In this document: one piece after another, positions 1-64,000 of the stretch
How the letters are laid out: each line of letters opens with the position of its first letter
How positions within the stretch are numbered: position 1 is the stretch's first letter
Source: Ophelia neglecta
Lineage: Eukaryota
Assembly (NCBI GenBank): GCA_965285935.1
Contig: OZ260661.1
Location: forward strand, 54,312,001-54,376,000
Reading direction: 5' to 3'
DNA: 64,000 nucleotides
Made by a program: the position numbers and the translations under genes
The notes under the pieces: model-generated
Told to the model about the DNA's origin: nothing
The model's database searches: none
What the model saw: only the letters and a program-made list of their open reading frames with translations

Positions 1-119
1 GGGTTTAATCCCATAGAAAGACCTTTTTGGAAAAAGGACACACAGTGAACAATAGTGTCATCAAACTAGACCCAAAAGAGTCTTAGGCAAAAAATTGAAT
101 CTATGACCCGTACTCAGCA

Positions 120-800
120 TAGGACACCAACATAGGAAATGTTTAGAGCTGGGAGAATAACAGCATCCAACGTGCATGATGTTATAAGCAGAAAACACTG
201 GGCCAAAAAAATTAACTGGTAATATACTGGGATCTAAGTACATGTACATGTACACCCAATGGGGGCTTGATACAGAAGATGAGGCATTGTCTGCTTATCT
301 AGATTGTATGAAACCTTAGCATCGAGGGGTCGCATTAAGGAAAACAGGCCTTGTTATCTCAAAAAATATCCATTCCTAGGTGCAACCCCAGACAGTGTTA
401 GATCATATGACTGTCATCAAGACTGCTTGTTGGAAATTAAATGTCCCTACGATGTGAAAGACAAAAATCCAACAGACTACTTGAGAGACATAATCAAGTC
501 GTGTACATGGGAAAGCCTGAGCTTACTTACATGTATGTAACTAAAGTTGCCTCCAGTAAGGACTTCATGGACAACCTGGTAACCAAATGTACTCTATTCT
601 TTTTAACCATACAATGCCTGAGCTAGTAACAAGAAAAACTGAAAAATGTCTTGATTGAGCTGAAATTGGAATTTGTTTCTGTGGAAAGTCTGCACAGGGA
701 CGGATTATTGTGTGCTCAGGAGCAAATTGTTGAACAAGACAATTCCATTACTCTTGTGTTGGCATTAGCAGCAAGCCCAAAAATACTGCATGGTATTGTC
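120..800 (+). pseudogene. YqaJ-like (lambda-exonuclease family) recombinase with C-terminal PHD finger, disrupted
   Basis: Motifs FRAGRITASNVHDVI (~146-186), QWGLDTEDEA (~257-286), PFLGATPD...LLEIKCPY (ORF 304-540), then CFCGKSAQGRIIVCSGANC*TRQFHYSCVGI...WYCP with an in-frame stop. Frameshifts between blocks. Confidence 0.8.
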
Positions 801-1149
801 CATTATATATAAGAATGTCCAATGTTAATCATACAAATTGAAAATAAAAAAAATATATATGATATTCATAGTGTATAATGACAAATTAAAAGTCAGCAAC
901 CCATAAATGGTGATATCTCTAGTGACATTTTATTAGGCCTGGAATCTTTTACATAATGGTCAGTGCTCTTAGCACTTTGCTTATTATGGCTTGCTATATA
1001 ACCATATACACCAGTGGCTGTACATATCTGTTGATTTACTTTTATTGAATATGTTCAGTTGTTTTACTTTGAAAAAAAACAAAAAAAAACAATACTTTTA
1101 TTTGTTATTGTTATTAATCGAAGTTTCCTCTACTTACAAGTACACTCAC

Positions 1150-3618
1150 TTTTGTATTACTCATAAAAATGTGACTGGCCTGTCCATGGCAATATTATGA
1201 TGAAATTAATGCAGGCTGTAAATTTGTTAAAGCAGAGCATATTTTTACCATGCAGTTGGCATACTTGATCAAACTTATTGTGTATATCTCCAGCAAAAGG
1301 GCAACTTTGACTAAATGTTTCTACCTGGCGCTAGGATAATTGTTTGTGGACTTAGTGAATGATGGTATTGTCAATTCTGCACAACAATTTGCAACATCTA
1401 CACCTATCAGAAAAAGCCCCGGTCCCCAAAAACCTGATCGCCAGTCTCAATGACATCTAAAAAACTGATTTCTGTGCCGCAAGGTCTTTTAGTTTGTAAT
1501 TAAGATGAAGTTTCATGAGGGTCATTAAATTTTGATTAGTTATTGTTATACAATTAAGAGGCTTGATATTATCTTTAACAAGTTCAATTAGCCAATCAAA
1601 TATTCCTAAGCTTGGTATCCCAGTGTAAAACTGGATGAGTGCATCAGCAACTTGTTTTCCCTGATGCTGCTAATACCAAATATGCAGGACTCTAATGATT
1701 TCTTTAACTGCTCATTTTCTTTCTGAAGTCTCCCCAGTTCTTCTACCAAAGGCCTGTTTTCTTATTCCTTGGCAGCACATACCATGTTCATGGTGTAATC
1801 TTCCGTATTGACTCCTACAATTGACAAGTGTGCCTTTTTATTGTCTTGTGTCATTGAGAAATCAGTAAAGCGATACAACAAGGATCACGTAAGAAGCCCA
1901 TGAAATTACAGATGTATGTGTGTATTTCTGACCAAAGATGTGTGTATTTAAAGCTATGGAAATGAGTTGACACACACAACTATACAAACCTCTTTCAGTA
2001 AATTTGCCTTCCCTGAGTTGACAATGTCAACAATACACATGCTGCCTTTTTAACATCTTCTGCTTTCTTTCCTATCACAAGCACCTGATCACTTTTATAA
2101 TTTTCTTCTTTTGGCTCTGTCAAATCATTTTTTCATCACTGCTCTGCTTTGCATTACTTGAAGAGGTATCATGGGCAAAAATTGTTGGTCTATTACTATA
2201 GTCAGGATGTGTTGTGGCACTTGAGGGGACACCTTAATTTTAGCAAAGTTAAACATTCGATGTATAACTCTTATATGTATGGACACATGTAAATATGACA
2301 GTTCAACATAAGATTTTTCACATAGGCCATAAGGCAGTGAACTTACAGCTGTTAATTAGTGCACTAATAATGTCCACCAGGAATGGGTATGTCATTTTCC
2401 TAAATGAGCACAATGGTGTCATAAAGGATTTACAGGAATGAGCAGACCTCAGGAAGTGCTACTAGGCCTACCATCAAAGATTGCTGCAACCACAATGTAA
2501 TTTTTGTTTCATGCTCTCAGCCAGTTCAAAGTGACAATGTGCAATTTGTGACCATTTTAAACACATTCCATCCATGGTATTGCTAATTGTAACACATAAA
2601 CAGGCTAATACCATATAATCCCTTTTAGAAGCACCAGGTGCTGAGGCAACACAGCTGGGGGTGCCTCTAATAAATTACTTGCATGGGTTCAAGGTGTGGT
2701 GGGTGGTTATCTCCCTTTACCCCAGGGTAACCCCCTCCCACACAAAGGACATGCATATGGCCTGGCTTTCTCACAGGAATGGTGACTAATTAATCAACTC
2801 TTTTAAGATGTGGTCATCCTCCTGCGCTCCCTCACCCCCCCCCCCCCACATCCTCTCCCACATTAATTTGTTACCACTTAATGACCTTTCCTTCCTAAAA
2901 ATCTGTCCAGCATCATCGGACTGGGTGATTTTAAGAACAAAAATCATTGAAGATACTAGATTTTCAAGTGAGGAAAGTGACAGTGACACTGACTGCTATG
3001 ATTATGATAGCCCAGGCCATTAGAGCTGAGCCTAACCCCCTTATGTATACAATATTTTATGAACCTGTAAAAAGCCTGAAGAGGCCTATATGTTATCTGT
3101 AGATAAGTCACCTCATAGGGTTATAAAGCATGACCACAGTTGCCTGAGCTTTTGAACTTTATGTTAGGTAATTTATTTGGTATACTGGCAATACTGGCAA
3201 CAACAGGGGGGTGGGGGGGGGGGGGGGTGGTGGTGGTGCTTTTATTAGGTAGGGTGCCTCTAAAAAGGATTATAAGGTAGGTTTTATATGGTTACAATAA
3301 ACCACTAGCTGGCAGAGTACGCGCATTTCTGACGGACTTTCGATTTTTCAATAAGTGCTGCTTTCATCTTCTTGAGGGCCATAACTGCCATATGGTATTT
3401 ATTAATAGTGTATATATGTTATAAACACTGATAACCACTGATTACTAACATGCATGCAAGTGGTCACTACATGTGCGTTTAATGCGTGTCCTTTCTGGCA
3501 AGATGGTATTCACCCATTGTGCTCTGTTCTCTTTGTTCACTGGAATTCTGTATAATTTCTTGCCACAAACTTTGGTGTAACAATTGCTACATCCAAAATC
3601 AAAACAACTCGAAGGCAT
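1150..3618 (-). pseudogene. THAP-domain DDE_Tnp_4 (ISL2EU/Harbinger-like) transposase, spliced and degraded
   Basis: Exon 3618-3450 reads MPSSCFDFGCSNCYTKVCGKKLYRIPVNKENRAQWVNTILPERTRIKRTCSDHLH (THAP C2CH). The next exon from 2232 reads VPSSATTHPDYSNRPTIF (THAP tail). Downstream: IQFYTGIPSLGIFDWL, LMKLHLNYKLKDLA (HTH) and FLDVIETGDQVFGDRGF...LTIPSF (DDE). Stops, frameshifts and an internal deletion are present. Confidence 0.8.
2611..3277. mobile_element. MITE with TA target duplication (Tc1/mariner-Tc2-like ends) nested in the THAP-transposase intron
   Basis: TA|CCATATAATCCCTTTTAGAAGCACC at 2611 and GGTGCCTCTAAAAAGGATTATAAGG|TA ending at 3277 are imperfect inverted repeats. Confidence 0.6.
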
Positions 3619-3724
3619 TTTTATACAGGTCTAACACATTCGACTGCCTGTGTGTGGCACGAGTGAGTGGCAGCGAGCTTTCTCCCCTACAGCCACGTGT
3701 TTTTAATTTATGTGTGACGTCACT

Positions 3725-3888
3725 CATTCTTCCGCCAGAGGTCGTTTCCTGGCAGAGACGCATTCTTGCAAGCTGATAGCGCGCGATTCGTTGAATCTCA
3801 AACGACAAGCTGATAGCTTGGCATTCTTGCGCCAGAGGTCGTTTCTCCGTTTTTGTCAACTAAACCAACGACCTCTGGCGGAAGAATG
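3725..3888. repeat. Perfect 22-bp inverted repeat with internal direct repeats
   Basis: CATTCTTCCGCCAGAGGTCGTT (3725-3746) and AACGACCTCTGGCGGAAGAATG (3867-3888). A third GCCAGAGGTCGTTTC copy lies at ~3830-3845; TGGCAGAGACGCA and CAAGCTGATAGC each occur twice. Confidence 0.85.
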
Positions 3889-4117
3889 GCAGAGACGCAG
3901 AAAGGGCGGCATCTACTTAAGCTGTCTGCTCGCGGCTTTTATCACCAGAGATACATGAGATCACCGGCTGACCGAGCTCATCGAGACATCAGCTTCAATC
4001 TACACCAACTTCATTCCGAGGACTGCTTGCAGACATTACCTAAGCTGCTGTGTTTTGAGTTTGTTCCCGGGAATTTTTTTTTATTTTTTTTTATAAAAAA
4101 CTGAAGAAGGAGAAAAC

Positions 4118-7100
4118 ATGGCCTGCGGACATCCAAACAGGCCTTTGTCTGTGTGTAATAGTGTAGAAAACTTAATTGAATCGGTGACAAGATGCTCTGA
4201 ATGTTGTGCTACACTCCCCAAGCATCTAGGCTTTCATTGCCCACTTTGCCCTGCCCATCAATTCAAGCCCACAAGGCGAAGTTTCGTTGTATCCCATCTA
4301 CATGCTTCTCACTGGAAACATCGTGTGCACAGTCCTACAGGTAAGTGATCAATGTACTTTCATTCATTTATATATAGCTTTTTTTGTAAACACATAAATG
4401 CAAAATACTAGAATTGCTCAATTACAGTGTCAATGAGGAGGTCCCTTGCTTATGCTAGCACAGTTATTTAAGCCAAATGAAATTACAAATGTTATGTGTA
4501 AAACAGTAAAAGAAAATTGTTGCATGAGGACATGTTTTGTTATATTTTCTGAGTTCTCACCTTCAGAAAATTAAGTAAATAATTGATGTCATCACATATC
4601 TACCATTCATGATATTGCTAGTGATTTATTTATATAAATTCATAATTTCTTGTCTGTGCACACTTGTACAGAATGCCTAGATGTTGCATGTTGGGTCATG
4701 TACAGAACTTGAAAGAAGCTCTATTTGTTTTTTAAAAGCCTATATGGATTTGAGCTCTTAATGATTTTATTGGCATCGAGAAGGATCGCCAGTTAGTCTA
4801 AAAATTTTTACCAAGGTACCAAGTATTTAAATTTCAAAATCAGTTGTATCTTGAATTTAAAATTCTCTTGTGCTCTGTATCATAATTTCACTGAAAACTG
4901 TATCAAGTACCAACATTTCAAAATATGTTATTACAAGTGGTTGGCATACTAAGGAAAGCGGCTTTTAATGCGGAAAAAAATGTACAAGCATAATTGTATC
5001 AAAATTTCATACCCTTAAAAAAAGGTATTGGATTTTCAATTACCCTGTATTTATCATCAAAATTTCATTATGCCTGTAGCGCGAATTCAGGGTCTGTATT
5101 GCGAATCAAAATTTCACATAAAGCTGTATCACATATTTCAATTTACCCCTTGCAGGGCCCTTTCATGGTAACTTGTTGTTATTTATAGTGCAAATAAACA
5201 ACAAGTCTAATTGTTGCATTTGTAAGGTTATCGAGTTGAAACCTTTGGAGAAAGACCTTCTGTTCACAGGTTACCCCCTGTTACAGGCTACAAGTACCCC
5301 AATCGGGAATGATAATCAGTATTAGTAATATATCCTGTGTCTAACATTACTGCCAAAATTTACTGCTTCCACGACTATTGACAGAAGCAAATTCTTCTTA
5401 CTAGATTTTGTATTAATAATCAAATATATATATGATGGTAGTTTGTTCATCAGTTCTCATCATCATTTTATGCACCTTTTTTTTCAATCAAAACAGTATT
5501 GTAGTCCTTCTGCATACACACCTAAAGAAAAAATATTTGACTCATTCATGCAAGTTCTAAACATTGACTGTAGTGAAAAAATTTCCTGCCACAACAAGAA
5601 GTGGCAATAATCAAGTTTATCTTGATACAAGATGCACATTTCTTATCTCCTAATGGCACCAGGAGTGTCATTACCAAGTTATCTCCTGTTACACACTGAG
5701 CTTGGTGGTTATTAGCTGCTTTGAGTTCCCAATATTGCCACGCACCATGTCCCAAAGGTGGATGTTTTATGCTTTGATTTTATTCACTTTAGTCATTACA
5801 CCATACTTTGTCAATTAAAAATGTATACATGTATTATAATGTCCCTTGATTAGATCCAGTTGACAGCTGCTGCTTACTGGTGCTGTGCTTTTATCAGGAG
5901 AACTGTAAACTTAATTTGTTTATATAGAACTCACATCACAACTTTGCCAGGAAGATCACTTGATATGTAGATGACCACATTCATGTTAATTTTAGAATAT
6001 AAGAGCTATGAAGTATGCCATTGATTAAAGCTTATCACTCCACTGCCTCCCAAATCATTAATTTGATACTAAAAAAGTTCCTAAAATCTTAATTTAATCC
6101 TTGTGACAATATGGACTCTTTAGATCTTTTAACTGGCATAATCAGTTCATTTAAAGTCTATACCTTGGACCAGTCACTTCCTGTTATATCTCAGCTCTCA
6201 ACATTTGGACCTAAACTATACATGAAAATCAGTGGAACTGAAGTCTTTACCAAAAGTATTTAATAATGCTTATACTAGTATGCCATAGGAGTCTATGCTG
6301 GAACAAACATACATTTTAAAATCTGGATGGTTTTATTTGATTGGTCATGGCATCTTCACCAGGAAACACAGCCAAGAGGAAATACCCTTCCTTAAAAGTG
6401 CAAATACCAGGGGACAGTAATGCCAAGGTTTCTTTATTTGAAAAGTGACCGGGGCGTAAAGTTTAACGATTAATAAAGTTGATATTTCATGAATTATTTA
6501 AGTGTTGTTTCACTAGACTGACTTGCCACAGAGCTGAATGTTTTCACTTGGCACTTACCATGTGCACATGGCAGTAATATAATAACACATGGCTGCAGTT
6601 GTTAGCCTGGTTACAATATCACAGCCAATGAGAGGGCATCTTTATCAGTTAAGCATGCTCATCTCAGACACAACAAACCATAGATATAGAGAATACATAG
6701 ATTCGCAGCATTTCTCATTGATTTTGTATATCAATAATCATGCCCCAATATCTTTGCTGTTCAGGCGCATTAATTAGAGTATCACGACTACAAGCACATT
6801 GTATAGGCCCTATCTAATACATTTATAAATGCAAGTCGTGTTTTTTTGCGCAACGCTAATCATCAAAACAGTTATTACCTTGAATATCCTTAACATCTGG
6901 TCATTATTTAGGGAGGTGGGCTGAGACTTATGGCACCCAAAGATTGGGGGGGGGGGGGGAGGTCAGAGATTCGTGGCAAGTGAAAATGGAGGGGTGGAGG
7001 GGGGTTTATAAAATAAACCCTGACAACCTGCCCCGAACACCACCCCCATTCAGTTCAGATTTTCCATGGTGATCAAATATTATATCATGGTATCTCTAGT

Positions 7101-10100
7101 GTGACTGGTATATGAATATTCTATGTACAGTCCACATGTAGTAAACTAGTGATCTCCCAGCGGTACATTTATGAGTAAAGTCCCTTTTTTGCTGTGAAAC
7201 CCAGACAGTGATTTAGATTGTTTATAACTGATACTTGTATGTTACGTATACATGCAGTTTCATAAAATAAAATTGTGACTTTTCCTTATGCAGGTATTGA
7301 CAGACACCTCTAAACTTAAAAGACATTTTTTATATGCATTTCTGTTCTATATTCTTTTAAGGTTCATGTTCGGTGATATGTCATTTACCCCATGAAAACA
7401 TCGAAGGGCCGCATTACCACTGTGCTGTCTGTCTGAAGCCAATGCGCCGGAAAAATGATGTTTGTAGGCACATGGCAAAATGTTCTGGGTAAGTATTCTG
7501 TATCTAGATTATAAATGTACAGTGAAACCTGGAAATTATGGACAGGCAAGGGACTGTCTTTAAGTGCCCTGTTTTCTAAGGTGCCCCTAATTTCAAGGTT
7601 CTTTTACTTATAAAACGAAATGTTGGGTCCTAATGTGGCTGTCCCTAATTATCAGGTGTAATTTTTGTTTTTCCTTCAAAATTTGTGGTCAAGAGCACTG
7701 GCAATGAGAGAATACATGAAAAGATTTTGGCCCTCATTCAGAAAATAATTTGGCCAACACCAACTTTGAAATTATTTTCTTACATCTGGAAAGTAATTAA
7801 TTTAATTCCTTAAAATCCTTCTTTTTTTTCATTTATGTAGAACTGATCAGGAAGTTGTACCACCTGTTACTCAGGAAGACCGCAGTACATCAGCTGCAGG
7901 TGTTTTGCATTGCGAAGAACAACAAAGTACAGTAACTGTTGGTGTTCCCCAAGAACAAAGTATAGTTGCAGATGCTTCCATGGAAGATGGGATATCAAGG
8001 TACGTTAAATGCCTTTTATGAATGCAGACCTCTGAACCAACACATTTATCTACTTTCAGTACTGTGGGCCAGTATAAAGGCCAAAATGTCATCAAGTATA
8101 GCTATTCCATTTTAAAATGTGATGGGGGAGAGGGGGCATAAGCAATTTCATCTCAGGTCTAAATTTTATACATGGTGACTTCATTGTAAGACTACTTATT
8201 AAACAAAGGGTTAAAGTTGTATCCACTGGATATATGTTTTGAAATTTTCAAGATTGTACTGTGACCTTGCTATGGAAAGTAGGTCAATTGTATTTGTGCA
8301 ATGGAAAGACACAATAACACTGTATCAATGTACCAAATATGAGCAAAATCGCTTTATTATTTTGGAGATACAGCCTTTTAGAATATACAAAATGGCGCCC
8401 ATGCCTAGTTATAAAAAGTTGGTCAAACTTATTTTCATCAATGAAAGACACTATAATACTCTCAAAGTGTAGCCAATTTGAACACAATCGGTCCATTGAC
8501 AACTGATACTGAAGCTCCAAAATTTGCAAGATTTCATGACCTACATTTTGAAAGTTGGTCAACCAAAAATTAACCATTTTAAGACAGCCCAAGGGCTATC
8601 TTCCCACCAAAGTTCATCAAAATCTGTTTTGGAGTATATCTTGCAAATTCATTGTGGGTTGGGCAATAATCCATTGCCAGGGTGGTGTATTTTCAAACAA
8701 TTCTAATTATCATTGGGACAAGTGGGGAGTTTTGGCCAATTTATGACAAGGGGTGTTGGTGAAGAAATAATTGTCACCAGGGAGGGTGGTTCAGGTTGGG
8801 TGAAAGAAGTAACAGGCCTGACACCTCCCCCCCCCCCCCCCACATATTTAGATGGAATAGCCCTTTCAGAAACTTGTACTGAAATGGCTATAATTGCTCT
8901 TTAGATAGAAGGTACAGAACATTGTGCCCGGTGTCATCTTCAGCCCATTGTAACTGTGCAAAAAGCATGACCATCTCCATAATGTGAAGTGTTGTGCGGT
9001 CAAGATTATTTCCTGGACATATGGCTCAATTCATTGACTTATATATCTTTATTGTTCATGTTCTCCATCAATAAATTTCTCATTTTTTGGTTGATAAAGT
9101 AATGCACCAATGGAAAGGGTCATCCATATTAGTGCTCATTTTCTGTTCTTTTGCAGGTCACATAGTGTTATTGACCATCCGTACACAGCCTCAACAAGGT
9201 ACTGGCTTAAAGTAAATCAGCAAAGCAATGTTATGTGTAATGCAACAGCAAATCAGAGATTAGGGTGCGTTTCAGCAAACTATTGCAAAATGCCAACTGT
9301 TAAACATTTCTGGGTAAAGAAGAGCCACTTTATTGTTTCAGGCAGTAATGTGCCCAGTAAAGTCAAATCATTACCAATACTACTGTCTATTAAACCACAA
9401 TGTTAATGTTTTTCACTGAAATTACATCATAAATGTATTTGTTACAGGTTCTTTATGATTTCTCAATGGATGGAATGTTCAATTATAAATGTTACTGGTT
9501 TCTTTCATTTCCCAGAATTGCCACAAGTGCTGCCTTTCATTGAACTCACTCCACTATCATCTATGTTCTTGGTAATGCAATAAGAACCATGCGATTCAAA
9601 TGCAGTGCTTTCTTTTCAGAAGCACCATAAATGCTCCAGGTGATGGAAAGAAGAAATGTCCCATTTGTTTCAACTTCTATAGTCCAAAATATCTTCCCGT
9701 TCACATAAAACAGCAACATGAAATTGGAAAGAGTTCAGATATTAATGAACAAAGACACCATCATAGTGTAAAGGTCGATGGCAACCATGGAATTTTTTGT
9801 GTCGCAAAAAACCTGTGTGGCCCTTACCACCCTCTTCATGTTAGTAAAATAGCTAGTGGGCCAAATGCAGGCTGTTTTTGTGAAAGTCGCATGTGCCAAA
9901 CTGTGGAAGGTGGAGCTATAAGAGGGAACAATCTTGCTTATGAATGTCCCCATGTTCAGTCGGTCAAATATGCCATTCCAGGTGACATTATCCAATTAAG
10001 GGAATTGACATTGGAGGAGATGGTAACAGCAAACTTCATAAAGAGAGAAAGGGCTACTGAAGTTCTGGCAATGCTAAATACTGCAATTACACATGGTGTT

Positions 10101-13100
10101 CCCTTTGCTGTTTTTCTTCCAGGAAAAGAGCGGTATATTTTTCTGTCAGTTCATTGCTCATCAACAAGGTATTACAGCAAATTACAGAGGACAGTGGTGA
10201 CATATGACACCGTGTCAAAAAGTACATTTTGCCGATGTTCCCGCCAGAAACGTGGTTGCCCACACAAAGTTGTTATGAAATGGTATCTGTACCAAGAAAA
10301 GAGGGACATCCTAACAGTGGATAATGGTAATGTGGATGATGATAATGAAAGTTGGAATGATGATGAAGATGTTCATATTGAGGAACTCTGTGAACTGAGC
10401 AAAGGTACTTGTCTATATACAGTTTTTAAGGTACATTTAATCCAAAAGAAGGTGGCAGAGGCCGTTTATCAGGCTCGTCCATCTATTCAGCCAGTGTGAA
10501 AAATATTTGTCTTCTATTCTCTTGTGTAAAAAATTACACATATGGTTATTCACTTATACCACCAATTTAAATTTTCTTGCCCACCCCATTCAATTTTTGC
10601 ATTTTCTGCCCCCCCCCCCCCCCCTAACCTACTTGGAACTCCCAAATTCCTTTTTTCCAAGAACCAAAGTACTGTAAAGCACTAATTTATTCGCAGACAT
10701 TAATATTCACTTATTTCGCAAGAATGGTAAAATCGCGAAAAATTGAATGTCTGCAAAATGCAAAGAATGTAGATACTTTTAGTACTAGCACATTGAAATC
10801 AGCAAAATTAAATGTCTAAAAATTTGGCACTAGACAAAGAACAGCGAAATATGATGTCCGTGAATTATAAGGGCTTTACAGTAGTTGATACTTTTTTGTC
10901 ATGTTCCCAACCTTCAAAATTAGAATTGCTCCATTCAGCAACATAACTGTTGATGGAACAGGCCTCTGCCAAGCAGGTGTTTTGAACAAAGTGAAATTCA
11001 CTATCCTGACTCCACTAACAAACATTTCCAGGCAATTGAACAAAGTGCAGAACACACGTGCAGACAGACATACATATAAATCTGAAAAGTTCATGTAACC
11101 ATAACCAAGGCATATGAACTTTTGCTTGATTATCCTTGCTGTCGTCATGTCCAGTTATGGCCATTCATGTGTTGTAACATCCATTAATTTCTAAGGCAAT
11201 TGTTGTGGCCATTGTCTGAATATAACTCTTTCCGTGCCTAACTGCACTATCTATACTGGCCAAATGCATGTCTCTCAATTATCTTTATCAATTACTGTTT
11301 AGAGACCAATAGTCATAACTGTGTAATATGAATTGCAAAATTAATTAAACAAATCAATCAGTACTCATAAATTGTATACAATCATCATGGTTCTTTGCAA
11401 TTATTGCATGGAAATCTCCTAAATGCCATATATGTAATAAAGTGGGGCTCACATTAGAGATAAGATAGGAAGAATAACATTGCATTTCATATTATGCCAA
11501 TAACTTTGACCTTTGATGGTCATGTTGCTTTTACCTGCGCTAGGCTACTGGAGGCCCCAATCAGAGATCATTCCAGTCTTTTATTTGTAGCAATGTAGGC
11601 TGTATGATTTTATACTTATGTGATGTAATTGTTATTATCTACATTACAGCTGCTCCAGAGAACTTAACCCAATGTAGATATCCTCCAAAAGATGTCAAGG
11701 TCCTGCAAACCATGTGGATGTATTTGAAAGAGGAAAAGCAATACCCATATCAACAGCATTATGAACCTGAACGAGCAAGCACAATATCTAGGCCTGCTCA
11801 TGTAGCACCCAAGGAAACCAATTGCTACCATTGTCAATCCAGGCTGAGTGAACCACAACTTGTGTCTCGACAGGGCAAGATTGTTTTTATGAGTGAAGTT
11901 GTCACAGGTAAATATTTAACAAGTGTAAAAATTAATTGCTGGCACAGTATACTTTAATCTCTAAACTGCAGCTTCATTTACTGAGTTGCAAACACTAATT
12001 AGTTTATGGTATCTAAAAGTATACCAGATAATGACAGTCAAAAAGAGTTTATGACATGTGTCATGCCAAAACAGGTTTTGGGTAAAACCAACCCTGTAAT
12101 ACTAAGAGAGCATCATTTCTGTGGACTTGGCAGGCTCATTGATGAATCTGTGTGAGAATAATTCTCAATATTATGTCACTAATGTGATGTTTTTACTTTT
12201 TACAGGGGTTTATGTGTACGTCAAACACTGTTTGAAGTGTCGTGTACCATATCGCTACCAGGAATGGGAGGACGGTTTGCACAATCATAATGATTCCTTA
12301 TTTGTTGGCATGGATGTTTGTTTATACATCAGGGCTGGCCTAAAGGTAAGTACAGCATTTTTGAGGGGTAGATGAAATAATTCATGAATATTTGCAAATG
12401 CTAAGTCTATAATAATTTGATGTGTATAAGCATTGAGTTTTTGTAGTCAGGTATTAGACCTACCTGTAAAACCAACTGGTACATTTTATAGTATCAAATT
12501 TATCATTTTTTTTTACTTTTCAGGAGCATATTGCAATTAGCCGGAGTGTTGGGGTCCTGTGCTCATTATTGAAAACAAATTTGAATGTGCATAGTATGCA
12601 AATGGCATACCTGCTTTTTGAAAATTTATGCTCAAACACTTATGATTTCAATTGCTATTCTTGTGGTTATCACCCAACCACTATTATATGGGATGGGATA
12701 AGGAAGGCCTGTTTCAGATTTGCTGGTAATTTGTTTTCTATAAAATATATGACTGCTTGCAGTATTGCATGTGAAAATTGACGTTTATGGCGAAGCATTG
12801 TTGTTGACCTTGCTGTACATATAAAATCTGTCAGTCAATGTACTATTAAACTATAGAACAATGGCTCATATATTATCGACTGGTAAGCTTTAAATGTAGG
12901 CAAGGTCAACAAACATACTTCGTCACAAGTCTCGTGAAGCAGATTTATCAGGAACATTAGAGCTACTAAGAAATGTACTACTTTAAATAAATGAAATAAG
13001 AACATTTAATTAACTGTATGTATGTGTAGCAAAATTAGTGATTTGGAATACATCACATAGTCCTTCAACCAAATAAATCAGATAAAGGTCTTTCATCATA

Positions 13101-16100
13101 ATGTGGTATGTTTTGAAAAAGCAAATAGTACCCTGCTGCCAGCGCCAGTAACAGGAACTAGCCTAAGGTGCTAAAAGGGGGTATTTCCGGCAAACAATTT
13201 TGTTGTAGTAAACAAGAAAAACCTAGGCGCCAGGAAATACTTCTTCAAACGTAGAATAATAGCCTAGGTGCTGGTCAAGTTTACATGTATCCTTTCAAAG
13301 GGATTGATTTAATTTATATCTTCCTTTACAGTGAGTGAACTGGAGACACCTCGTGCTGCCATTGAGGACACCGTGGACATTGACAAATTTTGGGGGGAAG
13401 TGGAATTTTCCATATTCTCTCATTCTGTCACCAAAGGTAAACTTTAATATCAGCTTTAAGATTCAAGAGTGTAAAGTCACAAGACTATTAGGAGGTTGTC
13501 ATCTCTCGCTGATATAACATTTCATAAGAAGCCAATTTCATCAGTGGAGGGGTAAAGGCAGTAGGGTACAAGGTTGTAATTAATTTCCCATTTGTGGCCA
13601 TTAGAAAGTTCTGCACTATGGTGAGTTTATAAGCACTCATTCACATATCTACCGATGTGGGTTTTTTGAAAAATCCTTATTAGCCCAATGAGATATCCAA
13701 CAGAAAAATATACCATGACCGGCTACTTTTTCCACAAAAGTGAATCTACCCTTAGATATCAGGGAAACAACCTTGTCCTCTACCAGGCAGGAGTTACCAC
13801 AATTTAATTTCTCAATAATTCACATTGGCATATCCAGGGGCCAGTCGGCTACATGCTCAATAATTACAACCTAGTACCCAGTATACTCTTGCTATGACAA
13901 CAAGATAGTCAGAGTATTGTTCACAAAGGTCTTGATATGCCCTTCTCATTGGTTGATTTGGCTAGCATGTACAGAATGTATTAACAATGATATTGTATAC
14001 CTCTATTTCTTTGATAGGGAATGTGAACTTTCCTACTCCCAAGCCAGCATACCACTTCTGGTCGCCATGGGTTGGGAAATATTCAAGGGCTTCCAGTGTT
14101 TACAACACTGAACACAAGAAATGTGCCTCCAGCAGGCAAGATGAGGGAGTAGGGGAAGTTATACCAGAGGAGTTACTTCTATCCCTCATGCAGGATGAAA
14201 AGGTTTTTATTTTTTGACAACTGTTACAAAATGTCTTATTCTTGCCCCTTTCTTTGTGTGGGTGATTAAGCTTAATAATAATTGGTTCATGTATGAATAC
14301 AACCTAGGGCCTCACTCTCACAAGTGTATACTTGTATTCTGCAAGTTATTTTATACTCAGCCTGATGAAGAAAGTGTGTTGTAATTTGCAAAATTTTATT
14401 AAAAATAACAATTGTGTGAATTTTTATATGCCTGTAAATGAGAGGTTCATGATCACTTGTTTCTTATGAAATTGGAGGGTGAGGGGGAGGTCCCGCCTTG
14501 TGCATTCCTCCAACACAAGGGGTGCCCCAGGGAGGGGATGCTTCTCATCCCAGACCAAATTCATGGAGTGTGTTAATAATATAAGCTCCTTTGCACCAAC
14601 CTATGTTTTGTTATTTCTTGTTATATTTTCCTATTTTTACAGGTTTCCAATGTGAGAAAGATCTGCAAAGCCATGAACATATCACCCGATGGATCCAAAA
14701 TGGACATGCTGACAAAAATGTATCAAAGTTCAGTAACCAGAGGCCAGCTTGATTTAGCATATGAGACGGTCTTCGGTACCTCAGGTGTGCACAATTTGTT
14801 CATTACAATTATTTATCTGGATTTTGTCATTTCTTCTTTCAAGAGAGCAAAATTTTCCTTGTTGCATCAGTAATGCAACTCATAAAGAATGGCAAAGATA
14901 TTGTGTTAGAGCGAACAAAATTTGTCTAATTGGTAACGTATTCACTTCAGATGCATAATCTTTTAGGTGAGCACAAATGATTGAGAAGCATTTGTCACTG
15001 CTTTTTTTTTTATGGCAATTGCTTCTCTGAAATCATTTTGCTATTTCTTTACTAATGTTTAAATGTGTTTTCTGCTCTTATTTAAAAGGTGGGTTAGAAG
15101 TTGGATCATGCCCACATGGGATCGTTATATGTATGAAGTCCCTCATCCGTTCCGAAAGTGCCAGGGATATTGTAGACCTTCTCAGATCATTAAAACATAG
15201 GCCAAATGTTTCTATAACAGACATTGCTCATCTTTTGGCAAGTCACGGAAACAGGACCGAAGAGAATTTCTTCAGCCCCCACAATGGCCGTCTAGCCATC
15301 GATTCACCTGAGAACATTGCTGCTGCAAAATCAGGGGTAATGTTTGAAATACCAGACATCATTGGAATAACAAGAGGAAATGCAGTGATAGAACCAGGGA
15401 ATTTGTCTTGCCATCCAGTTTCTGGTTCCTCCAATCATTATGCCTTGTATGATTGGTTTCACCAGGGTAATTGTAAGAAGCCAGAAGAAGTGTTGAGAAA
15501 CATTTCATGTCTTTCTGGCTTTGCTGGAATCATTGATACGCAAATAGTTGAGCAGCTGTTTAGCTCAATGAAAAAAGACTTGTATTATCTGAGTCAAATG
15601 AGGCCTGTTGTCCACCTTTTCATGTCCAGACTGCTACTTGATCTTCACAATCAACATGTGAATGACAAATATATGAAGTTTCATATTAAAGCTTGCAAAG
15701 GACAATATTCCATAAATGATTATGGCCAGGTTGTACATGGAATTCCCCAAAGTACTTCTGGTGCCGAGTATGACATACCACCAGCAGTCCAATCCCAACC
15801 TCCAATACCTACAGTCTCATCTACAAATTGGCCACATCAGCCAGTAACACCCAAGCACCCACCACCTACAGCCTCATCATCCACAGATATGCCACATCAG
15901 CCAGTAACATCCGAGCACCCACCACCTACGGCCTCATCACCCACAGATATGCCACATCAGCCAGTAACATCCGAGCACCCACCACCTACGGCCTCATCAT
16001 CCACAGATATGCCACATCAGCCAGTAACATCCGAGCACCCACCACCTACGGCCTCATCACCCACAGATATGCCACATCAGCCAGTAACATCCGAGCACCC

Positions 16101-19100
16101 ACCACCTACGGCCTCATCATCCACAGATATGCCACATCAGCCAGTAACATCCGAGCACCCACCACCTACGGCCTCATCATCCACAGATATGCAACATCAG
16201 CCAGTAACATCCAAGCAACCACCACCTACGGCCTCATCATCCACAGATTTGTCATGGCGGGAAGACTTATTACAATCTGCAAGGAGTATTACAAGTGGTG
16301 ACAGAATAAAAAACACAATTCTGGTTAATATTCAAGAGCAATTTGTTCACTTTATCGAGGAAAACAACAGTCTTGATGCGAGATCATTGGTTAGGAATAT
16401 TAACTATGTCAAAAATACTCTGTTTGCTACAGGCCGGCAATTTTTGGTTACAACCAGAAATATTGCAGGATATTTGGTTCAAGTCCATGGAAGTTCTAAT
16501 TATTGTGGTGCCTGTGCTATTAATAATGCCCTTGGACCAGACGAGTTTGGCAGATTTTCTGTAAGTGTGGAGGAGATGGACACAATGGCAGACCAGAAGT
16601 GGATGGAGTTATTAATGAACCCTGCAGTCTTCTTTGACACCCCGTTGGATCCATTTCGTGACAGAGAGGGCATGTACAGTGGGGAAGTGATCCTAGGCAT
16701 ACTGGAGGCAAGGGGAATTGAATGTGTAAGGATTCCCGGAAACACCTTACAATACATTTCTGGTTACGATGTAATTCACAATTGCTATGGATTTGCTGAC
16801 TCGAGGAGGATATCTTTTATTATTAAGTTGAAAGCCAGGGAGCACTGGGTGAGCATAAGACCAGTAAATGCTGAGGATGCAAGCCCTGATCAAGAGTTTA
16901 TCCTGGTGGATCCGCAAGTGCCCACCTTGCACCAGATGGGCCAAGGCGCTGCAGGTGATTTCTTAAAAAACAACGCTTTGGATCCAGGGGCCATCTACTT
17001 GCTCCTTGGCTTGAAACCTACTGAACACAGTCGGGTAGGTTGAATTTAATTTTAGGGCCTACATTGCAAGGGGACCAGAAAGAAGCTGTTTTATTATTGG
17101 TTCATCTGTTGGGTTAGTCTGTCTGTCTAGAATTTGTTTTGTTTTTGTACACAGGTAAACTCCAATGATGAAGCAAATGGTCCACAGCATACACAAGACA
17201 AGAGTAAGGATCAGGTGACTCAATCGAAGTACAACTTGCGAACAAGCAAGCAACCTAAGGTAAATTCTGAATCGGTCCTTATTTCAAATATCAATACATA
17301 TAGGTTAAATATATAGAGTGAGTTGAAGCATTGACTATCTTTCACCATCACTTTGGTAGTAGCTGGTGTGGTTTATTTGATATTTTCATTTTTATTTTAA
17401 GCGAAGAGAATCTTGGATATATTACCCTTATGCAGTCAAAAGGAAAGAAACATATTGTGTCTGCAAAAAATGTGATGACAAGAAGTGAGTTCCATTCTGT
17501 GATGGTTTGGTATTAGTTTCTGTGCTATTGATGGAAAACTGTTTAAATTGTTCTTTTTTGTTCATTGTAAAGACATGTGTACAAGACAATGTGCTCCTCT
17601 AAAGACAGCATTTATTTAATTGCATCTCTTTTCACTTAAGTACATAAGACAATCTACCTCACATTATGTTCATTGTGCCACAACTTGAAACCTTGGATCA
17701 CTTTATGGTGTTTTTTTATTGCTCAGAAAAGTTTTTAAATCAGATTTTTCTTTCAAGGTTGTACTGGAGGTGTGATGACTGTGATCAGTACTATCACCCA
17801 TCTTGCTTAGGATTGGATGAATCCAAGGAACCAGATTATTTTTTCTGCAAAACATGCAAGGTATTTTTTCACACAACCTTGGCTGCTTATCTTCAAAACT
17901 TAAATATCAAAGTAAATATTGGGTAGACAGTTAAAATTGCTAACATAATCAGCCATGGGACTGGCAAAAAGTGGCCATTATAGCCAGGTAACCTTCATAT
18001 GCAGGCACTTGTATGGGCACAAATGGAGAGAGGTCAGCAATAGTGTGGCCTAATTGAACAAGTCAATTTATTACACTGGTTTGACTTAACTTAACAATGT
18101 AGCAACAAAAATTTATCCGCTACTTCACCTCTCAGATCAAATTGAACCATTACATTTACATACAAGTTGTGTACTAGTCTTGAACTACACCCTCATAGGA
18201 TTGACCGGTAGGAGCTATCACTCCTATACTTAAACAGTGCTTTTGCATTGTCTCTGCTCGATGTTTTACTGAAAGGAATGAAATCTGACAAACTTACAAT
18301 ATAAAATGTTGTTAACTTCCTTCAGCCTGAAGAATACCCAGAATACAATAATGCGAAACGAAGGAAAGTAAGGGTGACGAGAAAACAGGTGTGTAAATCA
18401 AACATAACAGGTTGGGCAGTTGAAGCCTGCCAGTAGGCTGTAGCAAGCGAAGTTTCCTAAAATTTATACATGTACCATTGTCTCCCAGTGGGCTCTGAGT
18501 CCTGATATGGCCTAACCTTTGTAACATTTTTGAAATACACTATTTTTCAAATCAACCCCCCCCCCCCTAAAGGTAAATTGTTGATATGGTCTATCATAGG
18601 GTAATTTGACCTTTGCTTAGTGATAGAATGGTGTGGCTTTACCCCATCCACATCATGCAGAAGTAGTGTTGAATTGTTTCTTAGGTGTTCATTCATCTGA
18701 GTATTCTAAGAGAAAAAACCTTGTTTAATTTACTCACAATGCCTTCCTAGTTCATTCAATGAAATACCAATAATTTCAGTCAACTTCTGCTGAGGCACAT
18801 ATTTATCCTGGCTACATCTTCAGAAAAATCATGGCTCCAGTAAGTAACTTTATTTCAGTGGTCACCTTTTTAGCATAAGAAGTATCTGGAATTACACTGC
18901 CATTAGAGCAATTGCTGGAATAAGAAGAGGTTACGCTTAATAAACCTGTATATTCTGTTCTTCCTATATAGCTGTGCCCTGTCAAGGAAAGTGATAGATG
19001 TCATAGACATTTTTTTGGGAAAACAATGTTTAATACTGTTTTAACATAAATTGAGACTCAATGAAATCTTCTATAAAGCTTTTGAGAAGAGTTTAACTGT

Positions 19101-21268
19101 AACACCTTTGGGCTTCAAAAACCCAAAACTCAAATGAGAAGTACACATGTAAATTGACTGTAATAATTTACTATTCCAGAAATCACGTGAGGCAGTCATC
19201 AGAATATATTGTGAATTGGACGAAAATGGATTACACGACAAAATCATCCCTGGAAATGTTGAAATTGAAGGCAGGAATCTAAAAGAAATTGTAAGAATCA
19301 AGAATTATTCATTTCTAAAAAACATAACATTCTTCGTGACATGATTAAGAATTTTTCATACTAGAAGAAAATGTTATCAGTTTCAGGCAGACATCAAAGA
19401 AAAAATAAGAACAAAGTTGGAATGGACCAAAGAATCCCCACAAGAAAGACTTCCGTAAGTATTTTCTCTGTAGATTCTGAATTGGTTTCATTGTAAATCG
19501 AGTATTACATCACTCCAGTCTTTGAGTTTTACATCAAAATTACCTATTTGCAGCAGTCTTCCAGCTTCATTTAATACCAGTACATTTTTAAAGGGTTGTT
19601 TGGTGTCCTTGAATGTTAGTATTGAAAATATGATGAACTTGTCCTGTTAATGGTTCATATGTATAGTTTGTGCTTTATATATTTTTTATACCAGCATATT
19701 AAGGGAAAACTGGAGGCACATAGCCTTTATGGTGCATAATGAATGTGATGGATTTAGGAACCAAATCATTCAAGCCAGGAGATTTCATTACCTGGATACG
19801 AAGGATGAGATTTTGGGATCTGAGGTAAATATCATGCCACCTTTTAGCAATGAATTAATGCTAGTGTGCTTATAGAGTAGCAAGGTTATAATTTAATTTT
19901 GCGACTTATTATATTTGATTATAAGTTCAAGTACATGATAACAGTGTTGTAAATGTTAATTTCTCCCAGTGTGACACAATTCTTGTATATGATCAATTAG
20001 CAGTTCTTTGCCAAATCTTTAAAAATTACAGTATATTGACAAACATTTAGCCAAGCAATTGTAGTTTGGTGAAATTGGTTTTATCAGCTTCTGGCAGGTG
20101 TACATTGTATTTAGATCAAAATGATGATTTATTGAATGATATATTGGCTGAACATGTACCTAATGCTCCAAGAAAGAATAATTTATAGGTAAAGCATCAG
20201 ACATGTCTGTATATATTAAAGCATTAATGTTTGCCTGTACATTGCTTTATTATAAAATAAAGGTCAAATTTAGTTTGACATTTTTAGATACCAATAATCT
20301 TTGATAAACCTGGTAGGCCCAGTCAATGTCAATCTTTATTGTCATCATGGTCAATTTTTGTTTCAGTATAAAATGTAAGTGTACTAAGTATAAAATTCAT
20401 AGTTGCTATTGGATTCCAGGGTAACCGGGAGATCCGCCTCCTCTGTCTGGAAGAGTTTGTTGAATTTGGCTTTTTCAGGCAACAAGGACTAAGGTTAGTA
20501 CACTTTACTTTATCATGGTTTATTGTTACACAGGAAGCAGTACCTCATTGAAAAAAATGAGGCAGCAAATGTGTCAGTAGTTCTTTGAAAACATAAGCAG
20601 CAGGGTTAAGCAAATAACACTGACCCAGCTGCGAACAAGGGGTAGATATTTAAATCCCTGACTATTTTCTTCTTATCTGTTTTGCAGGCACGGAGGTCCT
20701 TTTATGGAAATAAAGGGAATTAACAATGATCAACTAAAACAAAAGTTATCGGTGTAGTAAGTACTGATTAAACCAGTGCAGTTACTTAGTAATTCATCAG
20801 AACTTCCCTCATTTCCCCAGGGGATATTATGTCCTGATATGACATTAGATGTATTAGAATTAAGGGACTTTAATCACAAGAAATTTACATCATACCTTGT
20901 TAACCATTTACGATTAAACTTGTCAAGTTCTCTGCACATCAGACAGTGCTATTGGTAATACATCACTTCTCAGTTTTTTTTATTGTATTGCCTTCTTTTA
21001 GTAGATATGAGTTACTGTCTTTAGGGATTTGTATAAGTTCCATAACAGTTTATTAACTAATAAATTTGATTTGGCATTCATATTAATATTATTTTCCAGT
21101 GATGCAAAACAAGGAGATTGGGGCTTTGAATACCTCCAGCAGGTGATAGTGCCAGAAACGGAAGTGCTTGTGATTGCAAAAATTAAGGAAATGAGTTTCA
21201 ATGAAGCTGATGTGTTTTTGTTTAATTGGAAAGAAAATAAAAAGAATATCTGGCCTGATCCACAATGA
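4118..21268 (+). CDS. Multi-exon KDZ (Dileera/Zisupton, HMGXB3-like) transposase fused to Josephin-like peptidase and PHD finger
   Basis: Phase-consistent GT-AG exons: 4118-4340, 7362-7488, 7841-7999, 9157-9198, 9620-10404, 11650-11907, 12206-12345, 12524-12725, 13332-13436, 14018-14202, 14643-14784, 15089-17034, 17155-17259, 17402-17484, 17758-17860. Tentative later exons: 18326-18367, 18780-18839, ~19180-19269, ~19387-19454, ~19694-19824, ~21099-21268 (stop). Motifs: FHCPLC and HYHCAVC Zn fingers; SWIM CRCSRQKRGCPH; CxC (CYHC...CLKC...YRYQEWEDGLHN); CYSCGYHP...IWDG; AYHFWSPWVG; SAP-like VRKICKAM...GSKMDML; GGLEVGSCPHGIV...ESARDIVDLL...TDIAH...YDWFHQGN...DTQIVEQLFS (KDZ catalytic core as in HMGXB3). 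The 3' end is less certain than exons 1-15. Confidence 0.85.
8101..8863. mobile_element. Degenerate non-autonomous TIR element in intron
   Basis: GCTATTCCATTTTAAAATGTG at 8101 versus CACATATTTAGATGGAATAGC near 8841-8861 (imperfect inverted repeat). Confidence 0.4.
10672..10881. mobile_element. MITE with TA target duplication in intron
   Basis: TA|CTGTAAAGC ... GCTTTACAG|TA termini. Confidence 0.7.
15089..15660 (+). other. KDZ transposase catalytic core (C-terminal part) within exon 12
   Basis: CPHG, ESxRD, second acidic residue TD, DxFHxxN and T/SQxxEQ motifs. The first catalytic D lies in IWDG of exon 12524-12725. Confidence 0.85.
15832..16248 (+). repeat. Coding minisatellite, about 7 x 60 bp (20-aa unit PHQPVTSEHPPPTASSSTDM)
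   Basis: Lines 15841-16201 repeat with an exact 60-bp period and near identity. Confidence 0.95.
16470..17010 (+). other. Josephin (MJD family) deubiquitinase-like domain within exon 12
   Basis: Q...NYCGACAINNALG (Cys 16504-6), SVEEMDTMADQ, DREGMYSGEVILGILEARGIE, SFIIKLKAREHWVSIR (His 16843-5), ILVDP (Asp 16909-11), DFL...AIYLLLG. These are collinear with the ataxin-3/JOSD Josephin motifs LCAxHxLNNLLQ, DxxGxFSxQVI, SFIxNxxEHWxxxR, NLDS and YSIFVVKG. Confidence 0.75.
17445..17860 (+). other. PHD finger split across two exons
   Basis: ETYCVCKKCDDKK|LYWRCDDCDQYYHPSCLGLDESKEPDYFFCKTCK is a C4HC3 pattern. Confidence 0.85.
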
Positions 21269-22861
21269 GCACTTCTTTTGTAAGTCAACAGTTACCGTAA
21301 TGCATGACGACAAAAGTTTAGTTTTACCCTTACCTGCGCATATATGAGTAAGAGTATTCTCGTTTAAGCCTATTAGTTCGATTAGGAGCAACCCCATGGC
21401 GGAGTTGGTAGTTGTCTGAACAGAGAGATTGAATCATTCTCTCAGCAATTATTCATCTGAATTTCACCTGGTGTATTGTTAACAGTAATGTACTCCCAAA
21501 CATTTTCCTTTCTGCTTAGGTTTGAGAGTTCAAAGAACTGAATTCCAAATACACCACAGACTGTGGGGAACTGATCGACAACTCGCTGCCATTATGTTCT
21601 CCCGGTACAGAGATGGGAGAGGACTTGCCAGCCTAACACTCTGCCTCTACAAAGATGAATTGTGTCAAAATCTTCTCTGATTGGTGTTGGATTATCAGCA
21701 CTGTACTTCTTGTTGACTCACTTGTGTAAGAAACAGAACCAAATTTGCTGTTCTCTAATCACATCTTTGTAAGCTGCATAGTGCTTCTCCTCATTTTCGC
21801 ATGCCTCACGTTATAACTGGAATGATGTCTTACACCAAGTTACAGAATAATACCTAGATTTTTGGAAGTATTAAACATTATGCCCTGGACATAACTGTTG
21901 CATTACTCTTTAGTAAGTCAAGTAACTCTGTTTCCTTAACACTGAAGCATATTTTGTAGAGATTACTTTTTATTATAACTAGAGTATGCTGTGATATGTG
22001 AGATTGTCTATAATTAATTTTGTGTAGCAAATCACAACAATTCTGTTTTGTTAACATCCTAATTGTTCTTTACCTGTGAGTAAATAATTATGTTTTTGAA
22101 TGATAATATGAAGAAATGATGTATTTTGATTTGAATTTTGTATCCGTGGTCGTGGTATGTTATTTTTTATATTAGATTTTTATGGCCCTAGGGTATGTAT
22201 AGGTAGTTTTTTAATTCCCTGGGACTTGTTGTAATTAGCTTGTTGCTTTCATATTCTCATGATCATTGCAAAGCTATAGGCCTATATTCCAATGATGCCC
22301 ATTACTTAAGGTTACGTTTAGTTGAGTAGTATATATATTCTCAAGATGATTACTACTTCGGGTATTATTCTATCACTTCAGATTAAAGCTATTCTAAGTA
22401 TTATCCTATGTGTTTTAGATTGTTGCTATTCGACTAATTATTGGCACTTAATATAAATGCTAGCTTAGGTATTATTCTCTATAGTCAGATTGTTGCTAGT
22501 CTATGTATTTTGTTCAACCTATTATTCTATATAGATCTAGTCAGCATTGTTGCTAGTCTCTGTTAGGACTAGATGTGTAGGCCTATGTTTCTTATATTTT
22601 GCATTGTATGGGTTTATGACCTCTTCTGCAGCGTTTTGTTGGTGTTTTGTTTATATACTCACGCATGTACAAGTACTACATTTAGTCTTTACTACCACCA
22701 ACTTGTGTATTATTCATATGAGTTATTAAATTACTGTATTTGTTTATTATCTTATATTATCTTATATTATTTGTGAGCTTTGTTTGTTTTTGTCTTTGGA
22801 TCTTATATATGATTTTGGGTCTTGCAAATTTAAAGATCCATTGCATGCCAAAGTTTCCACT

Positions 22862-25800
22862 GACTATTGCAGGTTACTCTGAGCTGACAACAATTTCCAT
22901 AGTAGGTTGTTTGTGACTATGTTAGTTAGCTCTGAGCTGACAACAGTCGTCATAGACTTATGCCTTTGACCAATACAGGTTGCTTCTCTCCCTTACACAA
23001 AGCTCCGAGCTCACAAAAATACTTAGTGAAGGCTTCATTTGAATATTACAGATCGCTCTGAGCTGACAACAATCTTCATTGTAGGTTGTTTGTGACTGTG
23101 ATAGCTAGCTCTGAGCTCACAACAATCGTCATTCACTTCTGTATTGGACCATTACAAGATGCTTCTCTCCCCAACACGAAGCTCCAAGCTCACAACAATC
23201 CCTATTGAATGCTTCCTTTGACTATTACAGTTCGCTCTGAGCTGACAACAATCGCCATTGTAGGTTGTTTGTGACTATGAAAGGTAGCTCTGAGCTGACA
23301 ACAGTCGTCATTCACTTTTGTCCCCGACCAATACAGGTTGCTTCTCTCCCTTACACAAAGCTCCGAGCTCACAACAAAACCTATTGAAGGCTTCATTTGA
23401 ATATTACAGATCGCTCTGAGCTGACAACAATCTCCATTGTAGGTTGTTTGTGACTGTGATAGCTAGCTCTGAGCTGACAACAATCGTCATTCCCTTCTGT
23501 ATTGGACCATTACAAGATGCTTCTCTCCCCAACACGAAGCTCCAAGCTCACAACAATCCCTATTGAAGGCTTGTTAGGTAGCTCTGAGCTGACAACAGTC
23601 GTCATACACTTTTGTCTTTGAGCAATACAGGTTGCTTCTCTCCCTTAAACGAAGCTCCGAGCTCACAACAATACTTAGTGAAGGCTTCATTTGAATATTA
23701 CAGATCGCTCTGAGCTGACAACAATCTTCATTGTAGGTTGTTTGTGACTGTGATAGCTAGCTCTGAGCTGACAACAATCGTCATTCACTTCTGTATTGGA
23801 CCATTACAAGATGCTCCTCTCCCCATCACGAAGCTCCAAGCTCACAACAATCCCTATTGAAGGCTTCCTTCGACTATTGCAGGTTACTCTGAGTTGGCAA
23901 CAATCTCCATTGTAGGTTGTTTGTGACTATGTTAGGTAGCTCTGAGCTGACAACAGTCGTCATAGACTTTTGTCTTTGACCAATACAGGTTGCTTCTCTC
24001 CCTTAAACGAAGCTCCGAGCTCACAACAATACTTAGTGAAGGCTTCATTTGAATATTACAGATCGCTCTGAGCTGACAACAATCTTCATTGTAGGTTGTT
24101 TGTGACTGTGAAAGCTAGCTCTGAGCTGACAACAATCGTCATTCCCTTCTGTATTGGACCATTACAAGATGCTTCTCTCCCCAACACGAAGCTCCAAGCT
24201 CACAACAATCCCTATTGAAGGCTTGTTAGGTAGCTCTGAGCTGACAACAGTCGTCATACACTTTTGTCTTTGACCAATACAGGTTGCTTCTCTCCCTTAA
24301 ACGAAGCTCCGAGCTCACAACAATACTTAGTGAAGGCTTCATTTGAATATTACAGATCGCTCTGAGCTGACAACAATCTCCATTGTAGGTTGTTTGTGAC
24401 TGTGATAGCTAGCTCTGAGCTGACAACAATCGTCATTCACTTCTGTATTGGACCATTACAAGATGCTTCTATCCCCAACACGAAGCTCCAAGCTCACAAC
24501 AATCCCTATTGAAGGCTTCCTTTGACTATTGCAGGTTACTCTGAGTTGACAACAATCTCCATTGTAGGTTGTTTGTGACTATGTTAGGTAGCTCTGAGCT
24601 GACAACAGTCGTCATAGACTTTTGCCTTTGACCAATACAGGTTGCTTCTCTCCCTTACACAAAGCTCCGAGCTCACAACAATACCTATTGAAGGCTTCAT
24701 TTGAATATTACAGATCGCTCTGAGCTGACAACAATCTCCATTGTAGGTTGTTTGTGACTGTGATAGCTAGCTCTGAGCTCACAACAATCGTCATTCACTT
24801 CTGTATTGCACCATTACAAGATGCTTCTCTCCCCAACACGAAGCTCCCAGCTCACAACAATCCCTATTGAAGGCTTGTTAGGTAGCTCTGAGCTGACAAC
24901 AGTCGTCATACACTTTTGTCTTTGACCAATACAGGTTGCTTCTCTCCCTTACACGAAGCTCCGAGCTCACAACAATACCTATTGAAGGCTTCATTTGAAT
25001 ATTACAGATCGCTCTGAGCTGACAACAATCTCCATTGTAGGTTGTTTGTGACTGTGATAGCTAGCTCTGAGCTGACAACAATCGTCATTCACTTCTGTAT
25101 TGGACCATTACAAGATGCTTCTTTCCCCAAAACGAAGCTCCAAGCTCACAACAATCCCTATTGAAGGCTTGTTAGGTAGCTCTGAGCTGACAACAGTCGT
25201 CATAGACTTTTGTCTTTGACCAATACAGGTTGCTTCTCTCCCTTACACGAAGCTCCGAGCTCACAACAATACCTATTGAAGGCTTCATTTGAATATTACA
25301 GATCGCTCTGAGCTGACAACAATCTCCATTGTAGGTTGTTTGTGACTGTGATAGCTAGCTCTGAGCTCACAACAATCGTCATTCACTTCTGTATTGCACC
25401 ATTACAAGATGCTTCTCTCCCCAACACGAAGCTCCCAGCTCACAACAATCCCTATTGAAGGCTTGTTAGGTAGCTCTGAGCTGACAACAGTCGTCATACA
25501 CTTTTGTCTTTGACCAATACAGGTTGCTTCTCTCCCTTACACGAAGCTCCGAGCTCACAACAATACCTATTGAAGGCTTCATTTGAATATTACAGATCGC
25601 TCTGAGCTGACAACAATCTCCATTGTAGGTTGTTTGTGACTGTGATAGCTAGCTCTGAGCTGACAACAATCGTCATTCACTTCTGTATTGGACCATTACA
25701 AGATGCTTCTATCCCCAACACGAAGCTCCAAGCTCACAACAATCCCTATTGAAGGCTTGTTAGGTAGCTCTGAGCTGACAACAGTCGTCATACACTTTTG

Positions 25801-28800
25801 TCTTTGACCAATACAGGTTGCTTCTCTCCCTTACACGAAGCTCCGAGCTCACAACAATACCTATTGAAGGCTTCATTTGAATATTACAGATCGCTCTGAG
25901 CTGACAACAATCTCCATTGTAGGTTGTTTTTGACTGTGATAGCTAGCTCTGAGCTGACAACAATCGTCATTCACTTCTGTATTGGACCATTACAAGATGC
26001 TTCTTTCCCCAAAACGAAGCTCCAAGCTCACAACAATCCCTATTGAAGGCTTGTTAGGTAGCTCTGAGCTGACAACAGTCGTCATAGACTTTTGTCTTTG
26101 ACCAATACAGGTTGCTTCTCTCCCTTACACGAAGCTCCGAGCTCACAACAATACCTATTGAAGGCTTCATTTGAATATTACAGATCGCTCTGAGCTGACA
26201 ACAATCTCCATTGTAGGTTGTTTGTGACTGTGATAGCTAGCTCTGAGCTCACAACAATCGTCATTCACTTCTGTATTGCACCATTACAAGATGCTTCTCT
26301 CCCCAACACGAAGCTCCCAGCTCACAACAATCCCTATTGAAGGCTTGTTAGGTAGCTCTGAGCTGACAACAGTCGTCATACACTTTTGTCTTTGACCAAT
26401 ACAGGTTGCTTCTCTCCCTTACACGAAGCTCCGAGCTCACAACAATACCTATTGAAGGCTTCATTTGAATATTACAGATCGCTCTGAGCTGACAACAATC
26501 TCCATTGTAGGTTGTTTGTGACTGTGATAGCTAGCTCTGAGCTGACAACAATCGTCATTCACTTCTGTATTGGACCATTACAAGATGCTTCTATCCCCAA
26601 CACGAAGCTCCAAGCTCACAACAATCCCTATTGAAGGCTTCCTTCGACTATTGCAGGTTACTCTGAGTTGACAACAATCTCCATTGTAGGTTGTTTGTGA
26701 CTATGTTAGGTAGCTCTGAGCTGACAACAGTCGTCATAGACTTTTGCCTTTGACCAATACAGGTTGCTTCTCTCCCTTACACAAAGCTCCGAGCTCACAA
26801 CAATACCTATTGAAGGCTTCATTTGAATATTACAGATCGTTCTGAGCTGACAACAATCTCCATTGTAGGTTGTTTGTGACTGTGATAGCTAGCTCTGAGC
26901 TCACAACAATCGTCATTCACTTCTGTATTGCACCATTACAAGATGCTTCTCTCCCCAACACGAAGCTCCCAGCTCACAACAATCCCTATTGAAGGCTTGT
27001 TAGGTAGCTCTGAGCTGACAACAGTCGTCATACACTTTTGTCTTTGACCAATAGATCTACAGGTTGCTTCTCTCCCTTACACGAAGCTCCGAGCTCACAA
27101 CAATACCTATTGAAGGCTTCATTTGAATATTACAGATCGCTCTGAGCTGACAACAATCTCCATTGTAGGTTGTTTGTGACTGTGATAGCTAGCTCTGAGC
27201 TGACAACAATCGTCATTCACTTCTGTATTGGACCATTACAAGATGCTTCTCTCCCCAAAACGAAGCTCCAAGCTCACAACAATCCCTATTGAAGGCTTGT
27301 TAGGTAGCTCTGAGCTGACAACAGTCGTCATAGACTTTTGTCTTTGACCAATACAGGTTGCTTCTCTCCCTTAAACGAAGCTCCGAGCTCACAACAATAC
27401 TTAGTGAAGGCTTCATTTGAATATTACAGATCGCTCTGAGCTGACAACAATCTTCATTGTAGGTTGTTTGTGACTGTGAAAGCTAGCTCTGAGCTGACAA
27501 CAATCGTCATTCCCTTCTGTATTGGACCACTACAAGATGCTTCTCTCCCCAACACGAAGCTCCAAGCTCACAACAATCCCTATTGAAGGCTTCCTTTGAC
27601 TACTGCAGGTTACTCTGAGCTGACAACAATCTCCATTGTAGGTGGTTTGCGACTATGTTAGGTAGCTCTGAGCTGACAACAGTCGTCATACACTTTTGCC
27701 TTTGACCAATACAGGTTGCTTCTCTCCCTTACACAAAGCTCCGAGCTCACAACAATCCCTATTGAATGCTTCCTTTGACTATTACAGTTCGCTCTGAGCT
27801 GACAACAATCGCCATTGTAGGTTGTTTGTGACTATGAAAGGTAGCTCTGAGCTGACAACAGTCGTCATAGACTTTTGCCTTTGACCAATACAGGTTGCTT
27901 CTCTCCCTTACACAAAGCTCCGAGCTCACAACAATACCTATTGAAGGCTTCATTTGAATATTACAGATCGCTCTGAGCTGACAACAATCTTCATTGTAGG
28001 TTGTTTGTGACTGTGATAGCTAGCTCTGAGCTGACAACAATCGTCATTCCCTTCTGTATTGGACCATTACAAGATGCTTCTCTCCCCAACACGAAGCTCC
28101 AAGCTCACAACAATCCCTATTGAAGGCTTCCTTGGACTATTGCAGGTTACTCTGAGCTGACAACAATATCCATTGTAGGTTGTTTGTGACTATGTTAGGT
28201 AGCTCTGAGCTGACAACAGTCGTCGTACACTTTTGCCTTTGACCAATACAGGTTGCTTCTCTCCCTTACACAAAGCTACGAGCTCACAACAATCCCTATT
28301 GAATGCTTCCTTTGACTATTACAGTTCGCTCTGAGCTGACAACAATCGCCATTGTAGGTTGTTTGTGATAATGAAAGGTAGCTCTGAGCTGACAACAGTC
28401 GTCATTCACTTTTGTCTCCGACCAATACAGGTTGCTTCTCTCCCTTACACAAAGCTCCGAGCTCACAACAATACCTATTGAAGGCTTCATTTGAATATTA
28501 CAGATCGCTCTGAGCTGACAACAATCTCCATTGTAGGTTGTTTGTGACTGTTATAGCTAGCTCTGAGCTCACAACAATCGTCATTCACTTCTGTATTGCA
28601 CCATTACAAGATGCTTCTCTCCCCAACACGAATTAAGCTCCCAGCTCACAACAATCCCTATTGAAGGCTTGTTAGGTAGCTCTGAGCTGACAACAGTCGT
28701 CATACACTTTTGTCTTTGACCAATACAGGTTGCTTCTCTCCCTTACACGAAGCTCCGAGCTCACAACAATACCTATTGAAGGCTTCATTTGAATATTACA

Positions 28801-29720
28801 GATCGCTCTGAGCTGACAACAATCTCCATTGTAGGTTGTTTGTGACTGTGATAGCTAGCTCTGAGCTGACAACAATCGTCATTCACTTCTGTATTGGACC
28901 ATTACAAGATGCTTCTCTTCCCAACACGAAGCTCCAAGCTCACAACAATCCCTATTGAAGGCTTCCTTCGACTATTGCAGGTTACTCTGAGTTGGCAACA
29001 ATCTCCATTGTAGGTTGTTTGTGACTATGTTAGGTAGCTCTGAGCTGACAACAGTCGTCATAGACTTTTGCCTTTGACCAATACAGGTTGCTTCTCTCCC
29101 TTACACAAAGCTCCGAGCTCACAACAATACCTATTGAAGGCTTCATTTGAATATTACAGATCGCTCTGAGCTGACAACAATCTCCATTGTAGGTTGTTTG
29201 TGACTGTGATAGCTAGCTCTGAGCTCACAACAATCGTCATTCACTTCTGTATTGCACCATTACAAGATGCTTCTCTCCCCAACACGAAGCTCCAAGCTCA
29301 CAACAATCCCTATTGAAGGCTTGTTAGGTAGCTCTGAGCTGACAACAGTCGTCATACACTTTTGTCTTTGACCAATACAGGTTGCTTCTCTCCCTTAAAC
29401 GAAGCTCCGAGCTCACAACAATACTTAGTGAAGGCTTCATTTGAATATTACAGATCGCTCTGAGCTGACAACAATCTCTATTGTAGGTTGTTTGTGACTG
29501 TGATAGCTAGCTCTGAGCTCACAACAATCGTCATTCACTTCTGTATTGCACCATTACAAGATGTTTCTCTCCCCAACACGAAGCTCCAAGCTCACAACAA
29601 TCCCTATTGAAGGCTTCCTTTGACTATTGCAGGTTACTCTGAGCTGACAACAATCGCCATTGAATGCTGTCGTAGACAGCGATAAGTAGCTCGGAGCTGA
29701 CAACAATTCCTATTGAAGGT
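22862..29720 (+). repeat. Satellite array of about 6.9 kb: 179-bp monomer (53+73+53-bp subunits around CTCTGAGCTGACAACA/CTCCGAGCTCACAACA), 358-bp dimer, 294-bp deletion dimer, 882-bp higher-order repeat
   Basis: Monomer starts at 22862, 23041 and 23220 (179 apart). GAATATTAC anchors at 24703, 24997, 25291, 25585, 25879, 26173 and 26467 (294 apart), then 26825 (358). Diagnostic variants recur at 882 bp (CTTTCCCCAAAACG at 25121 and 26003). Confidence 0.97.
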
Positions 29721-30863
29721 TAATATAATCATTGTATAGGCTAATCTATACAGATCATGTTTAAATAAGCATATTTTATCTTATCTTTTATTCTCCTACT
29801 ATTCAAGAAATATCACAGAGTTACTGTGTTTAACATTTATCTTGCAGCCAATTGTTTTTTAAATCTGAGCTCAGAGCAGAATGACCATTGTTGTGAGCTC
29901 AGAGCTACCTATTATAGTCAAAAACTGCTGTAAGGCAGTGACAAATCTGAGGTCATGACCCCAAGTATGACCTTGAATGTTTCATACAGGTGTGACTTTA
30001 AGATAAGCTCGAATATGTTATAAACAGATACATTAAATAAACGTAATAAATACAAGAAAACTTAAGAAATATATGATACCGAGAGGGCCAAACCCGGCGG
30101 GGGGAGGGAGGGGGGTGGCACTTCATTTCATCTCGACACGGGTGTGCGACCGGCAACTTTACGCGCCTTAATACCCTTGCTTAGGCAAATTATACCCTTG
30201 CTAAGGAAAATATGACCCTTAATTGGAAGGCTAGAAATAGGAAGAAGTTTCGGAAATTACTTTAAAATTGATTGACGATGAAAGCTTAATTTATCACTAA
30301 GAAAATACTGAAATCAAGCATTTTTAGGGACTATATCTTAAAAGATGGAAAAAAACATTGCAAAATGGTTAAAATTAGACCTTGCTTAGGGAATTTCTCT
30401 GTAAGTTGGACCTGGCTTAGGGAACCTGAATTCCATGAAAAACCGGGTCTTTGCTTAGGGAAATTTTCCTCAAAAAAAGGCCTTGCCGTGCCGCACACTT
30501 GTGTATACCCGAGATAAGGAATGCATTGTAACTCAATATACCGTTTTCCGTGTCCCTGCACATAATTATATAGGCCTAGGCCTAGTGCCCATCAAAATCA
30601 TTGTTAGATTCTATAGACTAGACTAATAGGCCTGCATAGTTTCAAAGAAGAGAGGTGGGCGGTCTTTATAAACATTTCGCCTGGAATATTCAGTCCTGGG
30701 ACTCAGGTAGCGTTGACTTTGCTGTAATGTAAATATGTAGACAAGTTAGCTCGAATTTTTATCCCCGTGTACGCGTGTATGACGGTCCCCATTTTAGCAA
30801 CTTGGACATTTCTAAAGGCTTTAATACGATTTTTTTCTATACTTCTTGGTTAAAAACTTTGAG

Positions 30864-30877
30864 CCGCCAGGGGGCGC
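30864..30877 (+). promoter_or_regulatory. CTCF-consensus-like motif CCGCCAGGGGGCGC
   Basis: Matches the CCRSYAGRKGGCRS core. Sequence match only. Confidence 0.4.
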
Positions 30878-30956
30878 GAATTAGTGTTCTGAGCTCAGAG
30901 CGTTATGAACGGGGAGCGTCGTGAACCCGGAGGCATACTGGCAGGTACTGTTGAGT

Positions 30957-32945
30957 GTGACGAAACGACGGAGGTAGATTTGACGGAGCTATCTGCCCCC
31001 ATGTATAAGCGGCGGATCTGGCGGAGCTATCTGCGCAATGTATAAACACCTCCGTCAAATTAGTTGGCGGAGCTATCTGCGCCCATGTATAAGCGACAAC
31101 TGACTAAACCGCGGAGGTAGATCTAATATTAGTTACCATGTATATAAATGTATTGTAGGAGGACATAGCGGACATTATATAGGGCTTGGTGGGGGATATT
31201 TGGGGCTTGTACTGGCAAGGTTTCGTGCCTTTCTTTTAGCGAAAGTAGGGTTTATCATGAGGCTAAATGTTACTAGTATATTAAGGTACTGGAAAAAAGA
31301 TCACTTCCATTTTCAAAAACTAGGCTCTTAAGCTGCTATTTCTTAATATAATGTGTTCTGAATACACCAATTGTTAATTCTATAGTACTATTAATAGGGC
31401 ACTGCAAGGGGTTAATTTCGATACGCAATTCGGCCGTATTTGAAATTTCGATATGCGATACAGACCTTTTTTGTGTGAATTATAATGAAGTAGAACCAGC
31501 TAATAAACTGACACTGAACACAGATATGTAGCAAACTTATACAGTTCGTTATTCAGCAACACTTATAACTTGCAATTGGATGATCGCTTATTACTTGCAA
31601 TTGGGTAATGTGACACTTCCTAACATGAGTTTTTTTTTATAGTTTCAAAGTAAGTTAATACTTTATTATAGTGGCTAAATATATGCAATTTTTGTAGCAA
31701 TGGTCTAATTCCTAGCTAGAGTACTGATATAACACAACAGTAAAAGACCAGAAAGCAACCCATCGCCGATTTGACGACTCCCAAGTCACAAGTTAGAAGC
31801 AGCTAGGGCACAGCGAAGATATATAAGTAAGCACACTCTCAAATTTAATTAAGTTAAAGGCGTGACTTGGGGAAGTTTTGGAATATTGCTTAGTCCCATA
31901 TTTTGGAAAATATCTCACATTAAACTATATATAGCAACTGAGAGAAATTTTGAAAAGTGTCAAGCATATTACCCTATAACAATATAGAAACTTAACCCGT
32001 TACAATGATTGAAAATTATATTACATGAACTTATATCAATGTATAAACTTAAACAAATTTTGAAAATTATCTTATATCAACCTATAGATATCAATATAGC
32101 AACTGGGACAAATTTTGACCTCATCACTAAATACACTGGACTAATGTAGGCATGAAATTAGATAGTAGGTTCGGATCTAACCTTAGAGGGTTGGTACTTT
32201 AGGGTTGGTTTTAAGAGATGGCTTTGTCAGAATTCGAATGAACCAGAACTGTGTGCGCCATTTGAAAATAATCATGGAAGACTGACATGATTGGATTACT
32301 TAGGCCATTTTCACTAAAAATCTATCTACTTACTTTATAATTTTTCATGATATACTACATGGTTTATTAGCCTGGGGCAGTTTTGCATATAATTACTTGC
32401 AAAGTTTACATTCCTTTATGGATAGGTTTAGATTTTCTGAAGAAATATTCATGCAACCACTAAACAACCACTGGCTGCATCCACTGCACTGCACCATATC
32501 ATCAAACAATTCTGGCATATTGCAACAACAATACAAATCTATTGCCTTACCCAACCCCCCACACCATCTGTTATTTTCTCAACATAAGACATGGGGAACA
32601 ATAAAAAGCTTTTACTTTACTTTCAAAGCATTTTATCAAATGATGCCTTATATGTTTGGTGGTAAAGTTTACTCGGTTTTTAATTAAATAAGAGGCACGA
32701 AACCTTGCCAGTACATCCGCCAAATATCCCCCACCAAGCCCTATATACTGTCCGCTATATGGTCACTAATATTAGATCTACCTCCGCGGTTTAGTCAGTA
32801 GTCGCTTATACATGGGCGCAGATAGCTCCGCCAATTAATTTGACGGAGGTGCTTATACATTGCGCAGATAGCTCCGCCAGATCCGCCGCTTATACATGGG
32901 GGCAGATAGCTCCGTCAAATCTACCTCCGTCGTTTAGTCACTACC
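30957..32945. mobile_element. Non-autonomous long-TIR (Mutator/foldback-like) element, TIRs of about 250-270 bp
   Basis: 30957-31230 is the reverse complement of 32694-32941 (GTGACGAAACGACGGAGGTAG... / ...CTACCTCCGTCGTTTAGTCAC). The TIRs carry repeated GGAGCTATCTGC...ATGTATAA units. No TSD visible; the left tip appears altered. Confidence 0.85.
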
Positions 32946-34397
32946 GTTTTGGAGCATGGTTAGTTCCTGAGCTGAGTTTGTGTGTGGGAACGTGTCATTT
33001 TTCTTGTGCTATAATTACTGGCGACACAAGTTATTCCATGATTGATCAACATGGTGTCCGATTTTATGAGCCTAGATGCTTTTAGCAATTACCCCTAGTA
33101 GCCTGTGCACAAAGAAGTCATATGTTTGATGGGCGGTTTTTTGGCCAGAACAAAATAGGGTCGGGTCAAATCTTTGGGGTCAGGTCATTGCTGTCAGCCG
33201 TTGTCGGGTGATGTGGGTATCTCCCTCCATGTCTCGGATCGACTTCGTGTTGGCTTAGACTAAGTTCTGCAATTCTGTGACTGTTAACAGGTTAAAGGAA
33301 GAAGGTTGTTTTGTGAGTTAACTTTCACACGATCAATAGTGCTGGCGCAATGACATTGTTTTTGCATTAGGTAACAGATCGAATTTCTAGTTTTCCATCA
33401 GTTCATTACCCTGGGCTTTAGTACTGAGGGTTGGGGCTTCTGGACGATTCGTAACGCGTCTCAGTCGCCACAAGTTTTTGCCACAACATGTCAAGACGTT
33501 TGATTTGCCTTATGGAGAAACTTTAATTTAAATACTAAATGCATGTATATAGGCCTTTTTACGTAAATATTTACACTAGTGCTAAATCAAAAGACAATTC
33601 CCTGCATTAACATTGTTTTTAAAAAGTCAGTTTTATTATGTAGATAGCATATTAATTTGGCTCTAGGGGTCTACTTATTATTACCAAAAATGGGCAAATG
33701 CTTGACAAAAATTCATGACTAGAGGTCTTTTTGAGTGCTAGGCACGATTTACATGTGATTAGAACATTTATATTTTATACTATCTAAGCAACTTAAGCTA
33801 CAGACCCACTGAGTCATGGGTGGATGGAATAGGGGAATTAATTTTTCCGGATCGTTTGAATATGAATAAAACACTGTTCTGTTATTTTTAAAACACTTAA
33901 TAATTGTGTATGTAAATGACACTTTAAAAGTATATTGCTTACAGTATCAAGATAATAATTTAAAAAAGAAGAATATTATGGATGGCATTGCAAGTTAACA
34001 TGCACTAGTTTACAGAAAAAATCTTAGCCCTATGAGTAGTAAAGTACACAGCTATGTAGTCTGTTTTAGAGGGCATTGCGGAGATCATGACAATTAGTAG
34101 TTTTTGTACGTAAAAGATAATTCATTTAATGACCAATTTGCTGAGCCGTACTCACTCCACAGAGGAAATAATTTCCATGGTATACCGTCGATCCAACTAA
34201 GGGTTTATTAAAATGTGCACTGTGCAGGCTAATGCCCCACCCCCAGTGATATTTTTATTTCTGCCCCTCCCCCCACCCCCAATTCTATAAAATAAAATAA
34301 CCTGTACACTTAATAAAATAAATGTTGATTTACTAACTTTAAAATTTTCATTTCGGTACTTGCAGACAAACATTAGTGACCTCCTCCAGTGGTAACA

Positions 34398-37300
34398 ATG
34401 TTTGATATATGGACTGGGTGTATGGTTCTGACCATCGGCTATTTTATGCTGTATTACTACCAAAAGAGGAAAAGAGGAATATGCACAAGTCAAGCTGATT
34501 TGACTGGAAAAACAGTGATCATTACTGGTGCCAATGCAGGTATGTATTGTCCGCATCAAGCATTGATCCTAACAATTTGCTGTAACAATTTCAATTTCAG
34601 TGGCATTCCCGGCCACACACATTGTAACTATAAATGCCAAAGCACCGGATAATTCTGCAATGCAGGGTAGGGTATTCACACATTGATTCTAAAGAAAACC
34701 CTTTCCCTAGTCATAACTGAGAGAAAGGCCTAAGATTTCTGAAATTTAACTCACAGAACTTAAGATCCCAGTGTAAACATTGCATAAGGTTGTACATGTA
34801 TTCATCTACACCAATAACCGTTGAAAGTTCACAATATACTTGGTTAATGAGAACATGATTGTATTAAGAATAGACTTTATTGGATGCTGCTCCAGAGAAC
34901 AAGAGAAAATGCCTGAAAAAGTTGTCCTTGATCACGAATTCTTTGCTTAAAGTCAATTTTAATATAATAGCTAGCCTTGGAAAAGTTTATCATCAACTTA
35001 TTATATATGGCAAACAACATGTAGAAAGTTGTTTAAATGTGTTCTAAATGAACATGTACCGGTAAGTTGTAAGTACAAGAAATTCATACATTTAGGTATA
35101 GGCTATCATACTGCCATGGATCTTGCCACACGGAATGCCCGAGTGATCATGGCCTGTCGGAATGTGGCCAAGGGTGAACTCGCTCTTCAGAAAATCAGAG
35201 AAGAAACAGGGAACAGAAATTTGGTACTTTATGAAGTAGATGTTAGCTCATTGAGGTCAGTGAGGAACTTTGCAGAGGAGATCAATAAGAATGAAAGATG
35301 GATAGACATACTTATTAATAACGCAGGGTGCACAGGTATATGTACTTTATGATTATTCTCAGAAACTTGGAAAAGTTCACACTTCAATGTGCAGACTTAG
35401 TAATATTGACTGCCAAAGCCCAAATGTATTAGTTACAGTAAATGATTTTAGAAATATCAAATGCTGTGTCAGATTCTTCCAATTAATTGTGTTTATGTTT
35501 CCAGGGCTTCCATTCCAAAGGACTGATGAAGGATTTGAAACCATATTTGTGACAAACCATTTTGGCCCTTTCCTCCTGACCAATCTCCTACTTGGTCAGT
35601 TTTAATGCTTAAAAAACATACAGACACAAATGTAAACAGTGAATAATCCAAAGCTGTTTGAAAAGAGAAAGGCAGTTTAGATTTTGTAATGTTTTTAACT
35701 TGCTTTTTAACTTTTTTCTGATTTAACATGTAACACATTTCACCTGTACTTTAATACATTCACTTTATTAATAGGATGATATTTTTTATTGAAGCATACA
35801 GTAATTTTAATTTTAAATCCCTTTTTAAACCTATTGTCGCATATTAAGAGTTTTTATATGATATGTTTTACATGCAATTTTATTCCATTTACTATAGACT
35901 AGTTAAGTGTATGATATTTTTATTACATCACTTTTATTTCATTATTTTTCCTACTATTTTCATGTGTTACTTCAATTTTTGTGATATTTTTATTGAAGCA
36001 TGCAGTAATTTTAATTTTACTCCCTTTTAAAGGTTATCTTGGCATATTAAGAGTTTTCATATGACATATTTTACATGCAATTTTATTCCATTTACTATAG
36101 TTAAGTGTAAGATATTTTTATTAGATCACTTTTATTTCATTATTTTTCCTATATAATATACATGTGTTACTTCATTTTTTTTGTTTTTTTTTTCAGATAA
36201 AGTAAAGGCTTCTCCAGAGGGCAGGATTGTCTTTGTGTCTTCAATTGCACACAAGTGGGGCACTGCTTTAGACCCCAACAATATGAATTCTGAAAAGAAA
36301 TTTGATAAAGTTAACATTTATTTCCATAGTAAGATGGCAACTGTAATTACTGTTAGAGAATTGGCCAAAAAGTTAGAAGGAACCGGTAAGGTTTATTTAT
36401 CCCTCTCTCAGAACATATGTTAATATTAGGTACATTGCATATTTAAAAATATGGAATGACATCAACTTAACTGAACAGAAATACCTTGGAATAATTAATA
36501 TATAACATATATATTACTTTTATATCATATTTTGACAGCTTTAATGCTTTTAATAAAAAATAAATGTGTTATTGGGGGTGGGGGTCTACTTGTTTCCAGC
36601 CCACCCTTGATTTTAAAAAGGTAAAAAAAGGATTCTTTATGTGGAATAACCTGTGAATAACCAGTCCACCATATTAAATGTTAAAATTAGGAAGGCATTG
36701 AGTTTATAAGTGACATAGGAGCTGTAATCAGCCTGTTTAAATATACTACCTGTAGTATTACCAGTTGTATAGCATGTAGGTGTCCATATAAACATTAACA
36801 AGTTAACATGAACTGTGAATGGAACGCAGCAGATCAATGCAATATACTTTAATGTTTTAATAATATCAGATGATTTGATCTATACATGTATTATGTTTTC
36901 CTCAGGTGTGACAGTGAACTCCCTCCACCCAGGCTCAATCAGGACAGACCTCCTCCAGCATCTGGCATGGCCAATCAGAATGCTGCTCTACTTGGTTGGC
37001 TACCTCTTCTTCAGGGTAAGTCTTTCAAATTACACGTTCAGTCTGGTGCTACACAGATGAGATAATGATGAAGAGAAGTTTATCCGCCTGACATTTGGGC
37101 AACCAGAAATTATTGTTTAAGAATAAAAACCCATGGAATAAAGAATTAAATATGAAACTTTTGTTAATAAAAATAACTTTTAGGTAGAACAAATCAATAA
37201 GGTGGATAAGGATGACATCACTTGTCATGTGATTTTGTTGACAAAAAAACAATGGCTTCAGACAAGCCAGACACCATCTTGAACCCATAAGAAATATACA

Positions 37301-37897
37301 AACAAATATCTGTCTTGCGAATGTCGCAGAATTAGTAAATTAGACCAATAAAATAATATAAAATTAGCAAACACTTAAAGCTGGTGGCAGATGTTACAAT
37401 ATTTTGCACAGGAACAAAAAAAACTGAGCTTTTACTTGAATTTGTCTTTTGTTGACTTTTAAAAGCACTTCTTACTACAACTTTGGCAAAATCCTGAATA
37501 TATTTCGTTCACTTATGCCCCTTGTGTGTATTTATTCAAATTAATACTGTTCTAGTCATTCCACTTTGTCAAATGATTTTTCAAAAAACATATGAGTATT
37601 AACACATGAAAATTGATGGCCTTTTATTCTCCATTTGATGGATTTCTGCTATAACGGTTTTAAGAATGTTACATAATAAACTAAAACCACATGTTTGATC
37701 CTAAAAACCTTTTGTTTTGATAGACACCTGAAGAAGGGGCTCAGTGTACCATATACTGTGCAGTAGCAGAGGAATTGGAGGGTGTGACTGGTAAATACTT
37801 TGAGGAGTGCCATATCGCAGAGGAAGGAAAACTAGCCAGGGATGATGGTGTGTGTAAAAAGGTTTGGGAAGTGAGCGAAAACCTTGTTGGATTGTGA
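34398..37897 (+). CDS. Retinol dehydrogenase 11/12/13/14-like short-chain dehydrogenase/reductase
   Basis: Exons 34398-34539, 35096-35335, 35505-35594, 36197-36385, 36906-37015, 37724-37897. N-terminal hydrophobic anchor, TGANAGIG, NNAG, TNHFGPFLLTNLL, catalytic YFHSK, VNSLHPG, TPEEGAQCTIYCAV...GKYF. Confidence 0.93.
35778..36185 (+). repeat. Tandem duplication of about 205 bp in SDR intron 3
   Basis: GATATTTTT(T)ATTGAAGCAT...CATGTGTTACTTCA occurs at ~35778 and ~35983. Confidence 0.8.
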
Positions 37898-38098
37898 TGA
37901 AAATTTGATTTAAACCTGTGCAGACAGATATATTTTTTTTGATTTGATTTGAAATCAATTTATTAAAGGACGCCAGTAATGGCCGTAGCTGTAGACACTG
38001 GCCGCCCTATTGACACAGGAGCACAGACATACGAGTTACATATTCAAACATACAATCATATTTCTATACATAAATATTGGTGAGAAAAAAAATATATA

Positions 38099-41000
38099 TT
38101 ATGATGGGTTACTATTACAGACATAACAGTTTTGCAGACAACATGTATTTATATATTGACTAATAAAAATATTCTTGTAATCGGTCTTATTTGACAATGA
38201 ACTTCTCAAGTCATATAGGATAATATTGGTTGACACTAGCAATTTGTACCACAGGCACTGTTTAGCAATATCTAGTCTTATGGGCTTTCGCTGAATTACT
38301 TCCAGGCTTCTAGTATAATAGGAACGGGTTACGTTTTTCATTAATGTGATGCTTGTTAAAGTATAATGAGGACAGGTTTTGTTTATAAGGGCAAAGTATA
38401 TTTTCAGGCATTGGAATGTAAATAAGTCTTTTAATTTAAGTATACTAGTGGATCTGAACAAAGGCTCGGTATGGGAGAGGTATGGGGATTTTGTGATAAT
38501 TCTCATGGCTCGCTTTTGTAGTGTGAAGAGTCTGTTGCACTCAGTTTGATTGTTTTGGTTATACCATAATGTTAAACCATAAGTTAGGTGAGGCTGAATA
38601 AGAGGGGTGTATATTATTTTTAGGATATAACATGGTAGTTGGTGTTTTAATTTGTTTAATATGCCAGTAATCTTTGATATCTTTTTACATTTTTCATTGA
38701 TGTTAGCTCTCCAGTTTAGTTTCTCATCAAAAATGGTTCCTAGGAATTTATAATGTTGCACCTGTTCTACTTTCATACTTTTTAGTTTGACCACATAGTT
38801 TGAATTTTTGAGATTATCTCTAGTTGAGCGTCTAAATATGATATATTTGGTTTTGTTTATGTTTATGGAAAGACTATTTGCTTTTATCCAAAGATTAATG
38901 TTTTCCAACTCAGAGTTCATGTTAAGAATAAGGGTGTTGATATCACTGTCATGTAGGATCAAGCTGGTGTCATCAGCAAATAAAATGGTCATTGAATGTT
39001 TTAAGGATTGCGAAATGTCATTTATATACAGAAGAAACAATAAGGGCCCCAATATGGAGCCCTGGGGCACTCCATGATTTGAGGGTACATTACCAGAGGT
39101 ATAATTGTTATAGGAAACGAAGTGCGCTCTATTTGCAAGGTAGTTTTTAAATATTTTGAGTGGCGTGCCTCGGATTCCATAATGTTCTAATTTTGAAAGT
39201 AATGTCTCATGGTGGATAGTATCGAAAGCCTTTGTTAAATCAATAAATATTGCGGCAACGTTTTGTTTGGCACCTATATTATTTACTATGTGGTCAAGTA
39301 ATTCTTGGCTAGCGTATTCGGTCGAGTGATTTTTCCTAAAACCATATTGTGAGGGGAAGAGGGCATTATGTGACGCTAGAAAGTTATACAGACGATTATA
39401 GAGTAGTTTTTCAAAAAATTTAGAAAAGGCTGGCAGGATAGCTATTGGCCGATAATTTGTAAATCTACTTGGATCGTCTTTTTTATAAAATGGGAGGATT
39501 TTTGCTATCTTCATCTTTTGTGGGAATGTTCCTGTTCTAAGCATTGAATTAAAAATTTCGGCAAGAGGATGCGCTATGGCATGAATAGTTTGTGATAATA
39601 ATTTCGGAGTGACGCCATCGAAACCAAAGGAGGTTTTTGGTTTTAACTTACTCATTATTTGCACAATTTCAGAACCATCTGTATTTCTGAGGAAAATACT
39701 ATTCATGAGCGGTTGTTTCAGATAAGTTTGAAATGGCCTGGATTCCCTGTTGTCCTGAGGACATACAATGTTCCCTATATTACCAAAAAATGAATTAAAT
39801 TTATTTACTATTTCCTGAGGGTCCGTAATTTTGTTATTTAGATCATCATAAAATAACCGCTGAATTTTGTTATCAGATTTACTTCCCATTAGCATTTTTA
39901 TATTGACCCATGTACGTTTGATATCACTTTTAGCATTTTCGAAACGGGTATGCCAGTACATTGATTTTGATAGTTTAATAACTTTGTCAAGTACACTCCT
40001 ATAATGTAGAAAGTGGTTGTTTGTTTCTGTGTACCTGGGTGTATTTTTTACAGTGTTTCGCTTTTTGGCAAGCAGGTCTCTAGTGTGTATAGAATGCAAT
40101 ATTCCATAAGTTATCCAAGAATGTTCCTTATGTTTATATTTATTGAATTTAGTTTCGATTTCTGGAATACAAGTATTTAAGTTTGAGGTGAAAATGTGTA
40201 GCAGTTGGTTGTATGCTGCGTCTACATTATTATTTTGACAGCTTATTAGGACTTGCTCCCACTCCTGATTTTCAAGTTTAGTAACAAATTGGCTCAAGTT
40301 ACGATGGTTGTATTTCCTATATGTGATAAACTTTTTCTTGGTAGTATCTGATGGAATAGTTTTATGCAGAAAAATGAAATTAGGGTAGTGATCCGATATG
40401 GACGTAAGGATCGTTCCAGCGGTATACTTTAGATCGACGCTAAATTTAAAAAACAGATGATCTATTAGAGTGGCTGTACATGGCGTGACTCTGGTTGGCT
40501 GTGTTATGAGCTGTAAATATGAATTTGATGTTAAAGTATCTATGTAATCTGCCGTTTGTTTGTGATTTCTGAAATTAAGCAGATCAATATTTGTGTCACC
40601 CATGATCACACATTCACAATTTTCATTATCCATTCTGGCCATAACCTCTTCAATTTTTGCAGTAAATAGGTGAATGTTGTTAAAATTTGGAGAGCGATAC
40701 AATGTACCAATGATGAGTTTTTTTGGAATTAGATTACATGTAAGTTCAACAAAAAGCCCATCGCAGCCGTCAATTGGTGTAACGTGAAAATTTAAATCCT
40801 CTCTAACCTTATAATCTATGTCATTTCGTAAATAGATGCATAGTCCACCACCTATATGTGTGCCATATTTATGCTTAAATATGACATTGTAACCTTCAAG
40901 GTATGACAGCTGTTCATTATTAGCATTTAGCCAAGACTCTTCTATAGTAAGAATATCTATTTGCCGGTTATTATTTCTTACCTCATACAAAAACAGTTCA

Positions 41001-41158
41001 ATTTCACTTTTTTTTCTGAGGAAAGATTGAGCATTCAAGTTCAATATTAACAAGGAATTACTGTGATGTCCCTGTGAAATTAGGTCACAAAAGGCAGTTC
41101 TAGAATAATAGCGGGAGTCCACATTCAAATTAATTTCATAGTCCTCTGATCCTGTCAC
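38099..41158 (-). CDS. LINE ORF2: APE endonuclease + reverse transcriptase
   Basis: 1019-aa open frame. NLNAQS, EESW, GGG, YRSP, GDTN, DH and SDH endonuclease motifs; YRPIAIL, QYGFR, DLTKAFD, GVPQGSILGP and FADD RT motifs; C-terminal CxxxCYVC. Confidence 0.95.
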   Translation of the reverse strand: MTGSEDYEINLNVDSRYYSRTAFCDLISQGHHSNSLLILNLNAQSFLRKKSEIELFLYEVRNNNRQIDILTIEESWLNANNEQLSYLEGYNVIFKHKYGTHIGGGLCIYLRNDIDYKVREDLNFHVTPIDGCDGLFVELTCNLIPKKLIIGTLYRSPNFNNIHLFTAKIEEVMARMDNENCECVIMGDTNIDLLNFRNHKQTADYIDTLTSNSYLQLITQPTRVTPCTATLIDHLFFKFSVDLKYTAGTILTSISDHYPNFIFLHKTIPSDTTKKKFITYRKYNHRNLSQFVTKLENQEWEQVLISCQNNNVDAAYNQLLHIFTSNLNTCIPEIETKFNKYKHKEHSWITYGILHSIHTRDLLAKKRNTVKNTPRYTETNNHFLHYRSVLDKVIKLSKSMYWHTRFENAKSDIKRTWVNIKMLMGSKSDNKIQRLFYDDLNNKITDPQEIVNKFNSFFGNIGNIVCPQDNRESRPFQTYLKQPLMNSIFLRNTDGSEIVQIMSKLKPKTSFGFDGVTPKLLSQTIHAIAHPLAEIFNSMLRTGTFPQKMKIAKILPFYKKDDPSRFTNYRPIAILPAFSKFFEKLLYNRLYNFLASHNALFPSQYGFRKNHSTEYASQELLDHIVNNIGAKQNVAAIFIDLTKAFDTIHHETLLSKLEHYGIRGTPLKIFKNYLANRAHFVSYNNYTSGNVPSNHGVPQGSILGPLLFLLYINDISQSLKHSMTILFADDTSLILHDSDINTLILNMNSELENINLWIKANSLSININKTKYIIFRRSTRDNLKNSNYVVKLKSMKVEQVQHYKFLGTIFDEKLNWRANINEKCKKISKITGILNKLKHQLPCYILKIIYTPLIQPHLTYGLTLWYNQNNQTECNRLFTLQKRAMRIITKSPYLSHTEPLFRSTSILKLKDLFTFQCLKIYFALINKTCPHYTLTSITLMKNVTRSYYTRSLEVIQRKPIRLDIAKQCLWYKLLVSTNIILYDLRSSLSNKTDYKNIFISQYINTCCLQNCYVCNSNPS

Positions 41159-41177
41159 ATATAGTGTCTGACGATGG

Positions 41178-42052
41178 CTAATTTAGGTCCAGTAGGTCCT
41201 CTTCGCATTTGATTGTAAGTACTTTACTATTGTCTGTCTTCCTCATAAACACCGAGCCGTTTTTGGTCCACACCCACCTGAAGTCTAGTCTTCTCTTTTC
41301 CTGCCTAGCCTTTCCCAGGAGCTTTTTATTTTCAGGACTCAGGTGTTCGTTAATGTAGAACGGATCTCGGGGAAGTCCTTGTCTATAGAGTTGCATTTCA
41401 AGTTGGCCCTCCGTGTTTTGGAATTATGTATTAGAAGTTCTGTAGTCTTACGATTTACAAACTTGACCACAATGGGTCTGTGCCTTTTTGGGTCTGCAGT
41501 TTGTGCCAAGGGTGTTCTGTGAGCAGCTTCTATGTCATCAGCCTTTAGTTGGGCTCCCACGGAGTTTGCAATTCTCATCACAATTCCTTCAACATGCTCT
41601 CCCTTTATTTCAGGTATGTTCTGTATCTCAAGATTATTTTTGCGTGTATATTGTTCTAGTTGATTTATTCTGGCATTCAGATTTTCATTCTTAGTCTCAA
41701 GCCGAAGCACCTTGACCTCCTCAATTTCTAGGTTTTTTCTCAATTGGGATATTTCGTTCTGCTGTTCATCGTATTTTGAACTCAAGAAGTCCATTGACTT
41801 GCCGAAATCTTCTAATTTAGTCTTTATTTCAGTGAGTTCATTGAGTTTTGTCTTAATTAAAGGTATTTCCTTTACCAGATTCTTTATTTCATCCAGATTG
41901 TCTTGCATGTTTGTTGTTTCCAGTGGTCTCAGGGGAGATGACTCTCTGGATTTCTTCTGTATTTGGTAGCTTTCAGGAGAATTGAAAGTCGGTGAACTAT
42001 CAGGCACTACACGCTTGGTTGTAGATATAGGGGTATATCCATAGCTATCCAT
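41178..42052 (-). CDS. LINE ORF1 (coiled coil + RRM-like + CTD), interrupted by one frameshift near 41365-41375
   Basis: ORF 41339-42052 (coiled coil, LEQYTRKNNLEIQNIPE, HR, PIVVKF) continues in another frame as RDPFYINEHLS...WVWTKNGSVFMRK (41178-41396). Confidence 0.85.
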
Positions 42053-44817
42053 TCATCCAGTGTGTTGACAATAACATACACTGAGTAGCAGGTGTACAGA
42101 TATAGGTGGACCAGTTACTGACCTGTGATGTAGGAGGCCCTGTCTTGCATAGCATAAAGAAGAAACCACAATATCCAGAAGATATATTCCCTAGTTTCTC
42201 AGTATTCCTTTGCATGAAAAACTACCAAACCACAATCGGTGAATACACTGTATGTTCCAATTTCATGTCGTGCACATATATTTTCCCATCTTCTGTTTAG
42301 TTCAGTCAAAGAGTTAGTTTTTATGAACCCACGTGTAAGCACGTTTAGTCTGTGGCACTCCCATGTCAAAAGAAAATTTGATTTAAACCTGTGCAGACAG
42401 ATATATTTTTTTGGAGGAGGGTGACGGCCTTTTTTGGATAATACTAAAATGAGAGATGGATGTTTTGGGGCCAATTATTAAGACATGGGCACACTATTTG
42501 ATATGTTTAACCCAGGGAAATTGGCAAAAAATAATTGACAGCACCCTGCTGCTAATATAACCTATTAAAGTTTTGAAATTTCATAAGATTAAACATGTCA
42601 TTCTAACTAGGCACTGGCACTGAGCCAAGTCAAGCCGCAGCATTGGCTACTTCTGTGAATTGATTGGTCGATGGCCTGGTGATGTCATTTGGTAACTAGT
42701 GCTCTAGCATGTTTTCACTCTGCACTACTGACACACAACGCTTCACTGGTGGGGTGATGCCTACCCTGAGTAGCAGCCCAAGAGCAACAGCACATATACA
42801 GATAACACTGAAACTCAGGGTAGGCAGTGCCCTGACTGGCCAGGATGTAATTAAAACCTGTGTTGGTGACCAAGGGAAGAAAAATGTACTGTCACAAAGG
42901 GATGAGTATGACATCAGTATTATGGCTAAATCTTAATAATGATTAACATCATATACATGTATATACATGTACATGTTCATATTAACTTGCTGTAAGTAAT
43001 AACAAAATCATTTTCTGAGCTTTGAGCTTTCTGCTCTAAAAAATATCTAGTTTTACATTACTGTTGATTTTCATGACATTGATAACCTGGGTTTAGCTAC
43101 TTGAAACCCTAGAATGTTTGTAAAGTGCAAAGCACTAACCAATCACAGAGGTCTGGTCTACCCTGAAGTAGTTCATGACCTGGGGTCTATCCTTGTTCTG
43201 CTGCTTGATTGGTCAGCCTTCCGCCAAGTGTGAACATATGGATGGTAGTGCTCTTGGCCCAGGGGGCCGTGCATGCATATATGGAGCAATTCTTATATTA
43301 ACTATCATTACAGGCATTCAAAGCTACTATTCTACATATTTTGAACATAGTTGACTGGAAATGGAGTTTACTGCCACAAAAACCTGTGCATTAAAAATGT
43401 ATGATTTTACCAACAGCCCAGGTTGCTGCTGGCTGTGCCGCTGGTCCACTGATATCATATTTTGTGCTTCAGGACTTTTAGCTTTTACAGCAACTTGCAA
43501 TATGAATACATGCATTGCATTATTTCAGCTGTGACAATAATTGTCATATTTTGACCTGCGTATTCACAAGGGCCCTTAAATAGATGATTAAAGGTACCTG
43601 ATAAATGAACCCGGGACCTTCGACACCTAAAGCCAGATTGCATCAACTAGGTCACACAGACCAGACCTTACGAGTTGGCTGCATGTAGGTTTCTGGGGTG
43701 GACTGATATGATCTGGGGAGATTATCAGATAATCGACCGCCCATTTGTAAAATCTGATACTTAGGGATAGAGGCGTATACTCTTTTGTAAATTGTTGTGA
43801 CCTCTAGCTCAACTCTGATCAACTACCCCTTTGTTTTTTGCAAATGTCCAAAAGAGGGAAAGGGCCAACTTGCAGATTATCTGTATCTAAATGTCAGAGG
43901 TCTAAATGATTTATTTTATGTTTGTGGACAAAAGCCTTTCCTGTCATTGTTACACCAAAATTCACCAAAATTTGCATGCACTCTTGTGTTCATTACAACA
44001 GTTTACCCCTGAACATATGAAACTATTAAAACCTTAAAAAGAATTGGCAAGAAATTCACATGATCCATTCAACCAAACTTCCAGTGCTTGACTTTAAAAT
44101 GTGCAACACTGATTGTAAGGAGTGCCAGTGATAGATGTAATGTAGGTCTGGTAAGTGAAGAGTGTACAAAAGTACAAGTCTGTGTAAGCAATGTGAATAT
44201 AAAAAGGTGCATCCCTTTTTCATATTGTAAAACCCTTATACATGTATTTCTAAAGCCCCTATTTTCCTGAATTCCATGAGTAGGGGCAAAACTGCCAAGC
44301 TAAAAGGCTCATGAACATTTGAGGCCCAGTGGATTTAAAATAAGCATTGTCTTAATGACAGCCTATGGCAGGCAGCCCCCATTAAAATCTGTTGATTAGA
44401 ACAAATATAACCATATGAATTGTTCATACTAAATACAAGAAGATTGTGTTTACTTCAACTTCTGTAACTATTGGTCGTTGATTAATCACAAATTTACGTT
44501 TTTGTTGGAGAAGCATCATCTCTCATTTAGAACATTAATATTAAGTGAACAGTCAAATTAGGAGCTTTTGCAAAACTTGGCACAGCAATGGGCTAGTCCC
44601 GTAATTTCTGCGTGCTGGCTTAATAACAAGCTAGCAACAGGACAGCTTACAAACTGTAAGGTACTATTAGAATACAAATTGGGTAAATACTAACAGTGTG
44701 CAAACATGGTGAATACTCTGGAGATTTAAAAAACATGCCTCAATTTTATAGGATACAATAACAACATCTTCATGTATTAACATATAACAGATTACCTTAA
44801 CATTGCACAAGTGATTC

Positions 44818-46251
44818 CTATTTTTCAATGTAAGCAGTTCTTGGCTCAAAATATTCTTCAATTTCTTCTAATGTTTTGCCTTTAGTTTCCGGCACAAAAA
44901 ATAAAACAAAAAGAACACTTAACAAGGACATTCCACCAAAAAGCCAGAATGCCCCATCTTTGCCCAAACTGGTTTCTAAATCAGTAAATTCTTTAGTGAC
45001 CAGAAATGCTGAGCTCCAGTTTACCATTGTGGCAATACCACAAGAAAACGCTTTGGATTTTACAGGAAACATTTCACCCATCAGAATCCATGGAATAGGA
45101 CCCCATCCTAAAGAAAATGCACTGATAAAGACAATGAGGCTCACTAGGGCCAGCCAGCTGAGAGATTCATGCCTCTGTTCATACAGATAGTAGTATAAGC
45201 CTAATGTCCCACTGCTTATAGTGAGAAAAATACCGCCCACAATAAGTAAAATTCTCCTTCCGACTCTGTCCATCAGTATGCATGAGATAAATGTTGCCGC
45301 TACTTGGACAGCTCCTACGATTACGGCTGCAGCAGAAATATTTGGGAACCCAGCTTGATTAAAAATTGTCTCACTGTAAAATATCACAGCATTGATACCT
45401 CCCACCTGCTGAAAAATCATAAGTACTATGCTAATAAGCATAGGTTTGCACACACCAGGATTTATGAAATCTCTGCATGATAACCCTTCACCAGAATTGT
45501 TGGTGATGTTTGCCTCAATCTGCAAATATTCTTCCTCAATTTCTGCATCACAGCCCCTATACCATTTTAAGGCATCAAGAGCTGGCATTCTCTGGCCTTT
45601 GCTGATCAGCCACCTTGGACTTTCAGGTAGAAATAGTGTAAGTACAGTTAACATCACAGGGACAGTGGCACAGGCCACAGCCAGCCAGTTGTATGGTAGC
45701 AGGATTCCAAGGGCATACACAAACAGAACACCAAGGGCAACAGAAAGTTGGAAGCCAGCGCCAAACGTTCCTCTCAACTCCACTGTTGACACCTCTGCAA
45801 TAAAAAGGGGGGCAGCCAATGAGACCATCCCTACTCCTAGTCCATTGATGATACGTCCAAAGTACAAAATGAGATATCCCTGTGGTCCATGAGCATAAAT
45901 AATAAGAAACCAACCGATGACAAAAGGAACATTGCATAGAATCACGCAAGTTTTTCTGCCCAACTTATCCACAAAGAAGGCTGAAATCGGCCCGCCTGCC
46001 ACTGCTCCTACAGTGATCAGGGAGCCGAACCAGGTCGCCTGCTGTGTGGTGAGGAGACCAACACTTTGCAGTTCAAGGATAGCTGGGGAGGAGTAGCCAA
46101 GGGCTAGTCCAATTGAAATTGGTCCAAGGCAAACTGTCACTACGGCCTGCCACAGTCGCTTAGAACTGGACTTAGGACTTGAATTAATACCAACAAAACC
46201 ATCTATAATTTCGTCTCTTCCCAGCAAAGCACTTTCTTCCTCGTTCGCCAT
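44818..46251 (-). CDS. SLC2A8: MFS sugar transporter, GLUT8/SLC2A6-8 / Tret1-like, intronless CDS (copy A)
   Basis: ATG at 46251 (AAAATGG). N-terminal EESALL dileucine motif, GYSSPA, DKLGRK, PESPRWL, QQVGGINAVIFY, DRVGRR, GWGPIPW, PETKGKTLEEIE. Orthology to SLC2A8 versus SLC2A6/Tret1 is not resolved. Confidence 0.93.
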   Translation of the reverse strand: MANEEESALLGRDEIIDGFVGINSSPKSSSKRLWQAVVTVCLGPISIGLALGYSSPAILELQSVGLLTTQQATWFGSLITVGAVAGGPISAFFVDKLGRKTCVILCNVPFVIGWFLIIYAHGPQGYLILYFGRIINGLGVGMVSLAAPLFIAEVSTVELRGTFGAGFQLSVALGVLFVYALGILLPYNWLAVACATVPVMLTVLTLFLPESPRWLISKGQRMPALDALKWYRGCDAEIEEEYLQIEANITNNSGEGLSCRDFINPGVCKPMLISIVLMIFQQVGGINAVIFYSETIFNQAGFPNISAAAVIVGAVQVAATFISCILMDRVGRRILLIVGGIFLTISSGTLGLYYYLYEQRHESLSWLALVSLIVFISAFSLGWGPIPWILMGEMFPVKSKAFSCGIATMVNWSSAFLVTKEFTDLETSLGKDGAFWLFGGMSLLSVLFVLFFVPETKGKTLEEIEEYFEPRTAYIEK

Positions 46252-46516
46252 TTTGACCAAAACAAAGTCATGTGATCATGTCAAGAGTTCGCAAGCTCTA
46301 TAAGGTCGTCGCGAACTTCAAACATTGCTGGACGTCCGGGCTCTAATTTCTATTCATTCAATCAATTTTATTGGAATCACTCACTTTTTAAAAAGGGCAT
46401 ATCCATAAGAAACAATAAATAAATAATAATACACGACGACATATCTTTTAATGAAACTACTAGGATTTGGAATAAACCGTGGACTAACAAAGTAGTGCTC
46501 GCAAACGCAAACTTAG

Positions 46517-48148
46517 GGTAGAACCTAAACCCCGGAGGTAATTCGGCGGAGCTATGCACTTACATGTATAAGCTCCGCCGGCCGCGGAGCTATGCACTTA
46601 CATTGTATAAGCACGATCTCGCGGAGCTATGCACTTACATGTATAAGGATTTTGAAAGCGCGGAGGTCGCGGAGGTAGACTTGAAAACACATATGCCGGG
46701 ATTTTAAGCACATTTTTACTTCTTTGCGGGTTCAGCTTTTGGATTCTTTTTGCATGCCTGATAAATTTATAATTAACATATAACATTTCAGAATAAAAAC
46801 TGCTCCTTAGTAAACTTTAAGCAGCCAATGAGGCGTTATATTACAAAGGTCGCAAAACGTCAGAGACACCATATTATTGACAGCCGGCTGACGTAGATGT
46901 GCCAGTGTTTTTATGGTTTCTTGTGTCTATCCGTTTATAATTTTTTTTGTATGCCATTGAAATGGACGTTATGGTATACCATTTAATTATGCATTATAGT
47001 ATGCCAGGAATTGTGCTTTAACCAAAGTTTGATTGATCCTTGTTTCATTCAGTTTCAAACCACACCGACCATATATTTCAATATTAAACATATATATGTA
47101 TCATTGGAAAGAAAATGAGTTGGATTTTTCCTTCTAGAAAATAGAAAAATAAACACAGAAGTTCAATATAACAATATCTTACCCCTTGTATCATCTATCA
47201 TTTAGGAAGACATTTAGGAGGTACCCATTTAGGAAGACATTTTTTCCTTGTCCTAACATTTCTTTCTATGTGTGGCAAATAATCCAATGTGTCTCACAGT
47301 CAAAACAGTTTATTCTAGAAATATGATTAATGAAGCAACAAAAACCAAAACTGTCATTAACGTATTGTAATTTTGTAGAATGTTTATATATAGCACAACG
47401 AGTTTTGTTTCTTTCATTAGAAAGGTGTAGGTGCTTCTAAGGAATAATTGGCAAACACACCAAATTGCTCAATTGCCTCTTAGTTTGTGACACAGTTTAA
47501 TGTGTTAAAACAATAATCCACCAATGAATGAACCCTGAACTTTATACTCTCACGAATCAATTAATGGCATTTTTTATAACTTCCAATCTATATATAATTA
47601 TATATGGACCTTTTTTGACAGGCAAGGTTTTCCCTATCGACATTAAACTGCATGCATATTTAAGTTTTATTTTCAAAATAAATATATTATTACGATCATT
47701 CTGGCACAAAACATCTAGATGAAACATCATACGTTCAATCCATAAGTTACTTAAAAACAAATAATAGAGGACAAGTGTAAAGCACTTAATGTCATTAGCC
47801 ACTTGCATATAGGCCCATACAAATGATGTACATGAGGACCTGATACTGTGGTTTGAAACTGAATGAAACAAAGTTTAAAGTTTAAAGTTTACTAGGGAGC
47901 AGTTTTTATTCTGAAATGTTTTATGATAATTATAAATTTATCAGGCATGCAAAAAGAATCCAATAGCTGAACCCGCAAAGAAATAAAAATTTGCTTAAAA
48001 TCCCGGCATATGTGTTTTCAAGTCTACCTCCGCGACCTCCGCGCTTTCAAAATCCTTATACATGTAAGTGCATAGCTCCGCGGCCGGCGGAGCTTATACA
48101 TGTAAGTGCATAGCTCCGCCGAATTACCTCCGCGGTTTAGGTTCTACC
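46517..48148. mobile_element. Non-autonomous Mutator-like element with TIRs of about 220-260 bp and a perfect 9-bp TSD
   Basis: GGTAGAACCTAAACC... / ...GGTTTAGGTTCTACC termini. TSD CAAACTTAG at 46508-46516 and 48149-48157. The TIRs contain GCGGAGCTATGCACTTACA(T)TGTATAAG repeats (3 left, 2 right). Confidence 0.92.
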
Positions 48149-48187
48149 CAAACTTAGCTTGGTCTAGTAGATCCACTCCATCCGGCC

Positions 48188-48982
48188 GGTGTCACTAAAT
48201 ACCGGAACGGACCAAAACGCAACGGAACGGACCAGATCGGAACTGACTGGAATGTTGAATATAGCTGAAAATTTAGAAAAAGCACTTCCTTGAACAAATA
48301 TTGCACTGAAAGTATGTATGTGTGCGCAAAGTAAGGGTTTAAATTGTCGAACTTGGATGCTTTCAATTTATACCATGATATGTTCTTGTAGATTTCCATA
48401 TTGCTGTTATCAAACCTCGAATTTTCTAATTAGACTGATACCGCTCTTCTAGGATATTGGGAGGCTTCAGAGTATAGACATGGCTCTTTTATTATTCTGA
48501 CCCAATCATACAATAATGATAATAATAAAGTACATTTATAAAGACCCTCCTCCGTTTAAAACTCTTCTGAAACGCTGTACACAACATATGAATAAATTAA
48601 ATGAAACTCAATAAGTGATAAGACATAATACAAAATAAAAACACTTAGAAATAATGCTATAATAATACAGATAATCAAAAATCATCGACTTGTTTAAAAC
48701 GATGGGTCTAAAGCTGAGCTTTAAAAGTGATAATTTTATCAACCTTCCTGATCTATGCGGCAAAGTGTTCCTTAAAGAGAAGTACGAAAGCTCGGAGTAA
48801 CAAAATCACCATAGGTTACAAGCCTAGTCCTGGGCATTTCAAAGAGGGACAAGCAATCAGCAGGTCTGCCCCCCGGGGTCTGCCCCCATGGATAGCAACC
48901 TTCAATTTGTCCGTTCCGGTAGGTTTTGTACGGTGCGCTACGTTTCGGTCCGTTTCGGTCTGTTCCGGTATTTATTAGCACC
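48188..48982. mobile_element. Second non-autonomous TIR element (probably Mutator-like) with GGAAC/GGACC subterminal repeats
   Basis: GGTGTCACTAAATACCGGAAC at 48188 versus GTTCCGGTATTTATTAGCACC ending at 48982. ATCCGGC occurs on both flanks (possible degenerate TSD). Confidence 0.7.
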
Positions 48983-50869
48983 CCTATCCGGCGACTTGGT
49001 ACACTTGGTACGTCGATGTAACCTATATAGGTTGGTATGTGTCTTAAATTTTCGATTAAAACCACCAGTTTAGGTCCAGTGTGACATGAAATAACATTTT
49101 TTAGCTGGTTAGTATGAGCTAAACCGAAATCCTACGAATGTTAATCTTCGAGTGGTAATCCTGACCTGTCCAGTCCTTGCTGGAAACAAATTAAATGGAA
49201 AACCCCAAAGATTTTGTATTTCAAATTTTAATATAAATAGGGTACAGTGGACGGGCAAAGTGTTCAAGGAATGAGCGGGGTCTCTGAAAGGGGCCGGGTC
49301 ACAGAAATGATGCAGTCTCTGACATAAGGTGGCGGGTGAATCATATAGTTTAACAGAAGCTGAAACCTGAACAAGAATTTGCACACTACCACCCCCCCCC
49401 CCACCCCCCTAGACCTAGTCCTGTGCTTCACTGCCTGCTTTGCTGCCATGGGAGTGGCGATGGAGGTCAGATTGAGATTGCTTGTCCCCCCCCCCCATAG
49501 TAATTGACCATCCCCTTAGACCCCCCTCCCCCCCTCCCAGTTCTCAAAAGGTCCCTTTTTTGCCAGCACACTTCCTTAAATGCCACCAAGAGTACACCCC
49601 CACCCCACCCCCACCCCCCCCACCCCCAGGGTCACACCACAAATGCCATGGACCAGCAGCAGTAAGGTTGGAGTCGGACCTTTTTTGGAGCACTTCTTAA
49701 GAAGAAACAATAAAATAAAGATCATGTAAAATGTTGGACATTCACATGCCTATCATGTCCCCTGAATTTGCCTGGGGACCCTCACATTTTGGCCATGTGC
49801 TTCCAATGCAAACCTTTCATTTTGACCGTCTGAGACCCCTGAAAATGTCAAATCTCCCACAATGCCATGGCCAAACATTGGCAACCCTGCTATAAAAAGG
49901 AGGTCAACTTAACATTATTGAATTTTTGGTGCGAGTCATTTTGTCTTTAGTGAGACGAAATATAGAAGGTTTAAAACAGTCAATGTTTTTCTCGCTCGAT
50001 TCTTATGTACTCAGGAAAATCAAAGGAAGGATGGATAGTAATGTCAACATGAATAAAGTGATGAGCTAATAAACACTCTAGAATCATTCAAAATTTTGCT
50101 TGGAATTTTTCCCTATTATTGCATTAACTATTCTGCAAACTTGCATCCCCCCAAATGATGAAAACAATGATCAATGTCTTGTACTGGTAGTAGAATGGGT
50201 GTTAGGTGTAGTTAGGAGAGGGTTTTGGGTGCTGGTTTGATGTGATGATCATAATGGCATTTCAGGGGAGGATTTCTAAAGCATTGTATAAATAAAGTCC
50301 CTATGAAGCAGGCAAGTGTGACCCAAAATATATTCTGCAAGAGCACCTTATATATTTACCTGATACATAAATTATACAGGTTGGCTAGAACATGAGACCT
50401 AAAGAGTACTGGGGATAAATTTCACATTAAATTTCAAATTGGATCCATAAGTTATTTTCCAAGCCTGAGGTATATTCTTTGAAAATTTGAGATAATGTAA
50501 CATTTTTCGGACAGCAATATTGAAAACAATGAAACAATTAATAACATTCTCAATTCCGCCGTTAGCGGTCATTGTGCAATACATGTATTTTTGACTGGCC
50601 GATTATTGTATGTACTTAAACTAAATTAAAAAACTCCCTGAACACTGCTGTGCACTAAAATCCTTCACTTCACTTTGATATCATTATTTCATAAAAATGA
50701 ACAATGGTCTTAGTTTAAATAACCACCCAAAAGGAATATAAAGAGTTAGACGTGTAAAAGTGCAGTGTATGAATATAACTACTATGTCCATTTTTATTGC
50801 AGGTTCAATTCTGTGGTCATTTCCAATTATAACCAAAATGGATGAAGCTAGTTTTCACTGCAACTAGCG

Positions 50870-52318
50870 ATGGTACTAAAGAATACAGAAGAAGATATAT
50901 CATTACTTAGCAGAGAATCCAGTGTGTTAGAAGAATCTTTGCTGATTTCCCCCACAAATGCTACAAGGTCCAAAATGAAAAACATAATATTTGCATCAGC
51001 ATGCAGTTACATAGGGGCTGTATCATTTGGCTATATGGTAGGGTACAGTTCTCCAGCTATTCCTCAGATGACAGGAGGAGAGAAATTGCTGGATGCATAT
51101 GCCGCATCTTGGTTTGGCTCAATTGCCACATTGGGAGCCATGCTTGGTTGCCCCTTGGCAGGCTGGCTGGTAGATAAAGCTGGGAGAAAACCAAGCCTTG
51201 CATTCTGTTCATTGCCATATATACTAGGCTGGTTTCTTATTATGATAAGCAGTTCAGTTACGTTCCTATGTTTAGGACGCCTGCTCACTGGAGTTGGAAG
51301 TGGAATGGCAACTGTGGCATGTCCTATGTATATCGCTGAGATCTCGCCCAAAGAATATCGTGGAATGTTTGGATCTGGTGTACAGCTGTTTCTCACTCTT
51401 GGAATACTCCTGGTTTATGTCTTGGGACTCTACATGGACTGGAGAACATTAGCATTGGTGGGTTTGATATTCCCCGTACTTGGAATCATTCTAACATTGA
51501 GGGTTCCTGAGACCCCAAGATACTCCTTGAAACATGGCAAGAGGCAGGAAGCTCTCAAGGCACTAGACTGGCTAAGAGGAACAAACCATGACATAGAAGA
51601 TGAATGCAGAGACATTGAAGAAAGCTTGGACATAGATACCACCATGTCCTGGACTGAATTTAAGAAACCGGAACTGCTTAAACCGTTGAAAGTAGCAGTT
51701 GGACTCATGTTTTTCCAACAGGTGATGGGGATAAATGCTGTGATGTTTTACACTGTCTCCATATTCCAGTCAGCTGGTTACAAAGAGAATGGGGGAATGG
51801 CGACTGTGATCATTGGAGTTTGCCAAGTGTTTGGCACTATTGTGGCTTGTGGGCTGATGGATCGCGCTGGACGCAGATTACTGCTTATTCTTGGCGGATT
51901 TGGAATGGCTGGCATGTGTTTCACAATGGGCTTATATTACTACATGAGCTCTTCACATCCTGAAGTAGCTAGCAATCTCAGTTGGTTAGCTTTGCTAAGT
52001 TTGGTTGGGTACATCCTGGCATTTTCCTTGGGATGGGGACCCATCCCAATGCTGTTGATGTCTGAAGTGTTCCCTGCCCGTGCCAGAGGCCCAGCTAGTG
52101 GCATAGCTTCTCTGGCTAACTGGGGATTTGCATTTTTGGTAACCAAAGAGTTTCAAGCTCTACAAGACATGCTGGGCCAGTCTGGTGCTTTCTGGTTCTT
52201 TGGAGTGTGTTGTGTTATTGCCATTGGGTTTGTGTGGAAAATGGTACCTGAGACCAAAGGAAAGTCACTTGAAGATATTGAACTGTATTTTCTTGGCAGG
52301 GCCATGAGAGGAATATAA
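50870..52318 (+). CDS. SLC2A8: MFS sugar transporter, GLUT8/SLC2A6-8 / Tret1-like, intronless CDS (copy B)
   Basis: 482-aa ORF. EDISLL and EESLLI dileucine-type motifs, GYSSPA, DKAGRK, PETPR, QQVMGINAVMFY, DRAGRR, GWGPIP, PETKGKSLEDIE. A splice acceptor TTGCAG at ~50802 implies a 5'UTR intron. Confidence 0.93.
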   Translation: MVLKNTEEDISLLSRESSVLEESLLISPTNATRSKMKNIIFASACSYIGAVSFGYMVGYSSPAIPQMTGGEKLLDAYAASWFGSIATLGAMLGCPLAGWLVDKAGRKPSLAFCSLPYILGWFLIMISSSVTFLCLGRLLTGVGSGMATVACPMYIAEISPKEYRGMFGSGVQLFLTLGILLVYVLGLYMDWRTLALVGLIFPVLGIILTLRVPETPRYSLKHGKRQEALKALDWLRGTNHDIEDECRDIEESLDIDTTMSWTEFKKPELLKPLKVAVGLMFFQQVMGINAVMFYTVSIFQSAGYKENGGMATVIIGVCQVFGTIVACGLMDRAGRRLLLILGGFGMAGMCFTMGLYYYMSSSHPEVASNLSWLALLSLVGYILAFSLGWGPIPMLLMSEVFPARARGPASGIASLANWGFAFLVTKEFQALQDMLGQSGAFWFFGVCCVIAIGFVWKMVPETKGKSLEDIELYFLGRAMRGI

Positions 52319-54216
52319 ATTTGATATGTGACAGATTCAAACCTTGTCCAATTGCTTGAACTAAACATTTTTTAAGTGCTTACATGTACTTGAGGGAGAC
52401 TTCGCATGGGTAAAGGTTTTCAAACATATTAACTGACCTTTTGTGTTTAAGTTTGTTATAGTTTTGTATGAGAAATGTATGTAAATACAAAATTTAGAAT
52501 TTAAATAAAGCTTAAAATATGAATACCGGTATACACCAGATTTGGTTCACCCAAAGCATTATTATAGAATACAATAGTAAATGCGGTGTTAAGTATGACA
52601 AAGGACTTAGAAATTCCAGTTGAACATTCCATTATAAATTGACCTTGTCTTTTTCATTCTCATTATTCTAGCAGGTTGTACCCTATGCAAACTGGCGTCT
52701 ATTTTCGCCGTTTGTGCAGTTGGTTTCAAAACCATGACTAGTGCCTGACAGCTGCTTACCCTGTCTACACTAGTGATGCCTTTAAAAAGCCACCTATACA
52801 ACCAATGAAATAGAACCCTAGGTTCTTTGCTTAGTGTTCTATAAGATCAAACAATATACTAATCATAGACGGCCACTTTGAACCTGGGCATGTTGAATCT
52901 CAAGCTGTATTAACATTGAATATATCACTTAGTACTAGTAAATCAGTTTGCAATGATGTTTGTTAAAATGTGATGTAGCAGTTTTTTAGATCTGCTAATT
53001 GTTATATATCAGTGAAAATATTTAAGATTTTACCTTTTTCAAATGACGATTGATTTATCTTGAAAACTTTAACCATAAATTGTATATTATTATGCTTATA
53101 CATGCTCTATTTTCAAGGAAAATATTATTGGCTTGCTCATCACTTAAGTTTTGTTTGCACATATCATAAATGATAATTGTATTGATGGCATATGAGGTTC
53201 AACTGGTTGATACTGTTATGTGGACATTAGGACTAATTCATCAATTTTGGGGGCTTTCCTGGATCTTACGATTTATGAGGCATTGCATCTGTTAAGAACA
53301 TGCCGCCTATATTGTTGCTCGAGGTAGATGGTTATATATATATATATATATATTGTGAGCTATATTAAATGTTACTGATTTAAGTAATATGATACTGATA
53401 TCCTTTTTGGCTTTTCTTCACATCTAAATACACACTGTACATATAAAATTTTTGCCTCCACTTATTTTTTGCGCTTCTTAACGAAATATTCAATACAGTT
53501 TCAAGGAGAAATTGATATATCTTCTTTACCATGACACGTACACCTAGAACTATTGTTCAAAGGCTTCAGTAAAGAATGCGCTGCAAATTTAGGGGCATTA
53601 ACTACTTGAATTTTAAATAAATTTATAGGACCACACTGGACCATATATAATTTATGCCAAGGGAAGGTTAAAACTGGGGAAGGGGGGTGATATGGATTTT
53701 GCTTGGGATGTATGAATTATGTGTTCAGGGGTCAAGTAAAATTTCTAACCATTTCTCTCGCACTGAATTTTTGAACACCAGCTGATGGGTACTTTGCACA
53801 GCTGCTTGCATGCCACCAGCACTTGCATTCATCAACTATTGATTTTTCTCCCCCCCCCCCCCCATAAACTGTCTTGTATTTGGAAAACCCTTTGGTAACT
53901 TTTCCTCCCCTGCATTTTAAGCAACACATGAGAAGCTGTGGCTCACATTTAATTATGCTGACATAACTGTACGCCACTCTAGTTTTCCCACTACCTGTCT
54001 CTACTACTTTACTGTGAACTATATACTTAATATATATAGATCTATACATGGTATAAATAGGCATAGTGACACTGGCAGAATTCTGTAAACATATAGGCCT
54101 ATTTGGAAATAAAATGTGCGCTTGTCATTATCATATAGGCGCAATGTGCTCCTATATAGGAATACAGGGGCATGCGCTTATACGTGGGACACACATATTT
54201 TTTAGCGAAATGCTTA

Positions 54217-54866
54217 CCGTATTATCGCGCATGCGCCTATAAGCGAATTTTCTCTTTTTTCCTGTCGCTTAAAAAATACAAGTGTCCCGCGTATAAGCGC
54301 ATGCGTCTGTAATTAAATACACCATGCACCTATATATGATGCATATATTAATGCATACACTATACACAGCTGGACACTGACTACGAGAGGGATTAACGTT
54401 ACGGTACATGAAAGTCCAGAAGATAAGCCTCATTGTCATGGGGGGGAGGGGTCCTCCCCCATCTCAGGGATATTCAATAAATATTGCAGGGGGCAGGAGG
54501 TGCGGCGACAATATTTAAAAATGTGTTTCGGAGTAAGGGTATACCTTCTGCACACACGCAAACCACTACGCTCACATGCAATCGCACACACACGCTTTCC
54601 TGGATTTACTGTTCAGGGCCATAAGAATAATGAAAAAAAAACCGCCTCAGGTGTCTCTTTTCCACTTTTACGTATTTTCTTCTCCTGGCCAAATTCCCCG
54701 AATTGACCTCCTTTGCCGGCTTGAATATGTACAACTGCCTTGCTTATAGGCGAAAGCGCTTGTATTCGAATATACATGTATAAGCGCACCCTCGAATATA
54801 GGCGCATGCGCATATATGCGCGATAATATGGTATAAGCACATGCACCTATATGCACGATAATACGG
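54217..54866. mobile_element. MITE with TA target duplication (Tc2-like CCGTA ends)
   Basis: TA|CCGTATTATCG ... CGATAATACGG|TA. Internal TATAAGCGCA(TGCG) repeats. Confidence 0.8.
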
Positions 54867-55246
54867 TAGCGTTTTTAGAGCCCGTTCCTTATTTGCGCGT
54901 GATGCTCAAAAAACTTTGTTCCCGAAAGTTCCTACGCCCATTGTCCACCTTGGATCTTTTTTAAAAACCTGGTTATAGAAAATGAGCAAAAAGTCTTGCA
55001 CAAAAAATGTAACCTCAATTTGATAATGTACCGTATAGGGTCAATAAAACCATCCAAGGTTTCTAGTAAGTAGTGGAACTTATTTTCGGTTATTTTCCCT
55101 GTTATTCGCCAGGGAGAAGCACCGTTCCTGGAGACCTAAAAGGCCTGAGTGGACATGACAAATATCACGTTTGCATCTGAAAGGCAAGCTCATTGTTACA
55201 CTGGGTAAATCAGACACTCAGGGATTTATTAAAGTGCCAAACAAAC

Positions 55247-58200
55247 ATGAGGTTATCGGCACATTTTCTGAGAAAGTTTTCTCCCCTGATTGATCGATAT
55301 TCCAGATTTCATCCGAGTGTTCTTTCGATTCAAACATTCTTGGATTTCGGTAAGTCTGAGACTAATACATACATCTATCTTCAACTCAGGGGAGTGTACG
55401 TCAGGTCATGCATCCCCAGCACCCGCTGAACATAATGGGATCGTCTAATGCATGAACGCACGCGCAACTTAATATGGGGAAAATTTCCTTGCTTGCAATT
55501 AATATTTTCATAGATTATAGATCCGCCAAAATATTCTATGCATCATAATGGTTTGGTCTGTTACTTCTAATCCTTTCTCCAGCACTCATAAAAACACCTG
55601 ACCCAGAAAATGCTTTATGGCGAAACGCAAATACGTAAAGGTCACGCTGTGGAAACAGCTGATTACTGAAGCCTGTTTAAGAGTTTAAGGTCAGGGGTCA
55701 AGGACGTTGCCTTGTTTTCGTATGGAAAAGCTGTTATCCTGAAATGACACAGTGGAACATTTTCAAGTCAAGACTGGCGGAATCCGCGCATGAACAGATA
55801 AAAGGAGCAGCACACGGCGAAGATTCATTGCATCGTTTGCTACGTGTGGTTTTTGAGTATACATTCCTACTAACAGAAACAAACAAGACATTAACTCAGT
55901 ACTGTTGTATGGTTGGACTTTCAGGATACGTTTCTGTCCATGTTTCTTAGAAGCAGCTGTCATTGTTGCAGCAGCATGGTTTTGCACCAAGAACAGCATT
56001 TTACGAAACTTATTTTACTGGGAAAACATTGGACGGTCCTGCACAACAGTAGAAATCATTCGAATTTATCACTGGAACCTAGATTTGGGTTAGTAATTGA
56101 GGAACATAGAATTTCCTCTTTAGACAGTATTTTAGTGTCAAAACACACTCTAAGCTAACCAAAGAGGACATGTCATTTCAAAGTGTGTTGTTTTTCTCTA
56201 AATCTGTTCAATTCTGAGTGGTACTTGAAAAACAGTCGTTGAATGGCCCCTCTTGAGTCAAACATCAAATATCAATCGAAGAACTCCTACTAACTGGAAA
56301 AGGACTGCAGAATCGCTTGTATTATGTTTTGTATTGGTACATTCTGGAAATCTATTATCGCAACAAACATTTGAAACCACAAGTTGTCTGGCAGTCTATG
56401 GCACCACCATTCCAATTCATTTTGAATTTAATACAGCACGCTAGTTAGCAATACACAGCAGAATGCGGCTTTTTGTTGGACTTTGTCAGGTCAGCCGCGC
56501 ACTTGGAGCCCCTGTGTCAAAATTTTCAAGTGCAAGGAGGCTGAAAGAAAGTTTAGAAAAGTATGCTGCCTACCATCCTACCACCCTAACATTGGAGAGT
56601 ATGTATGACTTCGGTGAGTAACTCGAGATGAAAAACTTGTTCTGTGTATTTCCCTTTATAAATCTTGTCTGTATCTCCCTTTTCCCTAAAGCTTTCATTT
56701 ATTCATAAAAATAATTTCACAACATTTCTTCCCTGGTTTATTAACAGCGAAGATGTATGTGTGTCTTTTTTTCTAAACATGATAATGAATACATTCAGTC
56801 TACATGTATAAACATGTTGCTTGTGGAATTGCTTTTGTAGAGAAAGGGGAAAGGGCAATTTAATTAAATCGCCTCCCCATCCGTCACTGGCTCTACACTT
56901 ATTTAGGGACATTGGCAAATTTTGCTGTCCTAATTGTTGTGTGCACGACCAATGTTATCTTTAAATTTGCCCATCATTTACTTTGTGGTTAAAGCTATAT
57001 ACATGTACGTGTATCTAGTTAGCGCATGACAAAAATGTAAATTAAAAATTTTTCTTTAGATTTAGATTAGAACCATTGGATGAACAGTTCGATCCTCATG
57101 TATTAGGATTTAGAATTTCCTAGTTTTTGTTGCGAAGTCTGTTCCATATACGTGTACATATATATTAGTGGTGTTATGATGATCGAGTATAATGAAGTTT
57201 GTCACTTGCCTGTTCTAACCAAGAGCTTGAAAGAAATAATCAATAATCAATTTAATAAAATATATTTGTCAATTTTAAGTCACTAGTATCAGATGGTTTT
57301 TCTTCCAAGTTGAAGTTGTGAATTTGCTGTTTCAAAAAAGATTCTTTGTAGGAAAATATAGATTTATTGTTTCTTTGATAAGGACAATAATCCTTTGTTA
57401 ATCCTACTTGTCTCACGTTTATGTATACATGTATAACATGACAATCTCATGCATGTACAAACTGGCCATGATGTGAAATTCAGGTGCAATAATTTCCCAG
57501 TAAAATGCTTGCCCCTTGACCTTTCCTGTGCTAACTGATTATGTAATATGTGTTGATCAGTTCATTGTGTACTGCCAATGATTGATTGTGAAGTTGGCAC
57601 CAATTGACAACACTAATGTATATATACACAGGCATGATTCCTTATCATATGTGATCCATTACACCACCAGGACTCATTGCAATAAATTCAGTGAGTCCTA
57701 GGACTCATTGATCTCAATTTGTAACAAAATCTCTGCACCAGGGTACAATCGGGTCACACCATAAAAATTTAATTTGAATATTAGGTATGTCATCAGTCCT
57801 CTAGCTACCATTGTGCCTTAAGGAAAAACATTAAAACACACTGAAACATGCCTCCTTTACCTGCTTTTTATTTACCTCAGTGCACATTTTCCTTTACAAA
57901 ATGAAACTGCTCTAAATGCCAAATTCCAAAATATTCACATCTTTTTTAGTTTGTGTTTTTTTGTTGTGGTTTTTCCTCAATGTAAATTTTGAAATTTTCT
58001 GTGTTTCTCAAATAATTTGGACACCAAATAGAGATCTGCATGGAAACATATTCTGTGGTAATTGTGGACAAACCATCTACTAAAGGATCAGATTGTTGAA
58101 CACATGGCCTACTGAGTACTGACTTGGGTATATATACACTAATATACAATTATACATGTTTCAGCAAATGGCATTGTTCTATTGTACATAATTGTATCTC

Positions 58201-61200
58201 TCTACTTGTTTGAAATGTGATCGAGGTAAACAATTCCATTGTTTACAGTTTATTGCCGATAGTGTCCATGTGCTCATATTGATACCTTTGATACCTGCAG
58301 AATTTTGGCCACGTTCTTAGTTACATATGATAGAATAGGCCTATTGTTGTCTATTTGTACAAGCAAACTCAGTACAAAAGTTAGTAAAAGTTTGCCACCA
58401 CTGAGAGCACAAAACCAAGTATGGGGGTGATCTCGTATGGTGGTGATCTCAAAGCTAGATGGACATGGTGTCTACTGTTGTCTAAAGTTATGGCTATAAA
58501 TAATTGTCCAATGTGCAGTGTATACATGTATCTTTAATAACCCATGTTCTTTCCGTTGAACATTATATTCCACAATGTAATAAAAGTTTAACTTTTATTA
58601 AAGTAAAAACATTATGATTTATACATACATGTATATGTGTACGATAATTATCCAATTTTGGCCAGATGACCTAGTGAACCTAATTTATATTAAAGGACAC
58701 TGCGTCACTGCCAATTCAGGACTCAATCATTCCAATCCTGGAGCATCCTTCATTTTCAGGAGTCACTCTATAAACTATCTTTAAAACAAGATTCTGAATC
58801 AAAATTTATTTTTCCTGCATTATATTCATGTATAAGATGCGCTTTAGACCAAGTCACGCTGTTCTGGCCTAGTATTCATGCTGTTCTGGCCTAGTATGGT
58901 GGTTTGGCAGATAACGAGGACACCCATATATAATGCAACTGTATGAACGCATAATTCAGGGTATAAAATATGGTATAATATGGGTCCAGGTCCCAACTGG
59001 ATGCTGGTCTAGGTATGCTAGTTTGTTTATGCATTATGAATACATAGTAGTAGATATTCAGAACTATTGTTTGCATGAATTATGATAATAATAAGCATTA
59101 TTATTATTTGTAAATTCAGTTTAGAGATTTTAGACTAATGCCACTATTTCCTTGGGACTTTGAGGTGCAATAACTATTTACAGGACTGGTTCTTGTATGC
59201 AATAGGTAATGATTAAATAATTATGAAATTTTATTAATTTTAGAAAATTATGCTTTCAGGAACTGGCAAGAATGCTTGCGCTAAAAAATCTTTCCTGTTC
59301 TTACGCAAAGAGCTGCCGGTTCGGCTCGCTAACATTATGAAAGAAATAAACCTGCTGCCAGAACAGCTATTGGGCATGCCTTCAGTCAAATTGGTAGAAG
59401 GATGGTAAGTCAATTTTTAAGGTATCCTAACACCTACAGGAAAACAAATATCAGCACATTTTCAGAAATTCAGGAATTTTCAGACATCTGCCTAATAAGC
59501 ATTTTCTTTAATAAGAGTCTTTTGACACAAATGAGCACAAGTGGTTAACAAGTTTCATAAGCTAGAGATTGTTCTGCAGACAAAATTCCAATGATGTGAA
59601 CTTGCCTGTGGTGGATAAAGCAGGCTTGTTCTGGCAAGCATATGTTGCAAATTTGGCTGAAACGAATTTAAAATAATATTTATCAAAGTATACATTTTCC
59701 ACTGAAAACCAACAATGGATTTCTTATATTAAATTTCTGTTAACCAATACTTTAGAAGATGATACATTTTTGTGATTTTTATTATTGCAAAAATTAATTT
59801 TGTCAAATGGAAATCTCAAATTATCATACTAATGTGTTCTACCTTTAAAAATGATGTATCTTCATTTTTGTTGTTGTTTTGATATTTATATCAAATACTA
59901 GTATGCCATTGCTCTGCCTATATTTATGGCAAATGCTAGATTTTATACTGTCAGTTTGTCTTCTGCTTGCATAGATTAGATTTGTCCATTACGCGTGTCC
60001 AATGATGTATTGTTCTAACCCCTTTCAAGTAGAAAAACAACATAATTTATGAAAGCATAGGCAATTTCAAGTAGCCTTGCAAAATTTAGCACCGCCGGCC
60101 AAAATGCTCACACTGTGGCACCAGAAACGCGGCTGTGGAATGTATGCAAGTGCAAACGACAGCAAAAATGCCTTATTATGCTTTTGTGATGTTTGTAAAC
60201 AAGTATTGTTTTTTATACAGTAATTTCTGAAAGAAATGTATAATTGCTTAACGCTAGCTTCATTTGTGTTGCTAATTGTTGAAATAAACATATTTTTGCT
60301 GGAAAATGACATCAAAGTGGATAATGTGGAAAGCTTTTGACTGATAATGCACAATTGGATTTTTACCCCACCATTTCTTTGAAAAAAAGTTGGGGAGATA
60401 TGCATTGGCCAGTTCCTCTGCCGCTGCAGTCATTTTTTTGGGAATAGCTCGGCAACTGTTAGGCCTAAAGTAATTGTATTTATTCCACAGGTATGTTATA
60501 TAGGCCTGGTGCCTTATATGGCGCCACCCTCATGCCTGTACTACTTTCTCTACAGCAAAATTACTAAGCTTAGCTTATCTTAAACTGTGATCTTAGTCCA
60601 CATTGCATCAGCCAACTGATAAGCCCTGGGATTGGCCTAGGCCTGGGATCTGATGAGGCCTGGGATCTGATGAGGTCTGGGGGGCAGGGAGGGGGGTCTG
60701 GGCTCCCCCCCCCCCAACAACAAAATTTGGGCAAACATTCTTTTTACTACCCCCTTTATTTGGTGGGGGGCTTTGGTTTCAAAATGCCTTGTTTAATCTT
60801 CTTTTAAACTAAGTTGCCAAATGTGAATAGAACAATGATTCACTTGTTAAATAATAGTCAGGAGAAGTGCTTAAGAAATATATCGTGCACCTTTGGTAAA
60901 CTGGTGAATTTGTAACTTGATTGCTTTATAAATATTTGGTTTGAATCATACAGATAGGCCAGGTCATGTGGTGTCATTTCCAGATAACACCTAGACAATC
61001 TCCTGTTTAAGGTCAAAACATGTCCAGGACCCTTATTATGCTTATTTCTCATCTATGATTTATGATATAATGGGGGGAGGGGAGTAGAAGGGGCAAGTTT
61101 AAACTTAGCTGTAGCTTATCACATACTTAGGGGTCAGGTATTGTTAATATTATTCTGACTCGTGTTGCAAAAAAATATATTGCATAGTTTAGATTCTGAG

Positions 61201-63926
61201 GAGATAGCTTTCACTTATCCTCCCTGAAAATACTAACAGCCTGTAGTTGATATTTAACAAAGAAGTGCATGAAGACACAGTCTTTTATTTCTGTGAGTGA
61301 AAACAGATGGTAAAAATAGGGTTGCTGTGTACAAGGCGAAGTCATAATTGATAACATGATAAGGGGAGATAAACGTTCTAAAAATTGACCTTCTTGCATA
61401 GAAGTAACTTACTAGTAGGCCAAAGTCTATCAGGTCAATGTTTATAGCAGAATGGGTAAGGTGTTAACCAATATAACATGCTGGTATTTTACTTTTTTTG
61501 GTGCTAATTACAACACTTCAGATTAGGTCATAATTAAGTTCAATAAATTACATTAGATGTCTACAATAGGTGACATGGTCGTAATAATTGTCGCCGAGGC
61601 CACACTTAAAAATTGACATACACGTTTTACGCCTCTGGTCAGGTCGCCATTACACTTATAATTACTACTACTGTTACTTTAAAATGTATAATAAAGCACA
61701 TGAAGGTTCTATGCCAAGAAATTTTTCACAACATAATTGTTCTTCTATCCTGAATAAGGAATGTGTTAACTGAATTTTCACACCACATACTGTATTAGTA
61801 TATGTGCTATATCAAAGAGTCATTGGTCGAGAATTTATAGAACATAAGAGCAGTTAACTATCTCCAGGCGGCCAGTCATTCATTCTCAGAATATTATTGA
61901 TTATTTCAGTTTAGAAAAATGTGTTTTCTACAAGCTTCTATGAATACTCATGAATATCAGGCAAAACCGAGTTTTTCTAATTTTATCGCTAATTTAAAAT
62001 GGGAAACCGAGCTCTCAGTATCATAAATTTGTCTTTAAACGTAAAATACATGAATTCGGATGAACCACTTTAGCTGTGTAAGCTGTGGTGTCTTGTCCGG
62101 CTGCAGTTTTCTTACGTACCATGGCTGCGGTTATGTAACCATTGACTAATGGGGTGACTCATGCCCAGTGACAGAAAAATGATTCATATTCAAATATGTG
62201 AACTTGGGTCTAGATAAAGCAATTTAAATAGATAGTCATACTTCCATCAGTGTATGTAGATTAAACAAAAAAGTCTTGATATAAAAAACATGAACTCTAG
62301 TATTATTGAAGTTTATTCCTTCCTTGATGTCTGTTTTACCATAAGATGGATCGATATATTAACACATGAGCATATGTAAACTTTTTATTCTGGCTAGAAA
62401 AAGTCTTCACATTTTAAAGTATATATTATAGTGATCATTCAATGGATCAGCTGAACTAGGGCTAAAACCCCTTGTTTACCTTATAAATGTTGACTTTGTT
62501 CCTCAAACCGGGAGAGTTCAGGTTTTACAGGTGTAGAGAATGGTGGCCAGAGGCCGAGGTCAATAAAATCCCTTAGAGATGGGTCATTTTGTATAGGTGT
62601 TATTTCGGTTTGCGGCAGACTTGAAAAATATTAGTCATACATATTTCGAATTCGAATTAAAGAGAACTTTTCTGTTGCACATTTGCATGGAAGCTATCCA
62701 TAGCCATATAGCCGTTGAAGTTGAAGTTTCCTTGTAGTCACATATATTATATTTACATGTACATGAATTACATTGATGGGTTTGTTAGTTACCACTCATC
62801 TACTGCACTCTTGCAAAATGTCACACTGATAACTTGATATTGAGTTGCAATAAGTTTTACAGAAAGTGTAAGCAAGTTACTTTATTTATCATATGCTAAT
62901 CATTTGACTTAGCATGATTCACAGATCTTAACCTGGCTGACTTCACTGAGTGGGGACTGCCTCTCATTGAATTACAATGTCAATTCTCCACCTAAAGTCA
63001 GATAGACCTGAGGAATAATAATTTGCAGGCTCCTAGTGTTCACCTGTGTTTGATGCTTATGTTTTCTAATGGCAGTCATTGTGTTGATTGTCTCTGGAAT
63101 TTACCCCCCCCCCCCCCCCCCACCCCTGACCTTAAACTTTTTCTGGCTCATACATTTTTAGCTGGTCTTTTACTGGTAAAAACTGACAGTCACATCGTTT
63201 GGCTGGTGGAAAGTCCAGTGATGGCTGCCATATTAAGCCTGTCCCTCATATGCTATGTCAGTGTCAATCACCACAATCAGTGCTTATACATTGTATATCA
63301 TTATGGCCATCGGGCTTGCGCATTTCAGTTTATGAAAATAGCTTGTGAAGACTGAGCTGTGTTATCTGCCTGCCGCCCTGTGGCTGAAGTGAAGCTGATC
63401 TAAACATTTAAACTTGCTCTGATCATGACCTATGTGTCTAGGCACTTACATCCACAGTTAAACCAAAGAAACTCTGTGCTGTCAGTTGCACCAGTGTAGA
63501 TGTCAATTCTGTAGTCAATGAATGTGTACATCTATCGATCTCTCTCAGCACCAGCAGCAATATGCCAAATACTAGGAAGCTTATATCCATGATAAATTCT
63601 CCCCTTCATTTTAATAAAAAGGTAAAAATAAAATAAAATAATGTTCTGCCCCTCCTTATTTTCAACACGTTACCGGAAAGAAGCATATCTTTTTTTTCTA
63701 AGCCTTAGAGTCCTGTATTGAACCCAGATTGAATCATGTAGACATACATACATGCATATACAACAATGAAATAAAATTTCAAGCTCATGTAAATGAATAT
63801 TTTACATTTCTACTGTTTGACTGTTAATTTGACCATACATTTTCTTTCTCACAGGTATGAACAAAGCTTTCTGGAGATACTCAAGTTTGAAAAGGCTGAT
63901 CCTTCAGACGCACTCATGTTAGAAAG
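55247..63926 (+). CDS. PDK: Pyruvate dehydrogenase kinase, mitochondrial (exons 1a, 2, 3; continues beyond window)
   Basis: Exon 55247-55349 [35 protein letters not shown]; exon 59260-59404 [48 protein letters not shown]; exon 63855-63926 [23 protein letters not shown]. Phases are consistent and the sequence matches the PDK N-terminal domain. Confidence 0.93.
56463..56613 (+). CDS. PDK: Alternative first coding exon (1b) of PDK
   Basis: ATG...[51 protein letters not shown] ending in TTCG|GTGAGT. Same phase-1 donor and homologous Y..F/YHP..L.....DFG end as exon 1a. Confidence 0.85.
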
Positions 63927-64000
63927 GTAATCAGAAATATGATAGCTTATACACTCAAAAAACATGTAATACAGCCAATATCATATTACAGCCATTATAA

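Follow-up and report, generated by a model that had tools for sequence, protein, structure and literature searches.

A Josephin-fold protease domain predicted in one polypeptide with a divergent, probably KDZ-type, transposase in Ophelia neglecta

Does a single exon of Ophelia neglecta encode a transposase joined in frame to a Josephin domain, as a preliminary description of a 64,000-nucleotide stretch of this genome had proposed (contig OZ260661.1 of GCA_965285935.1, positions 54,312,001 to 54,376,000 of the forward strand, referred to here as the window), and if so, what might a deubiquitinase (DUB) be doing in such a protein? Translation of the window identified a 662-aa open reading frame (15055–17043, plus strand) which spans the exon, and this is bounded by a canonical acceptor (AG at 15087–15088) and a phase 0 donor (GTAGGT from 17035). 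The donor after 14784 joins the exon in frame to give ...TSGGLEVGSCPHG, in agreement with the Lineus protein P0005, and the Josephin motifs originally quoted (GMYSGEVI, SFII...EHWVSIR and LVDP) are all present in the translation. The prediction that one polypeptide combines a protein of transposase type with a cysteine protease of Josephin fold (Cys-His-Asp) is supported, and the features of the locus are listed in Table 1.

Table 1. Features of the transposase–Josephin locus in window coordinates. L030 is the collinear Tubulanus locus.
Position	Strand	Feature	Basis or remark
4160–4336	+	Most upstream conserved segment, Cys/His zinc-finger-like (...HCPLCP...SHWKHR...)	42% identity over 60 aa to L030 4175–4354
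9657–10346	+	Large N-terminal exon with Cys/His clusters	32% identity over 233 aa to L030 7900–8592
12202–12351	+	CxC4 cysteine cluster, KDZ-associated	Pfam PF18717; 50%-identical Tubulanus exon
12524–12730	+	C..CG.HP...IWD exon, N-terminal part of transposase core by position	46% identity over 69 aa to L030 9135–9341
13325–13444	+	Small conserved exon	Collinear with L030 9434–9556, E 1e-5
14044–14205	+	Small conserved exon	Collinear with L030 9651–9812, E 5e-12; aligns to N-terminus of Lineus P0005
14691–14784	+	Exon preceding the large exon, possibly SAP-like	Match to L030 9992–10081; donor CAG/GTGTGC, GT at 14785
15089–17034	+	Predicted transposase core (C-terminal part), linker and Josephin domain in one open exon	ORF, splice sites, Tubulanus RefSeq model
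15089–15780	+	Transposase core, C-terminal part	Motifs CPHG, ES.RD, I.DIAH, DWFH..N.K, G..D.Q..EQLFS
15817–16248	+	Pro/Ser/Thr-rich linker, 60-bp tandem repeat, 7.2 copies	TRF score 780, 96% matches
16330–17034	+	Predicted Josephin-fold cysteine peptidase with family-specific N-terminal helical extension	Core from ~16460
16486–16488	+	His replacing family-invariant Gln, presumed oxyanion-hole residue	Gln in 29/29 relatives
16504–16506	+	Predicted catalytic Cys (NYCG motif)	Cys in 29/31 relatives
16843–16848	+	Predicted catalytic His and aromatic gatekeeper Trp (EHW)	His in 29/32 relatives
16909–16911	+	Predicted third triad residue, Asp (LVDP)	Asp in 26/29 relatives
17155–17259	+	Predicted exon after the large exon, Y-N-L-R motif	AG/17155, 17259/GTAAAT, phase 0, in frame with donor 17034
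17402–17484	+	Predicted exon, first PHD finger half (...YCVCKKCDDKK)	AG/17402, 17484/GTGAGT; inferred by eye
17758–17860	+	Exon with second PHD finger half	Pfam PHD E 1.8e-5, 25.1 bits (cut-off 24)
30932–30953	+	3′ end of repeated (putatively mobile) unit	Common to four genomic copies

The gene has no fewer than ten conserved coding segments between about 4160 and 17860, and ten, with the PHD finger last, are collinear with the Tubulanus locus. No match was found for the most upstream of these in a Pfam search, and the possible SAP-like label for the exon preceding the large exon was taken solely from how the nearest Atlas cluster is named. Downstream, a motif similar to Y-N-L-R comes after the Josephin domain in three relatives (P0003, P0006 and P0009), and the last exon matches the PHD finger of the Tubulanus protein P0022. 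The predicted protein would run from N-terminal Cys/His clusters, including CxC4, through a split transposase core, the Pro/Ser/Thr linker and the Josephin domain to the PHD finger, and the exon considered here would be the largest of the coding exons in a gene rich in introns, itself lying inside a repeated unit of ~27 kb which ends at 30953.

The Josephin assignment, which draws on sequence profiles and a structural model, is far above chance. The 237-aa domain was modelled by AlphaFold (AF2) with a pLDDT of 92, and in a VIA-align comparison with PDB structures the model matched ATXN3L (Z 15.0 over 167 residues), ATXN3 (13.0) and JOSD2 (12.6), followed by the bacterial Josephins (11.3–10.3), with the next family at 8.9. 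The best six Foldseek matches are likewise all Josephins (E 2e-7), and peptide-processing and Ufm1 proteases of the papain-like class were placed lower by both programs. Josephin (PF02099) is the sole Pfam match of the large-exon product, at 18.1 bits and E 0.0026, which is under the curated cut-off; 47 relatives were found by a sequence search among 1.8 billion representatives, and 28 of 33 of these match PF02099 (best 1.2e-15). When the family profile was compared with PDB, JOSD2 came first at 2.4e-4 and ATXN3 followed at 1e-3. In the Atlas, the five leading rows among the structure-search matches listed are all PF02099, and the feature neighbours of the domain are also Josephins.

The catalytic residues proposed earlier (Cys16504, His16843 and Asp16909) all fall in conserved columns, leaving the triad intact. 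In the profile–PDB alignment, EHW pairs with HW, the motif of the catalytic His in JOSD2 and ATXN3, and the LVDP Asp aligns to NLDS in JOSD2 and NLNS in ATXN3, the site of the third triad residue. W, Y or F directly follows the catalytic His in all relatives, and would correspond to the aromatic gatekeeper described for Josephins (bioRxiv 10.1101/2024.07.24.604956). Compared with ATXN3, ATXN3L and JOSD1/2 (Pfam PF02099, MEROPS C86) and bacterial PcJOS/PaJOS, the window domain is alike in fold and in the sequence in which its catalytic residues follow one another (Cys, then His with its aromatic, then Asp/Asn), and shares an N-terminal helical extension with the bacterial members; it is unlike them in being just 15–21% identical with a Pfam score below the cut-off, in being embedded in a transposase protein without UIM or UBX partner domains, and in having His in place of the conserved Gln. 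This His is separated from the catalytic Cys by a spacing of 6, while the Gln-to-Cys spacing in ATXN3 is 5.

The transposase is probably a divergent KDZ-type (Kyakuja/Dileera/Zisupton-like) enzyme. The part of its core at 15089–15780 is conserved in 15 relatives (E 1e-38 to 1e-86). The large exon, which had been said to carry the KDZ catalytic core, contains only the C-terminal two-thirds or so; by position, the N-terminal part would be the upstream exon at 12524–12730 where, judging by KDZ motifs, the first catalytic Asp would presumably lie. Membership of KDZ is suggested by the CxC4 cluster (E 7e-5 and 23.1 bits, under the cut-off of 26.9, with the orthologous Tubulanus exon over it at 29.9 bits), by language-model neighbours (PF18758 is found on 20 of the 30 Atlas clusters nearest to the core, with a score of 0.95), and by one weak hhalign match to 72 true KDZ fragments in which G..D.Q..EQLFS is aligned in register (P 0.026). 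In contrast, the Pfam KDZ model PF18758 has no match in the window exons or in any of the 15 relatives, nothing was found when genuine KDZ exons of O. neglecta were searched with a family HMM and by BLAST, and structure comparison gave no match for the fold of the partial core; the KDZ label is accordingly retained here as a probable one.

Ulp1 is a known accessory SUMO-system module of Zisupton/KDZ elements and is also found in MULE elements; the accessory protease of the window is instead a Josephin, and Ulp1 is carried as well by one relative of the window family (P0045). Like the reference Zisupton/KDZ elements (Bohne et al. 2012; Iyer et al. 2014; Pfam PF18758 with CxC1–7 clusters), for which an F-box isoform of Zisupton has also been reported (PMC12062965), the window transposase gene contains introns, has a CxC4 cluster just 5′ of the core, and shows KDZ-like motifs and Atlas neighbours in the core itself, but it differs from them in the missing Pfam KDZ match and in having no terminal inverted repeats (TIR) or target-site duplication (TSD) that could be seen. 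The Pro/Ser/Thr linker noted earlier between the two modules proved to be a tandem repeat, the number of which varies among genomic copies, with an open frame of 630 aa in the chromosome-5 duplicate versus 670 aa in the window copy, and a much longer array in the C5:31.9M copy.

We think it probable that the exon is part of an intron-rich, divergent KDZ-type DNA transposase gene in which a transposase-tethered Josephin deubiquitinase would favour transposition. The tethered enzyme might remove ubiquitin in cis or locally from the transposase, sparing it from the proteasome, or alternatively from the chromatin to which the PHD finger and zinc clusters would bind, and it is this removal that would favour transposition. 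By analogy, its role could be equivalent to that of the Ulp1 SUMO proteases in Zisupton/MULE and the OTU/VTD deubiquitinases in Helitrons. The VTD and OTU enzymes of Helitrons and Helentrons are a precedent for transposon-borne DUBs, having been suggested to protect the proteins of transposition against ubiquitin-dependent degradation, with VTD activity demonstrated in vitro and some lineages later domesticated (Erven et al. 2022, PMC9741609). There as here, a DNA transposon has a papain-fold DUB domain built into its principal protein, the activity of the window Josephin being predicted, while the window differs in DUB class (Josephin versus VTD or OTU) and in having a DDE-type KDZ-like transposase versus RepHel.

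It is scarcely credible that the fusion is an artefact of two adjacent genes, or of an intron read through as coding by chance. A search for RNA runs of O. neglecta found none and splicing is predicted from the genomic sequence, but a 649-codon open frame runs through the transposase and Josephin parts, the Tubulanus RefSeq model has an equivalent single large exon joined by splicing to exons of the PHD finger, and independent public genomic contigs confirm 13900–15710 with 0–2 differences. Nor is the fusion an accident of this one locus: no fewer than 15 bivalve and nemertean protein clusters have the transposase-plus-Josephin layout, the species named among them (at least five) including Crassostrea virginica, Mytilus edulis, Sinanodonta woodiana, Lineus longissimus and Tubulanus polymorphus, and the exon order is the same in Tubulanus. 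Mobility, on the other hand, is only partly shown, since four genomic copies stop at exactly the same base (30953) with four different, unrelated flanks beyond, as expected of a defined mobile end, but in a whole-genome search only the window copy is full length, and neither TIR nor TSD turned up, nor was the left end located. The other copies are 5′-truncated, each at a different point, which is not the usual outcome of cut-and-paste. A domesticated host gene derived from a transposon, which has kept the transposase–Josephin–PHD protein and lost movement, with the remaining copies being segmental or fragment duplications, is unlikely though by no means far-fetched: besides the missing TIRs, exon 9657–10346 is single copy (one match in the genome), the near-identical chromosome-5 duplicate begins inside it at 10303, a distant nemertean shares the exon–intron layout, and all ten conserved window segments are stop-free. 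This reading sits poorly with the shared terminal base and unrelated flanks, with copies whose identity falls from 99.5% to about 80% and of which three of the four have decayed (stops, frameshifts or deletion), with relatives forming clusters of several members on multiple contigs, with a Tubulanus locus flanked by a Pao retrotransposon and an unrelated gene and no synteny seen, and with the retention of all the listed conserved columns of the transposase core.

Deubiquitinase activity in O. neglecta is not assured because the family-invariant Gln is replaced by His. This is an old change, present in the window and in all other copies of the genome including the decayed ones, and two more highly conserved columns deviate (F to M at 16672 and S to P at 16912), yet we judge a weakened or dead ubiquitin-binding pseudo-enzyme to be rather improbable: the triad of Cys, His and Asp is preserved, as are 25 of the 28 highly conserved columns, with the number of deviations within the range of the relatives, a His might still donate a hydrogen bond, and the two youngest copies encode an identical Josephin domain in which the single nucleotide difference is silent. 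A protease for another ubiquitin-like modifier, or a polyprotein self-cutter which would release the transposase from the chromatin module at the C-terminus, seems quite improbable. The papain-like fold class, near C39/UfSP, does include peptide-processing and Ufm1 proteases (the lower-ranked matches), and the domain lies between two functional modules beside a flexible linker, but this linker is a repeat which evolves quickly and varies in copy number, has no conserved cleavage motif and is not conserved between species, and the aromatic gatekeeper, typical of Gly-Gly-accepting enzymes, is conserved in all relatives. Bacterial Josephins cleave ubiquitin at a shifted position, and all experimentally characterised Josephins nevertheless act on ubiquitin (bioRxiv 10.1101/2024.07.24.604956).

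A literature search found no paper describing a transposase–Josephin fusion, in keeping with the earlier impression that the combination had not been described, and a Josephin DUB on a mobile element is apparently a new class within the already known theme of transposon-borne DUB and ULP proteases. The statement that Josephins are normally confined to host ATXN3/JOSD genes was too narrow, as bacterial Josephin structures have been solved (bioRxiv 10.1101/2024.07.24.604956) and giant-virus clusters are among the Josephin neighbours in the Atlas. We note that some relatives have been automatically named ‘ubiquitinyl hydrolase 1’ in public databases.

The C-terminal domain of the exon is, as judged from sequence profiles and a predicted structure, a Josephin. 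Josephin was the sole Pfam family matched by the domain itself, with a score (18.1 bits, E 0.0026) below the curated cut-off of 26 bits for PF02099 (MEROPS C86), and a phmmer search of the PDB with the isolated domain returned chance matches only. Searching 1.8 billion representatives exhaustively with HMMER recovered 47 relatives of the domain, and when 32 of these were aligned with the window domain, 28 of the 33 sequences matched PF02099 at E <= 0.01, the best at 1.2e-15 and several above the cut-off. The best five PDB sequences found with the family profile were JOSD2, ATXN3 and ATXN3L proteins (E 2.4e-4 to 1.4e-3). The preliminary description had proposed a Josephin fold, to be set aside if another papain-like family gave the best structural match, and this check favoured Josephins throughout. 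The AlphaFold2 model made with the family alignment (pLDDT 92 for the domain) had Josephins as its best six Foldseek matches in the PDB (probability 1.0, E 2e-7 to 1.5e-4) and as its best seven in VIA-align, where ATXN3L (Z 15.0, 167 residues, rmsd 3.2), ATXN3 (13.0) and JOSD2 (12.6) were followed by three bacterial Josephin entries (11.3–10.3) and a second ATXN3 entry (9.5), with the next family, C39 peptidases, starting from 8.9. Josephin clusters were also ranked first in an Atlas structure search (TM 0.57–0.60 to PF02099 clusters) and were likewise nearest by language-model features. The domain shares 15–21% identity with host ATXN3/JOSD, and at this level a phylogeny against the host proteins would not settle its origin. 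We note that the Ophelia neglecta genome (G000, with contigs labelled C1, C5 and so on) also has ordinary multi-exon host Josephin genes scoring above the PF02099 cut-off (G000:C1:76227468-76246862 and C8:57402247-57403742), as well as a fragment riddled with stops (G000:C9:40090668-40090889).

The Cys-His-Asp triad reported earlier is present and its three columns are conserved, being Cys in 29 of 31 relatives at Cys16504, His in 29 of 32 at His16843 and Asp in 26 of 29 at Asp16909. In the profile–PDB alignment His16843 falls on the HW catalytic-His motif and Asp16909 on the NLDS/NLNS of JOSD2/ATXN3. His16843 is followed by Trp, with W, Y or F at this position in all relatives, giving the Cys...His...Asp/Asn order and aromatic residue after the His that are used to recognise a Josephin; such an aromatic residue has been described as the "gatekeeper" of conventional deubiquitinases (bioRxiv 10.1101/2024.07.24.604956). 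It should be noted that the residue six before Cys16504 is His (16486) in the window compared with Gln in 29 of 29 relatives. The same His is common to every other copy in the genome, old decayed ones included, and the conserved, presumed oxyanion-hole Gln upstream of the catalytic Cys is absent from all of the O. neglecta copies. The triad is intact, but with this Gln replaced by His full catalytic competence in O. neglecta is not assured.

The window is part of a chromosome-scale contig in a eukaryotic genome of 762 Mb, and the exon is contained in a plus-strand ORF of 662 codons (15055-17043). An acceptor AG (15087-15088) and a donor GTAGGT from 17035, in phase 0, fit the exon limits of 15089-17034 exactly, and the upstream exon, which ends at 14784 (CAG/GT), joins in frame to 15089 to give ...TSGGLEVGSCPHG, a junction sequence identical to that of the Lineus longissimus protein P0005. 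The claim of one open exon was borne out by this ORF and its canonical splice sites, as was that of a Pro/Ser/Thr linker between the core and the Josephin domain, which is built from a tandem coding repeat. No RNA run was found to cover the stretch; genomic contigs of one sample (three runs) agree with its sequence, and the single joint found in them (16474 to 16513) corresponds to the deletion in a decayed copy at C1:16.98M.

Features of the transposase–Josephin gene in the window
Feature	Position	Strand	Basis
Conserved 230-residue segment, C-terminal part of the transposase core	15089-15780	+	conservation in relatives
Pro/Ser/Thr-rich linker	15817-16248	+	60-bp unit x 7.2
C-terminal domain, 237 residues, predicted Josephin	16330-17040	+	profiles and AF2 structure
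Collinear coding segments	4160-4336, 9657-10346, 12202-12351, 12524-12730, 13325-13444	+	comparison with Tubulanus polymorphus locus L030
Collinear coding segments (continued)	14044-14205, 14691-14786, 15076-15687, 16171-16998, 17747-17860	+	comparison with Tubulanus polymorphus locus L030
Predicted 3' exons	17155-17259, 17402-17484, 17758-17860	+	assigned by eye

The fusion is part of a larger gene which is not restricted to O. neglecta. A comparison of ORF pieces identified ten collinear coding segments common to the window and the Tubulanus polymorphus locus L030, for which the RefSeq model places the core and Josephin domain in a single large exon spliced to PHD-finger exons, and the three predicted 3' exons of the window keep the frame and complete a PHD finger. 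The transposase segment and Josephin domain occur together in no fewer than 15 of the 50%-identity clusters, the named sources being the bivalves Crassostrea virginica, Mytilus edulis and Sinanodonta woodiana and the nemerteans L. longissimus and T. polymorphus. Together with the copies in the O. neglecta genome, these provide the further transposase–Josephin fusions that the preliminary description had suggested should be sought; some carry the automatic annotation "ubiquitinyl hydrolase 1". In the RefSeq model of the Tubulanus locus, the region between the Josephin and PHD exons (L030:12021-12940) consists of tandem 22-codon mini-exons, each with an intron, with a period of 164 bp.

The preliminary description had also placed the KDZ catalytic core in the large exon, and here the result was mixed. 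Across 15 relatives (E 1e-38 to 1e-86) the 230-residue segment is highly conserved, with the motifs CPHG, ES.RD, I.DIAH, DWFH..N.K and G..D.Q..EQLFS, but it is only the C-terminal part of a core which is divided among several exons, the conserved C..CG.HP...IWD lying in a separate exon (12524-12730). Going by KDZ motifs, the first catalytic Asp would be expected in this separate exon, and the DIAH Asp and EQ Glu in the large one. The Pfam KDZ model PF18758 had zero matches at E <= 10 among the window exons, searched singly, and the 15 relatives, and the window was missing from the genome-wide PF18758 matches. BLASTP and family HMM searches against the PF18758-matching exons of the genome found nothing, and a profile search of a 5.8-billion-protein index recovered close relatives only, none of them labelled KDZ. 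Foldseek found no PDB match for an AlphaFold2 model of the partial core (pLDDT 71), as would be expected of a cut domain. Set against these nulls, of the 30 Atlas clusters closest to the segment, 20 contain PF18758 (score 0.95, with 188 features in common), and a KDZ-associated CxC cluster can be recognised upstream of the core through the Tubulanus counterpart of exon 12202-12351, which is 50% identical and scores 29.9 bits for CxC4 (PF18717), above the cut-off of 26.9, compared with 23.1 bits for the window exon itself. An hhalign comparison with 72 PF18758 fragments (P 0.026, probability only 1.9%) put G..D.Q..EQLFS in register with the KDZ motif G.TDGE..ERLWS, the same correspondence as is seen by eye, and one relative, P0045, carries a Ulp1 protease like Zisupton. 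On this balance we describe the core as a probable, divergent KDZ-type transposase.

P0045 was the only relative with a Ulp1/Peptidase_C48 domain, and none was found on the scanned ORFs of the window. P0045 and its cluster (from ENA contigs of up to 6.6 Mb) combine the transposase segment, a Josephin-like domain and Ulp1/Peptidase_C48 in one protein; the Josephin-like domain of P0045 keeps the Cys, His and Asp, with 7 of 28 conserved columns changed. We also note a pair of identical exon-like fragments separated by 4.3 kb (G000:C49:119375-119515 and 123675-123815), which are 49–50% identical to the start of the core exon (GGL..G.C.H...ESPRD) and whose sequence points to a second, related family in the genome.

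Several insertions of one unit could be identified in the genome. The copy at G000:C5:20752153-20770430, on a different chromosome from the window, begins inside an exon and is 99.4–99.7% identical to window 10303-30953 (internal satellite excepted), and two further copies (97% and ~86% identical) run from 15105 and from 16221 onward. These three and the window copy all end exactly at 30953 and have four unrelated flanks, which defines this position as an end of the repeated unit. A fragment at C1:26.89M (~80–89% identical, ~15590-17250) stops short of it. The older copies have acquired stops, a frameshift and a deletion taking the catalytic Cys, and the N-terminal exons are retained in the window copy only, the others being 5'-truncated.

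The transposon-borne nature claimed for the fusion is supported in part by the common 3' end and the decayed copies. The single full-length copy speaks against simple cut-and-paste, as does the search for terminal inverted repeats, which found no inverted copy of the terminal 22 nt within the window and none of the terminal 200 nt across the genome. These last two findings would suit a domesticated gene instead of an active element, a real though less probable alternative, against which the four copies sharing the same last base speak. The combination of differing starts and a common 3' end is atypical of a cut-and-paste DNA transposon. We regard the locus as belonging to a low-copy element that is possibly still competent. 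The non-window copies start at internal points corresponding to 10303, 15105, ~15590 and ~16221, and three of them end at 30953.

On the most economical reading of our analyses, the Josephin domain would be a deubiquitinase physically linked to both the transposase and a histone-reading PHD finger, where it may clear ubiquitin either from the transposase or from chromatin nearby. Self-processing of the polyprotein had also been suggested, and the fast-changing repeat of the linker, which has no conserved cleavage motif, argues against a dedicated site for this. Transposons are known to carry Ulp1, OTU and VTD proteases. The arrangement parallels the Ulp1 of Zisupton elements and the VTD/OTU domains found in Helitrons, and it has been proposed that the latter keep transposition proteins from being degraded (PMC9741609); an F-box isoform of Zisupton has also been reported (PMC12062965).

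Transposon-borne DUB/ULP proteases are already known and it is the Josephin version that appears to be new: as the preliminary description had supposed, a full-text literature search, which did not extend to the architecture figures of Iyer et al. 2014, found no paper joining KDZ or Zisupton with Josephin. A literature search on the HMGXB3 link proposed in that description likewise returned no paper. A protease of the ubiquitin system would here have been recruited independently for the fourth time, in this case between a transposase core and a PHD finger, strengthening the case for removal of ubiquitin-type marks as a general need of DNA transposons. The Josephin family, with its members in host genes, bacterial effectors and giant viruses, would also gain a new setting. 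The compact, well-folding domain offers natural Gln/His variants for direct assays. It should also be noted that the divergent transposase clade escapes the Pfam KDZ model, and annotation pipelines therefore give these proteins no other label than "ubiquitinyl hydrolase 1". More tentatively, and at somewhat less than even chances, we envisage a lophotrochozoan KDZ-like lineage (in bivalves, nemerteans and O. neglecta) with a PHD reader and an active transposase-fused Josephin, which the element would use to free itself or chromatin of ubiquitin for transposition or to escape silencing. A Josephin would then be described in a mobile element for the first time, and elements of this kind could also have carried Josephin domains between hosts and giant viruses.

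The copies also differ in their repeats and surroundings. An ungapped comparison of the window with the C5 duplicate is usable over 16260-17040, indels disturbing it upstream of the repeat, and shows three differences there, none of which alters an amino acid of the Josephin domain. The copy number of the 60-bp coding repeat also varies, with an open frame of 670 aa in the window and 630 aa in the duplicate (C5:20.757M), and the array is much longer in the C5:31.907M copy. A 6.9-kb satellite (22855-29705) is found downstream of the gene but inside the shared unit, with arrays that are not the same in the two youngest copies. Adjoining the 3' end of the unit is a ~2-kb element (30954-32945) with 186-nt TIRs (30957-31142 and 32756-32941, 97% complementary), the sequence of which also flanks the C5 duplicate on both sides and recurs near the C1:16.98M copy, at a distance of ~300 nt from its end. 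Finally, at least four repeats of a partial Josephin domain, its N-terminal half only (78–84% identity, 2–11 kb apart), are found at C1:26861300-26881624, upstream of the decayed C1:26.89M copy.
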